Source: a virus. From it: a DNA stretch of 64,000 bases. A program made the position numbers and the translations under genes. Below the pieces are notes generated by a model. That model saw nothing but the letters and a program-made list of their open reading frames with translations. It was not told the DNA's origin and made no database searches. Below are positions 1 to 64,000 of this stretch, one piece after another; position 1 is the first letter of the stretch, and each line of letters starts with the position of its first letter. The stretch spans positions 1-64,000 of IMG/VR virus record IMGVR_UViG_3300035698_007355; one strand, 5' to 3'.

Positions 1-1
1 A

Positions 2-124
2 GATAGTAGACATTTTGATACCATTAAGTCTGTAAAGTTGTCTAATATTAAAGAAGACGTTTGGGATATTACAGTGTATGATGACACACATTGTTTTCAA
101 TGTGATTATGTTATAACTGGAAAC
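2..124 (+). mobile_element. C-terminal end of intein 1 in RNR
   Basis: Block F/G-like VWDITVYDDTHCF...VITGN followed by +1 Cys (CLEQ, the C of the NPCxE active-site motif). Confidence 0.85.
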
Positions 125-2023
125 TGTCTCGAACAAACTTTAGAACCATATGAATTGTGCTGTGTAACAGGAGATACTAGAATACAAACGAGAAATGGAA
201 TTCCTAAAATTGAAGATACTCTTGGAAAAGAAGTAGAAATATGGAACGGAGACAATTGGTCAAAAGTAAAACCATTTCATACTGGAATGAGACCAATATA
301 TAGAGTAGAATTAAGTGATGGAAGTCATTTAGATGTAACCAGTAACCATGAATGGTCTGTTAAAAAACCAACAGAAAGAACATTTAAAAAGAAAACAACT
401 ATGGAATTAGAACCTGGTATGTATCTTCCAGAATTTGAATTGAAATTAGATAACAATGGTATAGATGAATTAAATGCTTATTCGATAGGATGGTTCACTG
501 GAGATGGTTATATGGATAAGAATAGACCTTTAGTAGTCGTTCAACAACCAGAGTATGAAAAAGTATTGCCAGTACTTAAAGGAATACAATATAAAGAACA
601 ACATCCTTGGAATTATAAGAAACCATTTAGAAGAGTTTCTATGGTTGGTATAGTTAGTGAAAAGTTAGGAAAAGAACTTAGAAATTATGATATTGGTTTA
701 CCAGAAGAAATATTTAAATATAATAGAGAAAGTATTAAGGATTTCTTTGGTGGTTGGATAGATGCGGATGGTCATTTAGGTAGACAAGAAAATACGGATA
801 GTTATAGATTGTTTGGTTCAGAAAAAAAACTTAGAGACGCACAATTGCTTATGAGAAAAATTGGAATTAATCATTCTACTCTATCATTGATGTCTCCAAA
901 AGGATTTAAAACAAATAAAGGAATTAGAAATCACGACCTATATTGTTTATTAATACCTAGTTACGAATCTCAATTCATAAATACCGAATTAAAAGTTGCT
1001 GAAAGATTTGGAAGTAGATATAGAAGAAACAACGCACATAAACAAAGTGAAATGATAGATTCTGCTAGAAAACAAAAAATAGTTAGAGTGTTAATAACAC
1101 CAAGAATGGAAGAAACATATTGTTTTGAAGAACCAAAAAAACATATGGGCGTATTTGGAAACGTATTAACTTATCAATGTTTAGTTGAGACTTATCCAAG
1201 TAAACACGAATCATTAGAAGAATGGCAAGAAACATTGAAGTATGCATATTTATATGCTAAAACAATAACTCTTATGTCAACTCATAATTCCTTAACTAAT
1301 GCGGTGATGTTACGTAATAAGCGTATCGGATGCAGTATTAGTGGAATAACACAAGCATTTACTAAGTTCGGTCGCAGGGACTTTCTAGATGCTTGTGAAG
1401 TTGGCTACGATAAGATACAAAATTGGGATAAAGTATATTCAGATTGGTTATGTGTGCCTCGTAGTATTAAAACTACAAGTATTAAACCATCAGGAACTGT
1501 TAGTCTATTAGGCGGAGTTACTCCTGGAATACATTATCCTATAAGTGAATATTATATTAGAAACGTTAGATTTCAAGAAGGTAGTCCATTGCTTGTTAAA
1601 TTAAAAGACGCTGGTTACAAGATTGAAAAAGATAAATATTCCTTACATACGTTTGTTGTGAGTTTCCCTGTCAAGGAAGAATACTTTGATAGAGGAATAA
1701 ATGATGTGACTATGTGGGAACAACTTGAAAACACTGCACAAGTTCAAAAGTCTTGGGCAGATAATCAAGTAAGTGTTACTATTAGTTTCGATGAAACTGA
1801 AGGTAAACAAATTGTAAAAGCATTGGAATTGTATGAGACTCGATTAAAGGGTGTATCTTTCTTACCAAAGAGAGACCATGGTTATAAACAAGCACCATAT
1901 ATTCCAATAACAAAAGAACAGTATGAAAAAGAAAGTGCTAAAGTAACAACATTGAAATTAAAAGAAGACGTTCACGACCAAACAGAAAAGTTCTGTGATG
2001 GAACTAGTTGTGAAATTAAATAA
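2..2023 (+). CDS. nrdJ: Class II (B12-dependent) ribonucleotide reductase, 3' part, 5'-truncated by the window; contains the end of one intein and one complete intein
   Basis: Frame is open back to nt 2. Spliced extein reads CLEQTLEPYELC-CLVETYP, then RIGCSISG, TTSIKPSGTVSLL, WADNQVSVTISF and a C-terminal CDGTSC cysteine pair. Confidence 0.93.
   Translation, partial: DSRHFDTIKSVKLSNIKEDVWDITVYDDTHCFQCDYVITGNCLEQTLEPYELCCVTGDTRIQTRNGIPKIEDTLGKEVEIWNGDNWSKVKPFHTGMRPIYRVELSDGSHLDVTSNHEWSVKKPTERTFKKKTTMELEPGMYLPEFELKLDNNGIDELNAYSIGWFTGDGYMDKNRPLVVVQQPEYEKVLPVLKGIQYKEQHPWNYKKPFRRVSMVGIVSEKLGKELRNYDIGLPEEIFKYNRESIKDFFGGWIDADGHLGRQENTDSYRLFGSEKKLRDAQLLMRKIGINHSTLSLMSPKGFKTNKGIRNHDLYCLLIPSYESQFINTELKVAERFGSRYRRNNAHKQSEMIDSARKQKIVRVLITPRMEETYCFEEPKKHMGVFGNVLTYQCLVETYPSKHESLEEWQETLKYAYLYAKTITLMSTHNSLTNAVMLRNKRIGCSISGITQAFTKFGRRDFLDACEVGYDKIQNWDKVYSDWLCVPRSIKTTSIKPSGTVSLLGGVTPGIHYPISEYYIRNVRFQEGSPLLVKLKDAGYKIEKDKYSLHTFVVSFPVKEEYFDRGINDVTMWEQLENTAQVQKSWADNQVSVTISFDETEGKQIVKALELYETRLKGVSFLPKRDHGYKQAPYIPITKEQYEKESAKVTTLKLKEDVHDQTEKFCDGTSCEIK
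161..1177 (+). mobile_element. Intein 2 in RNR (339 aa) with LAGLIDADG homing endonuclease and terminal Gln
   Basis: Starts CVTGDTRIQT. Block B LDVTSNHEW. LAGLIDADG motifs IGWFTGDG and GGWIDADG. Ends TYCFEEP...GNVLTYQ|C. Confidence 0.9.
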
Positions 2024-2036
2024 TGAGGTAAAAAAA

Positions 2037-2357
2037 ATGAAGAATGAAGAATTAGTAAAATATAATAAGAAACAAGCTGAAACAATTAATACTATAGCTG
2101 ATAATCAAAGAATTTTAATTGATAGAATTGCAAAGCTTGAAAGTAGAGATGCTTCAGTAGATACTGAGTTAGCTATTAATAAAGCAGTTGATAAAATTGT
2201 TACAAGTGTAACACAACAAACAACGCCTGCTCCTGTAGAACCTACTCCAGTAGCACAACCTACACCAGTAGAAACACCAGTGGCAGCCCCTACACCAGTA
2301 GTGCCAAAAGTAGAAACAGTACCAGAAGCTCCAGCAACAGAAAAAACAACACAATAG
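2037..2357 (+). CDS. Hypothetical protein: coiled-coil N-terminus, Pro/Thr/Val-rich tail
   Basis: GAGGT RBS before ATG 2037; PTPV repeats. Confidence 0.65.
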   Translation: MKNEELVKYNKKQAETINTIADNQRILIDRIAKLESRDASVDTELAINKAVDKIVTSVTQQTTPAPVEPTPVAQPTPVETPVAAPTPVVPKVETVPEAPATEKTTQ

Positions 2358-2367
2358 AGGTTAAAAG

Positions 2368-2601
2368 ATGGCTATGATAGAAACACTAGTAATAGTGTTA
2401 TTAATTATTAATTTTTCACTTGTTTTTATAATTGGTGGACTTAATATTAGAATAAAACAAGTAGAAAGAATGACTAAAGAAATGATAACATTAGTCGGTA
2501 AATCTGCTATGACAAGTATGGGATTAGGAGTATTACCAGGAACATCAGGCGGACCTAAAGCAAACATAAAGAATGAAAAAACTAATCCACTAGTTGGATA
2601 G
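2368..2601 (+). CDS. Small membrane protein
   Basis: N-terminal hydrophobic helix; GAGG RBS. Confidence 0.6.
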   Translation: MAMIETLVIVLLIINFSLVFIIGGLNIRIKQVERMTKEMITLVGKSAMTSMGLGVLPGTSGGPKANIKNEKTNPLVG

Positions 2602-2610
2602 AGGTATAAA

Positions 2611-3444
2611 ATGAATTTAAAAATATGGCTAAAAAGCCTATATGTAAACATACAAAAAAGCGATAATGCACCTTTTGTAGAATCAATAAAAGACTATAAA
2701 GAACTTATAAAAGTTATGACAGAAGATAGTGAAATTCTTTGGGGATTTAATGAAGACCTACACAAAGAAGTAGATATGTTAAATTCCCAACTTATATCTA
2801 ATGACAAACATAATACATTAATAAGTTATAGATGTTGGTTAAAGAATAACATAGTACCTAAATCAAGATACTATGATTTTGGGCATGGTAGAAAACAAGT
2901 CCATACAATCTTCGCTGATAGTCTAAAAGACGAAGAACTGATTAGGGACTTTATTGTTAGTGATTTAGAATTCGATGCTACTGTATATGATACTGCTGAT
3001 AAATTAGTTTATTGGTTTAATAGAAAGCTTAGTCAGAAATACCCTACAAGTAAATACTATGCTTATGATACTGTACTATATGGTAAAAGAGAATATTGGG
3101 CTACAGCTAAAGAAACTATCGCTTTACTTAGAAAAGGTGGAAAGAGTTTTGATTGTGATGATAGTATGACACTTAGATATAGTTGTTTATATTATTTGTT
3201 AGAAGATTATTTTCCAGACGATAAAGACAGACTTAGAGGATTCATTGTAGATATGTGGGTTGGTGGAGGACACGCTTTACTTGCTTGGATTAAAGAAGGA
3301 CCTAACGATTGGATTCCAATTGAAACAACTTTCTTAGATGATAAAGAAGGTGTAATCTGGAATGGTAATTATAAGATTAGAGACCAATTATTATATCAAA
3401 TAAGATATAGTTTTGACAATGAATCTGAATATGAGAGAATTTAA
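2611..3444 (+). CDS. Transglutaminase-like cysteine protease
   Basis: EYWATAKET, FDCDD (Cys), GGGHA (His), WIPIETT (acidic residue): papain-like triad spacing. Confidence 0.75.
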   Translation: MNLKIWLKSLYVNIQKSDNAPFVESIKDYKELIKVMTEDSEILWGFNEDLHKEVDMLNSQLISNDKHNTLISYRCWLKNNIVPKSRYYDFGHGRKQVHTIFADSLKDEELIRDFIVSDLEFDATVYDTADKLVYWFNRKLSQKYPTSKYYAYDTVLYGKREYWATAKETIALLRKGGKSFDCDDSMTLRYSCLYYLLEDYFPDDKDRLRGFIVDMWVGGGHALLAWIKEGPNDWIPIETTFLDDKEGVIWNGNYKIRDQLLYQIRYSFDNESEYERI

Positions 3445-3445
3445 A

Positions 3446-3685
3446 ATGACTTTTGAAGAAGAATTTCCGAATTTATGTATAAAAGAAGATGTTAATGCAC
3501 AAGTTAAAGATTTAAGATATACTAGATTAACAATGGAAAAATTACTAGAAGATATACAAGCGCAATGTATTGATAAACAACGAGTGAAAGAAGCAATTGA
3601 AAAGGTATTAAGAACTATACACGAAGATGAATGGGGAGACTATAGACATTATTTTAGTGAATTAGAAGAGGAGTTGGGACTATGA
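3446..3685 (+). CDS. Hypothetical protein
   Basis: ORF packed in an operon. Confidence 0.55.
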   Translation: MTFEEEFPNLCIKEDVNAQVKDLRYTRLTMEKLLEDIQAQCIDKQRVKEAIEKVLRTIHEDEWGDYRHYFSELEEELGL

Positions 3686-3812
3686 TATCAACAGAAATAT
3701 TTATTATGATGCAATTATTTTTACCACAAGAAGTTAATTGGTGGTGGATATTGTTGTTTTTGTTCTTTGATGCAATGTCATTTGGTGGAGTAAAACAATT
3801 AATGAAAGAAAA

Positions 3813-4196
3813 ATGATGTGGAAAAATATACCAAAAGATATTAGTGAATACCACGGATATGTTTATAAAATCATACATATCCCTACTGGTAGATACTATA
3901 TTGGTAAAAAATCATTTTGGTTCAAGAAAGTTAGACCACCTTTAAAAGGGCGTAAGAATAAAAGACATTACAGAGTTGAATCTGATTGGAAAACTTATTG
4001 GGGCTCATCTAAACAGTTCCAAGAATTTGTAGAATCAGAAGGTGAAGATAAATTCGAAAGAATTATTCTTAAATGTTGTTTCACTAAATTTGATTGGTCA
4101 TATTCAGAACTATTATTTCAGCTTAAAGCTGATGTATTATTCGATGATTTATCTTATAATGAGATGATAAACGTGAGATTAAGGAAAAGGAAATAA
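3813..4196 (+). CDS. GIY-YIG family endonuclease
   Basis: GYVYKI...GRYYIGKK, YWGSS, conserved Glu and terminal YN. Confidence 0.85.
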   Translation: MMWKNIPKDISEYHGYVYKIIHIPTGRYYIGKKSFWFKKVRPPLKGRKNKRHYRVESDWKTYWGSSKQFQEFVESEGEDKFERIILKCCFTKFDWSYSELLFQLKADVLFDDLSYNEMINVRLRKRK

Positions 4197-4239
4197 CTAT
4201 GAAAGAAATAAAAGACATAGAAAATTATGAGGTAAAAAA

Positions 4240-4473
4240 ATGAAAACATTAAAAGAAAGTTTTGCACTAGAAGAAATGGTACAAAAACAACTAGTTAAAG
4301 ACCATGGTATCATGAAAGCATCACAGATACGATATGAGTTCAATGATTTATACTATAAGAAGCATGTACACCCAGTAGTAGGGATAGACACTATAATGTT
4401 TCATAAAGCAGTTGCTTTGAAGGCTTACACTTACATGCGGTATGCAGAGCGACACTATGGACAACGAGATTAA
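4240..4473 (+). CDS. Hypothetical protein
   Basis: GAGGT RBS; ORF. Confidence 0.55.
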   Translation: MKTLKESFALEEMVQKQLVKDHGIMKASQIRYEFNDLYYKKHVHPVVGIDTIMFHKAVALKAYTYMRYAERHYGQRD

Positions 4474-4482
4474 AAGATTAAA

Positions 4483-4659
4483 ATGGGAAGTCAAAATGCC
4501 AATTGGACCGAAGCTGTTCGTGAAGATGCTTTAGATGCACGTTGTATTTATTGTGGGTATATGTATAAATTAAACGAATCTTCCGCTGAAAATTATGCCG
4601 ATTATTGTACTCAAAATTGTGAAGATAACGAACAAGATGAATGGATAATGAAACAATAG
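4483..4659 (+). CDS. Small Cys4 zinc-finger protein (58 aa, not in ORF track)
   Basis: Manual translation: MGSQNANW...CIYC...YCTQNC... Confidence 0.5.
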   Translation: MGSQNANWTEAVREDALDARCIYCGYMYKLNESSAENYADYCTQNCEDNEQDEWIMKQ

Positions 4660-4804
4660 GTGAAAAAAGATGAAATTAGAAGATATAGACGCTGAAACAA
4701 TTAAAAAAAACACTATTAAAAGTAATCCCTTTATAAAGGAAAGAACAGAAAAACAAGAAACAGAGGTAAATAATGCAATTTTACAGTATATAGATAGATG
4801 AAAT

Positions 4805-4819
4805 CGAAACATTTATATA
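4805..4819 (+). promoter_or_regulatory. Archaeal BRE-TATA promoter
   Basis: CGAAACATTTATATA upstream of the S-layer-like gene; the same motif recurs in other intergenic regions. Confidence 0.8.
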
Positions 4820-4974
4820 CTTAAACTTACATAAATACTCTATGGTGAATAAAAACCACTAAATAAACACTTCTATGCCCCAATTACATTAGTTTTACTC
4901 GGAGTATAGACGGTGCAATCAAATTTTTGACCAAAGTGGTCGAAATATAGACAAAACCAATAGGTGATGCCAAA

Positions 4975-6501
4975 ATGGATATAAAAAAAATAGGAGTAAT
5001 CGGTGTTATTGCTATTTTAGCTATCGCACTTGTATTTGCATTAGTCGCAAACACAAACAAATTTAGCGAAGTTGAAGTAACAAATGCAGTCGACAGTGCT
5101 AACGCATTGAAGGATGTAAACATTGATGACTTAAATGGACAAATATCTGTACTAGAAACAGATAATAGTGCACTTGAATTAGAAGTGACAAATTTGGAAA
5201 CAACAGTAGCAGATAAAGACAACGAGATAGCAGAACTAAATGCAGCAGAAGAACCTATCGAAGCAGAACTAGAAGTACCGTCTTACTTAATGGACGATGT
5301 TAAACTTGAAGCAAACTACAAAGGAACTGTAGACAGCGACGACTTACAAACATTGTTATTCTATGAAGTAGATTATGATGGTGACGACTATGATGTAGAA
5401 GAAGTATTGAAATTTAATAAAGACTTTAAGAACATATTAAATGTAGAAGACTTCGGTTCAGATATTGCAATAGAAGTTGGCTCTGAAAGCCTAAGATATA
5501 CATTGGAATTTGACTCCCCAATCAAAATGATTGCAGACGAAGATTTAGACGTAACATTTTTAGGAAAAGATTTGACAATAGTTAGCTCTGGTAACAACGA
5601 AATCACTTACAGAACTTCAGAAAAGGTAAAATTATCTTTGAATGAAGAATTCACTTATCAAGACAACATAATCAAAGTTGTTGGATTCGATGATGAAGGT
5701 GACAACTCAGTTTTACTATTAGTAGGCGATGAGTTAGTTTCATTAGAAGAAAAAGACACTAAAAGAGTAAACGACATTAAAATTAACGTAGAGGATATTT
5801 TCTTATCTTCAATCGGTGATTATAATTCGGTGGTTCTTTATGTTGGTGAAGATATTGTGGAAACTGTAGACAGTGGTGACGAGTTTGAAGACGATGATAG
5901 ATATGATTGGTTTATTAAATCTAACTCTAATGGTATTTCTAAAATTGGTGTAATACTAGTTGAAGAATTAACAGAAGAAGACGAAGTAATGGCTCTTGGT
6001 GATTCACTAAGTTTACCATACGATTATAAAACAATTACATTTGATTCACTTAGAGAACTTGATGTTATTGACCTAACAGCTTCTGTAAGAACAGATGAAA
6101 TCAAAATTAGTTTCGATGGAACAATCGAGATTGACGGTAAGAAAATCGACGATAATAAATTTACATTTAACGGAACAGACGTTGAGTACGAATATAAAGA
6201 CGACAAAATGAATACTACTGACTTGACTAAAATTGTTATTTTTGTAGAAGACAGAGAACTTGGATTCGACTATAATGGAACAGACGAAGAATTTTTAATT
6301 GGTTCTTATGCGTTTGGTTATGACTTTGGTGTAAAAAATATTACTAGTGCACCTGAAGGAGACGAAGACGACGACTATAGATTTGCTTATGGAGACATTC
6401 TTTATGCATCAGACGCTAATAACGCTGACGACGAAGAAACTTCAATTAAACTAGGTCTTGTCAACGACGAAACTAAGGAAGTTGTTTTAAAAGTTGTGTG
6501 A
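4975..6501 (+). CDS. S-layer-like secreted acidic protein
   Basis: Signal peptide MDIKKIGVIGVIAILAIA, very acidic beta-rich body, VTFLGKDLTIV segment reminiscent of euryarchaeal/DPANN S-layer proteins. Has its own promoter and a T-rich terminator. Confidence 0.65.
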   Translation: MDIKKIGVIGVIAILAIALVFALVANTNKFSEVEVTNAVDSANALKDVNIDDLNGQISVLETDNSALELEVTNLETTVADKDNEIAELNAAEEPIEAELEVPSYLMDDVKLEANYKGTVDSDDLQTLLFYEVDYDGDDYDVEEVLKFNKDFKNILNVEDFGSDIAIEVGSESLRYTLEFDSPIKMIADEDLDVTFLGKDLTIVSSGNNEITYRTSEKVKLSLNEEFTYQDNIIKVVGFDDEGDNSVLLLVGDELVSLEEKDTKRVNDIKINVEDIFLSSIGDYNSVVLYVGEDIVETVDSGDEFEDDDRYDWFIKSNSNGISKIGVILVEELTEEDEVMALGDSLSLPYDYKTITFDSLRELDVIDLTASVRTDEIKISFDGTIEIDGKKIDDNKFTFNGTDVEYEYKDDKMNTTDLTKIVIFVEDRELGFDYNGTDEEFLIGSYAFGYDFGVKNITSAPEGDEDDDYRFAYGDILYASDANNADDEETSIKLGLVNDETKEVVLKVV

Positions 6502-6513
6502 AAACGCAACTAA

Positions 6514-6536
6514 TTTTTTTATTTTTTTTTATTTTT
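6514..6536 (+). terminator. Oligo-T terminator
   Basis: TTTTTTTATTTTTTTTTATTTTT right after the stop codon. Confidence 0.55.
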
Positions 6537-6703
6537 GAACTAATCTAACGTAGGAGGCAAAACAATGAGAATCGGAATAGTACGATTTTGTAAAAGTTTA
6601 CTGCTCTTAAGTATAAGAATTATGATTCAAAAGTATATTAATAAATCTGATATCATAGTTATGGTAAGGAAAAAATATAGTGACAAAAAAGAGGCATTAA
6701 ACA

Positions 6704-6931
6704 ATGACAGATGAGAATGATATGACGCCACCAGTTAAAGTTGGAGAAGTTATAGAAGACCAAGAAGTGATAAATTTAGGAAAACACAATGATGGTGTTA
6801 TAAAATATCAAAATTATATTATATTTGTATCAGGTGATATGAAAATAGGTGATATCGTAACATTAACAATAGAGAAAGTTCTTCCCAAGTTTGGGATTGG
6901 AACAAAGATTAAAGAAGGTGAACAAGAATGA
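6704..6931 (+). CDS. Single TRAM-domain protein (archaeal-type RNA chaperone)
   Basis: PPVKVGE...LGKHNDGVIKYQNYIIFV...GDIVTLTIEKVLPKFGIG matches the archaeal stand-alone TRAM pattern. Confidence 0.85.
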   Translation: MTDENDMTPPVKVGEVIEDQEVINLGKHNDGVIKYQNYIIFVSGDMKIGDIVTLTIEKVLPKFGIGTKIKEGEQE

Positions 6932-7194
6932 ATGGAGATTTTATTATATTAGTAGGAGCGCCTCTAGCTAGAGCAATCGCAGGTTGGGCACAAAACGCAT
7001 TAACCGACGATAAAATATCTCAATTAGAGTGGAAAAAGCTAGTAGAAACAATATTTAGATTAGGAGTACCTGCATTTGCATTATACTTCGGAATGAATTT
7101 AAGCGTAGAAATATCAGCAGCTCTACCAATCTTAGCAGATTATGTATTTAATTATGCAGTTAAATTTATAAAAAAACAAAAAGAGAAAAAATAA
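6928..7194 (+). CDS. Small multi-pass membrane protein, holin-like
   Basis: Two to three hydrophobic segments and a basic C-terminus. Confidence 0.45.
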   Translation: MNGDFIILVGAPLARAIAGWAQNALTDDKISQLEWKKLVETIFRLGVPAFALYFGMNLSVEISAALPILADYVFNYAVKFIKKQKEKK

Positions 7195-7232
7195 TTTTTT
7201 AATAGGTGGTTTATTCCACCTGTCTTTCTTTT
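7194..7232. terminator. Terminator between convergent gene blocks
   Basis: AGGTGG-tttatt-CCACCT hairpin flanked by T-tracts. Confidence 0.5.
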
Positions 7233-7240
7233 AATTATTA

Positions 7241-7558
7241 TTAACGTGTAAGTAATAACTTAACGTCAGTCTTTATTTCTGAAACATCGTCTTCTATATT
7301 TTCAACTCGTTCTGTAATAACAGCTATGTTTACTTTATTATCTATAGCTGTATCTTCTAATCCTATAAGCGTTTCACCATTAGTTGAACTAATATCGTTA
7401 TTAGCATCTACTTTAGTTTGTAATACGCCCCACGCAACTGCTGCTGGTATCATTGCTAGGAATAGCATAATAACTATACTAATTATAGCTACAGAGTGCG
7501 AGACATTAAGCCCGCCGTTACCGTCACTTCGAAAATAATGTTTTTCTTTTTCTGCCAT
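7241..7558 (-). CDS. Membrane-anchored coiled-coil protein, possibly lysis-related
   Basis: One TM helix plus heptad C-terminus; last gene of the late operon; GGAGG RBS. Confidence 0.5.
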   Translation of the reverse strand: MAEKEKHYFRSDGNGGLNVSHSVAIISIVIMLFLAMIPAAVAWGVLQTKVDANNDISSTNGETLIGLEDTAIDNKVNIAVITERVENIEDDVSEIKTDVKLLLTR

Positions 7559-7691
7559 ACTGCATGCCTCCTTTTCTTCTGTACTTCGATTTACTTGATT
7601 TGAAGCGACTTTATTGTAGTAAGCATAAACTATGCTTTACTACTAAACGTTGCTTAAACAAGACTTATGCGCTCTTAAACGCGATGTGTGC

Positions 7692-9302
7692 TTACTTGTA
7701 TAGTAAACATACGCTTTCATATGATGGACTTGTAGATGATGTTGATGCTCTATCTAATGTTATTTTAAACTTCAAATTTCTACCAGGTATAGTAAACGTA
7801 TGTTCTAAAGCATTTTTAACTTTAGTTGTTATATCGTCCCATGTACCTGTAGCTCCACCTTGATTTGATACTTCGTACTTATCTCCATAAATATAATCAT
7901 TATGATATCTTCTAAATGAACAACTAGTTACATCATAATCAGCTACTAAATTAATACTTGTAGCTACTCCAACTGTTTTACTAATTGCTAAAATTAATCT
8001 ACCATCTGTTTCTGTTGTTCCTAAATGTTCCATCTTAGATGGGTCTTCTGTAAAATAAACGGTATAACTATCTTTCATACCAAATGGATTGTCAAGTCCT
8101 GATAATACTGTAGAGTTATTTACTGCTGACATAAGATAATCTGATATTACTTTTCTAGTATTATTGAAATTCACTGATGTAGTGCTTTTAGTAAAATTAT
8201 GTACAAATTCTTTTATTCTATACATACCATGTATTCCAGTATAAGGTATTGATACATCTATCCTTTCTCCTGGTCTTAATGAATGTAATAATACTGAAGT
8301 TACTTTTCCATCAGGATTACTAGACGTATTGACATCTAATTCAACATTTGCCTTTTCTTGTACTTCATCCATAGTATCTAAATCATCTGCATTAACTATT
8401 TTATCTTTTATCCATAAATCCGATTGAGAAGATGAATTTTCTTCTGTTTTTAATAATAATATATTTGAACTTTCTGTTTTACCATATACACTTACTCTAT
8501 TATAAATATTATTGTTATTTATACCATAATCTGACACGCCTAATAAATTAACACCAAACGCAATATTAGATACTGTATTTGTTATAGCATTAACAACAAA
8601 AGACCTAAGATACCATTGTGATGCTGTTATATCATAATATATATAACTATCCATAACAACTCTATCACATATATCTCCTATAATAGATATACCTGTCTGA
8701 TTTGCATATGTTGCACTTAGAACTGTAGATGGAAGATTAGTTACAGATATGTCCCATGTTACAGTATTATCACTTTGTAATGTCGCAGTTGCCCACGCAG
8801 AACCATTCCAAAATTGTAATTTAACATCTGAATAATTGTTTGATAATAACATAGCAAGCGCTTCAGCACCAGTTGCTGCCGCATATAATATACTAACAAT
8901 TTGGTCTGAAAATCCTGGATATTCTCTTCCAGTTATATTAACTGTCCATCCATTATTACTAGAAAGCCCATATGTAACATTATCTATTCTACCTGTAAAA
9001 ATATGTGTTGTAGCATCTGTTGAATCTGCATAAATATGAACATATTCTCCACCATCAAATTTATCTAAAAATCTACCTTGTATATTGGCTAAAGATATTC
9101 TAAAATTTGCTAACTTATTAGTAGCTGGTCTATTTAGAGTAGCATCAATAGTCCAATTATTAGCATCTGCTCCTCCATAAGAATCTAAAACTGTATATGT
9201 AACATCAGAATCGTCTATTATTTGAATTCTGGTATAAGTTATAGCAGTAGTTGGAATATGTACTGCACCGCTTGGATTACTTCTTAAATTTCTAACTGGC
9301 AT
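7692..9302 (-). CDS. Tail tip / baseplate hub-like protein
   Basis: IFTGRID, NRVSVYG and LRPGERIDV hub-like motifs; lies downstream of the tape measure. Confidence 0.65.
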   Translation of the reverse strand: MPVRNLRSNPSGAVHIPTTAITYTRIQIIDDSDVTYTVLDSYGGADANNWTIDATLNRPATNKLANFRISLANIQGRFLDKFDGGEYVHIYADSTDATTHIFTGRIDNVTYGLSSNNGWTVNITGREYPGFSDQIVSILYAAATGAEALAMLLSNNYSDVKLQFWNGSAWATATLQSDNTVTWDISVTNLPSTVLSATYANQTGISIIGDICDRVVMDSYIYYDITASQWYLRSFVVNAITNTVSNIAFGVNLLGVSDYGINNNNIYNRVSVYGKTESSNILLLKTEENSSSQSDLWIKDKIVNADDLDTMDEVQEKANVELDVNTSSNPDGKVTSVLLHSLRPGERIDVSIPYTGIHGMYRIKEFVHNFTKSTTSVNFNNTRKVISDYLMSAVNNSTVLSGLDNPFGMKDSYTVYFTEDPSKMEHLGTTETDGRLILAISKTVGVATSINLVADYDVTSCSFRRYHNDYIYGDKYEVSNQGGATGTWDDITTKVKNALEHTFTIPGRNLKFKITLDRASTSSTSPSYESVCLLYK

Positions 9303-9303
9303 T

Positions 9304-12300
9304 TTAACTTATTTCCTCACTACAATAATCTATATTATTACCACAAGACCTGAAGTAATAATCTGGTTGCCAATATTGCCAATTACTATATGAACAACTT
9401 AAATCAGCCCACATCCATACTTCTCCTGTGCCTTCATAATCTATATCTGTTAATACTTCGTACCAAGTGTCGTTAATCTGTATTGCTTGTGATGCATTGT
9501 TCGAATTAGCTATTTTAATTGTAGCACACTTACTACCTTGATTAGCTACATACATAGACCAATTCATAGCTGTACTACCATATCCTTGATTTTCTATCGT
9601 TAATATTGGTGTATTAGCATCTTGTCCAAATGGAGTTACATTCTTAGCTGTAGGACTCCAAGGATACCAATCTATATATTGTATTCCAGATGGCATTGTA
9701 TAATCCCATCCTGTGTAATAAAATATCATATCTCTTGTATAATTTATAGTATAATCTGATGTGTGTGCTCTTATATAAAATGATGTACTATTACCACCAA
9801 GATAATCATATTGAATATCATTTATTGTTAAATTTCCAGCATAAGCACTTTTAATAGTTATAGGATAATTAACACTTCCAGTTGAAGTATTAATAAATGC
9901 TGATATTGATGATAATGTTATAGTATATTGTTGTTGACTATATGTATAATTAACATCTAAACTAGTAATATTTATTGTTCCACCACCATAATTTCTAAAT
10001 GATAATGGGATATTACAATATCCATTTGAATCTGCTACGCAATCATTTATATAATCATTCATCTCAGATTCGAAACCACTAACCGTTTGCGAGCTAGTTA
10101 AATATCCGGATACATTCATTATTTGTGTTGTATTACTTCCAACATACATTTCAACATTTAATGGATAAGCATTTCCAATTAATATAAAATACATATCATA
10201 TCCTGGAAATGCATTATAATTTCCTACACTAGCTAAATAGAATAATTCACCATCTATATAACTACCATCTGATGCTCCAAGTTGTAAAATAAATGGAGAA
10301 GTATAATTAGCATATATTTCTACATATACATCATTTGTTGAATTTATTGTTCCAGTTAAATTACATACAATATCTTCAACATTGTTTGTTAACGTTACTG
10401 CACAATTTCCAAAATCAGGTGATACTGTTGATGGTAAAGATGCTCCAACTCTGATAACTCCTGTAATATTACTAGTGATATTACTAATTGCACTTTTTAT
10501 AGTTATATTTTTAAGTGTTGCATTTAAATCTATACTTGTAATATTTTGTACATATCCATAATGTGATATAGGAGATGCATCTCCATATCCAAGTAAAACT
10601 CCATCATTTCTATTTTGTTGTTCTAATATAATATCGGTATTTACTCCAATAAAATCTATAGCAGTATCTGTAACTACTGCGTTTTTCGGTATCTTAACAT
10701 AAACAGCACCATAAGTATCTATTTTATCATACACTATTTCGGCATATGATTCTCCACCATAGAACGTTGTTAATTCTTTTGTTCCACTTAAAGCTGTATT
10801 ATTTATTAAAATATTATTTCCATAAATATCTACATCTAATAATCCAGATGTTCCTGTCATATTAAATGTTAAATTCAAGGGTACATCGTACTGATGTGTA
10901 GTAATATAAAAAGTATAATTGTCCCCTCCAGTATAATTTAATTGGAATGTTGATTCACTATTACTGTTTGTTGTTTTAGTGAAATATTCGTCTGTAATTG
11001 TAATATTAACTGATGTTGTATTTGTTCCACAAGATAAGTTAATATCTTCTGTTGTATGTACATAATCTATACATACTGTTTGTCCTGTTATACTTGCTGT
11101 GACTTCAAACGTATAATCACCATTATTAGCTATTTCTATTTTTGGCGAATCTACAGAACCATTGATTGTTATACTACCATTAACTAACACATATTCTGAT
11201 GAATTAAGTGGTGTGCCTACATCTTCTCCAAATCTACTATCCCAACCATTACATTCTAATTTCCAAGCACCAATATCGTCTATTGGTGTTGTTAAATTGT
11301 TAACATTAGCTTCTACGCCTTGTGGATACGTAACCGCTATAGTATTATTTAACGCTATTTCTCTAGTATAAGTATCTATAGTTAAATTTGTTATTCTAAC
11401 ATATTCACGTCCATTATAACAATTTAAATCTAATACGTTCGAATATCCTGTATGGTTTACAATAACACTTATTTCTGAACTTGTTAAACATGAATCTAAT
11501 AATGAGAATCTTTTTACATTTGTTCCTTGTCCAGTACCAATTGTAAATTCACTGGAAATAATTCCAGTTGGATTAGTCCAGTTTGCTCTTATCTTTACAC
11601 TCGGACAATTTGGATTTGTGTTACAACTTGACCAATCAGTCCATATTCCATTACGCATTGGAAGATTAGTAGTAATATAGCCTGAAATATCGTAACTAAC
11701 TAACTCATCTCCGCTTACAAGTATTATATTAGTTGAATTTCCACTTGAATATAGTACATCATCTTTAAACCATTTATATTGATATTGTACATTAGTGTCT
11801 TCTACATTTGTAGCGTTACAATATCCATTTATAACAGATATATCATCATATATACCTAATCCAGCTGGGTCAGTTCTAGCTGATTGAGTTACTATTGGAT
11901 AAGCGTCTAGTGTTATTGGTGTACTATTTATCCATAAAACACTATATGTAGTTCCATTATAAGCTCTACAACCAAATTTCCAAGTATCTCCAACATTAAC
12001 AGACGCATTATTAATAGTATTTACATTATATAATATTCCTGAAGTTGTTGTTGATGTGTTTCCACCAGAATGTTCTGTATCATTTAAATACCAAATATAC
12101 TCATAAACTACATCATTATCATCTATATTTGTAGCATTACAGTATCCTAGTAAATTATTATCAGCATATTCATCACCATAACTTGTTGTTATATTAGAAC
12201 TTCTCATTACAGTAGCTGCCTCTAGAAAAAAATAACTTGAACTATAAACGAATGTAGTATTTTCTGCGCCATCTGTAGTTGACCAGTTAGTTGCGTTTAT

Positions 12301-15300
12301 TTTAATGTAATAAAAATTTGCTGCTAATTCTGTAATGTTCCAAGTATAATTACAATTAGCACCAGAACATAAATTAGCAACTGTGTCGCTAACTATTAAA
12401 TTAGTTGCTGTAGCTTGTGTTGCGCCATAGTAAATAGAAAAGTTACCATTTGTCTTTCCAGACGTAAACCAATATAAGTTCTCACTACTATAAGGAGGTT
12501 GAATTCTCGTTACTGCTCTTGGTGTTGGTAAAAAAGCCCACCAGAATTGGTCATCTGTTGAATAACCAACTGTCCATCCTTCTTCCCAATTTGTAGCATC
12601 AATTGTTCCAATTGTTACATTTATATATCCACTAAATGCTGTATTTTGTAAACTATAATTATTATTTGATGATACTGGAATTGCAAATACGTACGCATAT
12701 CCACAATGTTCTTTATCTGAACAAGTTCCTGTTCCTGTAGCATTTCCACCACCAGTTATATCTCCAACTACTGTATTATAAGAACCATAAGATGCCCCAG
12801 TTGCAAAATCTATCTGTGCATGTCCACTATCTCCGTCTGTATAACCATCAACATTACAATAACCTATTCCGCCTGTTCCTGCTGTAATATTATTTACGTT
12901 AATATTATTACTTCCTACTAATGGATATAAATTTATTTGTAAATAACTAACATTTCCACCAGCCGCTTGATATCCTGTATCTGAACCACCATCTAATCCA
13001 CTAGGTTGAGTAATATTATAAACATTAATATTATTTAATATTCCTGCAAATTCTATTAATATATTCTCGGTTCCTCCTGTTTTAACACAAGTTGCTCCAT
13101 TATTTGTGTCTGCACCACCAGTTCCTCCTTGTCCACTATAAATATTATATATTGTTAAATTGTTAACATTACCAGTATTAGATGTTCCAGTAACTTCAAA
13201 ACTTATTTTTCCACCATCTCTTCCACTCATTGACATTCCATCAAAAGATGTAAGGTCAGCATTTCCACCATCTCCAGCATTTATATTATATATTGTTAAA
13301 TTATTTATATTTGTTGATAACCCATATACTTCTACATTTATATCTGCTCCCGAACCACCCCATGCAGAATCTCCAGGGTCATAATTATCACAAATAGCGT
13401 CCTCTCCTCTTTCTCCTGTATAATCGTGAATTAACACATTTTCTATTACATCGTATGTACCATACAATAAATTTGTGCTTCCTTTATTATCTCCAGCTAC
13501 GCAATCATCATTACAATCAGTAGTACCATCTGTACCAAGTGTATTTCCATGTAAATTTATATTATAAATTTTAGTACCAGTTCCTCCTATAGACAATATA
13601 TATTTCACTGTACCGCCCATGCCCCCCTCTGAACATATATCAGTAGCACCACTTCTATCACCATCTCCACCACTACATCCTATAATAGAATTATCTCCAT
13701 AATTAGAAAATCCATTTATTGTTAAAAAACTTCCAGTTGAATATAATATCTTTGTCTCTCCACCATCTCCCCCATCATTATTTGAACCACCAAATCCACC
13801 ATCACTTCCATTTCCACATTGTGAATAATTAAAACTCACATCTCTAATAGTTGTATTAGATGATGTTCCATAATAAATATACGAATCTCCACCCCGTGTT
13901 CCTCTGTCATCAGATGCAAAATATCCATCTCCACCTCTAACACCTTGTAAAACTATATTTTTAAATAAGTTATTCATTCCTCCAGTATCAATAATACCAT
14001 ATGCGTTTCCTCTAAAATCATCTACATATTGACTACCAGGTGATATTATATCTTCTGTGAAATTAATATATATTAAAGTAGTATTTGAACCCGTTAATAC
14101 AATACCTGCTTTATCATTAGTTATTGGATAATTTACTCTTCCTCCTGCTATATATACTCGCTCTACATAAACATTAGATGTATCTATAAATAATGAAGTC
14201 ATATTTTCATAATTATTTCCTAAAATACAAACGCTTTTATTAACATGTAAATCTGTATCTACTGTTGATTGATTTACATAAATTATATCTCCTGTTGTTG
14301 TTCCACTATCATCTATAGCTAATTGAACTGTAGCAAAATCATCTTGAACTACTATTACATCTCCATTGCACATATCTGGTAAAACAATATTATCATCTGA
14401 AGATGTTGCATTACCAGCATCATTAGATAAAAAACATGATACTCTTATTACGTCACTTACACTAGTTAATGAATTAGATATGTTTAAAACGTTATTATTA
14501 CCATCATTAATATTTGAATAATATGTTGAAGAACTATAAACGTTATTAATATATAACGAACAATTAGCACTATAAAAACCTCCTCCAACTACCGTTGTTG
14601 AATTTAAATAAATTTTTATATCTGTAGATGAATTAACAACAATTGGTGTAAATACTATGTCATTAATTATAGGAGCTCCACTAGGTATATTTAATTCGTT
14701 ATAGTCATAAAGATTTTGTACTTGTGTTGCATTAGCTTCTAATCCTTTATAAATTTTAATTTCATCGAATAGTCCACATCCATATTTATTTATTGTATCA
14801 CTATCACGAGTGTCTAGTCTTGCTCCCAAATACATATTACCATTAAAAGTAGTTATTCCTGCTCTTGATGCGTTATTACAAAAAGCACCATCATAATAAA
14901 CGTTTAAATTTGAAGGACTTGCAGTTGCAACGAAATGATGCCAATTTCCATCCATAATGTCAACACTACCATTATCCGGGTCACAAATAACACCATTAGT
15001 ATGGTAACCATATTGATAAGTAAATCCATAATCGATTGTTGCCCCAGAACCAGTTATTCTATATTCCATATTATTAGTCCATCCACCATCTTTAGCTATA
15101 GACCAAAATCCTGAACATCCTGTAGTATTTTTCCACCAAAAACTGATAGTTTGTTTATCAGAAGCTGGAGTAAAATCATAGTTAGTTGCTCCAAAATCAA
15201 TGTAACTTGTACCATAAGTACTTAAATTATAAGAATAACTACCACCATCTCCACTTATATTAAAAGTAGGAACATCTGTTGAGAAAGGAGTAGTATACAT

Positions 15301-16140
15301 TGTTCCGTTATAACCATTCCAATTATCGACTGCTACTGAACCGCTACCTTCTTCTGCGTTCATATAACCTACCCTATAAGCAGTATCATCAAACCATGGG
15401 TCAACAAGTATAATATTTAAATTCTGTTCCCCTCGTATATTTATAAAATGAAAATAAATTTTAGTATTATCTATTACTTCAGCATAATCCAAATTACTAC
15501 ATTCATCTTTTAAGTCTATTTTTATTCTCCCAAATGTATAATCACAATCATTATAAATACCATCTGGTATATTTATTTCTTTAAGATTTTCTATTCTCCA
15601 AGTAAGTTTATAATTTCTAGTATCTTTAGGATTCCAATTTACATTATAATCATATGGGAATTGTTCTTCGTCTGTTGATAATGGATAAAAGTCCATTGTT
15701 TCTATAAGCGAACCAGCGTAACTTCCCCTTGTACCATATTTATAATTAGGTGAATCTTTAGTTACTGAGAAGTAGGATGATGTTATATATTCTGTACCAT
15801 TTATTGTATCGGTACTTGTATGATTAATAAAGTCTATTTTAGTATTGATTAAGCTTCTACTTAACTGTTCATAATAATCGTCTGGATAATAACAACGCGT
15901 AGCAGTTTCATAACCACCATTAGCTATAACCTTTGGACATTTGATATTGATATCATAATAACTATCTAATTTAAAATAAGTTCTTTCTGCTTCTACTACC
16001 CACTTTTCTTTTGCAATGATTGTATCATCTAAAGAAAGGGTTGTCCAATCTTTGTCGAATTGCCATTTAAGTGTGCCTCCTGCGAAGGCTGCTAATACTA
16101 TAATAACTATTCCAATTATAACTGTAACATTGTTCTTCAT
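9304..16140 (-). CDS. Giant (2278 aa) multidomain protein: N-terminal TM/signal, LamG domain, Gly-rich beta-helix-like region, Ig-like repeats
   Basis: MKNNVTVIIGIVIIVLAAFAGG; LamG motifs TISFWWK, DGNWHHFVAT, GLFDEIKIY; many GGxGG motifs, Cys pairs and N-x-S/T sequons. Confidence 0.75.
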   Translation of the reverse strand: MKNNVTVIIGIVIIVLAAFAGGTLKWQFDKDWTTLSLDDTIIAKEKWVVEAERTYFKLDSYYDINIKCPKVIANGGYETATRCYYPDDYYEQLSRSLINTKIDFINHTSTDTINGTEYITSSYFSVTKDSPNYKYGTRGSYAGSLIETMDFYPLSTDEEQFPYDYNVNWNPKDTRNYKLTWRIENLKEINIPDGIYNDCDYTFGRIKIDLKDECSNLDYAEVIDNTKIYFHFINIRGEQNLNIILVDPWFDDTAYRVGYMNAEEGSGSVAVDNWNGYNGTMYTTPFSTDVPTFNISGDGGSYSYNLSTYGTSYIDFGATNYDFTPASDKQTISFWWKNTTGCSGFWSIAKDGGWTNNMEYRITGSGATIDYGFTYQYGYHTNGVICDPDNGSVDIMDGNWHHFVATASPSNLNVYYDGAFCNNASRAGITTFNGNMYLGARLDTRDSDTINKYGCGLFDEIKIYKGLEANATQVQNLYDYNELNIPSGAPIINDIVFTPIVVNSSTDIKIYLNSTTVVGGGFYSANCSLYINNVYSSSTYYSNINDGNNNVLNISNSLTSVSDVIRVSCFLSNDAGNATSSDDNIVLPDMCNGDVIVVQDDFATVQLAIDDSGTTTGDIIYVNQSTVDTDLHVNKSVCILGNNYENMTSLFIDTSNVYVERVYIAGGRVNYPITNDKAGIVLTGSNTTLIYINFTEDIISPGSQYVDDFRGNAYGIIDTGGMNNLFKNIVLQGVRGGDGYFASDDRGTRGGDSYIYYGTSSNTTIRDVSFNYSQCGNGSDGGFGGSNNDGGDGGETKILYSTGSFLTINGFSNYGDNSIIGCSGGDGDRSGATDICSEGGMGGTVKYILSIGGTGTKIYNINLHGNTLGTDGTTDCNDDCVAGDNKGSTNLLYGTYDVIENVLIHDYTGERGEDAICDNYDPGDSAWGGSGADINVEVYGLSTNINNLTIYNINAGDGGNADLTSFDGMSMSGRDGGKISFEVTGTSNTGNVNNLTIYNIYSGQGGTGGADTNNGATCVKTGGTENILIEFAGILNNINVYNITQPSGLDGGSDTGYQAAGGNVSYLQINLYPLVGSNNINVNNITAGTGGIGYCNVDGYTDGDSGHAQIDFATGASYGSYNTVVGDITGGGNATGTGTCSDKEHCGYAYVFAIPVSSNNNYSLQNTAFSGYINVTIGTIDATNWEEGWTVGYSTDDQFWWAFLPTPRAVTRIQPPYSSENLYWFTSGKTNGNFSIYYGATQATATNLIVSDTVANLCSGANCNYTWNITELAANFYYIKINATNWSTTDGAENTTFVYSSSYFFLEAATVMRSSNITTSYGDEYADNNLLGYCNATNIDDNDVVYEYIWYLNDTEHSGGNTSTTTSGILYNVNTINNASVNVGDTWKFGCRAYNGTTYSVLWINSTPITLDAYPIVTQSARTDPAGLGIYDDISVINGYCNATNVEDTNVQYQYKWFKDDVLYSSGNSTNIILVSGDELVSYDISGYITTNLPMRNGIWTDWSSCNTNPNCPSVKIRANWTNPTGIISSEFTIGTGQGTNVKRFSLLDSCLTSSEISVIVNHTGYSNVLDLNCYNGREYVRITNLTIDTYTREIALNNTIAVTYPQGVEANVNNLTTPIDDIGAWKLECNGWDSRFGEDVGTPLNSSEYVLVNGSITINGSVDSPKIEIANNGDYTFEVTASITGQTVCIDYVHTTEDINLSCGTNTTSVNITITDEYFTKTTNSNSESTFQLNYTGGDNYTFYITTHQYDVPLNLTFNMTGTSGLLDVDIYGNNILINNTALSGTKELTTFYGGESYAEIVYDKIDTYGAVYVKIPKNAVVTDTAIDFIGVNTDIILEQQNRNDGVLLGYGDASPISHYGYVQNITSIDLNATLKNITIKSAISNITSNITGVIRVGASLPSTVSPDFGNCAVTLTNNVEDIVCNLTGTINSTNDVYVEIYANYTSPFILQLGASDGSYIDGELFYLASVGNYNAFPGYDMYFILIGNAYPLNVEMYVGSNTTQIMNVSGYLTSSQTVSGFESEMNDYINDCVADSNGYCNIPLSFRNYGGGTINITSLDVNYTYSQQQYTITLSSISAFINTSTGSVNYPITIKSAYAGNLTINDIQYDYLGGNSTSFYIRAHTSDYTINYTRDMIFYYTGWDYTMPSGIQYIDWYPWSPTAKNVTPFGQDANTPILTIENQGYGSTAMNWSMYVANQGSKCATIKIANSNNASQAIQINDTWYEVLTDIDYEGTGEVWMWADLSCSYSNWQYWQPDYYFRSCGNNIDYCSEEIS

Positions 16141-16141
16141 T

Positions 16142-16510
16142 TTATTCCTCTATAAGTGTGAATTTATAAACATAAGATAAATTTCCTCTTTTTCCAGAAT
16201 CATTAAATCGTAATGTTCCTGGTTTTAGATAATAATTTCCATCATGTAATCCATCTACATATGCATGTACTGTAACATCATCAAATGCTTCTATTTGTGC
16301 ACGTTTAGTCCCCAATTCTGTAAGAGTAGCGCCTATTACAACACCAGATACAGCTAGTTCCCATTGTTGCGCATTTAATCCTATAATATTAACTTGTGAT
16401 AATGATTTTCCTAATACTACCTTTCTAGTCTTTTGTTTTCTCATAGGTGTAAGAGTTTCAACATCTAGAGTTATTGAATTATATACTAATGTTTCATTAT
16501 AATTTGCCAT
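16142..16510 (-). CDS. Distal tail (Dit-like) protein
   Basis: Immediately after the tape measure; C-terminal YKFTLIE strand. Confidence 0.5.
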   Translation of the reverse strand: MANYNETLVYNSITLDVETLTPMRKQKTRKVVLGKSLSQVNIIGLNAQQWELAVSGVVIGATLTELGTKRAQIEAFDDVTVHAYVDGLHDGNYYLKPGTLRFNDSGKRGNLSYVYKFTLIEE

Positions 16511-16511
16511 T

Positions 16512-19500
16512 TTATTTTACCTTTAATTGTTCTTCTAATCTTGAATATAATAATTCTATCGCGTCAGCATCATCTGTAGAATTATTTCCATCTATGTTAA
16601 TAGTGCCAATATTTATATCTGACGAACTTGAACTTGAACTATCCCCATTTTGAATAGGTGAAGTAGGCGCATATGACATTCCATTATTTACTAATTCTGT
16701 ATATAATACTGGATTTTGTGATTGATACGGATTAACATCTTTATTTAATATCTCGTTTGCTATTTGTTCATATGGTGATAATACTCTTTCATCATTAGGT
16801 TCTATACCTAGCCCATAAGACATACCATTAGGGTCTAGTAATTCCGCATCTTTTAAATAAATATAATCTCGATATTCGGATATTAAGCTTTTAACTTTAC
16901 TAATTTGAGCATCAAGTGATAAATTAATAAGGTCAGCATCAGATAAGAATCCAGCAGCATAAAGTTCTTCTGCTGTTTTAGCATCTTCCCATGTTGTTTC
17001 AAGGTCTATTTGTTGAAGTATTTGAGCATCTAATTCTGCTTGAACTAATTTCATAGCTGCTATAGTTGCCTCTGCTGTCTCAAATTCTACTTGTCCAAGT
17101 CTAGCAACAGCGTCCCTATATTCGTTTACCTTATAATGTTTTTCATCATAATCTATATCGTGTTCTAATTGCGCAATATCATATTCTCTATTCATATCGT
17201 CTAATGTACTATTATCATCAGCAGACCCATCGGAAAATCTAGATGAAGATAATAATAATGCTTGATATTGTGTTACTGAACTAGAAACATTTTTTCCTAA
17301 TTCTGTTCCAGACGCAACTGTACTTTTAATAAATTGTTGTACTGTTTCAACCCATGCTGTATATGAATCTTGTTGTGATGCTAATTCATCATTAGTTCCT
17401 TTTACAGAATCTGTAAGTTTTAATTGTGCTAATCGTTCTTTGTCTATTGCTAAACTCATATCGTGAAGATGTTGTAATGATTCTGTTTCTCCAGTAAATC
17501 TAGCATCCCCATATTCACTTAATAACTCTTTTTTAATTTCTATTTGTGATTTTAAAATATTATTTACATATTTAAACGCTACTCCAGCTTTTTTAGATAT
17601 TGATGCAAACTTTTCTGTAGAATCAGTAGCATCATCAGTAATATTTTTTGTAATTTCCATATTTGCATTATATCGTTCTTGATATGATATTGAATCAGAA
17701 TATTCGGTTTTTAAGTTTTCGACTTCCACTCGGAACTCAGCCGTTGATGCTTTATCTAGTGCAAAAAGTCTTGCTTGTTCTTCTAATGCTACCTTAAATT
17801 CATCATATCCCTGTATAGTGTTTATTATTGATTCATCTAATGTACCATATTGTTTTTCTAGAGTAGCTAAATCTTGTCCTTCATTATCTATTCTTTCTTG
17901 AACAGATTGTGATGCATCTCCATATTTCATTAGTTCATTAGTCAAATTAACCATAGCATCTGCTCTTCCTTGTTTTCCTTCTGCATCTCCTAATGCAATA
18001 TTTAATTCTTTTACTTTTTGTATAGCAATGTTTATTTCACTTTCAGACATCTGCCTAGTAGTTGCCCTTTCTACATCTTTAGCATATTGTATTCTAGCAT
18101 CTCGTACCCCTTTAAAAGCTTCTTGTTGTTCTTTTGGAGTACCATCAGCATAATCATAATAAATTTTTAATTCAATTTCTTGTAACTCTGTAGCAGTATC
18201 TACACCTAAAGTGTCTAACACATTTTCTCTATACTCTTTATATGAATCGCCTACTTTTTTAACATTAGCTGCTTCTTTCAACATAAGAGCTTCACCACTA
18301 TTCCATCTATCTCCAGTTTCTGGCATAAACCTCATACTACCTAAACTACTAGCATCTTCTTCACCAAATACTTCTTGTCTACCCTTAGCCATATTATTAA
18401 ATTCACGACTAAGTGTATTCAAATCATTAATTGTTTTTAATGCTCCTGTTACATCTATATTCATACTTGTAGCGAAATTTGCCCATCCAGAACCAATATT
18501 TCCCCAATAAATCTTCCATTGATTAGCAGTTGTACTCATTTGAATATCAAACTCTGCTTGTAGGGACATAGCGTTTTCAAATTCATCAGACGCCATAACT
18601 ATATTTTTAACTAAATCTAAATAATTAGATGCTAATCCTAATACAGCACTTCCACCTACTCTACCAAAAATATCTGTAGCTATACGAAGTTTTTCAGTTT
18701 TATCTGAAGTATTAGCTATAGTTCCAATTAATCTTAGAAATGCTTCATTAGCATCATCATTTATAGCTTTCGAAACATCGGATGCAAATTCTCCTTTATA
18801 AAGGGCTGCAATTTTCTCAGTTTCAGTAGCCATTCTAGTGAATACTGTTTTCATACGAGTACCAGCTCTCTCAGCTTTCATACCCATATCAACTAATGTA
18901 GCACCTATTGCTGCGCTTACATCTAATGTAACACCTAATTGGTGAGCTGATGTAGCCATTTTAAGCATAGCACGACTTATTTCTGAAGAATTAGCGGCAG
19001 TATTATTGGATAATTCATTAACAACACTAGCCATATTTTCAGCTTTTACAATTGGTTCATCATATGCTGCTGATAATTTAGCCAAAGCCAAACCAGCTTC
19101 TTCTGTTGTAAGAACTGTAGCAGCTCCCATCATAGCTGTTACTCTTGTAAACTCTGTAATATTTGTAGCACCACGAATACCTAACTGACCAGCAATTCCT
19201 GCTATTTTAGCTAGTTCTGATGCTGATTCGGGTAAAGTTCTAGATAAATTTATAAGTTCCCCACGTAAATTTTTAAGGTCATCCCCTGTCATCTTTGTTC
19301 TTTTCTGAACGACAGCCATCTCAGTTTCTAAATCAATTAATGGTTGGCCTATTGCTTTAAATGCTAACTTAGCAGTCATAGCAACTAATGCTACATTTAC
19401 TAATGCCCATCTAACATTGGTCATTCCTTTAAGAAATCCTTTAACGCCACCAGCAGACTTTGTGGCTGTTGCGCCAAGTTGCATCATAGAAGCGCTTGCT

Positions 19501-19622
19501 CTATTAACAGCCTTTTGAACCTGAACAAATTGAGCTTCTAATTTCAACAAAGCTGCTTTATCACCAACTCTTATAACTGCAACTGGTATTACAATTCCGC
19601 CGACGCTCGTAATTCCTGACAT
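16512..19622 (-). CDS. Tail tape measure protein (TP901-like core)
   Basis: LETEMAVVQK, ELAKIAGIAGQLGI, AERAGTRMKTVF, DIFGRVGG; long alpha-helical protein. Confidence 0.92.
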   Translation of the reverse strand: MSGITSVGGIVIPVAVIRVGDKAALLKLEAQFVQVQKAVNRASASMMQLGATATKSAGGVKGFLKGMTNVRWALVNVALVAMTAKLAFKAIGQPLIDLETEMAVVQKRTKMTGDDLKNLRGELINLSRTLPESASELAKIAGIAGQLGIRGATNITEFTRVTAMMGAATVLTTEEAGLALAKLSAAYDEPIVKAENMASVVNELSNNTAANSSEISRAMLKMATSAHQLGVTLDVSAAIGATLVDMGMKAERAGTRMKTVFTRMATETEKIAALYKGEFASDVSKAINDDANEAFLRLIGTIANTSDKTEKLRIATDIFGRVGGSAVLGLASNYLDLVKNIVMASDEFENAMSLQAEFDIQMSTTANQWKIYWGNIGSGWANFATSMNIDVTGALKTINDLNTLSREFNNMAKGRQEVFGEEDASSLGSMRFMPETGDRWNSGEALMLKEAANVKKVGDSYKEYRENVLDTLGVDTATELQEIELKIYYDYADGTPKEQQEAFKGVRDARIQYAKDVERATTRQMSESEINIAIQKVKELNIALGDAEGKQGRADAMVNLTNELMKYGDASQSVQERIDNEGQDLATLEKQYGTLDESIINTIQGYDEFKVALEEQARLFALDKASTAEFRVEVENLKTEYSDSISYQERYNANMEITKNITDDATDSTEKFASISKKAGVAFKYVNNILKSQIEIKKELLSEYGDARFTGETESLQHLHDMSLAIDKERLAQLKLTDSVKGTNDELASQQDSYTAWVETVQQFIKSTVASGTELGKNVSSSVTQYQALLLSSSRFSDGSADDNSTLDDMNREYDIAQLEHDIDYDEKHYKVNEYRDAVARLGQVEFETAEATIAAMKLVQAELDAQILQQIDLETTWEDAKTAEELYAAGFLSDADLINLSLDAQISKVKSLISEYRDYIYLKDAELLDPNGMSYGLGIEPNDERVLSPYEQIANEILNKDVNPYQSQNPVLYTELVNNGMSYAPTSPIQNGDSSSSSSSDINIGTINIDGNNSTDDADAIELLYSRLEEQLKVK

Positions 19623-19828
19623 TATACTCTTACCCCATAATCTGGTGTTATTTTATGACATTCAATACAAAGTGTTACGCCATTATCAATGTTCCAAAAT
19701 TCTTCAAATTTCTCTGATAAGTATAATAATTCATATTTACCTTTCGCTAAATAGAAAGGTTTTCTTCTGAATTCTATTCCACATACCAAACATTTACAAT
19801 TATTAGGTTTACGTTTTCCGCCTGCCAT
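19622..19828 (-). CDS. Degenerate HNH/zinc-finger protein
   Basis: CLVCGIEF and DNGVTLCIECHK; the first His of HNH is missing. Confidence 0.5.
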   Translation of the reverse strand: MAGGKRKPNNCKCLVCGIEFRRKPFYLAKGKYELLYLSEKFEEFWNIDNGVTLCIECHKITPDYGVRV

Positions 19829-19837
19829 TTTATTTTA

Positions 19838-20011
19838 TTATTTTTTATTATTTCTAGCTTTATCTTTCTCTCTTTGATTGAAGGCTTCTACAAGGTAATT
19901 ACATTCAGCGAATGTTAGCTGATTTATTGTGAAAAATGTATAACCTATGTCGTGTAAAAATAAGACTAAACCACCCTCTCGTTTCTTTTGCTTAGTCTTT
20001 AGGAGTTTTTT
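19838..20011 (-). CDS. -1 frameshift extension of the tail assembly chaperone (GT)
   Basis: -1 frame from AAAAAAC (20011-20005) reads KLLKTKQKKREGGLVLFLHDIGYTFFTINQLTFAECNYLVEAFNQREKDKARNNKK*; it has no ATG of its own. Confidence 0.82.
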   Translation of the reverse strand, partial: KKLLKTKQKKREGGLVLFLHDIGYTFFTINQLTFAECNYLVEAFNQREKDKARNNKK

Positions 20012-20400
20012 CCAAATTCATCGTTATACTTTTTAGTACCAGTATCGCCATCTAATTGAATACCTGATTCTGCAAATATAGTTTTTACAATAGACCTTAC
20101 AATTATAGGTTTAGCATATGCTAATTCTTCTATAGTATATTGTGGTTCTTTGCAAAATTCTACAATCATTTCACCATCTTCATCTTTAGTTGTATCTGGT
20201 TTTGTATCTTTTTCTGTTCCCATTAACCCAAACATCTTTTTAATCTTTCCTCTAGTCATAGGAATCACTTTAATTGTCTCTTTAGCTAATTCAGGATATT
20301 GTTCTAAATCTGCTTTAGATACCAATAAAGGTACTTCTTGTGCGATTAATTCGTTTTTTTCATCTCTTTCATATAAACTTAGTTCTTTTTTCATTACCAT
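19999..20400 (-). CDS. Tail assembly chaperone (G)
   Basis: Between tail tube and tape measure; ends FGKNS with slippery A AAA AAC. Confidence 0.8.
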   Translation of the reverse strand: MVMKKELSLYERDEKNELIAQEVPLLVSKADLEQYPELAKETIKVIPMTRGKIKKMFGLMGTEKDTKPDTTKDEDGEMIVEFCKEPQYTIEELAYAKPIIVRSIVKTIFAESGIQLDGDTGTKKYNDEFGKNS

Positions 20401-20466
20401 TTTCTTCTTCTCACCTTTTCTTTATTTAAAAAAATTGTGCCCGCATAAAGCGGGTAAAAAAATTAT

Positions 20467-21561
20467 TTATTTGTATGAAGTTACATTATCAACAAAGAAA
20501 CATTTTACGCTTTTTCCGAAAACTGTTACATCATTGTTTACAATATCTTCTGGTGCTCCATTAATTGCAATATCATCAAAAGTTGCACTTGCAACTACTA
20601 ATCTCATATAATGGTCGCCTGATGCTATTGTTCCTGGAGTTCCACTTTTAATCATATCTAATACAACTTGGTTTTTACCTAATATTTTTTGGTCAGTTGT
20701 AGCTGTTGCAGAACCTAAAAATCTTTGATACATTGCCTTATCTTGATAATGTAGTCCTAATTTTAAGTCATAATCTCTTCCTTTTGGAATGATATACTTT
20801 GCTGCTCTTGCTGAATCTGTTGCTCCACAAGTACCTGCAATATACCAACCTGCTTCTAGGTTGTTATTAACTGAAAAGTCGAAACTTGTTACTTGACATA
20901 ATGCATCACTTTTTAAGCTAGCTTGTGTTGTTATACTTGTAACATTAGCACTTGTTAAATATACGAATCCATCATAAAATACGAATGGGTCTGTTGTATA
21001 TTCTGTAATTGATGATGGTGCTCCTGTTCCAGCTAATACTGTTTTGGCCATCCAATCTACTGAACATTTAACTGGGTCATCAATTGCTCCTGAAATTCCT
21101 AATGAATTTACTCTGCAACCTTTATACGTTCTCTTCAAGTTATTTGTACCTGAAGCTCCAGCGTCTTCATAATCTGTAAATTCAAGTGTAAAACTTGGAA
21201 AGTCATTTACTCCTGGACTATTTGCACTACCCATTACGTGTCTATAAACGGAACTTCCTGCACTTAAAATTTTTGGTCCTTGGTCAGTTGTTGACGTAGT
21301 TCCACTATCTTCTCCCCAAGCTTGTCTTAAAAATGCTCCACCTTGTAAATAATAATCCATTGAACCACTTATTTCAAACTTACCTGGTATTACTGTTTTA
21401 TAATCTCTATTACCACTAAGAGTTCTAATCTTAATTAAATTATTCTTTTCTCCTGGTGATATTGATTGTACTGCTCCTAAATCTCTGTCTGCTGTAGTTT
21501 GTGAACCATATTCGGTTTCATTACCCCATCTGACATATTGTGAATATCCTGCTGATACCAT
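20467..21561 (-). CDS. Major tail tube protein
   Basis: WGNETEYG, ISGSMDY, PSFTLE, YKGCRVNSLGISG, FDFSVNNNLE. Confidence 0.85.
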   Translation of the reverse strand: MVSAGYSQYVRWGNETEYGSQTTADRDLGAVQSISPGEKNNLIKIRTLSGNRDYKTVIPGKFEISGSMDYYLQGGAFLRQAWGEDSGTTSTTDQGPKILSAGSSVYRHVMGSANSPGVNDFPSFTLEFTDYEDAGASGTNNLKRTYKGCRVNSLGISGAIDDPVKCSVDWMAKTVLAGTGAPSSITEYTTDPFVFYDGFVYLTSANVTSITTQASLKSDALCQVTSFDFSVNNNLEAGWYIAGTCGATDSARAAKYIIPKGRDYDLKLGLHYQDKAMYQRFLGSATATTDQKILGKNQVVLDMIKSGTPGTIASGDHYMRLVVASATFDDIAINGAPEDIVNNDVTVFGKSVKCFFVDNVTSYK

Positions 21562-21563
21562 TT

Positions 21564-21815
21564 TTATTCTACCTCCTCTTTGTATTCGTCATACAAATTT
21601 TCTTCTTCGATTTCCTCAATTACTTCAACTTTTTCTTTCTTCTTTGTTTTTTTTTCTTTATAATCACTCACTTTAACCCAATCCTTCGACTTAAGAAAGT
21701 GTTTTGATGCTGTTAAAGGAATGTCATATTCTTTATTTCTTTCTACTACTATTTTATAATTAACACAAACTGCTAAACCTTTAGCCATTGTACCAATATA
21801 TCTTAATTTTACCAT
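21564..21815 (-). CDS. Hypothetical neck/tail region protein
   Basis: ORF with GAGGT RBS in the late operon. Confidence 0.55.
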   Translation of the reverse strand: MVKLRYIGTMAKGLAVCVNYKIVVERNKEYDIPLTASKHFLKSKDWVKVSDYKEKKTKKKEKVEVIEEIEEENLYDEYKEEVE

Positions 21816-21833
21816 TGTTTTACCTCACTTTTA

Positions 21834-22313
21834 TTATCCTTTTACTAAATTCCCTGCTCTATATGGACTTGATACTACTATGAAAATAGCATTAAGAACT
21901 AACTTCGATGCTATTCTTCCAGTTTTTTTCATTGCACCACTTAAATAATGATATCCTGGAAACTGTGAATTATGATAATTTCTAGTATCATCGTTTTTAT
22001 ATGGAATGTTTGCTGCAAATCTACCTAATTCTACCCATTCTGCATATGGGACTCTGTTAGTATCTATAGTCACTACTGCTTGAGCATAATATGCTAATCC
22101 TGTAGTTGAAGGAATATATGTTATTGACTTACCTAATGTACCTTTTGAATTACTATTAGGATTTGCATCTATTGCTTCTTGTAATATTAATTGCGCTTCA
22201 TCTCTCATTGTCCGTGCTACTTCGTTAGCGCCAAATTCCATTCCTAAATTTATAAGTTTGTCTAAATGGAATAATATTGGGTCGATATTGAATTTTGCTG
22301 ATATTTGTATCAT
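21834..22313 (-). CDS. HK97 gp10-like tail completion protein
   Basis: GTLGKSI, PYAEWVELG, GYHYLSGA. Confidence 0.7.
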   Translation of the reverse strand: MIQISAKFNIDPILFHLDKLINLGMEFGANEVARTMRDEAQLILQEAIDANPNSNSKGTLGKSITYIPSTTGLAYYAQAVVTIDTNRVPYAEWVELGRFAANIPYKNDDTRNYHNSQFPGYHYLSGAMKKTGRIASKLVLNAIFIVVSSPYRAGNLVKG

Positions 22314-22314
22314 T

Positions 22315-22797
22315 TTAACAAGTCCCCGACACAAAATACCAAAACCTTACTGATACTGTAGCAGTATATAGTTGTGTATCTGGTTCCATATAAGGTTCAT
22401 TATTATTTACTAATTTTAAACCTGTTATACCATAACTAGCATATGTTGTTTGTTGATTGCCTTTAAGTGCTAACCAAATCTTATCTTGCCATTCTTTAAG
22501 CAATTCTTCATCTTGTAAATATATATTGTCTGTTCCTTTCCATTTAAAAGGTGCTTTAGACCACATCTGAACATCTAAAAATAATACTCGTTGCTCTTTA
22601 AAATCCCAACCAATACCAATTATCTCGCCTATTGATGGTTGTCCTTTTCTAATTTGTATTCTAGGGAATGTAGCTTGTGCTAAAGGTTCATCTGTATGAA
22701 TCCAATTTCTATCTGTATTTGTATACTGCTCACGCGGGTCTTCAAGATTTGCTTGAAGTACAGTTTTAATAGCATTTATAGCAGTTCTATCATTCAT
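22315..22797 (-). CDS. Tail terminator-like protein
   Basis: Position, FPRIQI motif and size. Confidence 0.55.
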   Translation of the reverse strand: MNDRTAINAIKTVLQANLEDPREQYTNTDRNWIHTDEPLAQATFPRIQIRKGQPSIGEIIGIGWDFKEQRVLFLDVQMWSKAPFKWKGTDNIYLQDEELLKEWQDKIWLALKGNQQTTYASYGITGLKLVNNNEPYMEPDTQLYTATVSVRFWYFVSGTC

Positions 22798-22798
22798 T

Positions 22799-22987
22799 TT
22801 ATTCCTCTAAAATTCTAACTTTTCCTTTAATATTGACATCTTCTACTTTGTTACTATCACACATACTCCAGTCCAATTTATGATACTCAGTATATTGTTC
22901 AGCTTTAGATTTTAAACTACCATCTTTATTTTTCTTTACTTGTAATCGTTCATTTTTATGAACGCCATTCTTATTTTCTATTGACAT
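22799..22987 (-). CDS. Hypothetical protein
   Basis: ORF with RBS. Confidence 0.45.
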   Translation of the reverse strand: MSIENKNGVHKNERLQVKKNKDGSLKSKAEQYTEYHKLDWSMCDSNKVEDVNIKGKVRILEE

Positions 22988-23004
22988 TTTATTTCCTCTA
23001 ATTC

Positions 23005-23424
23005 TTATAATTTTGTTTCTACTTTAGCTCCTGCACCAACTCTTAAATATAATAAGCCAGATAGGTCATCATTAATTGTAAGTGTCATCTTATCTTCATC
23101 TTGTAAATTCTGAATATCTACTGGAAATATTGCTCCATCTCTTATTTCAGAAACAACATCTATTGACGGTACTTTAATATTAAATAATATTCTCATTGCG
23201 CCATAGAAAATTTCATTTGAGAAGAATCTTTCGTAACTATCTATATCTCTCTTAAAAACTCTAGATTTGATTATACGACCCTCTGATAGAAAGTGAAAAT
23301 CAAAGTACATTGTGCCTTCATAATAGTATATTCTATTATTTTGTAAGAGAGTTGTAAAATCGTTAAATTTTAAAACTATCGGTTCCATTTTATAATACCT
23401 CTTATTATCGTTCGCCTTGAACAT
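23005..23424 (-). CDS. Hypothetical protein
   Basis: ORF downstream of the promoter at 23485-23499. Confidence 0.5.
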   Translation of the reverse strand: MFKANDNKRYYKMEPIVLKFNDFTTLLQNNRIYYYEGTMYFDFHFLSEGRIIKSRVFKRDIDSYERFFSNEIFYGAMRILFNIKVPSIDVVSEIRDGAIFPVDIQNLQDEDKMTLTINDDLSGLLYLRVGAGAKVETKL

Positions 23425-23484
23425 CTAAAGAACAGGCTCCTTGCCCGTTTAGTTTTACCTATATTACTATAATATAAGTTCACC

Positions 23485-23499
23485 TATTTAAATGTTTCG
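23485..23499 (-). promoter_or_regulatory. BRE-TATA promoter
   Basis: Reverse complement reads CGAAACATTTAAATA. Confidence 0.75.
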
Positions 23500-23512
23500 G
23501 TTTTTGACTACT

Positions 23513-24418
23513 TTACCAACCATAATTACCCATATAAAGGTTCTGTTTGAATTTTTGAGTAAGTTTCTTTAAATTTTGTCCATATATACCATCATAGTGT
23601 TTATAATCTGAACTCATTACAATTCCTAAATGGTCTCCTAACACTTGTTCAATATTTGCAAGTTTATTATTTACAGTTTCTAATTCTTTACTTGATGTTC
23701 CACCTGAAATTGTATCAATTTTTTCTAATAGGAATTTAACAGTTCTATATATACATAATCTATTATATATTTTAGGAACAAAATGTATTTCTACTGTTTG
23801 TCCTCTACTAAATACAAAATTAGAAGATGCATAAGGTAATATTCTAGTCATACCATATTTAAGGTTTGTTTTATAACCATCATCTATAAACAATTCTGTC
23901 ATAGTTCCTGTTCCAACAAAAAATCTATCAATTCTATAAATATCTTGTTGTCCTACAAAAAATGTTTTAAAAGTCGTAGATGTTGTAGTATCATAAGCAG
24001 CATCTGAGGATATTGCATTAATAGGAGTTCCCATTTCTGCATAAACATTCTCGTCTACTTCATCTATTGCAGAGAATATTTCATCATCTGTCCATCTACC
24101 TACAGTATCAACTGCTTCTTTAACATCTGATACTGTACAAAGTTTAACTTTTTCATTATCAGTTATAGGTTCTGAATAATCAGACCAATATGTTGTATCA
24201 CTATCATAAAATCTTACTTTATACCAATTATTCTTTGTACCTGAACCATCTGTATATGTTGTTACCCACGTATTCGCGGCTGTCTTTGCTGCCCCATCAC
24301 TTGTTGCATTTATTGTATCTAGTACTGAATAAGTGCCATAAATAGTAGTTGCTTTGCTAATTTCTGTTGATGTAACTGTATCTTGTTCTGGGTTTTTCCA
24401 ATTTATTTTTTGGGCCAT
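23513..24418 (-). CDS. Head-tail adaptor-like protein with N-terminal Fn3-like domain
   Basis: TYTD...WYKVRFY...SDYSEP, followed by CTVSDVK adaptor-like start. Confidence 0.55.
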   Translation of the reverse strand: MAQKINWKNPEQDTVTSTEISKATTIYGTYSVLDTINATSDGAAKTAANTWVTTYTDGSGTKNNWYKVRFYDSDTTYWSDYSEPITDNEKVKLCTVSDVKEAVDTVGRWTDDEIFSAIDEVDENVYAEMGTPINAISSDAAYDTTTSTTFKTFFVGQQDIYRIDRFFVGTGTMTELFIDDGYKTNLKYGMTRILPYASSNFVFSRGQTVEIHFVPKIYNRLCIYRTVKFLLEKIDTISGGTSSKELETVNNKLANIEQVLGDHLGIVMSSDYKHYDGIYGQNLKKLTQKFKQNLYMGNYGW

Positions 24419-24483
24419 TTTTCCACCTCATTGTTTTCTTTATTTATAAATTTTTCGATATAATATTATTATACGACTTTAAG

Positions 24484-24498
24484 TATTTAAATGTTTCG
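24484..24498 (-). promoter_or_regulatory. BRE-TATA promoter
   Basis: Reverse complement reads CGAAACATTTAAATA. Confidence 0.75.
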
Positions 24499-24505
24499 AT
24501 TATTA

Positions 24506-25669
24506 CTAACGTTCCTTAGTTAATATAGGTTTTGTATAAATATTTGTAGACTTATCTATTATTGGAACTGTTAATGTATTTTCTAATATTGATAAAATAG
24601 GTTTACTATTTATTTCCTCTACATCCATTATTATTGGTTGTCCAGGCATATCATATCCTAATGATAATATTAATGCGTCCGATTGAATAGTCTCATTAAC
24701 AATTATTTTAATGTAAGCATCTGACTCTATACTCTTTATTGGGCATCCCTCTATATAAGCATTTGAATTAATAGTATTTGTATTGAAAATCTTAATATAA
24801 CTATCTGAATCTAAAGCCTCTGTATTATCAATTACTTTAATAAATGCATTACTTATTAAATCATTTTCATATTCTATTATAACATATGCATCTGAATCTA
24901 TTGTTTCTGTATTATCTAATTTTTTGATATAAGCGTCTGAATCTAAAATTTTATTATAACTTGTTTTAATTTGAGCATCTGAATTAATAGTTGAATCATA
25001 TGTATCTTTAATATATGAATCACTATCTATTATTTCTTCATACGCCAAATGTTTAATTTGAGCATCTGAAATAAGGGTCTCAACATTTAATGTTTTAACA
25101 TATGCATCTGAATCTAAAGTTTCTTCATTATTCAACACCTTAATAAATGCTATACTATTTATACTTCCTTCGTATCCACTTTTCTTAATATATGCATCAG
25201 AATCTAAAGTTTCTTCATAAGTTATTTTAACATAACTATCTGAATCAATAGTCTCATCATAAGTTGTTTTAATGTAAGAATCACTATCTATAATTTCTTC
25301 ATTATTCAATGTTTTAATGTAAGAATCACTATCTATAATTTCTTCGTATGCTAAATGTTTAATAATAGCATCAGAATCTAAAGTTTCTTCATAAGTTATT
25401 TTAACATAACTATCTGAATCAATAGTTTCAATATAAGTTGTTTTAATTTGAGCATCTGAATCTAAAGTTTCTTCATTATCAATTACTTTAATAAATGCAC
25501 TAGAATTAATACTAACTTCATAACCTTCTTTCTTTATGTAAGCATTAGATTGAATTGTCTTTTCATTATCTAACTTTTTAATATGAGCATCGCTATCTAA
25601 AATATTTTCTACTAAACTATAGTAGGATTCTCCATATTTTGCAACGCCGTAATAAGCTGAATAAACCAT
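24506..25669 (-). CDS. Repeat protein with ~20 copies of (E)T[IL]DSD[AS]Y[IV]K, fibre-like
   Basis: 14-16 aa repeats are evident in the translation. Confidence 0.75.
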   Translation of the reverse strand: MVYSAYYGVAKYGESYYSLVENILDSDAHIKKLDNEKTIQSNAYIKKEGYEVSINSSAFIKVIDNEETLDSDAQIKTTYIETIDSDSYVKITYEETLDSDAIIKHLAYEEIIDSDSYIKTLNNEEIIDSDSYIKTTYDETIDSDSYVKITYEETLDSDAYIKKSGYEGSINSIAFIKVLNNEETLDSDAYVKTLNVETLISDAQIKHLAYEEIIDSDSYIKDTYDSTINSDAQIKTSYNKILDSDAYIKKLDNTETIDSDAYVIIEYENDLISNAFIKVIDNTEALDSDSYIKIFNTNTINSNAYIEGCPIKSIESDAYIKIIVNETIQSDALILSLGYDMPGQPIIMDVEEINSKPILSILENTLTVPIIDKSTNIYTKPILTKER

Positions 25670-25772
25670 CTTCTATATTATATTATAAAAGCTTATTATT
25701 CTTCTACGACATCTGCCCTATAGAAGTCAAATCTGCCAGTATTGTATTACCTTATTATTATGTATGTTCTCT

Positions 25773-25787
25773 TATTTAAATGTTTTG
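25773..25787 (-). promoter_or_regulatory. BRE-TATA promoter variant
   Basis: Reverse complement reads CAAAACATTTAAATA. Confidence 0.6.
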
Positions 25788-25788
25788 A

Positions 25789-27171
25789 TTATGTTAATTT
25801 TATTATTGCTGCACAATTATTTGTAATTCTCGCTATACAACTATCTCCGACAACATTAATACAAGTAACTAATCCACTCCCACCGCCACTTCCAGCAGTC
25901 ATATTAATACTCATAGCTGAACTTGTTTCAGCACTTGAATCATCAAAATCACAACTAAAATATAAATTGCTAAGGTCATACACTAATCTGTCTGCAAAAG
26001 TAAGTGTGCATATATGGCTTTTTAATCCTGTAGTGCTACAAGCATATGTTGAATTATAATCATGCCTAATTTTTCTCACACTGCAAGTAGCATTTTTGTT
26101 TGTAGTAAAAACTGTTGTTGGTGTTCCGTCAGTCGTGTTACATTGGTTAGTGTTACTATCTCTCCAAGCAGTACATCCTCCATCACTTGTCATATTCCAG
26201 TCAAAAGCGAAGTTAAACACTTGAAGTTCAGCTTCTAAGTTAACGCTTGCATTGTAATTAAGATATGTTGAGCTTGTAAAGTTTGTTGCTCGAACAGTGA
26301 TGTTAAAGATTAATGCTTGACTCTGATTATAATTTGTGTTAATCGTACCATTTGTTGTATCATAAAATGTTCCATTAATAGTAGCATTAAAAATTGTTAA
26401 AGCAGCAGCAGTATAATTGTTTAAAGCTGTTACTTCAAAAAAAGTTGAACCACCACTTGAAAAAGGATATGCTAAACCATCACCATCATTCCATAAATCG
26501 TCTATTTCAGTAGTGTTTAAAACTTTATCAAAAACTGCTATTTCATCACCTGTTTTTGTTGTAGAATAAGAATTATTCCATTGAGTAGTTAATATTGAAA
26601 ATCTAGAATTTGCTTCCTCAACATAAGCATTAGTATTAGTTCCTATACTAACATTATCAGCATACAAAATCATAGCATTAGTAGTTCCGTCATAAGTAAC
26701 TGTTATCATATGAAAACTTCCATCATTTATATCTGTATCCGCAGAATTAATAGCTATATTCCCCCCACCATACATTAAACACATTACACCTGTTCCATCA
26801 TTATTTGTAGTTCTACAAAACCAACCGTCTACTCCTGCTGCTTCCATATCACCCCATAAAAGAATATAATTTCCTGTTTGAGTACTATTAAACCAACCAT
26901 TAACACTCCAATCAGCATTATTTACTAAATTAATACCCGTATTAAATATTTGATTATCATCACCTTCATAACTAGCAGTACCAAGTTTAAAACTATTAGT
27001 TCGTTGGTCTGCGTCAGTAGTAGCAGTATTGCTTGCGTGACTATCAGTAGTTCCTGCACCACTATCCATTTTATAGTATGATACTAAGTCATCAGTTGTA
27101 ATAGCATTAACACTTAAAGGTATTAAGCTAATGATTATACAAGCAATGATTAATAATAGTAATTTGTTCAT
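25789..27171 (-). CDS. Secreted LamG/concanavalin-like domain protein
   Basis: Signal peptide ending VNA; LVSYYKMD, WSVNGWF, FHMITVTYDG, DEIAVFDKVL, LWNDGDG; many sequons. Confidence 0.8.
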   Translation of the reverse strand: MNKLLLLIIACIIISLIPLSVNAITTDDLVSYYKMDSGAGTTDSHASNTATTDADQRTNSFKLGTASYEGDDNQIFNTGINLVNNADWSVNGWFNSTQTGNYILLWGDMEAAGVDGWFCRTTNNDGTGVMCLMYGGGNIAINSADTDINDGSFHMITVTYDGTTNAMILYADNVSIGTNTNAYVEEANSRFSILTTQWNNSYSTTKTGDEIAVFDKVLNTTEIDDLWNDGDGLAYPFSSGGSTFFEVTALNNYTAAALTIFNATINGTFYDTTNGTINTNYNQSQALIFNITVRATNFTSSTYLNYNASVNLEAELQVFNFAFDWNMTSDGGCTAWRDSNTNQCNTTDGTPTTVFTTNKNATCSVRKIRHDYNSTYACSTTGLKSHICTLTFADRLVYDLSNLYFSCDFDDSSAETSSAMSINMTAGSGGGSGLVTCINVVGDSCIARITNNCAAIIKLT

Positions 27172-27995
27172 TTGACAACCTCTAAAGATTCTTTAACTTG
27201 ATACTTAACTTTCATCTCTGAAATTTTAACATCGTAATTTTCAATGTAAGGATATTGACCAACCAATACTGGTTTAACACTTTCTTTACCAATAATATAA
27301 ATTCTTCCTACTTGGTCGAACTCTGTAGAATCTTTACTGGTTTGTTGAAGTATAGGATTACACTCACCAAGGAATGCTTGTCCACAACTAATAAGTCTGG
27401 AACCAAGGTATTGTTTGTAAGGACTCTTTTCATAGTAACCACAACAAGCTCCTGTGATAGTATAATTCATTTTAGGATATACAACTTTGAATCCTAAAGG
27501 TGTACAAACAGTTCGATTAAAAGTTTTCACCACGTCTTTATGTCCACACTTATAATAAACTGTTTCGTTCTTCCACTTACAAGTAGAGTTGTCTTTTGGG
27601 TCTTTACAATCATAAGGAACTAAATGAGTATAGTTACAAGTAATGTTTACTCTCACAGTCTCGTTAAAATATTCTATTTCACAATCTTGTAAGCTTTCAA
27701 CGTGTGGAGTTGTTTTAATTGATAAGTTTAAGTGTTCACTAAGTGGTGTCCAAGCAGCATATGTTCTTCCTTCTTGACATCTAACACTTGCCCTGTTTGG
27801 TTCTGGATAAGTAAGTTTACAAACAGAATCTGCAATTCCATACTTTGATAAGCTAGTACACTCTTTAATAATATTATCTAGTGGACAATAGTATAAGTCT
27901 TCAACGTTATCATTAGTCAAAACTATACCCATTGAAACTATTAAAATAAGTATAACACTACCATAAATCGTGTCTTTAGCTTTAATCTTAACCAT
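27168..27995 (-). CDS. Membrane-anchored Cys-rich exported protein
   Basis: N-terminal TM helix, more than a dozen Cys, 8 N-x-S/T sequons. Confidence 0.65.
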   Translation of the reverse strand: MVKIKAKDTIYGSVILILIVSMGIVLTNDNVEDLYYCPLDNIIKECTSLSKYGIADSVCKLTYPEPNRASVRCQEGRTYAAWTPLSEHLNLSIKTTPHVESLQDCEIEYFNETVRVNITCNYTHLVPYDCKDPKDNSTCKWKNETVYYKCGHKDVVKTFNRTVCTPLGFKVVYPKMNYTITGACCGYYEKSPYKQYLGSRLISCGQAFLGECNPILQQTSKDSTEFDQVGRIYIIGKESVKPVLVGQYPYIENYDVKISEMKVKYQVKESLEVVK

Positions 27996-28247
27996 TTAAC
28001 AAGTCACCCCTGTGACATTATTAGTAATTATTATATCTGTACCATTTTGCATTATACACATATTAGCTGTTTTATTTATAATAACTTTTGGAACATCTAT
28101 AAATGTTGTTGCATTTATTTCTGAAATATTATAAATAGTATTTCCATTATAATTTGTATCATCAAATACTCCATTATCTGCGGCTACTAGCAATACTAAT
28201 AATAATATAATAAAAGTACTAAATATTAATTTATATCCTACTTCCAT
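27996..28247 (-). CDS. Small secreted protein
   Basis: Signal peptide; 5 sequons and 2 Cys in 83 aa. Confidence 0.6.
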   Translation of the reverse strand: MEVGYKLIFSTFIILLLVLLVAADNGVFDDTNYNGNTIYNISEINATTFIDVPKVIINKTANMCIMQNGTDIIITNNVTGVTC

Positions 28248-28359
28248 TTTTATTTACCCCACTCGGCTCTATTTTTTCTAAATTGTTTATATTCTTTTGA
28301 TATTTTTAATTTTACCTCTTCATGCATAATATTTGTAATTTTATTCCATCCCATTTTAA

Positions 28360-30489
28360 TTATCCCCAATTTGCCTTGAGTGTACCATTAACATAAAGCT
28401 CTACTTTTGAATTTGAACTATTATATTTAATATAAGTATCTCCTGCACTTCCTTCAAAATTTATTTTTTGGTCTTGAGCTACAGATATTGCACCTGTGGT
28501 AGTTAATGCTGTTGTAGTTAATAATCCTGTTCCAGCATTATATGTAAGTGTTGCGTCTGTTTGTGGTTCTAATGACCCTGAAGCACTTTCAAATATTCCA
28601 ACAAAACAAGTTGTATCTGTTGTTGTAGCATCTACTGTAACTGTTGCTGAATTTCCTGTACAACTTCCTGAACTTCCAGTACAATTTCCTGTAACATTTC
28701 CAGTTAAAGCTCCAGCAAAATTAGTATCAGCAGTAATAACACCGCCATCTATTGCTCCAGCTCCAACATCTATTGATGTGAATCCTGATGTGATTGAGCC
28801 TGCATTTAAAGCTCCAACTGTTGTTAAATTAGCACACGTTGTTATACTAGCTTGTGTAGCTTGTGTTGTTGCTGTATTAGGAGCAAGCCCAGCTATAGTT
28901 GCTACTGTAGCTGATTCTCCAGTACAACTTCCACTTGACCCTGTAACATCACCTGTTACATTACCTGCAAATCCAGTTGCAGTAAGAATACCTGTTGAAG
29001 AATTAAATGTCAAATTCGTGCCTGTTTTAGCACCTAAGTTTCCTGTTGCAGCAGTTCCAAATAATACATAACAACTTGTGTCTGTACTTTCATCCGCTAA
29101 AGTTATTGCTGTTGCTACTGCGGCAGTACCACCTATATTTAAAGATGATGCTGTACCATCACAATTAGTTAAAGTTCCCGCACTTGGTGTTCCTATATCA
29201 GGAGTTGTTAAAGTTAAACCTGCCAAAGTCAAAGCTGCACTTGCTCTATTTAATGCTACTTCTGTAGTTCCAATATACATTGTAGACGAATTTGCTGCGT
29301 TGTCTCCTGTATTAGCTCCTGAAACTGAAACTGCTCCGCCTCCTATAGTTAAAACAGAATCATCTCCTACATCTGCTGTTAAAGTAAGTGTTCCAGTATT
29401 AACTGTCAATGCTGTTGTAAGTGTTGCATTTGTTACTGTGTCGGCATTACCAGTTAAAGGACCTGTAAGTCCTGTTGCTGTTAACATTCCAGTTCCTGCG
29501 TTATAAGTTAAACCTAAGTCAGTTTGAGGCAATAAATCACCTGTTGCGGCTTCCCATAAACCAACAAAACAAGTAGTATCAGTTGTATCTGTAACTGCTA
29601 TTGTTGTAGGAACTATAGCCGCAGTTCCATCAAAATTTACTCCACCTATTGTTCTTGCTGTTGTAAGTTTAGGTGCTGAAACTATTGTTATTACTGGAGT
29701 AGTTGTAGTTGTAGCAATTGTAGCTGCTCCATTTGCAGAAGTTACACTTGTTACTGTACCTACTTCAGTTGAATATCCATAATCTTCAATCTTTTCTTTA
29801 ATAGCCTGAGAAGTCATTAAACTTGTATCATTATCAACGAACGTTGTACCAATAGTATTTATAGTTGCTCCTGCTCCTATTTGAACCCCCGAATCAGTAA
29901 TTGTAATTCTTTCTGTAGTATTAGTTAATATTTTAATTGTGCCACTTGTTAAAAAATCTATCCTATCCGTAGCACTTCCACCTGCAACATAATTAGTATA
30001 CAAATAATCAAATTTCTTTGCAGTAGAACCTAAATCGTAAGTGCTTATAGTATCAGGAATAATATCTGCATCAACATCGTCTGACCATAAATCACCAGAA
30101 GTTTTACCATTATTCACAACGTGTTCGTCATACATAGTTGTTGTCATTACTCCTGCATTAGTTCCATCTGCTGCCGCAATAGTATCATTAGTTCCATCAC
30201 TTGACTGAATATCTACATTTGTAGGAGCTTCAACTACTGTAATATTAGTAGATACATTAGTATTTTTTAATGTATTTGCGGCTACATCTGTTGCGATATC
30301 TATACCATCAACTGTACCAACGCTTGTAGTAATATTACCACTTAAATCTATAATTTCACCAACTCCTTGAATATTTAAAGATTTAGTATTTATTCTATAA
30401 GTACCATCTTCAATGTAATCTTTTACATCATTGTGGTCGCTTGCAGGTATAATATCTCCTGTTGAACGTTCAACTAATGGAGCTGACAT
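28360..30489 (-). CDS. Tail fibre/spike-like protein
   Basis: Thr/Gly-rich; KLTTARTIGGVNFDGT; three copies of TDT[TS]C[FY]V...LT[YF]N..TG.LT; GNVTG repeats. Confidence 0.75.
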   Translation of the reverse strand: MSAPLVERSTGDIIPASDHNDVKDYIEDGTYRINTKSLNIQGVGEIIDLSGNITTSVGTVDGIDIATDVAANTLKNTNVSTNITVVEAPTNVDIQSSDGTNDTIAAADGTNAGVMTTTMYDEHVVNNGKTSGDLWSDDVDADIIPDTISTYDLGSTAKKFDYLYTNYVAGGSATDRIDFLTSGTIKILTNTTERITITDSGVQIGAGATINTIGTTFVDNDTSLMTSQAIKEKIEDYGYSTEVGTVTSVTSANGAATIATTTTTPVITIVSAPKLTTARTIGGVNFDGTAAIVPTTIAVTDTTDTTCFVGLWEAATGDLLPQTDLGLTYNAGTGMLTATGLTGPLTGNADTVTNATLTTALTVNTGTLTLTADVGDDSVLTIGGGAVSVSGANTGDNAANSSTMYIGTTEVALNRASAALTLAGLTLTTPDIGTPSAGTLTNCDGTASSLNIGGTAAVATAITLADESTDTSCYVLFGTAATGNLGAKTGTNLTFNSSTGILTATGFAGNVTGDVTGSSGSCTGESATVATIAGLAPNTATTQATQASITTCANLTTVGALNAGSITSGFTSIDVGAGAIDGGVITADTNFAGALTGNVTGNCTGSSGSCTGNSATVTVDATTTDTTCFVGIFESASGSLEPQTDATLTYNAGTGLLTTTALTTTGAISVAQDQKINFEGSAGDTYIKYNSSNSKVELYVNGTLKANWG

Positions 30490-30689
30490 TATAAATCACT
30501 CTCCTTATCAAACATAACTTCTAAAAATAATGATACATTATGTCCGCCTAAAGAAATCTTTTGGTCATTTAACGCCCATTTTTCAAAATCTTCGAGAGAA
30601 TACTTAGTACCTGATAGAATTTTCTGTGCTTGTACTGAAATAGTAATTTCAACTTCTTTTCTAAACGTTTTTTGTTTTATTTCGTTCAT
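30489..30689 (-). CDS. Hypothetical protein
   Basis: ORF with GAGGTG RBS. Confidence 0.5.
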   Translation of the reverse strand: MNEIKQKTFRKEVEITISVQAQKILSGTKYSLEDFEKWALNDQKISLGGHNVSLFLEVMFDKESDL

Positions 30690-30701
30690 TGTATTGCACC
30701 T

Positions 30702-31085
30702 CTATTCAACGTGTATGTTAAATTTCTCCTTGTCCGTACTTATCATAACTTTTCTATTTTTACCATCTATAGTTATTTGATACCCTATAAAATGATTAAC
30801 AGTTTTATTTAATGAAATTTGTGTTGTCCCTATATTTACACGATTCCGTCTAAAATATATTAATCTATACTTTTCTTTTCTATTACTTAAATCGTCAAAT
30901 TCAAGGTCTACGTTATTTACTGTAAATATTCCTGTATCCATATTTACACTAATTTGTGAATGTGTACTATTAATATTAAATCTTTTTAACTTTTCTTGTT
31001 CAATATCTGAAAATAAATGTTCTTCTCCATTTACCTCATATTGATGAAGTTGTTCTCCATCTTTATAAAATGCTATCCACTTCAT
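30702..31085 (-). CDS. Hypothetical protein, paralog of 31169-31597
   Basis: Shared WIA..DG..L.Q, LIY.RRN.V and H.IG motifs. Confidence 0.65.
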   Translation of the reverse strand: MKWIAFYKDGEQLHQYEVNGEEHLFSDIEQEKLKRFNINSTHSQISVNMDTGIFTVNNVDLEFDDLSNRKEKYRLIYFRRNRVNIGTTQISLNKTVNHFIGYQITIDGKNRKVMISTDKEKFNIHVE

Positions 31086-31168
31086 AACTTCTCACCTGGG
31101 CCAATCCTGTGCGATTTGGGCGTACTTCTCAATGAAGTAGTACTATCTATCACATTAAATTAAATCGC

Positions 31169-31597
31169 TTATTTAGTCTTCTTTTCGTGTTTTTCTTGTT
31201 TAGGTCTTTTACCTTGTCCACCATCAACTTCAATCCATTGGTCTTCATCATCTGTATCAATACCAATAATATGAGTTACTTCTGGTGATAATATTGTAAG
31301 TTCTGTTCCACCAACAGTCATACGTACTTTATTACGTCTTTTATATATAAGTATGGCATCATTACCTTTAAGCTTATAATTTTTGTTAGGTGTTGTAAGT
31401 TTATTCTTTTTAATATCAGCTATATAGTATTCTTTATCATTAGTTATAGTAAAAACTTCTAATAAATTCATTTTAGCTATTACTTCTCCATAAGAAATCT
31501 CATCGTCATTCACACCATTAAACTGTTTAAGGGTAGTACCATCTGAAAATTCTGCTATCCAATAATATTCTAAATTATCTTTATCTTTTTTAGTCAT
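31169..31597 (-). CDS. Hypothetical protein, paralog of 30702-31085
   Basis: WIAEFSDGTTLKQ, LIYKRRNKV, HIIG. Confidence 0.65.
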   Translation of the reverse strand: MTKKDKDNLEYYWIAEFSDGTTLKQFNGVNDDEISYGEVIAKMNLLEVFTITNDKEYYIADIKKNKLTTPNKNYKLKGNDAILIYKRRNKVRMTVGGTELTILSPEVTHIIGIDTDDEDQWIEVDGGQGKRPKQEKHEKKTK

Positions 31598-31603
31598 TTT
31601 AAA

Positions 31604-31714
31604 TTATGCCCTATTACGGGAGGAAGTCTTACAATTTCCTGTTCGTCTTCCCATTTTTCTACCTTTTGGTCTAGGGCTTCTATTTCTAGGTCCTTTTCCA
31701 TCTTTTTCTGGCAT
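31604..31714 (-). CDS. Small basic protein, DUF5320-like (36 aa, not in ORF track)
   Basis: GAGGTGA RBS; MPEKDGKGPRNRSPRPKGRKMGRRTGNCKTSSRNRA. Confidence 0.55.
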   Translation of the reverse strand: MPEKDGKGPRNRSPRPKGRKMGRRTGNCKTSSRNRA

Positions 31715-31738
31715 ATATTTCACCTCATTTAATTTCTA

Positions 31739-32227
31739 TTAAACTTCATCATATTGCAGAGTAAAAGTTTTTGTATTAACTGCTCCAGCTGCTGCTCCAC
31801 TACCAATTTGCATCTGCATTACAATATAGTCTGAAGTACCTGCACTTGTTAAAGTACCTGATAAACTTCCTGCTATCCATACATTTGCTGTTCCAGGGTC
31901 TGATGTTGGTAATACTGTAGTTGCTACTGAACTCTCTGACGCTGTTGGTGTTGCGTAAGATGCTAAAGCTGTTGTTCCGCTCCAATCAATACCTTCTTCT
32001 GATACATATGCTCCTGCACTTTTCCAAAATTGTATATTATCAATTACATTAAACGTTCCTGAAAAATCTGCTTTAATCCACTTCTCAAAAGAGTTTGTTC
32101 CTGCTGTTATTGGATACGTTAATGCTACTAAATCTTTTGCATCTGTACTTCCAAAATTAATATTTGTAGGTGTTGTTTCTGTTTCACCTGCTCCATTGGC
32201 TTCTAACCATCCGAATGTTGCTACCAT
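31739..32227 (-). CDS. Putative virion structural protein (beta-rich)
   Basis: Position; NSFEKWIK, SDYIVMQM, C-terminal YDE. Confidence 0.55.
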   Translation of the reverse strand: MVATFGWLEANGAGETETTPTNINFGSTDAKDLVALTYPITAGTNSFEKWIKADFSGTFNVIDNIQFWKSAGAYVSEEGIDWSGTTALASYATPTASESSVATTVLPTSDPGTANVWIAGSLSGTLTSAGTSDYIVMQMQIGSGAAAGAVNTKTFTLQYDEV

Positions 32228-32245
32228 TTTATTTTACCTCATTTT

Positions 32246-32410
32246 TTAATTATTAGAGTATACCGCAAAATATGCTGTGCCTGCATCATCTACTGCTAAT
32301 GCAACTACTTTTTCTTTGTGTATACCATCTGTACCTAACGAACCAACTATTTCAACTAGTGTTCCTGTTAAAGTTGTCCAATTTCCATAATTTATTTTTA
32401 TTACCGTCAT
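32246..32410 (-). CDS. Small hypothetical protein (54 aa, not in ORF track)
   Basis: MTVIKINYGNWTTLTGTLVEIV...AYFAVYSNN fills the intergenic gap exactly. Confidence 0.55.
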   Translation of the reverse strand: MTVIKINYGNWTTLTGTLVEIVGSLGTDGIHKEKVVALAVDDAGTAYFAVYSNN

Positions 32411-32412
32411 CT

Positions 32413-32694
32413 TTATTCATCCTCATATACTAAGCTTAATATTGTTTGAACTCTGTCTTTTTCATATCTTAATCTTTTTACTTCAGCTAAGTCTAATCCT
32501 AATTCAACTAAAAGTTCTATTTGTTCTGATTTATTAAGAGCATATAGTTTTTTTTCACTATATTTATCTTCTACTTCTACTGTTGCTTCAACTATTTCTA
32601 TAGTCTTTTCCTCAACTTTAGGGTCTTCTACTACAAGTTCTTCAGCAACTACGTTTTTTGTAAAGTAATTTTTATGATTTACGTTATATTTCAT
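32413..32694 (-). CDS. Hypothetical protein with HeH/Rho-N-like C-terminus
   Basis: LYALNKSEQIELLVELGL...KDRVQTIL. Confidence 0.45.
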   Translation of the reverse strand: MKYNVNHKNYFTKNVVAEELVVEDPKVEEKTIEIVEATVEVEDKYSEKKLYALNKSEQIELLVELGLDLAEVKRLRYEKDRVQTILSLVYEDE

Positions 32695-33677
32695 TTCACT
32701 TCCTCCTTGTCCTCTATTTTCGGCGAGCCTTCTTCTAAAGCTTTTAAATATTTTTCTATACTTTGTTCATATGAAACATATTCAACTGCGTTCTTAGCAT
32801 AATCAATAACTTCTTGTCTAAACTTATCATCAGTTAATACTTTCTTAACCATTTCTCTAGTTGCCTTCATATCTAATGGTGGAACTGCTGTCATAGGATA
32901 ACATTTCTGTATTGAGTAGTTTCTGTCCGAACCAACTACTGGTACTCCTAGTGCTGCACAATCCCAACCAGTTCTACCCTGGCTTGTAAGTGTGAATGGT
33001 TCTACAACTAATTTACTTTCCATTAGCTGTTCACAAAAATCCATATAATTTGTGCCTGGTATAATTTCATTATAACAAGTGTCTGTTGTGAATTTCTTTT
33101 TATCTGATGATTGGTCATAACCAATAAGTCTTGTCTTATAACCCAAATTATTTACTGCTAAACTTGGTATTATATTAAATTGGTCATATCTGTGTGATAT
33201 TACTGATATTATATCTTTTGTATTTCTTGTATTTAATGTTTTCAACCTTTTGGTAAAACAAGGATGAACTATTAAATGAACTTTCCTACCAGTTAAAACT
33301 TCTAGTGTTCCAACCTGATTAGGTTCTGTACCGAATAACATATCAGCATATTGTAATTCTCTTCTTAATGTTGGTAAATAATCAAATGATGCTTGCCACA
33401 ATTCTATTGTGTAATCATTGTTAACTACTATCTTTGTTTTTGAGTCATTACCGATTATGTCTCTAACTTCTCCAATCAAATGAATGTCTTGTGCAGACAT
33501 ATTGATATGAATAATGTCATAATCTTTCAACTCTTCTGGGTTAACATCTTTAAATCTTTTTACTTCGCCTTCAAGTGCTGGTATCCAGCTATATAAACCA
33601 GTCCTCAAACAATCTTCTTCAAGTAATTGTTTGTGAATATGATTAGTCACCATTAAATACTTTAACTTTTTCCCCAT
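32691..33677 (-). CDS. GT-B (GT4-like) glycosyltransferase within the structural operon
   Basis: SQGRTGWDCAALGVPVVGS; KKVLTDDKFRQEV. Confidence 0.75.
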   Translation of the reverse strand: MGKKLKYLMVTNHIHKQLLEEDCLRTGLYSWIPALEGEVKRFKDVNPEELKDYDIIHINMSAQDIHLIGEVRDIIGNDSKTKIVVNNDYTIELWQASFDYLPTLRRELQYADMLFGTEPNQVGTLEVLTGRKVHLIVHPCFTKRLKTLNTRNTKDIISVISHRYDQFNIIPSLAVNNLGYKTRLIGYDQSSDKKKFTTDTCYNEIIPGTNYMDFCEQLMESKLVVEPFTLTSQGRTGWDCAALGVPVVGSDRNYSIQKCYPMTAVPPLDMKATREMVKKVLTDDKFRQEVIDYAKNAVEYVSYEQSIEKYLKALEEGSPKIEDKEEVK

Positions 33678-33689
33678 TTATCTCACCTT

Positions 33690-34019
33690 TTAATTTTCTT
33701 TTAAATCTCTAACTTTAGTCATAAACTTTTTTGCAAAATTTTCATCTATAACATTGCCTTCTTTATCTAATTTTTCTACACTTAATTTACTTTTAATTAA
33801 TTTCTTTGCCTTTTTTTTAATCTCTTTATGTTTTTTATCAACTAATGTAGAAACTTTTTCTACTTCATTATTTTCTACAATAACAGGACTTCTTTCTGAT
33901 TTCCATCCTGTTGCAGTAAATGGTAAACTAGTTTTAGTCATATCACCTAATTTAGTTTTTAAAAAGGCTCTGGCATTAAAACCACCAGTAAATTTTATTG
34001 GTCCTTTTATTATTGGCAT
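33690..34019 (-). CDS. Hypothetical basic protein
   Basis: ORF in the late operon. Confidence 0.5.
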   Translation of the reverse strand: MPIIKGPIKFTGGFNARAFLKTKLGDMTKTSLPFTATGWKSERSPVIVENNEVEKVSTLVDKKHKEIKKKAKKLIKSKLSVEKLDKEGNVIDENFAKKFMTKVRDLKEN

Positions 34020-34025
34020 TTGATT

Positions 34026-34334
34026 TCACTCTCCTATGAATTTTTTATAAACACTTATATGAAATTCTGTTAACTTATTTTCTTCATCTAATTTTTTAAG
34101 TGCTTCTTTTATAATATCTGTTGCTTTTTCCCCTAGTTCAATTTCTTTGTATATTCGTCCTTTTTCATTCCATGAAATATTTCCAGCATTTTCAACAATT
34201 TCAAATTCTTTAAATTCTTCTTCTGTTGGCGCTAAGGATTCTTTAAGTTTTTGAACAATATTTAATGTAATAAAATTTCCTTCTGTTGGTAATATTTGCA
34301 ATACTTTTAATCTTTCTATCAAATTTAATTTCAT
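34026..34334 (-). CDS. Hypothetical protein
   Basis: ORF with GGTGA RBS. Confidence 0.55.
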   Translation of the reverse strand: MKLNLIERLKVLQILPTEGNFITLNIVQKLKESLAPTEEEFKEFEIVENAGNISWNEKGRIYKEIELGEKATDIIKEALKKLDEENKLTEFHISVYKKFIGE

Positions 34335-34416
34335 CTTTATCTCACCTTTTGTTTTTTAAAAAATAAAGGGGTTTACCCCTTAAAATTATTCATTTTACTC
34401 ATTTTATTTCATCTCC

Positions 34417-35040
34417 TTATTGTGATTTTGTTTTAACTCTTGATAAATACCTTATATCAATTGTTTTTCCATCAGCCATTGTAGGTAATGTAAATGTATC
34501 ATATGTAGTATTTACTGTAAGTGCTGCTGTACCTGCATCTGCTGTAGAATAAGCTCCATCATATCCAATAGATATAATATCTGATTGATTTTCTAAATCA
34601 TATCTAAGACCAAATTCTTGTCCCCAACCTACATTAACATCAGTTGACTTATGAGATGTATCATCAGCTTTCATACCTGTAATTTTTGCAAATGCATGAT
34701 TACTATAATAACTACCTGCTGCTGTTCCTGCTACTGAAACTGCTTCTGTAACTAAATCTCCTTTAGCAGTATAACCAGTAATATTAATTTTATCTCCTGC
34801 TCCTGCGGTTCCTGCTGCTACTGCAAAAACTTGAATACATAAAGGATAAGGTGGTTGTGCTGAGAAGTCTGTATTATCTATTCCAACTGCTGCGGTTCCT
34901 GTTGTTAAATCCCAAGCTGTAATTATTCCTGTTGAGGATATATTTGCTGCATTTGGTATGATATCTTGTACCATTATTTTATCAGGGAATTCTATTTCCT
35001 GAACATTTACTTTATTATTTCTCCATCCGTATTTTGACAT
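34417..35040 (-). CDS. Putative capsid decoration/structural protein
   Basis: Directly downstream of the major capsid gene; GGAGG RBS; Ala/Gly/Thr-rich beta protein; followed by a hairpin and T-tract. Confidence 0.5.
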   Translation of the reverse strand: MSKYGWRNNKVNVQEIEFPDKIMVQDIIPNAANISSTGIITAWDLTTGTAAVGIDNTDFSAQPPYPLCIQVFAVAAGTAGAGDKINITGYTAKGDLVTEAVSVAGTAAGSYYSNHAFAKITGMKADDTSHKSTDVNVGWGQEFGLRYDLENQSDIISIGYDGAYSTADAGTAALTVNTTYDTFTLPTMADGKTIDIRYLSRVKTKSQ

Positions 35041-35141
35041 TTTTGAAAACCTCCATTTTCATTACGTTTAAATCTCGAAAGCTTCACTCAAAGATTTAAA
35101 CAAAAAAAATTAAAAAAAAAGGGCAAAGCCCTAAATTATTT

Positions 35142-36140
35142 CTATGCGTCTGAGAAGTAACCTAAGCAAATTGCTTGTTGGTTAACTCTAGTCATTTTGT
35201 ACCAAGCATCTAAAAGAACCTTGTGGACTCTTTCGTCATCTTCAGTAACTACTTTTACTTTTGCTTTTTCTTTCCATACAATAGCTGCTGCTGCTGATGG
35301 GTCGATTAAGTAAGCATAGTGTCCTGCTAATGAGCCTGAACCCCAAGCTGATGCTGAAGTAACTAATGTTGATACTTCAATTATCAAACCTACATATTCT
35401 TCAATTGTACCTTTTGTAACAACTGAGCTTCCGCCGAATTCTGCTGCGTTAGTAAATTGACTTGATTTCAAAAGTTGCTTAAATTGCTCAGGATGTAAGA
35501 ATAATACTCCGTCTCTAGGCTTTTTAGCGAAATTTTTCTTTTGAACTTCAATTTTCATATCGATGATTTTATCAACTGTGATAACATCTCCTGTTGCAAG
35601 AGTTCCTGAAGTTGTTGCATCTCCACCAAATACTGCGCTTGCAAGTGATGAGCTAACTGTTGCTCCTTCCAAGATTGCGTTTGCATCTGTTTCGATAGTT
35701 TCTAGATATTGTCTTACAAGTTGTTTGTGAGCCATTTCTACGATTGAAACTCTAGTTGCACTTGCAGTTTCGAATGAAATTGCGCATCCACCTAATTTTA
35801 CATCGTATGATGATAAACTTAGTGTGATGTTATCTGCACCGTCGAATTCAGTCATAACCCTTGCAATTCCTTCTTGGTAAGCTGAACGGCTACCCATTAG
35901 GTCTACATCTCCAACTTTTGGAATAACTAATGTTACATCGTTGTTGCCCATTAAGTCTGTAAATTCTAAAAAATACTTAGAAAGTACTCTATCTGGTTGT
36001 GAATCAAAGATTATTTTTTGACTCCAAGTACTACCCATTACTGAGCCAATACCTGCTGTTTGACCGCCCCAACTTGAACTACCAATTACGGTTGTACCAG
36101 TTGTAAGCTGTTCTACTGTCTTAATTATATTATCTGACAT
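35142..36140 (-). CDS. Major capsid protein (HK97 fold)
   Basis: AGGAGG RBS before MSDNII; follows the scaffold; WSQKII, TLVIPK, LFLHPEQFKQLLK, KGTIEEYVGLIIEVS. Confidence 0.85.
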   Translation of the reverse strand: MSDNIIKTVEQLTTGTTVIGSSSWGGQTAGIGSVMGSTWSQKIIFDSQPDRVLSKYFLEFTDLMGNNDVTLVIPKVGDVDLMGSRSAYQEGIARVMTEFDGADNITLSLSSYDVKLGGCAISFETASATRVSIVEMAHKQLVRQYLETIETDANAILEGATVSSSLASAVFGGDATTSGTLATGDVITVDKIIDMKIEVQKKNFAKKPRDGVLFLHPEQFKQLLKSSQFTNAAEFGGSSVVTKGTIEEYVGLIIEVSTLVTSASAWGSGSLAGHYAYLIDPSAAAAIVWKEKAKVKVVTEDDERVHKVLLDAWYKMTRVNQQAICLGYFSDA

Positions 36141-36159
36141 TTTTTGTATCCTCCTAACC

Positions 36160-36936
36160 TTACATCTGTAAGATTCTTTTTCCTTCATTACCTTTTTTGT
36201 CTTGTTGACTTGCTAAGGTATTTAGAACTCCTTTCATAAAGTCCTTGTCACTCAATTTTTCAGGCACTTTTTGTACCACTTTTGGCTGTACTCTTATAGC
36301 CTGTGTTGGCATCGTTACTGTATCTAACTTCTCTTCAGACTTGTGGTTTAGCGCCATCTCTGTGACTGACTCAAACTCTGTAATCACGTCTTCTGACAAA
36401 GCACTTAACTGTTCTATAGTTTTGTCCTGTCCAAGCTCACTAAAGTTACTTGACAATTGTTCTAGTCTCTTATTATAAGCAATGTTACCTGCTTCTTCCT
36501 CTCTTGCCTTGTAGCCGTCTAGTTCTTTTGAAAGCTTTTCTATTGTTTTAGTTGAATCTCCGAAGTTTCCTTCCAAAGATTTAACTTGTGACTGTAATTG
36601 CTCTATTGTTTTATTATTTTCTTTTTGAGTTGCATATGAATTAGCAAGTTCATTTCTAACCTCGGAAATTACTGATAATTGTTCTTCTATTTTCTTAACA
36701 TTATCATCTACTGGAACTTCTGGTTCTTCTGCTACAGGTTCTTCAATAACCTCTTCTACAACTGGCTCCTCTACAATAGGTTCTTCTACGTCCGGTTCTA
36801 CTTCCGGGGTTTCTTCAGCTTCCTCAGCTGGTTTTTCTGTAACTTCTTCTTCTTCTTCTACAACCTCTTCTGTTACAGGTTCTTCTACAATTTCTTCAGT
36901 AACATTAGGTTCTGGTTTAATTTCATTTTCAGTCAT
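36160..36936 (-). CDS. Capsid scaffolding protein
   Basis: Acidic Glu/Pro-rich N-terminus plus coiled coil; lies between protease and major capsid. Confidence 0.7.
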   Translation of the reverse strand: MTENEIKPEPNVTEEIVEEPVTEEVVEEEEEVTEKPAEEAEETPEVEPDVEEPIVEEPVVEEVIEEPVAEEPEVPVDDNVKKIEEQLSVISEVRNELANSYATQKENNKTIEQLQSQVKSLEGNFGDSTKTIEKLSKELDGYKAREEEAGNIAYNKRLEQLSSNFSELGQDKTIEQLSALSEDVITEFESVTEMALNHKSEEKLDTVTMPTQAIRVQPKVVQKVPEKLSDKDFMKGVLNTLASQQDKKGNEGKRILQM

Positions 36937-36959
36937 TTTATATTTTCCTCCTTTAGATT

Positions 36960-37205
36960 CTATCCAGGTAATCTTCCTAGATATTTATCCACGAGATGAT
37001 TAAAAAAATCATTTCTTGTATTTTTCTCTAAAGATTTGTTTCCTGTAAATCTTTTTTTTAATATTGAGTTTGCTCCTTTAAATGCTCTTGTTTCACTTTT
37101 TGTTTTCTGATAAACAGTATTCCAAACATACATCCATTGTCTTTGCACTACTTTACTGTATTTCTTAATATTTGGGGGTACTTCTGAAATATTATTATAA
37201 GGCAT
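36960..37205 (-). CDS. ChaB-family protein
   Basis: MPYNNISEVPPNIK...QRQWMYVWN...ETRAFKGANS. Confidence 0.7.
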   Translation of the reverse strand: MPYNNISEVPPNIKKYSKVVQRQWMYVWNTVYQKTKSETRAFKGANSILKKRFTGNKSLEKNTRNDFFNHLVDKYLGRLPG

Positions 37206-37206
37206 T

Positions 37207-37782
37207 TTATACCACTTGTATATTATTTTCTTTAAAAGCTCCACTTTCTACAAGTGACAACTCTTTATATTCTGGTTCAGTACCTCTGAGACCATATTGC
37301 TCGTCATATATATCAAATGAACTTATTGTAGCACTTACATCTGTTACAACACCATCTAATATGTTTAATGATTGAGTGATATCGTTGATATGCGCTCTAT
37401 ACATTACTGCTTGTAATTCGTCGTCCCAATAAATTTCATCAACTCTACCAATAGTAGCGCCAACTTCTTTATCTTTATGGTCAAACTTAACTGGGAATGT
37501 TTTTCCTTTATGAAATTTTACAGACCATATTAAATCTTCTTTAGTATAATATTTTTTCTTATGCCTTCCTATACCTAACATTTTACCAACAATTTTAAGT
37601 TGTTCGCCAACCTTAATCTTTGCTGATAATTGTTCTTCTGATTTAAGAGTGATTGAAAGCGTTTCTGAAGTTTTATTGTGTGTTAAAAATGAATCTGCTT
37701 TTTTTATAATTTCAACAGTTTTCATATCTCTAAGTACTCCTTCTGCTCTATTTAATTTTTCCATATTTTTATTGATTTCCAT
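37207..37782 (-). CDS. Prohead maturation protease
   Basis: PVKFDH (His), IGRV, DVSAT (Ser), ELSLVESGA. Confidence 0.75.
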   Translation of the reverse strand: MEINKNMEKLNRAEGVLRDMKTVEIIKKADSFLTHNKTSETLSITLKSEEQLSAKIKVGEQLKIVGKMLGIGRHKKKYYTKEDLIWSVKFHKGKTFPVKFDHKDKEVGATIGRVDEIYWDDELQAVMYRAHINDITQSLNILDGVVTDVSATISSFDIYDEQYGLRGTEPEYKELSLVESGAFKENNIQVV

Positions 37783-38095
37783 TTTTATCTAGCCTATCGA
37801 ATTTTGAATGAGTCTTTAATAAAGGAACTATGTCTTTGTGTAGTTTCTTTATTGTGGATTTTGACAATCCTCTTCCGCTATTGTTCGCATTGAACAAATG
37901 AAGCATTGTATGAGCCAACTCAAGTTGGTTTTTAGGGATTTCGTCAACTATTGTATCTTTAGTGATTATAAGCCCAACAGAACGGGGATTATCTGCTGGG
38001 CTAGGAACTGGGTGAGAAACTTGAATTTTATATGAAGTCTCGTCTAGCTTATCCATTAATCGTTCGTAAGTCTTTTTATCTAACACTTTTAACAT
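37769..38095 (-). CDS. Hypothetical head-module protein
   Basis: ORF between portal and protease. Confidence 0.5.
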   Translation of the reverse strand: MLKVLDKKTYERLMDKLDETSYKIQVSHPVPSPADNPRSVGLIITKDTIVDEIPKNQLELAHTMLHLFNANNSGRGLSKSTIKKLHKDIVPLLKTHSKFDRLDKNGNQ

Positions 38096-39497
38096 CTGGG
38101 TCTATCTTTTTTTGCTTTTTCTCATTTTTCTGAGAACCAGCAGGACTACCAGGTTCTGCGCCGTGCCAAACTTTTGCATCGTCTTTCTTGTTTTCTGCAT
38201 CTGGGTCAATACCAGATTTTATATTTTGCACTTCTTTTTCTTTTAATTCGTTTATAGCATCTTGATTAAACTCTAGTCCAATCATTTCTCTAGCTTCTTT
38301 TAACGTAACAATACCTGCTACATAAAGTTCTTGAGCACGTTGTCCGTTTCTGTCCGCATCTTCTGCAATATCGTTGAATTTAAGCATTGGGGCCTTAAAT
38401 CCTGCCATCATAGCATATTTTTGAAATATTTTATTAAATACGTCCTCTATGTATCGCTGATTTGCTCTGATAACACTATAAAAGTGTTTTGATAAATTTT
38501 GGGAAGTAGCTCGATTACTCCCACTACTTCCTCCTGACCCTGTAAGAATAGCTTTTGGTACTCCCAAAGCTGATATTACTGAATCTAGGAAATAATCTGA
38601 ATAATCGCTGAAATTCTGCGTTCCTGGTGATTCCATCTTTGTTTTCACACCATCTGGCAGGAAAACTACTTCTTTTGCTGAAACTCGCCCAAGACTATTA
38701 GCCCATCGAGCTAAGTCTGTTGGTGATTTTGATTTTGTTTCTACAACCCAAGTTGGGTTTGCAGTTTTAACAGCGGCTTCTGCTGCTGCTTGTTCCATAT
38801 TCATTAATCTTATTGCTGTGTTATAAACTGGTTGTAAACTTGATACTCCATTAAACTCATCAGCGAATGTATTAAATTTTAAATGTGATATTTTATCTTT
38901 AGGAACTTCTATGTATTCTTCTTTTCCATCTTCTGCATATACAGTTTGCATATAAGCTTTAGGAAGTCTTTCATCATTAAGAACTATTGTCTGAAAATCA
39001 TCTCGTGCTGTAAGAAATCCAAAGTTAATTGGGTTAACATGTCTTAGGTATGCTATTTTAGTTTTTGATTCATTAGTAACTTGCTCTAAATATCCATCTC
39101 CAGATACATCAGTATTAACTGAATATTGCCAAAATAAATTATCTCCACCGCTAACATCTATTAAATCTTGACAAGCTTTAGTTCCAACTTCATCACCATC
39201 GACTAATTTATAACCTCTAGTAACAGTCTCATCTGCTCTGATATTAACTCCCCTGAATATGAATTGGTTATTTAAATATAATAATTGTAATTCTTTGACA
39301 GAAACTCTCTTCTTCAACAAATTAGTTGCATCTTCGACCTTTTTAGCCTCTCTTGCTACAGAACTTGCTTTAGTTGTTGAGTTAGTTGCACTTTTTTCTA
39401 GTAAAACTTTCTGAGTTTCCAAATCATCCTGTAATTGTTCTATAGTTTTAGAATTAGCTATACCTAGAAAATTTTTTGTTTTATCCATAAACCCCAT
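38076..39497 (-). CDS. Portal protein
   Basis: GDGYLE, ISHLKF...FNGVSSL, ISALGVPKAIL, SNRATS, GIVTLKEAREMIG. Confidence 0.92.
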   Translation of the reverse strand: MGFMDKTKNFLGIANSKTIEQLQDDLETQKVLLEKSATNSTTKASSVAREAKKVEDATNLLKKRVSVKELQLLYLNNQFIFRGVNIRADETVTRGYKLVDGDEVGTKACQDLIDVSGGDNLFWQYSVNTDVSGDGYLEQVTNESKTKIAYLRHVNPINFGFLTARDDFQTIVLNDERLPKAYMQTVYAEDGKEEYIEVPKDKISHLKFNTFADEFNGVSSLQPVYNTAIRLMNMEQAAAEAAVKTANPTWVVETKSKSPTDLARWANSLGRVSAKEVVFLPDGVKTKMESPGTQNFSDYSDYFLDSVISALGVPKAILTGSGGSSGSNRATSQNLSKHFYSVIRANQRYIEDVFNKIFQKYAMMAGFKAPMLKFNDIAEDADRNGQRAQELYVAGIVTLKEAREMIGLEFNQDAINELKEKEVQNIKSGIDPDAENKKDDAKVWHGAEPGSPAGSQKNEKKQKKIDPDVKSVR

Positions 39498-39555
39498 TGT
39501 ATGTTCCGAAAATTTTATAAATCTTTCACTATAATATGTCTTATGTAAGTTTAAC

Positions 39556-39570
39556 TATATAAATGTTTCG
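39556..39570 (-). promoter_or_regulatory. BRE-TATA promoter for the portal operon
   Basis: Reverse complement reads CGAAACATTTATATA. Confidence 0.8.
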
Positions 39571-39749
39571 GTTTTTTGCTCTTTTTTCAGGGGGTGGACC
39601 ACCTAAAACACCTTTTTGATACCTTTACAACAGTTTAAGATATATCAGGATATATCTGATACATTTGTTAACATTGTTATAATAGTATACTACTAATATA
39701 CCGCGTACGACAAATATCAACATATCCTTTAAATAATTAGTGGAAGAAT

Positions 39750-39764
39750 CGAAACATTTATATA
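39750..39764 (+). promoter_or_regulatory. BRE-TATA promoter, divergent from the portal promoter
   Basis: CGAAACATTTATATA; ATG of a 37-aa ORF at 39787 suggests a leaderless transcript. Confidence 0.8.
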
Positions 39765-39896
39765 GTTGAAGTTACTTTATATAATTATGAAAGAAAAATA
39801 CGTATTTCACGGACACTGTTGGGATAAAGATGGCGACTATGGAGTATATGTTGATAAAAACGGAAAGAGAGTTATAGTAAGAGTAGGTGATGAAAA

Positions 39897-40250
39897 ATGA
39901 ACGGTATACAAGTCGATTATGAACTAAATCCAGGAATGAGTAGCAGATTCAATCAAAAGATGTTTGGACGTATTTCAACTGGTAAAAAAGGTATACACGG
40001 CAAATCATATTATATTCCAGGAGTATTAGATGATATTCCACATTATAGAATTTTTGAAGGCCGTGTATTTGTGAGTACAGCAAAAAAATTAGATTTTGAC
40101 CATGTTATTACATATTGTAAGAAATTTAATGTTTCAAGTGTTTCAAAAACAAATGAAGATATTTTTATGAAAACAGGAAAAGAGCGATGGGCATTCCACG
40201 CAGTAGAGAAGGGGTTTAAAATTGACTGGAAAAAAAGCTGGGATAGGTAG
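39897..40250 (+). CDS. Hypothetical protein
   Basis: ORF with GGTGA RBS. Confidence 0.55.
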   Translation: MNGIQVDYELNPGMSSRFNQKMFGRISTGKKGIHGKSYYIPGVLDDIPHYRIFEGRVFVSTAKKLDFDHVITYCKKFNVSSVSKTNEDIFMKTGKERWAFHAVEKGFKIDWKKSWDR

Positions 40251-40797
40251 AGGAAAAACACAACAGTTCGCTGTTGATAAGTTTGGAGTAGCTGATTTTG
40301 TATTAGAAAAATATAAAGATAATATCCCTGCTACAAAAATTAGTATAATGTTATTAGCAGAGAAAGAAGTTAAAATTTCTCCTGTTGGAATTAATAGATG
40401 GTTAACTAAATATAAAACAAAATCATTAGAAAAATCAAATATTATTAATAAAGAAAAATTTGATATTATGGTTATTAATTATAAAACTGAAATAACAAAT
40501 ATACTTGATGAAGTTAAAGAAATGAAAGATTTAGCTAAAGATAAAGGTGAATTAGAAACATACGTAAAACTTATTGGTAAGCTATATCAAGGTTTAGAAT
40601 TGTTAGCAAAACTTATGGGAGATATTAAACCATCAGGGTCTGTTGATATAAATGTAATTATCAAAGAAATAAACCAAAATGTATTTGATAATAATAAAGG
40701 AGGTAGACATAATCTGTTTAATACAGAAATTGTAGACGCTGAATTTGAAATAATTAAAGAAGATAAAGAAGAAATTGATAAACTTAACGAGGTTTAA
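40222..40797 (+). CDS. Putative terminase small subunit / HTH protein
   Basis: HTH-like ATKISIML...ISPVGINRW; helical body ending LELLAKLMGDIK. Confidence 0.5.
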   Translation: MTGKKAGIGRGKTQQFAVDKFGVADFVLEKYKDNIPATKISIMLLAEKEVKISPVGINRWLTKYKTKSLEKSNIINKEKFDIMVINYKTEITNILDEVKEMKDLAKDKGELETYVKLIGKLYQGLELLAKLMGDIKPSGSVDINVIIKEINQNVFDNNKGGRHNLFNTEIVDAEFEIIKEDKEEIDKLNEV

Positions 40798-40798
40798 A

Positions 40799-41560
40799 AT
40801 GAAAAATATTATTATAGTTGGGTATGGGGAAGTAGGAAAAGCAATTTATAAAACAGAGAATAATATTGAGAGTAATATTAAAGTTTTTGATACTGATGGA
40901 ATAATACCAAGTTCAACATTAGATGAAAAGAGAGGAATAGATATAATGCATATATGTATACCATATTCTAATAAATTCACATCTATTGTAACAACATATG
41001 CTAAAGAATATAGCCCAACACTTATAATTATTAATTCAACTGTTAAAGTTGGAACAACACGAAAAATAAGAGAAGCTATTGATAAAGACCATGTGAAATT
41101 TATTGTGCATAGTCCAATTAGAGGAGTACATCCTAATTTACATGCTGGAGTAATGGTATTTATAAAATATGTTGGTGGGGATGAAGAATCTACAAAAATG
41201 GCATTAGGACATTTTAAAACATTAAACGTAGAAGCTAAGATGTTAGGAAATTATGAAACAACAGAGTTAGCAAAGATTATGTCAACTTCATATTATGGTT
41301 GGAATATATTATTTGCGAAAGAATGTAAAATAATGTGTAATCATTATGGTGTAGATTATGATAAAGTATATATAGAACCTAATAATACATATAACGACGG
41401 GTATAAGAAGCTGGGAATGAAAAATGTGGTGAGACCTGTACTAACTCCCCCAGAAGGAAAGATTGGGGGACATTGTATAGGACCTAATTATGAAATGTTA
41501 CCAAATGCTAACAACACATCAAGTTTGAGAAAAATATATAGAGAGTTAGATGAAAAATGA
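40799..41560 (+). CDS. UDP-glucose/GDP-mannose dehydrogenase family protein, short form lacking the C-terminal domain
   Basis: IVGYGEVG Rossmann motif, INSTVKVGTT, ELAKIMST, IGGHCI. Confidence 0.85.
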   Translation: MKNIIIVGYGEVGKAIYKTENNIESNIKVFDTDGIIPSSTLDEKRGIDIMHICIPYSNKFTSIVTTYAKEYSPTLIIINSTVKVGTTRKIREAIDKDHVKFIVHSPIRGVHPNLHAGVMVFIKYVGGDEESTKMALGHFKTLNVEAKMLGNYETTELAKIMSTSYYGWNILFAKECKIMCNHYGVDYDKVYIEPNNTYNDGYKKLGMKNVVRPVLTPPEGKIGGHCIGPNYEMLPNANNTSSLRKIYRELDEK

Positions 41561-41796
41561 GTAATATGATACCAAAGTGGATTACAGAAGATTTAATAAG
41601 ATATACTTTTGTAAAAGATGCTAGAATTAAAGGAACATATTTATACATAGATTATATTGTTGATGGGGATATTAAAACAAAGAAAATTGCTAGAAGAACA
41701 ACACTTGGGTTGTTACAAAAGATTTTAGCAGATATGAAAGAAAAAGTAGGTGAGAAGAATGAAGAAGTATACAGAGGAAATTACTACGTCATCTAA
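41557..41796 (+). CDS. Hypothetical protein
   Basis: Translationally coupled ORF. Confidence 0.5.
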   Translation: MSNMIPKWITEDLIRYTFVKDARIKGTYLYIDYIVDGDIKTKKIARRTTLGLLQKILADMKEKVGEKNEEVYRGNYYVI

Positions 41797-42016
41797 GGAC
41801 GTTAAACTAATACATTGTAAGGTTATTGGCGGGACACAGGCAGACATTTATGAAATAGGAAATGCAATGAGTAAATTTAAAAATAGTTTACCATTTAGAC
41901 TAGAAGCAATCGTGACTAACGACACAGTAACATTACAAGATGTTGATACGCTTATAAAAGAACTATACAAGCTTAAAAAATCAATAGATATCGATAAAAG
42001 GCTAGGAAAGGAGTGA
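41759..42016 (+). CDS. Hypothetical protein
   Basis: ORF with GGTGA RBS. Confidence 0.5.
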   Translation: MKKYTEEITTSSKDVKLIHCKVIGGTQADIYEIGNAMSKFKNSLPFRLEAIVTNDTVTLQDVDTLIKELYKLKKSIDIDKRLGKE

Positions 42017-42432
42017 GAAAAATGAATAAAGAAAGTTGTCCAATTTGTGAACATACAATTTGTGAAGAATTTGTAGTAGATTTAATGATTTGTTCTAATT
42101 GTAGTCACGTATTTAAGAAAAAAACAGAATTAGAAAAGGATAAAAAAGAAGTAGGTCTTCACTTATATAATAATCCTATTGATACTGTTAGGGAAATTAC
42201 AGATAAAATGGAAGATTCACAAGTTATAGAATTTAATTTTCCTAGTATGAACTTTTATGCTTTGGACTTACATCCAACAGATTTTTATAAGTCAAGTATT
42301 AATCATTACTTTAATCAAATGAGTCTTATGATATTACTACGAAGATGTAGATTAAAACCAATTAAACAAGAAAATAAATGGAATAAAGACGAGACAATGT
42401 GTATAACAAATATTATTTGTCGGAGGATATAG
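42013..42432 (+). CDS. Zn-ribbon protein resembling a reduced sugar methyltransferase
   Basis: CPIC...CSNCSHVF; HYFNQMSLMILLRRC; no SAM-binding motif. Confidence 0.45.
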   Translation: MRKMNKESCPICEHTICEEFVVDLMICSNCSHVFKKKTELEKDKKEVGLHLYNNPIDTVREITDKMEDSQVIEFNFPSMNFYALDLHPTDFYKSSINHYFNQMSLMILLRRCRLKPIKQENKWNKDETMCITNIICRRI

Positions 42433-42433
42433 A

Positions 42434-44497
42434 ATGGAGAATGTTATAATTACTGGTGTGGGTCAAGATGGTTATTATTTAAGTATTAAATTACTTGAGA
42501 AAGGTTATAAAGTTATTGGTATTGACCAATGGCAACATAAAGGTTATAATGATAACTACAAAGAATTAATGGAACATAAGAATTTCAAATTAATAGAAGG
42601 AAGTATTACTGATAGATATTTAATGAAACGAATTATAAAAGAATATCAACCTAAATATTTTTTTAATACAGCAGCTATTAGTCATGTAGCAGTATCATTT
42701 GATATTCCAGAATTAACTTTCGATACAAATACTATAGCACCTTTAAACATATTAGAAGAATTGAGACATAATAGTCCTCATACTAGTTTTCTTCAATGTT
42801 CTACAAGTGAACAATATGGAGATTTTGAAGAAACTCCTCAATCAGAAGAAACTAAAATGATGCCTAATAGTCCTTATGCGATTGCTAAAGCAGCTACTTT
42901 CTTTATGGTTAAACTTTATAGAAAATATGGATTAAAAACATATAATACAATATGCTTTAATCACGAATCAATACCAAAAGAATCATCTATAACATTAAAA
43001 CATAATAATAGATTACAAATAATACCAATTTGTGATTTATTTTATAAGCGCGGAGATAGATTTAGAGGATTTAATAAAAAATATATTGGGTCACAAGTAT
43101 GGGACGGTGATAAATGGACTAAAATAATTGATGGTACTTGTTATCAAAAGAAAAATAAACCTATGAAACTTATTCAAACCAGAGATGCTTGTTATGAGTC
43201 TACACTTGAACATAAAACATTTTTAAATGATAATTCAGAAATAAATACTGAAGATGTTAAAAAAGGCGATGTGGTATATGAAACATTTGACCCAATTATA
43301 AAAGAATATGAAACTATAGATAAAGATTTAGCATACGCTATTGGATTTATAGTAGGCGATGGATATGTTTCTAAATCTGGTTATATAAGATTAACTGGAT
43401 GTGATAAAAAAGAAATAACAAAAATTGCGAATATTATCAAAAATAAATTTGGATGGTCTTATAGAACTTATAATTCCGGACCAGGAAATTGGGAAAATTG
43501 TGTAAATGATGTATATCAAATCGATTTTAATAATGATGTAAATTTTGGATTATGGTTACGAAATTCAATATATTCAAAAAATACAAATAAAAAAATTGTT
43601 CCAGAATACATATTAAATGGAAATACCGATATTAAGTTAGGATTTTTTAAAGGGTATTATTTAGCAGATGGAAGAAAAACTGGTAATGAAACATATGAAT
43701 TTAAAGGATTTACTACAAATTCTCAAGCCCTATGTATGGGGTTAAATCACATTTGTAAATTAGTATTAAATCAAATACCAAAAACTAAATGTGTTATAAA
43801 AGGAGATAAAAGATATTATTATACACAATTAAGAAATACTAATACAAACCTAGGGAAAGGCGCTATTAAAAAACTAAATGAAGTAATATCTATAAAAAAT
43901 ACTAAAAATCCAGATAATTGGTTTTTTGATATTCAAACAGAATCAAAAGCATTTGTAACTGGACCAAATACTTTTAAAGTTCATAACAGTGAAATTAGAC
44001 CTGATAATTTTGTTACAAGAAAAATTACAAAGACTCTAGCTGAAATGATGGTTGGTAAAGCAGATAAACTAACTTTAGGAAATATGGATGCAAAAAGAGA
44101 TTGGGGATATGCTCCAGACTTTATCGATGGTATGATTACTATTATGGAGTCAGACGAGCCAGATGATTACGTTTTAGCTACAGGCGAGACACATACTGTT
44201 AGAGAATTTGTAGAAGCAGCTATTAAAGCACTTGGTCTAGATATTGTTTGGGAAGGAACTGGCGTTAATGAGAAGGGCTCGATTTTAGCAAGAGACCAAA
44301 ACGGAAATCCTATAATAATCAAGAAAGATGCAGTAGTTGTAAACAAAGATTTTTATAGACCAGCAGAAGTAAATGTCTTATTAGGAGACCCTACTAAGAT
44401 AAAAGAAAAATTAGGTTGGGAACCAACAACTAAATTTACAGAACTAGTTGCTAAAATGGTTAAGAATGACTTATTATTATGTGAGGAACAAAAATGA
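42434..44497 (+). CDS. gmd: GDP-mannose 4,6-dehydratase with intein
   Basis: ITGVGQDGYYL, AAISHVAVSF, STSEQYG, SPYAIAK, FNHE|S..FVTRKI, LGNMDAKRDWG, FYRPAEV. Confidence 0.93.
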   Translation: MENVIITGVGQDGYYLSIKLLEKGYKVIGIDQWQHKGYNDNYKELMEHKNFKLIEGSITDRYLMKRIIKEYQPKYFFNTAAISHVAVSFDIPELTFDTNTIAPLNILEELRHNSPHTSFLQCSTSEQYGDFEETPQSEETKMMPNSPYAIAKAATFFMVKLYRKYGLKTYNTICFNHESIPKESSITLKHNNRLQIIPICDLFYKRGDRFRGFNKKYIGSQVWDGDKWTKIIDGTCYQKKNKPMKLIQTRDACYESTLEHKTFLNDNSEINTEDVKKGDVVYETFDPIIKEYETIDKDLAYAIGFIVGDGYVSKSGYIRLTGCDKKEITKIANIIKNKFGWSYRTYNSGPGNWENCVNDVYQIDFNNDVNFGLWLRNSIYSKNTNKKIVPEYILNGNTDIKLGFFKGYYLADGRKTGNETYEFKGFTTNSQALCMGLNHICKLVLNQIPKTKCVIKGDKRYYYTQLRNTNTNLGKGAIKKLNEVISIKNTKNPDNWFFDIQTESKAFVTGPNTFKVHNSEIRPDNFVTRKITKTLAEMMVGKADKLTLGNMDAKRDWGYAPDFIDGMITIMESDEPDDYVLATGETHTVREFVEAAIKALGLDIVWEGTGVNEKGSILARDQNGNPIIIKKDAVVVNKDFYRPAEVNVLLGDPTKIKEKLGWEPTTKFTELVAKMVKNDLLLCEEQK
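42968..43987 (+). mobile_element. Intein (340 aa) with LAGLIDADG endonuclease in Gmd
   Basis: Starts SIPKESSI after FNHE; IGFIVGDG and KGYYLADG motifs; ends FDIQTE...KVHN|S. Confidence 0.9.
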
Positions 44498-45522
44498 ATA
44501 AATTAAAAATTGGATTTGCAGACAACCTCTATGGAACCCCAAAAGGCCATAGTTATGTTGTCAGAGATATGGTTAAAATATTTAAAGATGAAGGACATGA
44601 AACTCATATGTACAGAATAGGAGACAATCCTATAGATGTAGAATTTGATATCCCAGACACTATAAAATCTTTTACAGGTAGAAATTTACCAAAAGATGAA
44701 TTTATAGCTTGGATTAAAGAAAAAAAACTTGATTATTGTGTATTTATGGAATATCAACAATGGTGGAATGAAGATTATGATAAACTTCAAGTATGTAAAG
44801 ACCTTGGAGTTAAAACAGCAGGATTTTTAGTATGGGAAAAACTAGATTGGGATAAATTAGAGCATTATAAATTATATACTAAAATATTATGTCCTACAGG
44901 ATTTCAAACTAGATTATTAAGAGGAAAAGGGCTTATGAACGCAGTACATACTCCTTGGGGAGTATTTAAAGATGAAATAGATAAAGTATTTATGCCTGAA
45001 CGAGAAGATGATAACGTAGTATTTTATCATTGTGCAGGTAGTGGTGGAGTAGAAAATAGAAAAAATACAGATGCTGTAGTAGAAGCATATAATAAAATAA
45101 AAGATGGAAATACAAGATTACAAATGACACACTTAGGTAAAAAAGTATTTAATAGAAAAGAAATAATATCTTTTATGAAATACTCAGATGTATTAATAAA
45201 TACTGCTAAATGGGACACTATAGGATTAAATTCATTAGAAGCTAATATGTGTGGTAGTCCAGCAATAGTAGTTGATATGGACCCCATGAATGAATTGGTT
45301 AAGAATAATACTAATGGATTTACAGTCCCTGGAAAACTAGGAGAAAGTAGAATAGTTACTTGCCCTATTTATAATGTTGACGTTGATGAACTAGCTAAAA
45401 AAATGGAAATATGTAAAAATAAGATAGTTTTAGATACTCTTAAAAGTAGTTCAAGAAAATTTGCAGAAATTAACTTTGATTGGGATATTAATAAAGAATT
45501 TCTTTTAAAACATTTTAAATGA
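44494..45522 (+). CDS. GT4-like glycosyltransferase
   Basis: SDVLINTAKWDTIGLNSLEANMCGSPAIV...PMNELV...NGF. Confidence 0.88.
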   Translation: MNKLKIGFADNLYGTPKGHSYVVRDMVKIFKDEGHETHMYRIGDNPIDVEFDIPDTIKSFTGRNLPKDEFIAWIKEKKLDYCVFMEYQQWWNEDYDKLQVCKDLGVKTAGFLVWEKLDWDKLEHYKLYTKILCPTGFQTRLLRGKGLMNAVHTPWGVFKDEIDKVFMPEREDDNVVFYHCAGSGGVENRKNTDAVVEAYNKIKDGNTRLQMTHLGKKVFNRKEIISFMKYSDVLINTAKWDTIGLNSLEANMCGSPAIVVDMDPMNELVKNNTNGFTVPGKLGESRIVTCPIYNVDVDELAKKMEICKNKIVLDTLKSSSRKFAEINFDWDINKEFLLKHFK

Positions 45523-45531
45523 GGTGTAATA

Positions 45532-45735
45532 ATGAAAAATAGTTGTCCTTTTAAGGACGAATTAATTGAGATAATACAAATGAAGACTGCTCCAATATGT
45601 TTTCATTGTGGTAATCCTTATATTAGGGATTTAATACATTGTGGGGCTTACCATAATACGTGGATGCCTAATTGTAAATGTCTCAGTAAAACAACAATAA
45701 GAATAGTAACTGGAAATGGATTTAGAATCGAATAG
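45532..45735 (+). CDS. Small Cys-rich protein
   Basis: CFHC...CKC; GAGGTG RBS. Confidence 0.5.
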   Translation: MKNSCPFKDELIEIIQMKTAPICFHCGNPYIRDLIHCGAYHNTWMPNCKCLSKTTIRIVTGNGFRIE

Positions 45736-45743
45736 GTGAAAAA

Positions 45744-46823
45744 ATGATAAGAATAGGAGATTTCATTCCTGAGAAGAAACATATAGACGCAGTTCTAGAA
45801 GTTATTAAATCAGGACGTATAACAGAAGGCTCAAAAGTTAAAGAACTAGAGAAAGTTATGGCTAAATACCTAGATGTAAAACACGCAATACTTACAACAA
45901 ATGGAACAGTAGCTTTACAATTAGTAGCAACATATCTAAGACATAGAGACAAAGATAATGTTAATACAGCTATTCCAGCTATGACATTTCCAGCAACTAT
46001 AAATGCATTTGCTGTTGGTGGATTTCCAGTAGCTCTAGTAGATATTAAAGAAGATTTACAAATAGATATTGGTAAAATCACAGATGAAATGAAACCAAAT
46101 ATTGATATTATAGTACCTGTACATCTTATGGGGTATACAGCAGATATGGATAAAATTATGGCTGACGCTGAGAAATATGGTTGGACAGTTGTTGAAGACG
46201 CTTGTGAAGCGTTTGGGTCAGAATATAAAGGTAAAAAAGTAGGAACTATAGGACACTTTGGTTGTTTTAGTTTTTATGTATCACATAACATAACAGCAGG
46301 AGAACTTGGTATGGTTGTAACAAACGATGACGAAGCTGCTAAAATTATGAGAAGTATGAAGAATCACGGAAGAACAGGAGATTCAATGAAATTCCTACAC
46401 GGATATATTGGGTCTAATTATAAAACAACAGAATTCACAGCAGCTATAGGATTAGCTAATATGGAGAATGTTAATGATATTATATCTGAGAGAAAAGCAA
46501 ATTGTCAATACTTTTTAGATAATATCAAGAATGATAATTTAATATTATTTCCAGTACCAGAAGGGTTTAGTCCATTAGGATATCCTATAAAATGCTTAAC
46601 CCCTAAATATAGAACAAAGATTTGTAAAAAATTAAATGATAATAATATTGAAACAAGAGACATCTTTCCTTGTCTAGCTAACCAGGACGCGTATAGAGTG
46701 CATTTTAGAGACTCTAATCTCCCAGTAGCAGATACACTAGAAAAAACTGTTTTCTATATAGGATGTCACCAATTTTTGTCTGAGAGCGATAAGAAGAAAA
46801 TAATAGAGGTATTATCAGAATGA
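45744..46823 (+). CDS. DegT/DnrJ/EryC1/StrS aminotransferase (perosamine synthase-like)
   Basis: NGTVAL, PVHLMG, VEDACEAFGS, FSFYVSHNITAGELGMV, GSNYK. Confidence 0.9.
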   Translation: MIRIGDFIPEKKHIDAVLEVIKSGRITEGSKVKELEKVMAKYLDVKHAILTTNGTVALQLVATYLRHRDKDNVNTAIPAMTFPATINAFAVGGFPVALVDIKEDLQIDIGKITDEMKPNIDIIVPVHLMGYTADMDKIMADAEKYGWTVVEDACEAFGSEYKGKKVGTIGHFGCFSFYVSHNITAGELGMVVTNDDEAAKIMRSMKNHGRTGDSMKFLHGYIGSNYKTTEFTAAIGLANMENVNDIISERKANCQYFLDNIKNDNLILFPVPEGFSPLGYPIKCLTPKYRTKICKKLNDNNIETRDIFPCLANQDAYRVHFRDSNLPVADTLEKTVFYIGCHQFLSESDKKKIIEVLSE

Positions 46824-47896
46824 AATTATTATATATAGCATTAGACTCATTAAATCATTCAATAAGGATTTGTAACGAACTAGTTAAGAAAGGATATGAA
46901 ATAACCTTAGTTGCTATGGATGAAGATTATTATGATAATGAAAATATTCCAATTCCAGATAAAAAAATTAAATTAATTCAAGATACTTTAAAAAACATTG
47001 AAAATCCTGAAACATTTCCATATGATAAAGTTAAAGAAAAATACGATATGATATTTGGGTCAACAATGAGATGTGCTCCAATATGTTCAGTATTAAAAGG
47101 TAAAATGAAAATTCCTTGGTATAATATGGTATTAGATATACCAACTCATTTACTTATGAGATATAAAGCACGTAGAGAATTATGGGAGACAATATATTTA
47201 CCATCATTAGACTATGCAGATAAAATATTACTTAATACTAATATTGCTATGAGTGAATATAAACGAATAACTGGTAATAGAGCTAAACCTTGTGATGTAG
47301 TAACTTATCCAACACACTTACCAAGTAAGTTCTTTATGGAAGGACTTGGAAAAAGAGGTGACTATGTTATATCAGTTGGAAGATTAGTTGCTGAAAAAAA
47401 CTTTATTATTATTCCAATAGCATTATCAATGATTAAAGGAATTAATAAATATGTAGCGATAGGACCTGACAAAGGCCAATTACAAAAAATAAAAGATATG
47501 TGCAAGCAATATGGAGTAGAATTCGAACATTATACAAATGTATCAGGAGAAAAAAAGATGGAACTCATAAGTAAAAGCGCAATGATGATTTATCCACAAC
47601 ATACTGAATATATTGGTGGATTACCACCTTATGAAGGAATGTTTTGTGGAAAACCAGTAATTTGTTCAATGTATAAAATCTTAATAGATTTATATGGACC
47701 AAATGCATTATATTTTACACCAGGGGAAGTTTTAGAGCTTGCAAAGAATATTTCATTTGTTATGAGTTGTAAAGATGAACTTTATGAAAGGTTAGGACAA
47801 AATGCAGCAGAATTTGCTGAAATTGAAGCTGGATACGAGAAATTTGCAGATGGTCTGCATAATTTTTTAGAAAATAAAAAAGAGGAAGAAAAATGA
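46820..47896 (+). CDS. GT4-like glycosyltransferase
   Basis: SVGRLVAEKN; GGLPPYEGMFCGKPVICS. Confidence 0.88.
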   Translation: MKLLYIALDSLNHSIRICNELVKKGYEITLVAMDEDYYDNENIPIPDKKIKLIQDTLKNIENPETFPYDKVKEKYDMIFGSTMRCAPICSVLKGKMKIPWYNMVLDIPTHLLMRYKARRELWETIYLPSLDYADKILLNTNIAMSEYKRITGNRAKPCDVVTYPTHLPSKFFMEGLGKRGDYVISVGRLVAEKNFIIIPIALSMIKGINKYVAIGPDKGQLQKIKDMCKQYGVEFEHYTNVSGEKKMELISKSAMMIYPQHTEYIGGLPPYEGMFCGKPVICSMYKILIDLYGPNALYFTPGEVLELAKNISFVMSCKDELYERLGQNAAEFAEIEAGYEKFADGLHNFLENKKEEEK

Positions 47897-48047
47897 ATAG
47901 TAATACAACAGATATTAAATATACATTTACATATGTACCACCATTCCGTTATTATGAAGAATGTGATTGTGATATATGTCCGTGTTGTGGTAAACGAAGA
48001 CGAAGAAGTCTAGATAAGCCTTGGATAGTAACTTGCGGAGGACAACA

Positions 48048-49049
48048 ATGAGTGATATTTTATTAGCTTGTCCTATGGAGGATGGACAATCAGGAACATT
48101 TATACAAGAAGCTCTATTAGAGTTAGATTATAGAGTAGCAGTATTTGATTGGAGAAAATTCGGAAATACATATGGGCAAGAAGGATTAAATAAAGAATTT
48201 ATAGATGCTCACAAAAAACTTAAACCAGATTTAACAATTATAATTAAGGGTGGCGGGATAGAATCAACTACAATAGATAAAATTAAAAAATTCCATAAAG
48301 GAAAAATTGTTGGATGGATATTTGATGTTACTTTAGGAGGAATTTACATAAAAGATATACCACGATATGTAGATTTTTGTAAATCATTAGATATTTTTTT
48401 CACAATAGACGCAGAAGCAGTTCCAGAGTTAAATAAACTCGGAATTAATTGTAAATGGCTTCCACAAGGGTTTTTTGAACCACTATATAGAGAACAAGTG
48501 TTTAATTATGTTCAAAAAAAGAGATTTGGGTCAGATATAGCATTTATTGGTTCAGTTGGGTCATTTCATCCAGAAAGAGAGAAATTTTTAAAAAGATTAC
48601 ACCAAGAAGGGTTTTATTTCAAAATTTATGGCGAAGTTTTATATCCAGAAGGTAAAGAACCTGATTGGGTAGTAGAACATCATACAGGATTTGCTGTAAA
48701 GAATGATATACACTCAGTTGTAGTTGGGTCAAGTAAAATTATGATAGGATTAGATGGTTGGCCTCATAGAGACAAGTCGTATTCACTTAGACTTTATAAA
48801 ACATTAGGAGCAGGCGGATTTTATTTAATGAATCATACAAAAAATGTTGAAGAAATATTTACACCAGGAGTTCACCTTGATACTTTCAAAGATGAAGATG
48901 AAATGGTTGAAAAAATCATAGAATATTTAAATGATGATGATTTGAGAGAAAAAATAGCAAAGGATGGGCAAGAAGAGGTATTAAAAAATCACACACAGGA
49001 GGTTGTAATGAAAAAACTATTAAAGGGAGTGTTAGAATTAACGGAATAA
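48048..49049 (+). CDS. CgeB-like glycosyltransferase
   Basis: DIAFIGS...ER, SLRLYKTLGAGGFYL, LREKIAKDGQEEVLKNHT. Confidence 0.85.
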   Translation: MSDILLACPMEDGQSGTFIQEALLELDYRVAVFDWRKFGNTYGQEGLNKEFIDAHKKLKPDLTIIIKGGGIESTTIDKIKKFHKGKIVGWIFDVTLGGIYIKDIPRYVDFCKSLDIFFTIDAEAVPELNKLGINCKWLPQGFFEPLYREQVFNYVQKKRFGSDIAFIGSVGSFHPEREKFLKRLHQEGFYFKIYGEVLYPEGKEPDWVVEHHTGFAVKNDIHSVVVGSSKIMIGLDGWPHRDKSYSLRLYKTLGAGGFYLMNHTKNVEEIFTPGVHLDTFKDEDEMVEKIIEYLNDDDLREKIAKDGQEEVLKNHTQEVVMKKLLKGVLELTE

Positions 49050-49050
49050 C

Positions 49051-49065
49051 CGAAACATTTATATA
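49051..49065 (+). promoter_or_regulatory. BRE-TATA promoter of terL, probably leaderless
   Basis: CGAAACATTTATATA about 25 nt before ATG 49090; no RBS. Confidence 0.8.
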
Positions 49066-49089
49066 GTTGATATTACATAACATAATAAT

Positions 49090-50745
49090 ATGCGAACATA
49101 TAAGGAAATGATTAAGGATTACTTAATCTGGTTCAATCAACGACAAAAGGAACAGGGAACACCCGAAGAAAACTTAGATGATTATTTTAGAGAAGAATCA
49201 CAAGAAGCTACAGTAAAAAAAGGTAAAGTTTGGGCAGAAATATTAAGATTGTCTTATTTACCAGAAGAAGGGATATTTTGGTTCACAAAATTCATTTTAG
49301 GAGACTTAATGTATGCAGGATATCCAAATCCAATACGATTTAACCATTTATGGTGGAAATGGACTAAAATAGCCAATTCCGGTGACCATATTTCAATAAA
49401 ATGTTCAAGACAGCATGGAAAATCAACATATTGGACTGTTTTACAATCGATTTATAGGACAAGTATGTTTGAACATTATAATGTACTAATAGAATCAGCT
49501 TCAGAAGACCAAGCAGTAATGCTTATGGGATATATTGTTAATATAATTAATAATAATGAATTCCTGCAAAATAAAAAAGCTAAAAGTGCTAAATGGAGTA
49601 CAACAGAGATTAGTTTTAATGGTGGAAAAATAGTTGGTAAGGGTGTAGGGTCAGAAGTTAGAGGTGGAACTTATGATTATATAGTTGCTGACGATATTTT
49701 ACGTTCAGATAATAAATTAGGTGATGATGACATAGAAAAATTCGTTGGAGAAGAGCTAGAAGCTATGATTTTCGTCCGAAAAGGACAAATGGTGCTTGTA
49801 GGGACTCCAAAATCAGAATCAGACATATTTTCAACGATTGATGAACGAATTTACAATGGGTCATCAGGTTGGAAACAATATACTTATCCAGCAATATTAA
49901 ATTGGGACACTAAAGAAATATTATGTCCTGATAGGTTTACTTGGGACCAATTAATGCGAAAAAGACAAATTATGGGTAATATGAAATTCGATAAAGAATT
50001 TATGTGTCAAACTTATAGCAGTGGGTCACAATTATTTCCTAATGAGTTGCGTAAACTAGCAATGGATAAAGGAAAACAATATAAATTATATTCAAAGGCG
50101 AAGCCTGAAGAAATTAGTAAAATAGCATATTATATTGGGGTAGACGTTGCACGAGCTGGTACAGCTAGCGCAGATTATACAGTAGCAACTGTAATAGCTT
50201 ATAACACAGAAGACCAAACCAAACGAGTTGTATGGTTATGGAGAAAAAAAGGTTTAAAAATAAATGAACAAGTAAGTCAAATAGCTGAAATATCAAAACA
50301 ATTTAATAATCCAGTAATTTTAGTAGAACAGAATAATATTGGACAAGACTTTATAGATGAGATGGTAGATAACTACAATTTAAATGTAGAAGCATTTCTC
50401 ACAACTAAAGGTAGTAAATATGAAGATTTGATTAGATATTTAGTAGCAGCGTTTGAAAATGAGAAAATCATATTACCAACAGGTAACGATTTTAGTAAAG
50501 AAGTCATTAAAGATTTAGATAGGGAATTGGAAAGATTTGTAGTTGAAATCACAAAAGCTGGCAACGAAGTATTTAAAGGGTCAGGACATTCACATGATGA
50601 TATGGTGATAAGTCTTGCATTAGCTAATAGGTGTACTCAAAGTTATGGGTATTCACCATTTTCAAGTTCGTTGTCAACTAAAAAATCATCTGCTTTAGAG
50701 AATTTTGCAGCAACCGGGGATTTAAGAGAAGTACTTAGATTTTAG
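49090..50745 (+). CDS. terL: Terminase large subunit
   Basis: Walker A SRQHGKS, Walker B YIVADD, VGTP, nuclease motifs IGVDVA, ADYT, HDDMVISLALA. Confidence 0.95.
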   Translation: MRTYKEMIKDYLIWFNQRQKEQGTPEENLDDYFREESQEATVKKGKVWAEILRLSYLPEEGIFWFTKFILGDLMYAGYPNPIRFNHLWWKWTKIANSGDHISIKCSRQHGKSTYWTVLQSIYRTSMFEHYNVLIESASEDQAVMLMGYIVNIINNNEFLQNKKAKSAKWSTTEISFNGGKIVGKGVGSEVRGGTYDYIVADDILRSDNKLGDDDIEKFVGEELEAMIFVRKGQMVLVGTPKSESDIFSTIDERIYNGSSGWKQYTYPAILNWDTKEILCPDRFTWDQLMRKRQIMGNMKFDKEFMCQTYSSGSQLFPNELRKLAMDKGKQYKLYSKAKPEEISKIAYYIGVDVARAGTASADYTVATVIAYNTEDQTKRVVWLWRKKGLKINEQVSQIAEISKQFNNPVILVEQNNIGQDFIDEMVDNYNLNVEAFLTTKGSKYEDLIRYLVAAFENEKIILPTGNDFSKEVIKDLDRELERFVVEITKAGNEVFKGSGHSHDDMVISLALANRCTQSYGYSPFSSSLSTKKSSALENFAATGDLREVLRF

Positions 50746-50755
50746 GAGGCAATAA

Positions 50756-51574
50756 ATGGCTAAAAAACAAGAGAAGACATTAATAGAGTTATTAGGAGAA
50801 AATTTAGACAAACGACATGCACGAGAAGTAAATTTAATAAAAGTAGAACTTAAAGATGAAAGACCTATAATAGTACCATTAAGCGATGTGCATTTAGGAA
50901 GTCCTGAATGTAATGAAGAACTATTTATGAATAATATGCAATGGGTATATGAAAATAAAAATACACATTTAATATTGAATGGTGATTTATTAGAAGCAAG
51001 CACAAGAACAAGTGTAGGCGCAGGTGTTTATGAACAAAAGCAACACGCTGGTAGCCAACTAGAAAGAATGTTAGACATCCTTAAACCATTTGCGGATGAA
51101 GGACGAATAATAGGTATAACAAACGGAAACCATGAAGATAGGATATATCAGATGTCTGGTGTGGATATTACTCGTTTAATGGCTAATAACCTGAACGTTC
51201 CATACTTTAAGAATGGTGGATTTTTTAAAATCAAAGTAGGACCACAAAATTATCATATGTATTTCACACATGGAAGTAGTGGCGCAAGTTTACCATACAC
51301 AAAAATTAAGAAAACATTGGATTTAGCAAGATTTATAAATGTAGATTTATATGGTAATGGACATGTACACGATAGTCAAGTACATACACAAGAATATTTC
51401 GGTATAGATAATAGAAGTGGAACAGTAATGAAACAAACAAGATATTTCGTAATAACAGGACATTACCTTAATTGGGAAGGATATGCACAAATGAAAAGTC
51501 TTGTACCAAGTAAACAAGGAACACCTAAAATTAAGTTACACTCAGATGAAAAGATGATTCGTGTAAGTTTATAA
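50756..51574 (+). CDS. Calcineurin-like metallophosphoesterase
   Basis: SDVHLG, NGDL, GNHE, THG, GHVH. Confidence 0.9.
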   Translation: MAKKQEKTLIELLGENLDKRHAREVNLIKVELKDERPIIVPLSDVHLGSPECNEELFMNNMQWVYENKNTHLILNGDLLEASTRTSVGAGVYEQKQHAGSQLERMLDILKPFADEGRIIGITNGNHEDRIYQMSGVDITRLMANNLNVPYFKNGGFFKIKVGPQNYHMYFTHGSSGASLPYTKIKKTLDLARFINVDLYGNGHVHDSQVHTQEYFGIDNRSGTVMKQTRYFVITGHYLNWEGYAQMKSLVPSKQGTPKIKLHSDEKMIRVSL

Positions 51575-51575
51575 G

Positions 51576-51827
51576 ATGGTTGAAATATGTGAACCTGAAT
51601 GTCCATATTGTTATAGTGGAAAAATAGTAATGGACACTAATGTTCCAAGTATATTATTTTGTAATAGATGTTTTAAAGAAGTTAAATTAAAGAAATTTGA
51701 GAGGTGAAAGACAATGAATTGTCCAGCATGTGGAATAGGAGAAAAATACCAAATACCAACTAAAACAGAGAACAAAGTTCAGTGTAGAGGGTGTGGTACA
51801 ATATTTTTTGATAAAACAAAATTATAG
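51576..51827 (+). CDS. Two tiny Zn-ribbon ORFs (51576-51707 and 51714-51827)
   Basis: CPYC..CNRC and CPAC..CRGC; GAGGTGA RBS before the second. Confidence 0.5.
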
Positions 51828-51835
51828 AGGTTAAA

Positions 51836-52045
51836 ATGAGTGAGAAAAAAGAAAGAGTAGGAATAGTTCAAGCAATCACAAATATTGAAGAGTATTTTGT
51901 TAAAGAAAAGTTAACAGCTCACGAAATACTTATAATATTAAGAGATTTAGAGAATACAGCGATAGTGGCATTAGTTTTAGGTGCACACGAAGAAAGACAA
52001 AAAACAAAAGCTAAAGAATTGAAAGATGAAGCGCCAACTAAATAA
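51836..52045 (+). CDS. Hypothetical protein
   Basis: GAGGT RBS. Confidence 0.5.
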   Translation: MSEKKERVGIVQAITNIEEYFVKEKLTAHEILIILRDLENTAIVALVLGAHEERQKTKAKELKDEAPTK

Positions 52046-52763
52046 ATTTGATGTCCAAGCTATAAGTGATGGAGTTTTAAATACATTTTTAGTAACTTTT
52101 ACTAAAGATTCTAAAACACTACAAGCTCACGACTATATGATTATAGAAGATGAGGACTTTAAAGGAAAAATACTTGATGTAGGGTGTGGTCCAGGGAAGT
52201 TAGCTATAATGGCTAAATTACTCAATGAGGACTTAGATATTACTATATTTGATGGCAGTGTTGTTAATTTACAAATAGCTATGTCACTAATATATAATGC
52301 AGGGCTTAATGAATATTTTAATAAAAGTATAAAAGCTGAATTAGGTCTAATTGGAAAGAAATTAGAGCATAGATATGATACTATAGTACTAAATCACATT
52401 TTAGAACATTTAGATAGCTTAGATGAAGCGTTTGACTGGTTAAATGAAATATTAGAGCCTGGTGGAACAATTTTTATAGCAGTTCCTTATAAAGACTTTC
52501 ATTACAGTCAAAATCACACAAGATTTTTTAAAGTATCAAGTGATACTAATAATAATGGAATATTAGACCCAGACCATAAGTGTTTTGATATAGATACTTA
52601 TTTAGATGGTTTAGGAATAGATGCAGAAATAACAATATTTGATGAAAGTCAAGTAGACATAAGACAGCCATATAATAGTCGTGGACAATTAGATATGTTA
52701 ATCAAAATCAAAAAACCTGGTAACGAAGTAGTATCATCAGACACAATATTAAGCAAACACTGA
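52026..52763 (+). CDS. Class I SAM-dependent methyltransferase
   Basis: ILDVGCGPG, YDTIVLNHILEHL, LEPGGTIFIAVP. Confidence 0.9.
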   Translation: MKRQLNKFDVQAISDGVLNTFLVTFTKDSKTLQAHDYMIIEDEDFKGKILDVGCGPGKLAIMAKLLNEDLDITIFDGSVVNLQIAMSLIYNAGLNEYFNKSIKAELGLIGKKLEHRYDTIVLNHILEHLDSLDEAFDWLNEILEPGGTIFIAVPYKDFHYSQNHTRFFKVSSDTNNNGILDPDHKCFDIDTYLDGLGIDAEITIFDESQVDIRQPYNSRGQLDMLIKIKKPGNEVVSSDTILSKH

Positions 52764-52862
52764 TACCTTTACATACGTTACTCAACCTGACAGAACAAAG
52801 TTATACGTAACACACTTACGTACATTAAATCCTTACCATCATAATTATGCCCTGTAGCATAT

Positions 52863-52936
52863 GCCCTTGTAGCATAATTGGCTAGTGCAGTTGGTTTGTA
52901 ACCAACAGGTTGTCGGTTCGACTCCGACCAAGGGCT
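52863..52936 (+). tRNA. tRNA-Thr(TGT)
   Basis: Acceptor GCCCTTG/CAAGGGC; anticodon arm GTTGG-ttTGTaa-CCAAC; T-loop GTTCGAC; no encoded CCA. Confidence 0.92.
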
Positions 52937-52945
52937 TTTAGTATT

Positions 52946-53020
52946 GGGGCTGTAGCATAATCCGGTTAATGTGCCTGGCTGTTGACCAGAGGATTACAGG
53001 TTCAAATCCTGTCGGCTCCG
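52946..53020 (+). tRNA. tRNA-Asn(GTT)
   Basis: Acceptor GGGGCTG/CGGCTCC; CTGG-ctGTTga-CCAG; T-arm ACAGG-TTCAAAT-CCTGT. Confidence 0.85.
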
Positions 53021-53027
53021 CTTTTAT

Positions 53028-53099
53028 GCGTCATTGGTGTTAACGGTAGCATCTCTGGCTTCCAACCAGATGGAGTGAGTTCAAATCTTGCATGGCGCA
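53028..53099 (+). tRNA. tRNA-Gly(TCC)
   Basis: Acceptor GCGTCAT/ATGGCGC; TCTGG-ctTCCaa-CCAGA; T-loop TTCAAAT. Confidence 0.88.
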
Positions 53100-53102
53100 T
53101 AT

Positions 53103-53174
53103 GCCTCTATAGTGTAGTAGTTATCATCCGACGTTGTCTGCGTTGGGACGAGGGTGCAAGTCCCGTAAACTCCA
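53103..53174 (+). pseudogene. Degenerate or chimeric tRNA-Asp(GTC)
   Basis: D-arm and anticodon arm CGACG-ttGTCtg-CGTTG are present; acceptor halves GCCTCTA and AAACTCC do not pair. Confidence 0.6.
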
Positions 53175-53196
53175 TTTTTATTAAACAGGTGAGAAA

Positions 53197-53571
53197 ATGA
53201 AATTAACTAAAAGACAAATAGATAAATATCTGATTTTTTTAAACGAATACAAAGTCTATGTGGGATTACACGATTGGAAAATCATGTTAGACATTGAATT
53301 GCTGAAAGGCGACAGTTTAGCACATACACAGCCAGATAATATGGAAAAAGAGATGATAGTAACTTTATCAGAAGAATTTCTTGATAAGTCTGAAACGGTG
53401 CAGTGTAATATACTATTCCACGAATTAATGCATGGTAAAGTATGTATTCATAACAATATGATTAGAGCACATGTAGCTATACTTGAAGAACACTTTGTTA
53501 ATGATATAACAAGAGGGTTTGAAAAAGCTCTCGAAAAAGAATGGGTTAGCCTTAAAGAGGAGAAAAATTGA
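53197..53571 (+). CDS. HExxH metallopeptidase-like protein
   Basis: LFHELMHG followed by EEHFV. Confidence 0.65.
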   Translation: MKLTKRQIDKYLIFLNEYKVYVGLHDWKIMLDIELLKGDSLAHTQPDNMEKEMIVTLSEEFLDKSETVQCNILFHELMHGKVCIHNNMIRAHVAILEEHFVNDITRGFEKALEKEWVSLKEEKN

Positions 53572-53572
53572 A

Positions 53573-53981
53573 ATGAAAACAATGAACGATATGTATGGAG
53601 ATGGAAGCAAACACGAAGTTTGTGAAAAATGTGGTATGTGTATCACTTGCAAGGATTGTAAATGTCCAAAATATAAATACGAGATACGAAAATGAAGACA
53701 ATAAAAGAATATAACAGTTGTAAAGAACGATGGAAGAGAGCTAAAGCTAATTGGAAGAACTATGATAAAAACTTCCACACAGTAAGTAGAATAAGACTGT
53801 CAATCAATGGATTCTTAGATTATCAGAGGGATATAAAATGAGAGGCAAAACATGTATGAAGTGTGGGTCAACACGAATCGAAATGCTACAATCAGATGAA
53901 TATGCTTGTAAGGCATGCAGAACATATTATTCCTTGAGAGATATAACAGACGAAGAAATGATAGAGTGGTTTGTAAATTAA
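53573..53981 (+). CDS. Tiny Cys-rich/Zn-ribbon ORFs (53573-53695 and 53838-53981)
   Basis: CEKCGMCITCKDCKC; CMKC..CKAC. Confidence 0.45.
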
Positions 53982-54918
53982 TTCTAAAGAAAAAATGCAA
54001 TGAAGACTATAGAAAATCGTTGTGAGCGTAAGCGAGGGGATATTCTATCTCGATGGGACGGTTACGGGATAACAAATAAGATTTGTTACGTGTAGTAATA
54101 GGTTTTCTAAAATTTTAAAAAATTTTTCCGGAGGTACAGTATACACGTCTTATTAAATAAGACAGTAACTATTCTTTTTTAAGCTTATTTTTCATTGTTA
54201 CTACTCTTTAGTAACGTCATTTTGAAAATAAGTCAAATTCAAAAATCTAAAAGTAACTCGAACTTTTTCAAATCGAAACTTTTTTTCTCATAGTCGATTA
54301 ACGATAGTTAAGTCACTACTCTTCAAGGGCAACACTCGCACTAACGTCGCATCACATTGTCGCCCCTTCGCAGTAGTAACACTGTGTTGTTATTCTTTAG
54401 TAGTATATTGTTGTTGTTACTTAATAGTAATAATAATATTGTTATTCAATAGTAGTAACAAAAATGTTGTTTTAATGATTTAAAGCTTGTTTTAAGCTTC
54501 TTTAGTCATTTAAAGCTTGTTTTAGTCGAATGAACAAAAACAAAAACAATTTAAGCACTTTTTCTTTATTTAAAGACTAATTTAATCTATGATTATAGTA
54601 AAAAAGCTGTTTGCTTAAAACTTTTAATCATATCTTACAATCTTAATAAAAAAAGTCTTATAAACAAAACCTTTATAAAGAGTACTTCACATAATAATAA
54701 TATAAACAATCAAAAAAAAGTGTCTTAACAGAAGATACACGCATAACGAAAAAAGCATTTATAAGTAAAACTTTAAAATGCTAAATCTGAAACTTAGAAA
54801 TGAATAAAAGCATTTCGATTTATACTTTTCTTTTATAGTTAATGACGAATATTTAAGAGCAAAAAAAGTTTATAATCTTTTCTTTACGAAAGTTAAAAAA
54901 GATTTGAGAGTGTGAAAA

Positions 54919-55266
54919 ATGTCTAAAACAAAAATCGTTTTAAGTGAAATTAGTTTAAGTGAACAATTAAAGACTGCAAAAGCTTTAGTTTTAGAGCAAA
55001 ATGCAAAAATCGCAGAACAAACAAAAGCTATTGAAGAGCAAAAAATTAAACTTGCGAATTCAAAAGTGATTAAAACAGAATCTGAATTTTTCAGAAATAA
55101 AGATGTCGAAACTGCGAAAGTCTTTAAAAATATGTCAGAAACAATAAAGTTTTTTGAAGTCAAATTTCCCGATTTTGTAAAACAGATTTGTGAAGATGAA
55201 AAAAAAGTTTTAATAACTGCAAACGAATTTCATTATGTAATAGCAAGAAAGCTAAATCTTAAATAA
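54919..55266 (+). CDS. Early protein, paralog of 56303-56590
   Basis: Coiled coil plus SEFF..FKNMSETIKFFEV..P...C...FH. Confidence 0.75.
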   Translation: MSKTKIVLSEISLSEQLKTAKALVLEQNAKIAEQTKAIEEQKIKLANSKVIKTESEFFRNKDVETAKVFKNMSETIKFFEVKFPDFVKQICEDEKKVLITANEFHYVIARKLNLK

Positions 55267-55315
55267 TTTTTTTTATTTTTTTTCTTTTCAAATAAAAAAA
55301 TAAGAGTGTGATATT

Positions 55316-55578
55316 ATGACTAAAAAATTACAAATAGATTATATAAAATATGTTGATAACGTAATTATATTTAAAGACGTAAGAAAAAAAGACGAGTTGA
55401 TGAAAAAAAGAATATAAAACAACAAATCGAGAAAAACACAAAAGAAATCGAAAATAAACTATATGTTGAAATTTGCGAAATTATCACGAATGAAAATTTA
55501 AAAGATAGTGAAAAGACAAAACAAATAATAAACGTCTTTAAAGATTTCGATTTTTTTAATAATTTAGAACAATATTAA
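55316..55578 (+). CDS. Small ORF split by a -1 frameshift in an A-run
   Basis: MTKKLQIDY...VRKK continues in the -1 frame to NNLEQY*. Confidence 0.4.
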
Positions 55579-55628
55579 TAATTTTTTCTTTTCTTTTTTA
55601 GTAAAATAAAATAATGTGAGATGAAAAA

Positions 55629-55811
55629 ATGACAGATAAAATAAAAGAATTAATAGAAAATATTGAACAATTAAACGAAACAATACGAGAAACACAACAA
55701 AAACGAAAAGAACTAAAACAAGAATTAATTTATAATTTAGTTTCGGAAAGTGATTTTTTTAGTATTAATGTAAATCTTAAATCATTAACAAACAGATATT
55801 TAAGAAATTAA
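55629..55811 (+). CDS. Small coiled-coil protein
   Basis: ORF followed by a T-tract. Confidence 0.55.
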   Translation: MTDKIKELIENIEQLNETIRETQQKRKELKQELIYNLVSESDFFSINVNLKSLTNRYLRN

Positions 55812-56266
55812 TTTTTTTCTTTTTTTTTGTCTTTCTAATTAACGATAGTGAATTATATAGTCGAGCTGACGTCGATGTGCGCCTGTCGCCCCTCGCCAAT
55901 AGTAACACGACTTTATTCATACGGCGCTTATGTGACCTAATTACAACTGCAAAAAGGTGGCCGACTGTGTTCTTCTGGCGTTAATGCGGCCTAATTCTAA
56001 CTACAAAAAGTTGACGGGCTTTCTGAACAGGTGTTAGTGTGGATTTCGCCTCTGGCCAGTAGTAACAACGCCTCTCGCATTGTCGCCCCTTGGCAGTAGT
56101 AACACGGTGCCGCCCCTGAACAGTGATAACAGGTTGTTACTACTCTTGAGTGGTACCACATTGTCGCCCCTCTCCAGTAGTAACAAGGCGTTGCCACTGT
56201 CCAGTAACAAAAAAAGTGTTACTACTATATAGTGGATATTGTTGTTCATTTTTGGCCAGTGAAAAA

Positions 56267-56281
56267 CGAAACCTTTATATA
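56267..56281 (+). promoter_or_regulatory. BRE-TATA promoter
   Basis: CGAAACCTTTATATA about 22 nt before ATG 56303; related motifs at 54665, 56862 and 58086. Confidence 0.75.
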
Positions 56282-56302
56282 CTAGTCTTCATTACTAATA
56301 TT

Positions 56303-56590
56303 ATGGCAAAAGAAAAAAGTGTCGAGGCAAACGACCAAAAAGAACTTGCGGCTCTTAGAGCAGAAAATGAGGCTTTGAAAATCGCCTTATCAAAAACAGG
56401 CAAAAAAGAAGTTTCGGACTTTTTCTTTGTTGAGAAAACAGGCCTACCAATGAAATGGACTAACGTTTCGGAAACAAAAAAGTTTTTCGAGATTAACAGG
56501 CCTGAAGTTTTGGTTGAACTTTGCAAAACTTTGAAAGTGGAAATGCTTTCGTCAGCACAATTTCACCAATATCTTTTCGGACTCAAATGA
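56303..56590 (+). CDS. Early protein, paralog of 54919-55266
   Basis: MAKEKSVE...SDFF..WTNVSETKKFFEI..P...C...FH; real start is probably 56303. Confidence 0.75.
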   Translation: MAKEKSVEANDQKELAALRAENEALKIALSKTGKKEVSDFFFVEKTGLPMKWTNVSETKKFFEINRPEVLVELCKTLKVEMLSSAQFHQYLFGLK

Positions 56591-56957
56591 GTCCATTTTT
56601 TTTTGATTTTCAACTTAACGATAGTGAAGTGATGTTGATGTAGCCTTTTGCCTCTAGCCAGTAGTAACACACATAGTATGAAATGGCGCTAATGCGGCCT
56701 ATTTGTCTCTCCTAAAAGGTGGCCGAACTTATCAGGGCTATCACATTAGCCACAGACCGATTGCCTTATACCATACATATTGTTATTTAAGGATGTGTGT
56801 AACACTAATTGCTGCCTAAAAAAGTTGACCGAGTCACTATACACTAATGAATCGTGAAAAACGATAAGTTTATAAAGATTAGAATTAATACTATATTAGG
56901 CGCAAGAAAACTTGCTGTCTCGCCTTAGCGTTGTGTCGTAAACAACTGCCACAAAAA

Positions 56958-57459
56958 ATGAGTATATTAAACCTGTTTAAGAAGAAAGCCACAGTATATG
57001 TGGATTGGAATGCATTTCAAGACTTTATGGACTTCCACTCTACACACCAATTTCAACAAGACGTGCGGAAATCTAACTTGGAGGCTAAAAAATGAAACAA
57101 AATACAAAGGATATAAAAAATACCATACTAGTGTTAATTCTCTATATGGTAATTATAGTAGGATTTTTCTTACTAGGAGGGCTTTAAAATGATAATTGAG
57201 ATAGCCATAATAAGTCTGGCAAGAAGAAATGGTGGTTATAAAATTCCCACCGACCCATTTAATCCAATGTTTGATGCAAGATATCCATTAACTCTAGGAT
57301 ATAATATGGAGGTGGATTTAAATGTGTAAACACAAATGGTACCGAGAACTTAAAGCACCTTGCATTAGAGGAGGATGGCTAATGGTATATAGATGTCATT
57401 GGTGTAGAATTGTGGATTTCAAATACGACCACGATAAAGAATATATTAAGCCCCTATAG
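56958..57459 (+). CDS. Cluster of tiny ORFs (56958-57095; 57092-57187, one TM helix; 57322-57459, Zn-binding)
   Basis: Manual translation; ATGA overlap and GGAGG RBS. Confidence 0.4.
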
Positions 57460-57475
57460 GGGCTCCTTTTTTTTT
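57449..57475 (+). terminator. Hairpin plus oligo-T terminator
   Basis: AGCCCC-TATA-GGGGCT followed by T9. Confidence 0.7.
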
Positions 57476-57835
57476 GTTGCTGAAACTTAACGATAGTTAA
57501 TTGGTTCAATTGGCGTTGCTGTGGCCTAATTCCTTATGGAAAAAGGCACCCGAGTTATTTGAACAGGCGTGTGTGTGGCCTAATTCCCTCTCCTTAAAAA
57601 ACCTGGGGAAAAACAACCTATAGTAAGGGGGTTTTGTGCTTGGAATGCAAAATCTCCCCTAGTAAGGGTATTTAGTTAGGCCTTCAACCAGACGGACAGT
57701 CTCCACATAGCCACCAGACCGAAGGCGTAGGCCACAGTCCATCAGGATTTGTGCTTAAAAACGAGCCACAACAATATATACCTATATAGAGAGTAGAAGT
57801 TTTTCAGGAATCTAATGAGAGGCGAGGGAGGAATA

Positions 57836-57918
57836 CTATACTTGAGCCTATACCTCCAGCTATACTTGAGCCTATACTTGAGCCTATACTTTCCTATACC
57901 TCCAGCTATACCTAAGCC
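57836..57918. repeat. Tandem 12-bp repeat (CTATACTTGAGC / CTATACCTCCAG), 7 units
   Basis: Directly visible; one unit is 10 bp. Confidence 0.85.
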
Positions 57919-58226
57919 TTCTCAACAGCTTCCAAACCTTTCAGGATATTGTCTCTTACCAATGGTATTACTTACTAGGATATCTTGTAGCGGTTTTTGT
58001 TGCGGAGTGTTACTACTTGGATATAGTGAAACGTATTCTCTACTGGACAGTAGTTACAAAAGTGTTACTACTGGCTCGTGAAAATGACAACATTTATATA
58101 CTCACGAATCAATACTATACTAGGTTGAAAATCTATGATGAACCACTTCCACTAGCTATTGGTAAACTTTTTTTATTATAGTGGTGGAAAGTCTCCAAGG
58201 AGAGTTCATAGAGAGGTAAACTAAAA

Positions 58227-58685
58227 ATGGCAAAAAAAGATAAACAAGTGGAAGTATTGGACAACGACGCGGAAGTATTTACTACCAAGGTCGGTTGGAA
58301 CAGTGAAGATATGAAAGGCTTACCAGCACAGGCAGCAGGTTGGAAGGAAGGAGCAGCGCCCCATTTCTCAGTAGGACTTGGTATGTTAAAGGCAGTTGCT
58401 GAATCACCGAACACAAAGGAATTTGTAGTTGGAAACTATGTAGTTGGTGATGAAATAATTCCAATTATTGATGCTCCAGCTCTAACGCAGGACATTCTTA
58501 AAACCTACGCTGAATCTAAGGAACTTGAAATTCAAACCTTCAGACTAGCTGGAAGTAGAACTGGTGCCAGAAAAGAACTGGATGAGATTAAATCCACATT
58601 TGCTGGAATTGATGATGCGGCTATGAAAATTTTGGAAGAAACAAATCCAGAAGTCTATGCCAAAATTATGGGTTTCCAAGCGTAA
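58227..58685 (+). CDS. Hypothetical early protein
   Basis: Own TATA promoter, long leader, GAGGT RBS and T-tract terminator. Confidence 0.7.
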   Translation: MAKKDKQVEVLDNDAEVFTTKVGWNSEDMKGLPAQAAGWKEGAAPHFSVGLGMLKAVAESPNTKEFVVGNYVVGDEIIPIIDAPALTQDILKTYAESKELEIQTFRLAGSRTGARKELDEIKSTFAGIDDAAMKILEETNPEVYAKIMGFQA

Positions 58686-58767
58686 TTCTGGAATCCAAAG
58701 CACCCCACTAATTTTTTTTCTTTTTATTTTTCCATATATCAAAGCATATCTATAACGGAGGAAAACA

Positions 58768-59253
58768 ATGCCTATACGAATAAATCCAGATACTGATAAG
58801 TCCACATTACAAAGACGGGCTACTCAAGCCACAATAAAATTTCTAAGTAAATATCCAAAGTTCATTTACAGCACAAATAATCCTATTTCTATACTCCAAC
58901 AAGACAATCCAAAGCTAGATTTATCCATATTTAATAATTCTCCAGAACTACTGGCATCATTTGTGTCCGATTTAGTTGAAGGAACTCATATTGAATGGAC
59001 TGTATATAAAATCCAATACTCCGAACTTGTGATGGAACAGAGTAAAGGAAGACCAGAACCGAACAGAAAAAGCGGTGGTGTTCCCGTCCATAAAACAGAA
59101 CGCCAAGCACAAATGTATCAAAGATGGGGACAAACTCATACACCAAATCTAAATCTAGGAAAGTATAAAACCGATAAAGAAAGGATAAAAGCTATCCTTA
59201 AAAGTGATTGTGCGCCACAAATAAAGGCAGAACTACTAGGGGTTTACAAATGA
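58768..59253 (+). CDS. Hypothetical protein
   Basis: GGAGG RBS. Confidence 0.6.
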   Translation: MPIRINPDTDKSTLQRRATQATIKFLSKYPKFIYSTNNPISILQQDNPKLDLSIFNNSPELLASFVSDLVEGTHIEWTVYKIQYSELVMEQSKGRPEPNRKSGGVPVHKTERQAQMYQRWGQTHTPNLNLGKYKTDKERIKAILKSDCAPQIKAELLGVYK

Positions 59254-59501
59254 ACCAAAGTTTTTTTGGCAGAGCCACATTAACACCAATTGGCGCCCTA
59301 AAAAGAACACCGGACATTTTTGGCTAACCCACATTCGCGCCAATTGGCACACCTAAAAGTAAACCGGGCTTTTTCACAATACCCATACCAAAAAACATCA
59401 AAAAGGCATCGAATCATATACCTAAACCTATGGTTAGATACCATCACCTATATACTATTTACTAAATTGGACGGGTAAAAAGCATACCGGAGGTATCAAA
59501 A

Positions 59502-59702
59502 ATGAAATTATTGACCAAGAAAATTATAGAACAATTACCAATAACTTCACTTATAAGGTATATTTCATTAATCCAAAATTATATGTATGAGGTATTTCCT
59601 ACTATGTGTGATATGGATAAACAAAAAGAATGGACACGATTAATGAAACATAGAGCATTTGTGGCTACAGCATTGGTTAAACAAACAGAGGTAGAAAAAT
59701 GA
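59502..59702 (+). CDS. Hypothetical protein
   Basis: GGAGGT RBS. Confidence 0.55.
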   Translation: MKLLTKKIIEQLPITSLIRYISLIQNYMYEVFPTMCDMDKQKEWTRLMKHRAFVATALVKQTEVEK

Positions 59703-59914
59703 GCAAATTCAAGGTTGGTGATAGAGTAGAAAGGACTTTAAATCCAGTCAACGAAAATATACAAGTAGGCGATATATCAGAAATAACAGAAATACACGAT
59801 AACAAAATATCTTTAAAAGATTTTACCCCCCTTCAGGACTGTTGTTATGTTAGAGATAATTTTGAACTGGTTAAATACACAACTTGGAAGGAACGATACG
59901 AGACCAAAGAATGA
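59699..59914 (+). CDS. KOW/SH3-like protein, W[KR]xRY family no. 1
   Basis: MSKFKVGDRV...TTWKERYETKE. Confidence 0.75.
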   Translation: MSKFKVGDRVERTLNPVNENIQVGDISEITEIHDNKISLKDFTPLQDCCYVRDNFELVKYTTWKERYETKE

Positions 59915-60114
59915 CATTCAAAAAAGGAGATAAGGTAGAAGTTATCGGAGAATATAATGGTTATAATGCAGGCACTATCTTAACTGTTGAAAATACTATC
60001 CAAAATGTTTGTTGGTTCGAAGAACCTAACACAAAAGGTTCTACAGATTGGGGAATTCGTAACAGTAATTTAAAATTACCATTTAAAACCTGGAGAAAGA
60101 GGTATAATAAATGA
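59911..60114 (+). CDS. KOW/SH3-like protein, W[KR]xRY family no. 2
   Basis: MTFKKGDKV...KTWRKRYNK. Confidence 0.75.
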   Translation: MTFKKGDKVEVIGEYNGYNAGTILTVENTIQNVCWFEEPNTKGSTDWGIRNSNLKLPFKTWRKRYNK

Positions 60115-60350
60115 AATTTAAAGTAGGAGATAAGGTATTAATCATTTCTAATGCAGACGATGGAATATGGAACCAATATATAGGTACTATACACATTATA
60201 ACAGCCGTTATAAATAACACCATTTCAGACCGTAAATATTATTTACCAATAAATCCATATTCAGAAGAAGAAGAAAGTGTATGGTCAGAAAAAGAACTGA
60301 AATTGGTAAAAAATCTTACTTGGAAAGAACGATATGAGGCGACTATATAA
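60111..60350 (+). CDS. KOW/SH3-like protein, W[KR]xRY family no. 3
   Basis: MKFKVGDKV...LTWKERYEATI. Confidence 0.75.
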   Translation: MKFKVGDKVLIISNADDGIWNQYIGTIHIITAVINNTISDRKYYLPINPYSEEEESVWSEKELKLVKNLTWKERYEATI

Positions 60351-60607
60351 TGGAACAAAAAAACATTAAGATAGGTAAGGCTTACAAGATTGTTGGAAAC
60401 AATGGTGGATGTTCTAGAACTAACCGTTGTAAAGATTGTATTCCTTTTATAAAAGGTATAGTTGTTACAAGCCTTTTGGATGAGGATGACGAACCTAATA
60501 GAACAGTTTCAGGAGATTCTTTAAATGGTTTAAGGCATTGTGGTTTTGACCCAAGAGATTTAATTCTGATACCAACTAATTGGAGGGAGAGATATGCTAA
60601 CAAATGA
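60350..60607 (+). CDS. W[KR]xRY family no. 4, Cys-containing
   Basis: IKIGKAYKIV...TNWRERYANK. Confidence 0.7.
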   Translation: MEQKNIKIGKAYKIVGNNGGCSRTNRCKDCIPFIKGIVVTSLLDEDDEPNRTVSGDSLNGLRHCGFDPRDLILIPTNWRERYANK

Positions 60608-60983
60608 GGATAAATTACACAATATAATGATGGGTAGTTTGAAATCCTTTGGAAAAGAATATTGGAGGAAAAAATGAAAAAAGAAAAAGAATGGATTGTG
60701 AAAAATGAGCTTGAGGAAAGCGATGATATAGCAAGTGTGGAGATAATAAAATGAACCTAAAATTTTTACTACCAAATAATCCTTCCGATTGGATATGTAT
60801 TGGTTTTGTAATAGGAGTAATATTTTTCCTATTTATGACTATGCTAACAATAGGTATGATGGAGATATTATAATGAAATGTTTCAAATGCTCGGCTACAT
60901 TAACGCCTAATCAACAGGACGAATACAATACCACAATATACACTTGTAATTGTGGCGCTATAAATTCAGTGAGGTAAATAAAA

Positions 60984-61244
60984 ATGGGACTATTTGATGA
61001 TTATTTAAAAAAGGAAAAATCTTTACAATATCATAAATACCAATTAAAATTATGGTTGGAAGAATGGTATGAATTTGTTGATGGTAATGGTGATAGTGGT
61101 TATACACTACTTAAACATATATCTTCCAAGTTAAATAAAATTGAGAAACAGGTTGATATTCATATCAAAGCGGTCAATCGTTTGGACAACAAATCTTTTC
61201 AGACCTTTGAAGACGGATATGTTCCTAGTGGAACTTTAATGTGA
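60984..61244 (+). CDS. Hypothetical protein
   Basis: GAGGT RBS. Confidence 0.55.
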   Translation: MGLFDDYLKKEKSLQYHKYQLKLWLEEWYEFVDGNGDSGYTLLKHISSKLNKIEKQVDIHIKAVNRLDNKSFQTFEDGYVPSGTLM

Positions 61245-61343
61245 AAATATGATGATACCAATACTATCCTACATTAGAAGAAACTTTTGGGGTATAGTTT
61301 TTGTAATATTTATGATAGGAATATCGATAATAGGAGGATTACA

Positions 61344-61616
61344 ATGAAATTAAATAAAGGATGTTATAAAATAGATACAATTGACCAATCTACCAATGCA
61401 AAAATACAGGCGTCGCTACTTGAAAAAGGTTGTAGTTGGGGTAGGTCAGAAAATACGATACAATATACAGAAAAAAGGTATTTATTTTTAGATGATGGAT
61501 GCTTTACATATGCCGAACATAAAGATTATTTTGATAACCATACTTATAAGGAAGTAAGTGTTAAAATTATTCTAGGTAAATTCAGTTGGAAAGAAAACTA
61601 TGAGGCTAAAAAATGA
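61344..61616 (+). CDS. W[KR]xRY family no. 5, body not KOW-like
   Basis: AGGAGG RBS; ...FSWKENYEAKK. Confidence 0.7.
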   Translation: MKLNKGCYKIDTIDQSTNAKIQASLLEKGCSWGRSENTIQYTEKRYLFLDDGCFTYAEHKDYFDNHTYKEVSVKIILGKFSWKENYEAKK

Positions 61617-61673
61617 ATTTAGCGGATGAATTACTAACGGAAGAGGAATTGTCCCGTATAGTAGAGGAAGACA

Positions 61674-61925
61674 ATGAAATTTAAAAAAGGACAAAAAGTT
61701 CTAATCAGAAAAGACCTGGAAGCAAGTAAACAATATGATAATTGTACGGTTACAATTGCAATGAAACAATATAAAGGACAAATTGCTATAATAACAAGAA
61801 CTAAAAAATATGGGATATTTGAAAGGTATGAATTAAATATTGATGGAGGACGATGGTCCTGGGCAAGTGAAATGTTAATACCAACAAATATAAGTTGGAG
61901 AGAAAGATATAAGATTATGCCATAA
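61674..61925 (+). CDS. KOW/SH3-like protein, W[KR]xRY family no. 6
   Basis: MKFKKGQKVLIRKDL...WSWASEML...ISWRERYKIMP. Confidence 0.75.
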   Translation: MKFKKGQKVLIRKDLEASKQYDNCTVTIAMKQYKGQIAIITRTKKYGIFERYELNIDGGRWSWASEMLIPTNISWRERYKIMP

Positions 61926-61992
61926 AGCGAACCACAACGCCAAAACGGTAGCCCTGGCGACAGGGCTGCCATTATAATTATGAGGTAAACAA

Positions 61993-62193
61993 ATGATTTG
62001 GAAAGTAGGAGATAGCGTAATATCTAATTTAGGAATAGATAAAGAAAAACATTTAACCATTACAGAAATATCATACCGTGAAGGTAATCCAACATTATGG
62101 TTCAGTGATGGTGGATGTACTAGAGTAGAAGAAATTATGGAAGGAGATTTAAGACATTCATCGTGGAAAGAACGATATGGAGGTAAAAAATGA
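61993..62193 (+). CDS. KOW/SH3-like protein, W[KR]xRY family no. 7
   Basis: MIWKVGDSV...SSWKERYGGKK. Confidence 0.7.
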   Translation: MIWKVGDSVISNLGIDKEKHLTITEISYREGNPTLWFSDGGCTRVEEIMEGDLRHSSWKERYGGKK

Positions 62194-62332
62194 AAAAATT
62201 AAGGACACATAATACAACTTGTTTACCACCACATTTAAGAACAAAAAAGAAACCAATCAGTATTGCGGTAAGTAGAACTAAATCCAATAAAGATAAATTA
62301 GCATTTATGAAGAAATTTGGCGAGGTAATAAG

Positions 62333-62869
62333 ATGAGACAAACCACAATAACGGCGGCTCAACTCAAGAAGTTCGTAGGTAGAAAAAATACCTTTGCTAT
62401 ACAAACAAATAAAGGCTCCTATGTACCAGTAAGACGAGATATAACAACCAAAGACTTACAGGACCATTTAAAAGGTGATAAAACATTAGGCTCATATGTA
62501 ATTCAAGAAGATGGACTAATTTCGTTTGCCTGTATAGATATTGATACAGAACCAGGAAATGATTTAGAACCTTACAAAAGATTAGCCTATATAGTGTATG
62601 ACCTATTTGTGGACTTTCAAGCAGTCCTTGAATTCTCAGGTAGAAGAGGATACCACATATGGTTATTTCCAGAAAAACCAGAACATCCAAGATTCCTTAG
62701 GGAATTAATAAAATCACGATTAAAAACATACGGTATTAGAAACATAGAAATATATCCTAAACAAGATACCATCAATGAATTAGAGAAAAAGTTAGGCAAC
62801 TTAATTAAATTACCTTGTGGAAAGCACAAAAAAGGTGGATGGTCCGAAATTATGAGGTGGAGAAAGTGA
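62333..62869 (+). CDS. Archaeo-eukaryotic primase (AEP) catalytic domain, TOTE-primase-like, stand-alone
   Basis: HLKG..TLGSY, CIDID, EFSGRRGYHIWLF, EIYPKQ, GNLIKLP.G.H. Confidence 0.85.
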   Translation: MRQTTITAAQLKKFVGRKNTFAIQTNKGSYVPVRRDITTKDLQDHLKGDKTLGSYVIQEDGLISFACIDIDTEPGNDLEPYKRLAYIVYDLFVDFQAVLEFSGRRGYHIWLFPEKPEHPRFLRELIKSRLKTYGIRNIEIYPKQDTINELEKKLGNLIKLPCGKHKKGGWSEIMRWRK

Positions 62870-63084
62870 ACCCCAAAGACTTTAAGATTGGACAAACAGT
62901 TAAACGTACCGGGGATGAATATAACGGTATGGTAATAGGAGATATTGATGTTATAACGGATGTTGGTAATAATATCGAATTAAAGAAATTTGGACCAGGA
63001 CATTCAAAACGTAGCCTTAGTGTAATAAATTTCAGTTGGAAAGGTAGATATGAGGTAAAAAATGAAATTCAAAGTTGGGGATAA
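62866..63084 (+). CDS. KOW/SH3-like protein, W[KR]xRY family no. 8
   Basis: GTG start overlapping the primase stop; FKIGQTV...FSWKGRYEV. Confidence 0.7.
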   Translation: MNPKDFKIGQTVKRTGDEYNGMVIGDIDVITDVGNNIELKKFGPGHSKRSLSVINFSWKGRYEVKNEIQSWG

Positions 63085-63283
63085 AGTAAAAGTGATAGAT
63101 GGAGATTTCCATAAAAATAATTCTCCAGAACTAAAGACTGGATATATAGGTATAATTACCGAAATTAAGGAAATATCAGCTATTTTTCCTGGAAATCATT
63201 GGATAGATATAGACGGATACGGTGGTATTATAGAAAGCCAATTAATGCTAGTATATACAAGTTGGAGGGATAGATATGAGTAA
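63062..63283 (+). CDS. KOW/SH3-like protein, W[KR]xRY family no. 9
   Basis: MKFKVGDKV...TSWRDRYE. Confidence 0.75.
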   Translation: MKFKVGDKVKVIDGDFHKNNSPELKTGYIGIITEIKEISAIFPGNHWIDIDGYGGIIESQLMLVYTSWRDRYE

Positions 63284-63515
63284 GTTCAAAAAAGGAGACA
63301 AAGTAAGGTTCAAATCACCTGATAGCCGTAACGCTACCTATTTTTCATCAGGATTAAGAAACCTAGAAATAGTAGAAAGTCTTGGTATTAGTGAATATAG
63401 TGTTAGGGAAGCAGATAATTCCATATCTTGGTGTGTAGAGGAATATGAATTGGAGTTAGAAACCCCTAAATTTAAAAGTTGGAGGAAAAGATATGACCAC
63501 TTACAGACACAGTAA
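63276..63515 (+). CDS. KOW/SH3-like protein, W[KR]xRY family no. 10
   Basis: MSKFKKGDKV...KSWRKRYDH. Confidence 0.75.
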   Translation: MSKFKKGDKVRFKSPDSRNATYFSSGLRNLEIVESLGISEYSVREADNSISWCVEEYELELETPKFKSWRKRYDHLQTQ

Positions 63516-63834
63516 AGAACTAAAGGGTAACACTTTAGAACTAGGTGATACTTTAAAATTTACAAAAGGTGCAAATAAAGGGTCCTTTAAAGTTACAGCA
63601 ACCTTTTTAGATAATACAATATCCATTGGTAATAATCACGTACCTTTAGATATGATTGGTCTAACATCAGAAAGAGAAAGAAGGGACTTTTGCACTAAAA
63701 ATTATGGGTATAGTGCTGGTAAAGGAAGTTGGCCTATTTATAGTAATAATGATATGGACGCAATTACTAGAACGGTAATAGTTATATTTTTAATATTGGA
63801 AAAAGGATTTAGTTGGAGGTATAGATATGAATAA
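63493..63834 (+). CDS. W[KR]xRY family no. 11
   Basis: LELGDTLKF...FSWRYRYE. Confidence 0.7.
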   Translation: MTTYRHSKELKGNTLELGDTLKFTKGANKGSFKVTATFLDNTISIGNNHVPLDMIGLTSERERRDFCTKNYGYSAGKGSWPIYSNNDMDAITRTVIVIFLILEKGFSWRYRYE

Positions 63835-64000
63835 ATTTAAAGGCTTTGGCGAGAAAGATACAAAAATGGCGTTATCTAAGGTAAAAAAGTCTAAAAAGAA
63901 AATTCAGGATAATGTGGCTAAAAAAGAAATTAACAATACCTTAGCTGAAATGGGATTAAAGAGTAAACAAGCAATCATTTTAGACGGTTCTGCTATGAAA
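63827..64000 (+). CDS. Hypothetical protein, 3'-truncated by the window (start 63827 or 63866)
   Basis: Open frame MNKFKGFGEKDTKMALSK...ILDGSAMK. Confidence 0.45.
   Translation, partial: MNKFKGFGEKDTKMALSKVKKSKKKIQDNVAKKEINNTLAEMGLKSKQAIILDGSAMK

Follow-up and report, generated by a model that had tools for sequence, protein, structure and literature searches.

The window analysed is a stretch of 64,000 nucleotides of viral DNA (positions 1 to 64,000 of IMG/VR record IMGVR_UViG_3300035698_007355). The virus is a tailed virus of archaea with a genome of about 97 kb. The window contains a block in which the dinucleotides GG and CC have almost disappeared. The features of this locus are the following.

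49090-50745, plus strand: large terminase subunit (PHROG 38 at 8.5e-46; Pfam Terminase_6C)
52863-53100, plus strand: tRNA cluster Thr(TGT), Asn(GTT), Gly(TCC), found by ARAGORN, directly upstream of the block
54109-54174, plus strand: conserved boundary element; A/T tract, then CCGGAGG (54128-54134), then ACTATTC (54168-54174), at fixed spacing
54135-55881, no strand assigned: GG/CC-purged block, first of four tandem regulatory modules (z -6.4; rho of module 1, 0.20)
54189-54470, no strand assigned: operator-like repeats TGTTACTACT / AGTAGTAACA and GG/CC-free variants (families D2, D8, D9 and D15)
54298: module-start motif TTAACGATAGT
54660-54680, plus strand: archaeal-type BRE/TATA promoter of the block operon, fitting the genome promoter consensus (23 sites)
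54906-54915, plus strand: respelled Shine-Dalgarno (SD) sequence GAGAGTGTGA, that is, GAGGTGA with its GG split by one base
54919-55266, plus strand: ORF1, 115 aa, SET family; one Pro, no Gly or Trp; a long N-terminal helix, then a small alpha/beta domain
55304-55311, plus strand: split SD of ORF2
within 55304-55578, plus strand: ORF2, 33 aa, stop at 55417 (three-frame translation)
55616-55624, plus strand: ribosome-binding site (RBS) GTGAGATGA of ORF3
55629-55811, plus strand: ORF3, 60 aa, no Gly, Pro or Trp
55812-55838, plus strand: T-tract terminator closing the block operon, recognised by sequence (repeat family D5); the next module starts at 55839
55839-58226, plus strand: modules 2-4, with the same start motif, operators and promoter type, including a paralog of ORF1 at 56303-56590

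The block lies 3.4 kb downstream of the large terminase gene on the same strand, the distance in relatives being 0.3-5.2 kb. The terminase was the query by which all relatives were recovered, and it is 21-26% identical to typed terminases of mixed kinds (headful, DTR and other). The boundary element is present in one copy in this genome. Its 47-nt spacing is shared with L007, L008, L011, L012 and L013, and ACTATTC is invariant in the alignments, L025 included. Eleven of the 13 exact copies of AGTAGTAACA in the genome fall within 54196-58063. A CC in the block promoter (54670) is tolerated, whereas the leader downstream, about 220 nt long, has no GG or CC; the promoter motif also precedes modules 2-4 (repeat family D6). 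A search of Rfam gave only one chance match, KRAS_3UTR (E 0.29), below the gathering score.

Across 54135-55881 there are 9 GG/CC dinucleotides, against 48.7 expected from the base composition of the block itself (z -6.4), and the lowest count among 20,000 shuffles was 24. An earlier sequence-only reading had proposed this kind of sliding-window comparison with shuffled controls, and the depletion that it described is borne out. Rho is 0.18 in the block and never falls below 0.58 in windows of the same size outside it, the lowest window of the scan having 0.28. The residual GG/CC are found at 54327-8, 54363-5, 54670, 55168-9 and 55745. This is the list given in the sequence-only reading, and it proved complete. 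The same reading stated that CG, GC, TCGA, AGCT and ACGT are retained, as is the case: CG (rho 1.73) and GC (rho 1.32) are in fact enriched, and all three longer words occur in the block. Gaps of 576, 498, 305 and 194 nt free of GG/CC rank first, second, fourth and seventh in length in the 96,731-bp genome, where GG+CC has a rho of 1.18 and no overall depletion exists. The purge is 5- to >30-fold in a genome that is undepleted as a whole. A candidate second purged region at 24.5-25.7 kb was rejected, its 27 GG/CC against 37 expected not being significant.

The ribosome-binding sites are affected as well. In this genome 133 of 158 genes have a GG within 22 nt upstream, and in purged blocks the canonical GAGGTGA is changed to GAGTGTGA or GAGCGTGA. 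Both genomic copies of GAG[CT]GTGA (54908 and 55304) are inside the block, 3-4 nt before an ATG, and two GAGAGTGA sites outside it likewise precede an ATG. Relatives have GAGCGTGA at the same SD position, and the spelling GAG-N-GTGA is found in five viruses. The respelling at 54906-54915, 55304-55311 and 55616-55624 is as first reported from the letters, and so is the residue content of the three ORFs, which together contain one Pro, no Gly and no Trp.

The block operon, under its own consensus promoter, encodes 2-3 small, fast-evolving ORFs whose products are small, helical and mostly basic or neutral. ORF1 is 33% identical to its paralog at 56303 (E 6e-10), and its homologs are the first block gene in L007, L012 and L019. 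The reading frame of ORF2 continues for 53 codons past a 1-nt shift at an A7 run (55401-55407). By eye only, the end of ORF3 looks like the N-terminal half of the SET family. No function was assigned to the block ORFs by Pfam or PHROG, and they matched no anti-defence family or known fold. The AF2 model of ORF1 (pLDDT 79), compared by Foldseek and VIA-align, gave matches to the long helix alone and no fold match. Neither the block nor ORF1 had a near or protein-level match in the phage collection, a word-indexed search with ORF1 returned only itself as close homolog, and the flanking proteins and the SET-family alignment retrieved no loci among viral_contigs or genome_contigs.

The sequence-only reading also suggested looking for the block in relatives, and five further lineages proved to have the same purge in syntenic position, with terminases 44-77% identical; it is conserved in six lineages. 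No GG/CC occurs in the 846 nt of the L016 block, nor in the 694 nt of that of L025, a distant relative (terminase 44% identical). L012 has 8 against 55 expected, L007 has 4 against 31.5 and L019 has 1 against 11.8. In each of these five relatives, the longest GG/CC-free gap of the locus falls in the purge. In alignments anchored on ACTATTC, the observed/expected ratio of GG/CC is about 1 on the left, about 0 on the right for 0.7-1.7 kb, and then about 1 again. The onset coincides with the boundary element in every purged lineage, in one direction only. Purge length follows gene content, and in L016 and L025 the purge stops inside a gene or operon, not at the transcript end. The L011/L013 lineage has the boundary element, but its first operon is unpurged. 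The terminase tree is poorly resolved, so gain and loss of the purge are not datable on it.

Both strands are depleted in the operon parts of the blocks of five viruses (GG, 1 against 58 expected; CC, 7 against 49), so that the transcribed block, about 3.8 kb in all, retains a single GG. The non-coding DNA from the element to the first start codon has 40 GG/CC against 96 expected, a weaker purge than in the transcribed part. The five CC that the blocks of L007 and L012 retain in their transcribed part are all CCA, so that CCA-type phosphorothioation, one of the agents proposed earlier, is not favoured.

The purge is maintained when the proteins are held fixed. In 13 purged ORF segments from six viruses there are 7 GG/CC, while resampling with the codon usage of the genome yielded 38.1 +/- 6.0 (z -5.2; minimum 17 in 5000 resamplings). 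Every GG/CC context is purged, including codon junctions and the SD. A codon- or tRNA-level cause was rejected, since codon junctions and leaders are purged too, and amino-acid content alone is ruled out by the synonymous-site test, the purged non-coding DNA and the RBS. AT-richness was discarded as a cause on the base-composition test and because the L012 block keeps the G+C of its flank (32% against 34%).

A trivial origin of the pattern, in low-complexity AT-rich DNA, a foreign insert, a misassembly or a chance lack of Gly, Pro and Trp, would fit the low G+C of the block (23.6%) and its small, helical proteins. This origin is refuted by the composition (z -6.4), synonymous-site (z -5.2), non-coding and assembly controls, and we give it a negligible probability. 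The L012 block stands at flank G+C, non-coding DNA and RBS are purged, the independent assemblies of six lineages concur, and operators, promoter and paralog are common to the block and the adjoining DNA. The two outcomes that the sequence-only reading had named as fatal to its proposal, an explanation by G+C or amino-acid content and a misassembled or foreign insert, were accordingly not observed.

Modules 2-4 provide an internal control. Their GG/CC content is normal, with rho values of 0.97, 1.26 and 1.33 against 0.20 for module 1. The transcription unit of the paralog at 56303 has 20 GG/CC against 20.8 expected, in agreement with the free use of GG ascribed to this gene from the start. In L025, the members of a paralog pair (17754 and 18881) are 65% identical and have 10 and 38 GG/CC, respectively. 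The purge depends on position, and not on gene family or promoter class, because modules 2-4 share operators and promoter and are still unpurged, and because two paralog pairs differ by position.

The SET family records the cost in protein sequence. At motif position -4, Trp is present in 19 of 27 normal copies and in none of the purged copies, which have Tyr or Phe in 25 of 36; at position +11, Pro is found in 20 of 27 normal copies and in no purged copy. Gly, Pro and Trp are all absent from 38 of 75 representatives, and purged and normal states are interspersed across the family tree. The purge is thus paid for by a respelled RBS and by replacement of conserved Trp and Pro. A mutational footprint without selection, left by a CC-specific cytosine deaminase or like damage on often single-stranded DNA by the element, would account for a one-sided, distance-limited effect and for block G+C below that of the flanks in most lineages. 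However, CG and GC are enriched (rho 1.1-2.9), the L012 block has flank G+C, the SD was respelled through an inserted C or T, Trp became Tyr or Phe, and transversions are required for 22 of the 36 Pro replacements. Stop codons would also be expected from deaminated TGG, yet the ORFs are open. An APOBEC-like footprint was rejected because the replacements are not transition products, the SD gained a base and CG/GC are enriched, and mutation alone is very improbable.

Purifying, ongoing selection against GG/CC at the nucleic-acid level is strongly supported, because the purge holds with proteins fixed, in non-coding DNA and in the SD. The sequence-only reading had proposed selection on first-entering or first-transcribed DNA. 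The selection is upheld by six lineages, synonymous sites, non-coding DNA, the RBS and the overridden Trp and Pro, and first entry or transcription stays at the level of a proposal. The purge is strict in both proteins and RBS, and therefore something reads the GG/CC step on this viral DNA.

The reading could take place on RNA. The earliest transcripts might have to lack GG/CC, either to evade a dinucleotide-specific endoribonuclease (host, or viral shut-off) or to stay unstructured, and the stronger purge in the transcribed part would fit such a cause. T4 RegB, which cuts GGAG in SD sites, is a model for such an activity. Depletion peaks from the promoter onward, with one GG in about 3.8 kb in five viruses, the GG of the SD is removed, and transcription might begin at the boundary element and so cover the whole block. 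However, sense-strand CC is also down 7-fold, antisense transcription showing no sign; in most lineages a 2- to 4-fold purge also affects the DNA that precedes the recognisable promoter; modules 2-4 are unpurged under the same promoter and operators; and the purge of L016 and L025 ends inside a gene or operon rather than with the transcript. A cause at the RNA level is thus unlikely.

The both-strand purge would suit a mark on duplex DNA. Viral DNA may be modified in a GG/CC context, with the immediate-early module kept free of targets for the sake of host RNA polymerase or regulators, or against modification-dependent restriction. The genome has a gene for an N6/N4 DNA methyltransferase, adjacent to one for a Vsr-like endonuclease, and in addition two other SAM methyltransferase genes and a sugar-nucleotide/glycosyltransferase cluster. 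That cluster may serve virion proteins instead, the ORFs scanned included no deazaguanine or hypermodification genes, and modules 2-4 are rich in GG/CC under the same promoter type. We consider DNA modification rather improbable as the cause.

The boundary element may represent a terminus, a site of packaging or a start site of unusual type. Its position coincides with 54130-54165, where the sequence-only reading placed a genome terminus; the assemblies read through it. DNA beside an origin, or beside an end used in packaging or ejection, might have to avoid GG/CC for physical reasons (flexibility, A-form propensity, unwinding). Such a requirement would agree with a block whose start, at a conserved cis element, has packaging genes nearby and an iteron-rich region beside it. 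However, CG and GC steps stack at least as strongly and are enriched, block length (0.7-1.7 kb) tracks gene content, and the L011/L013 lineage manages without a purge. We know of no mechanical rule that singles out GG/CC, and a physical cause seems highly unlikely.

Our preferred reading, held tentatively, is that the block may well be leading or immediate-early DNA that is kept invisible to an agent requiring GG/CC. The first regulatory module and its small-gene operon, to the right of the single-copy element, would be the leading or at least the earliest-acting viral DNA, at work when no viral protein has yet been made. It would escape an agent whose action on incoming DNA depends on GG/CC. 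Once its two or three small proteins had disarmed the host or seized control of it, GG/CC would be tolerated in the rest of the genome. Candidate agents are CRISPR adaptation or interference that depends on a PAM of the CCN/NGG type, or some other activity that targets DNA through a short motif. CC and GG are common PAMs. We infer that the element would be a genome end, that the block would enter or be expressed first, that the agent would be a defence, and that the proteins would be anti-defence factors.

Avoidance of motifs is a demonstrable means by which this lineage escapes DNA-targeting defences. GATC is absent genome-wide against about 230 sites expected, and CATG has 68 against 303. 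In the pooled blocks GCGC has 0 against 7.6 and CATG 1 against 7.9, palindromes being scarcer there than in the flanks. To this extent the block resembles ordinary restriction-site avoidance, in a lineage without GATC and with little CATG. However, that process removes specific 4-6-bp words and does not predict the loss of all GG/CC, whereas the depletion seen here reaches beyond restriction words to GG/CC in any context. Classical restriction-modification alone falls short of the total purge, because removal of GG/CC kills only a minority of possible restriction sites.

Known systems offer partial parallels. The first-step-transfer (pre-early) DNA of T5 lies at one genome end, lacks EcoRI sites and is followed by a repeat-rich region. 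The present block likewise is a defined segment that has lost a putative defence motif still present elsewhere in the genome, encodes small proteins and has a repeat-rich region next to it. The differences are that T5 is free of a 6-bp site over about 10 kb, while here 0.7-1.7 kb are free of a bare dinucleotide, which has cost the virus three amino acids and the SD; moreover, the host here is archaeal. Two-step entry is a feature of T5. In Autographiviridae and T5, restriction motifs matter solely in the first-injected region (PMC12455610). T7 and other Autographiviridae share with this locus the order of terminase gene, junction, and then promoters (early in T7, putatively early here) and small genes, and selection is concentrated there on first-injected DNA, as it would be here (PMC12455610). 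In contrast, a single bipartite type I motif is missing there, and the block proteins, mostly basic or neutral, are not like Ocr of T7. To our knowledge, dinucleotide purge, protein recoding and RBS respelling are undescribed for T7-type leading regions.

PAM depletion in phage genomes has been described for CRISPR systems (PMC12174588; PMC4246573), including a depletion of CC PAMs where type I-F systems target the phage (PMC12174588), and CCN is given as the type I-A PAM in Sulfolobales in a preprint (bioRxiv 10.1101/486738). The likeness is that both strands have too few copies of a 2-3-nt motif. However, the published cases are weak and genome-wide, and here one cassette is purged 5- to >30-fold. 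Depletion of the published type, extending across the genome, does not occur in this virus (GG+CC rho 1.18). As for the host, RadA similarity points weakly to DPANN archaea, and a DPANN host is a guess. A more specific form of the preferred reading, in which an archaeal (possibly DPANN) host has a hitherto undescribed activity that reads a bare dinucleotide on incoming DNA, and not a classical restriction site, and the virus counters it by a T5-like, unreadable 1-2-kb leader that enters or acts first, is possible but doubtful.

Selection has left a clean, quantitative footprint in the block, overriding RBS and conserved residues across dozens of diverged viral lineages, and no known agent accounts for it. 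If the agent were something other than a PAM-dependent CRISPR system, the block would be a ready-made assay, since synonymous restoration of GG/CC should expose the agent. If it were such a system, PAM-free leaders would predict host PAM and genome-entry polarity from sequence alone. Family proteins free of Gly, Pro and Trp offer a cheap metagenome screen for such cassettes. Should the block indeed be leading DNA, its proteins would be candidate anti-defence factors, the boundary element would be the genome end, and the locus would provide the first evidence of T5/T7-style positional immune evasion in an archaeal virus.

Within the first of four tandem regulatory modules, positions 54135-55881 are almost devoid of GG and CC. 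The GG/CC list made by the sequence-only reading proved exact, with no further GG/CC in this block, and its depletion goes beyond local base composition: 9 GG/CC are present against 48.7 expected from the block's own composition (z -6.4), the lowest of 20,000 shuffles having 24. The GG/CC-free gaps of 576, 498, 305 and 194 nt are all within the genome's seven longest. CG (observed/expected ratio, rho, 1.73 vs 0.62 genome-wide) and GC (rho 1.32) are enriched; thus G and C are retained, but not set beside their own copy. The second-lowest GG/CC region genome-wide (window 24506-25669) has 27 vs 37 expected, a weak and non-significant depletion. It corresponds to a leaderless gene of 387 aa on the minus strand, with 24% G+C.

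Relatives were identified by terminase in a metagenome-contig search (54-77% identity), and an alignment-based IMG/VR search added L025 (44%). The same block, which the sequence-only reading had proposed to look for, was found in five further lineages, in the syntenic place downstream of terminase, where it includes the longest run without GG/CC at each locus.

GG/CC in the syntenic blocks of five further lineages
L016: 0 in 846 nt
L012: 8 vs 55 expected (G+C 32% in block, 34% in flank)
L007: 4 vs 31.5 expected
L019: 1 vs 11.8 expected
L025: 0 in 694 nt

The recurrence of the purge in these five lineages, in L012 at near-flank G+C, excludes AT-richness, misassembly and a foreign insert as causes. 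In every lineage the onset coincides with a conserved boundary element (54109-54174 here), which has fixed spacing, occurs once in the genome and comprises an A/T tract, a CCGG-type core and an invariant ACTATTC 40 nt beyond. With ACTATTC as the anchor, the ratio of observed to expected GG/CC is close to 1 on the left; on the right it stays near 0 for 0.7-1.7 kb before coming back to about 1. The purge stops within a gene in L016 and L025, fading in the latter through a transition zone (10 GG/CC vs 15.5 expected). A mechanical DNA requirement is a highly improbable cause. The L011/L013 lineage has the boundary element with an unpurged first operon. Operators and promoter are kept there too (L011 3296-4086, L013 12345-12694); the operon itself carries other genes at normal GG/CC content, a natural exception that could be set against the purged lineages.

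Selection acts on nucleotides, at a cost to proteins and Shine-Dalgarno sequences. Eleven block ORFs (838 aa) contain 4 Gly/Pro/Trp vs 93 expected, and with protein sequences fixed, 13 ORF segments still have 7 GG/CC vs 38.1 +/- 6.0 expected. Non-coding DNA from the element to the first start codon has 40 vs 96 expected. A Shine-Dalgarno GG precedes 133 of 158 genes; in the block it is respelled by one base put between both Gs, as GAGTGTGA in this genome and GAGCGTGA in L007, L012, L016 and L025. Such words have few copies at other sites; these include two GAGAGTGA outside the block in this genome and one GAGCGTGA outside that of L019, all three preceding an ATG. An RNA-level cause of the purge is unlikely. 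ORF2 (window 55316-55578) ends after 33 codons, and shifting by 1 nt in the A7 run at 55401-55407 gives 53 further open codons, which may reflect an error in assembling the homopolymer, a frameshift of recent origin or programmed slippage.

Position determines the purge; gene family and promoter class do not. Four modules follow one another in tandem at 54.2-58.2 kb. All have small genes and a consensus promoter, together with a T-tract, the start motif TTAACGATAGT and operator-like repeats of AGTAGTAACA; only module 1 is purged (rho 0.20 vs 0.97-1.33 in modules 2-4). The first block gene has a paralog of normal composition in module 2:

54919-55266, plus strand: ORF1, 115 aa
56303, module 2: ORF1 paralog

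In an L025 paralog pair (65% identical), the element-proximal copy has 10 GG/CC and the distal copy 38, 7 of the 10 Gly/Pro residues of the latter being substituted in the former. Searching 1.84 billion representatives with a profile gave 75 ORF1-family members: 38 have no Gly/Pro/Trp, 5 have one, and the remainder average 6.4. Four positions ahead of the invariant Ser-Glu-Thr motif, a conserved Trp stands in 19/27 normal and 0/36 purged copies, 25 of the 36 having Tyr or Phe there; a conserved Pro is found in 20/27 normal copies and is absent at its site in all purged ones. On the tree, which is poorly resolved, purged and normal copies are intermingled; the best tree needs 21 changes, and strongly supported branches force at least 2. 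It seems that family copies are purged anew, or released, when their place changes.

Of the genome's 13 exact AGTAGTAACA copies, 11 lie within window 54196-58072. They often form inverted pairs some 40 nt ahead of the four module promoters, and a single regulator probably binds them. Modules 2-4 are filled with GC-rich companion motifs: the TCGCCCCT type and a GGCG..GGCCTAATT repeat of 42 nt. Module 4 also has a short tandem array of CTATACTTGAGCCTATAC units upstream of its promoter (window 57836-57920, 12/24-nt period).

The window spans the first 64 kb of one 96,731-bp contig with 31% G+C. Genes for tape-measure protein, portal and large terminase identify a tailed virus, with BRE/TATA-type promoters and archaeal-type replication genes (family-B polymerase with intein, RadA, primase large subunit, PCNA-like protein). 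The closest named cellular RadA homologs, from Woesearchaeota and Nanobdellota (45-50% identity), are a weak hint of a DPANN host. One gene with an intein spans both contig ends (window 1-2023; L024 about 11400-12731), so the assembly was either closed into a circle or opened at an arbitrary point, and its ends are uninformative on those of the virion. Immediately upstream of terminase, a sugar-nucleotide and glycosylation cluster (window 40799-49049) contains a UDP-glucose dehydrogenase-like gene, a DegT aminotransferase, three glycosyltransferases and a GDP-mannose 4,6-dehydratase split by a LAGLIDADG intein. Three further virus-encoded enzymes are:

L023 6624-7655 (genome 70624-71655): Cas4/Dna2-like PD-(D/E)XK nuclease
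L023 14834-15556 (genome 78834-79556): Vsr-like DUF559 endonuclease
L023 16956-17756 (genome 80956-81756): N6/N4 DNA methyltransferase

The lineage already employs motif avoidance. In the whole genome (window 1-64000, L023 and L024) there are 0 GATC sites vs about 230-280 expected, 68 CATG vs 303 (22% of expectation) and 0 CTGCAG, and CTTAAG is very low. GATC is missing from all close relatives (0 vs 88 expected in flanks). Palindromes are scarcer in pooled blocks than in flanks (GCGC 0 vs 7.6, CATG 1 vs 7.9; ACGT, TGCA and AATT likewise lower). In the distant relative L025, GATC and CATG both occur and the GG/CC purge is kept. A context-specific viral DNA modification behind the purge is, in our judgement, rather doubtful, slightly more so than the RNA-level cause.

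Because the dinucleotide purge is total, it points to recognition of 2-3 nt, such as a PAM, rather than classical restriction sites. CC/GG are common CRISPR PAMs, and published PAM depletion is weak and genome-wide (PMC12174588; bioRxiv 10.1101/486738). In T5 and T7-like phages, selection by restriction systems focuses on first-injected DNA (PMC12455610). Our literature search turned up no earlier account of a cassette purged of a dinucleotide. Positional immune evasion is the best-supported mechanism, which we put forward tentatively: DNA needed to act before any viral protein would be kept unreadable to an agent that requires GG/CC.
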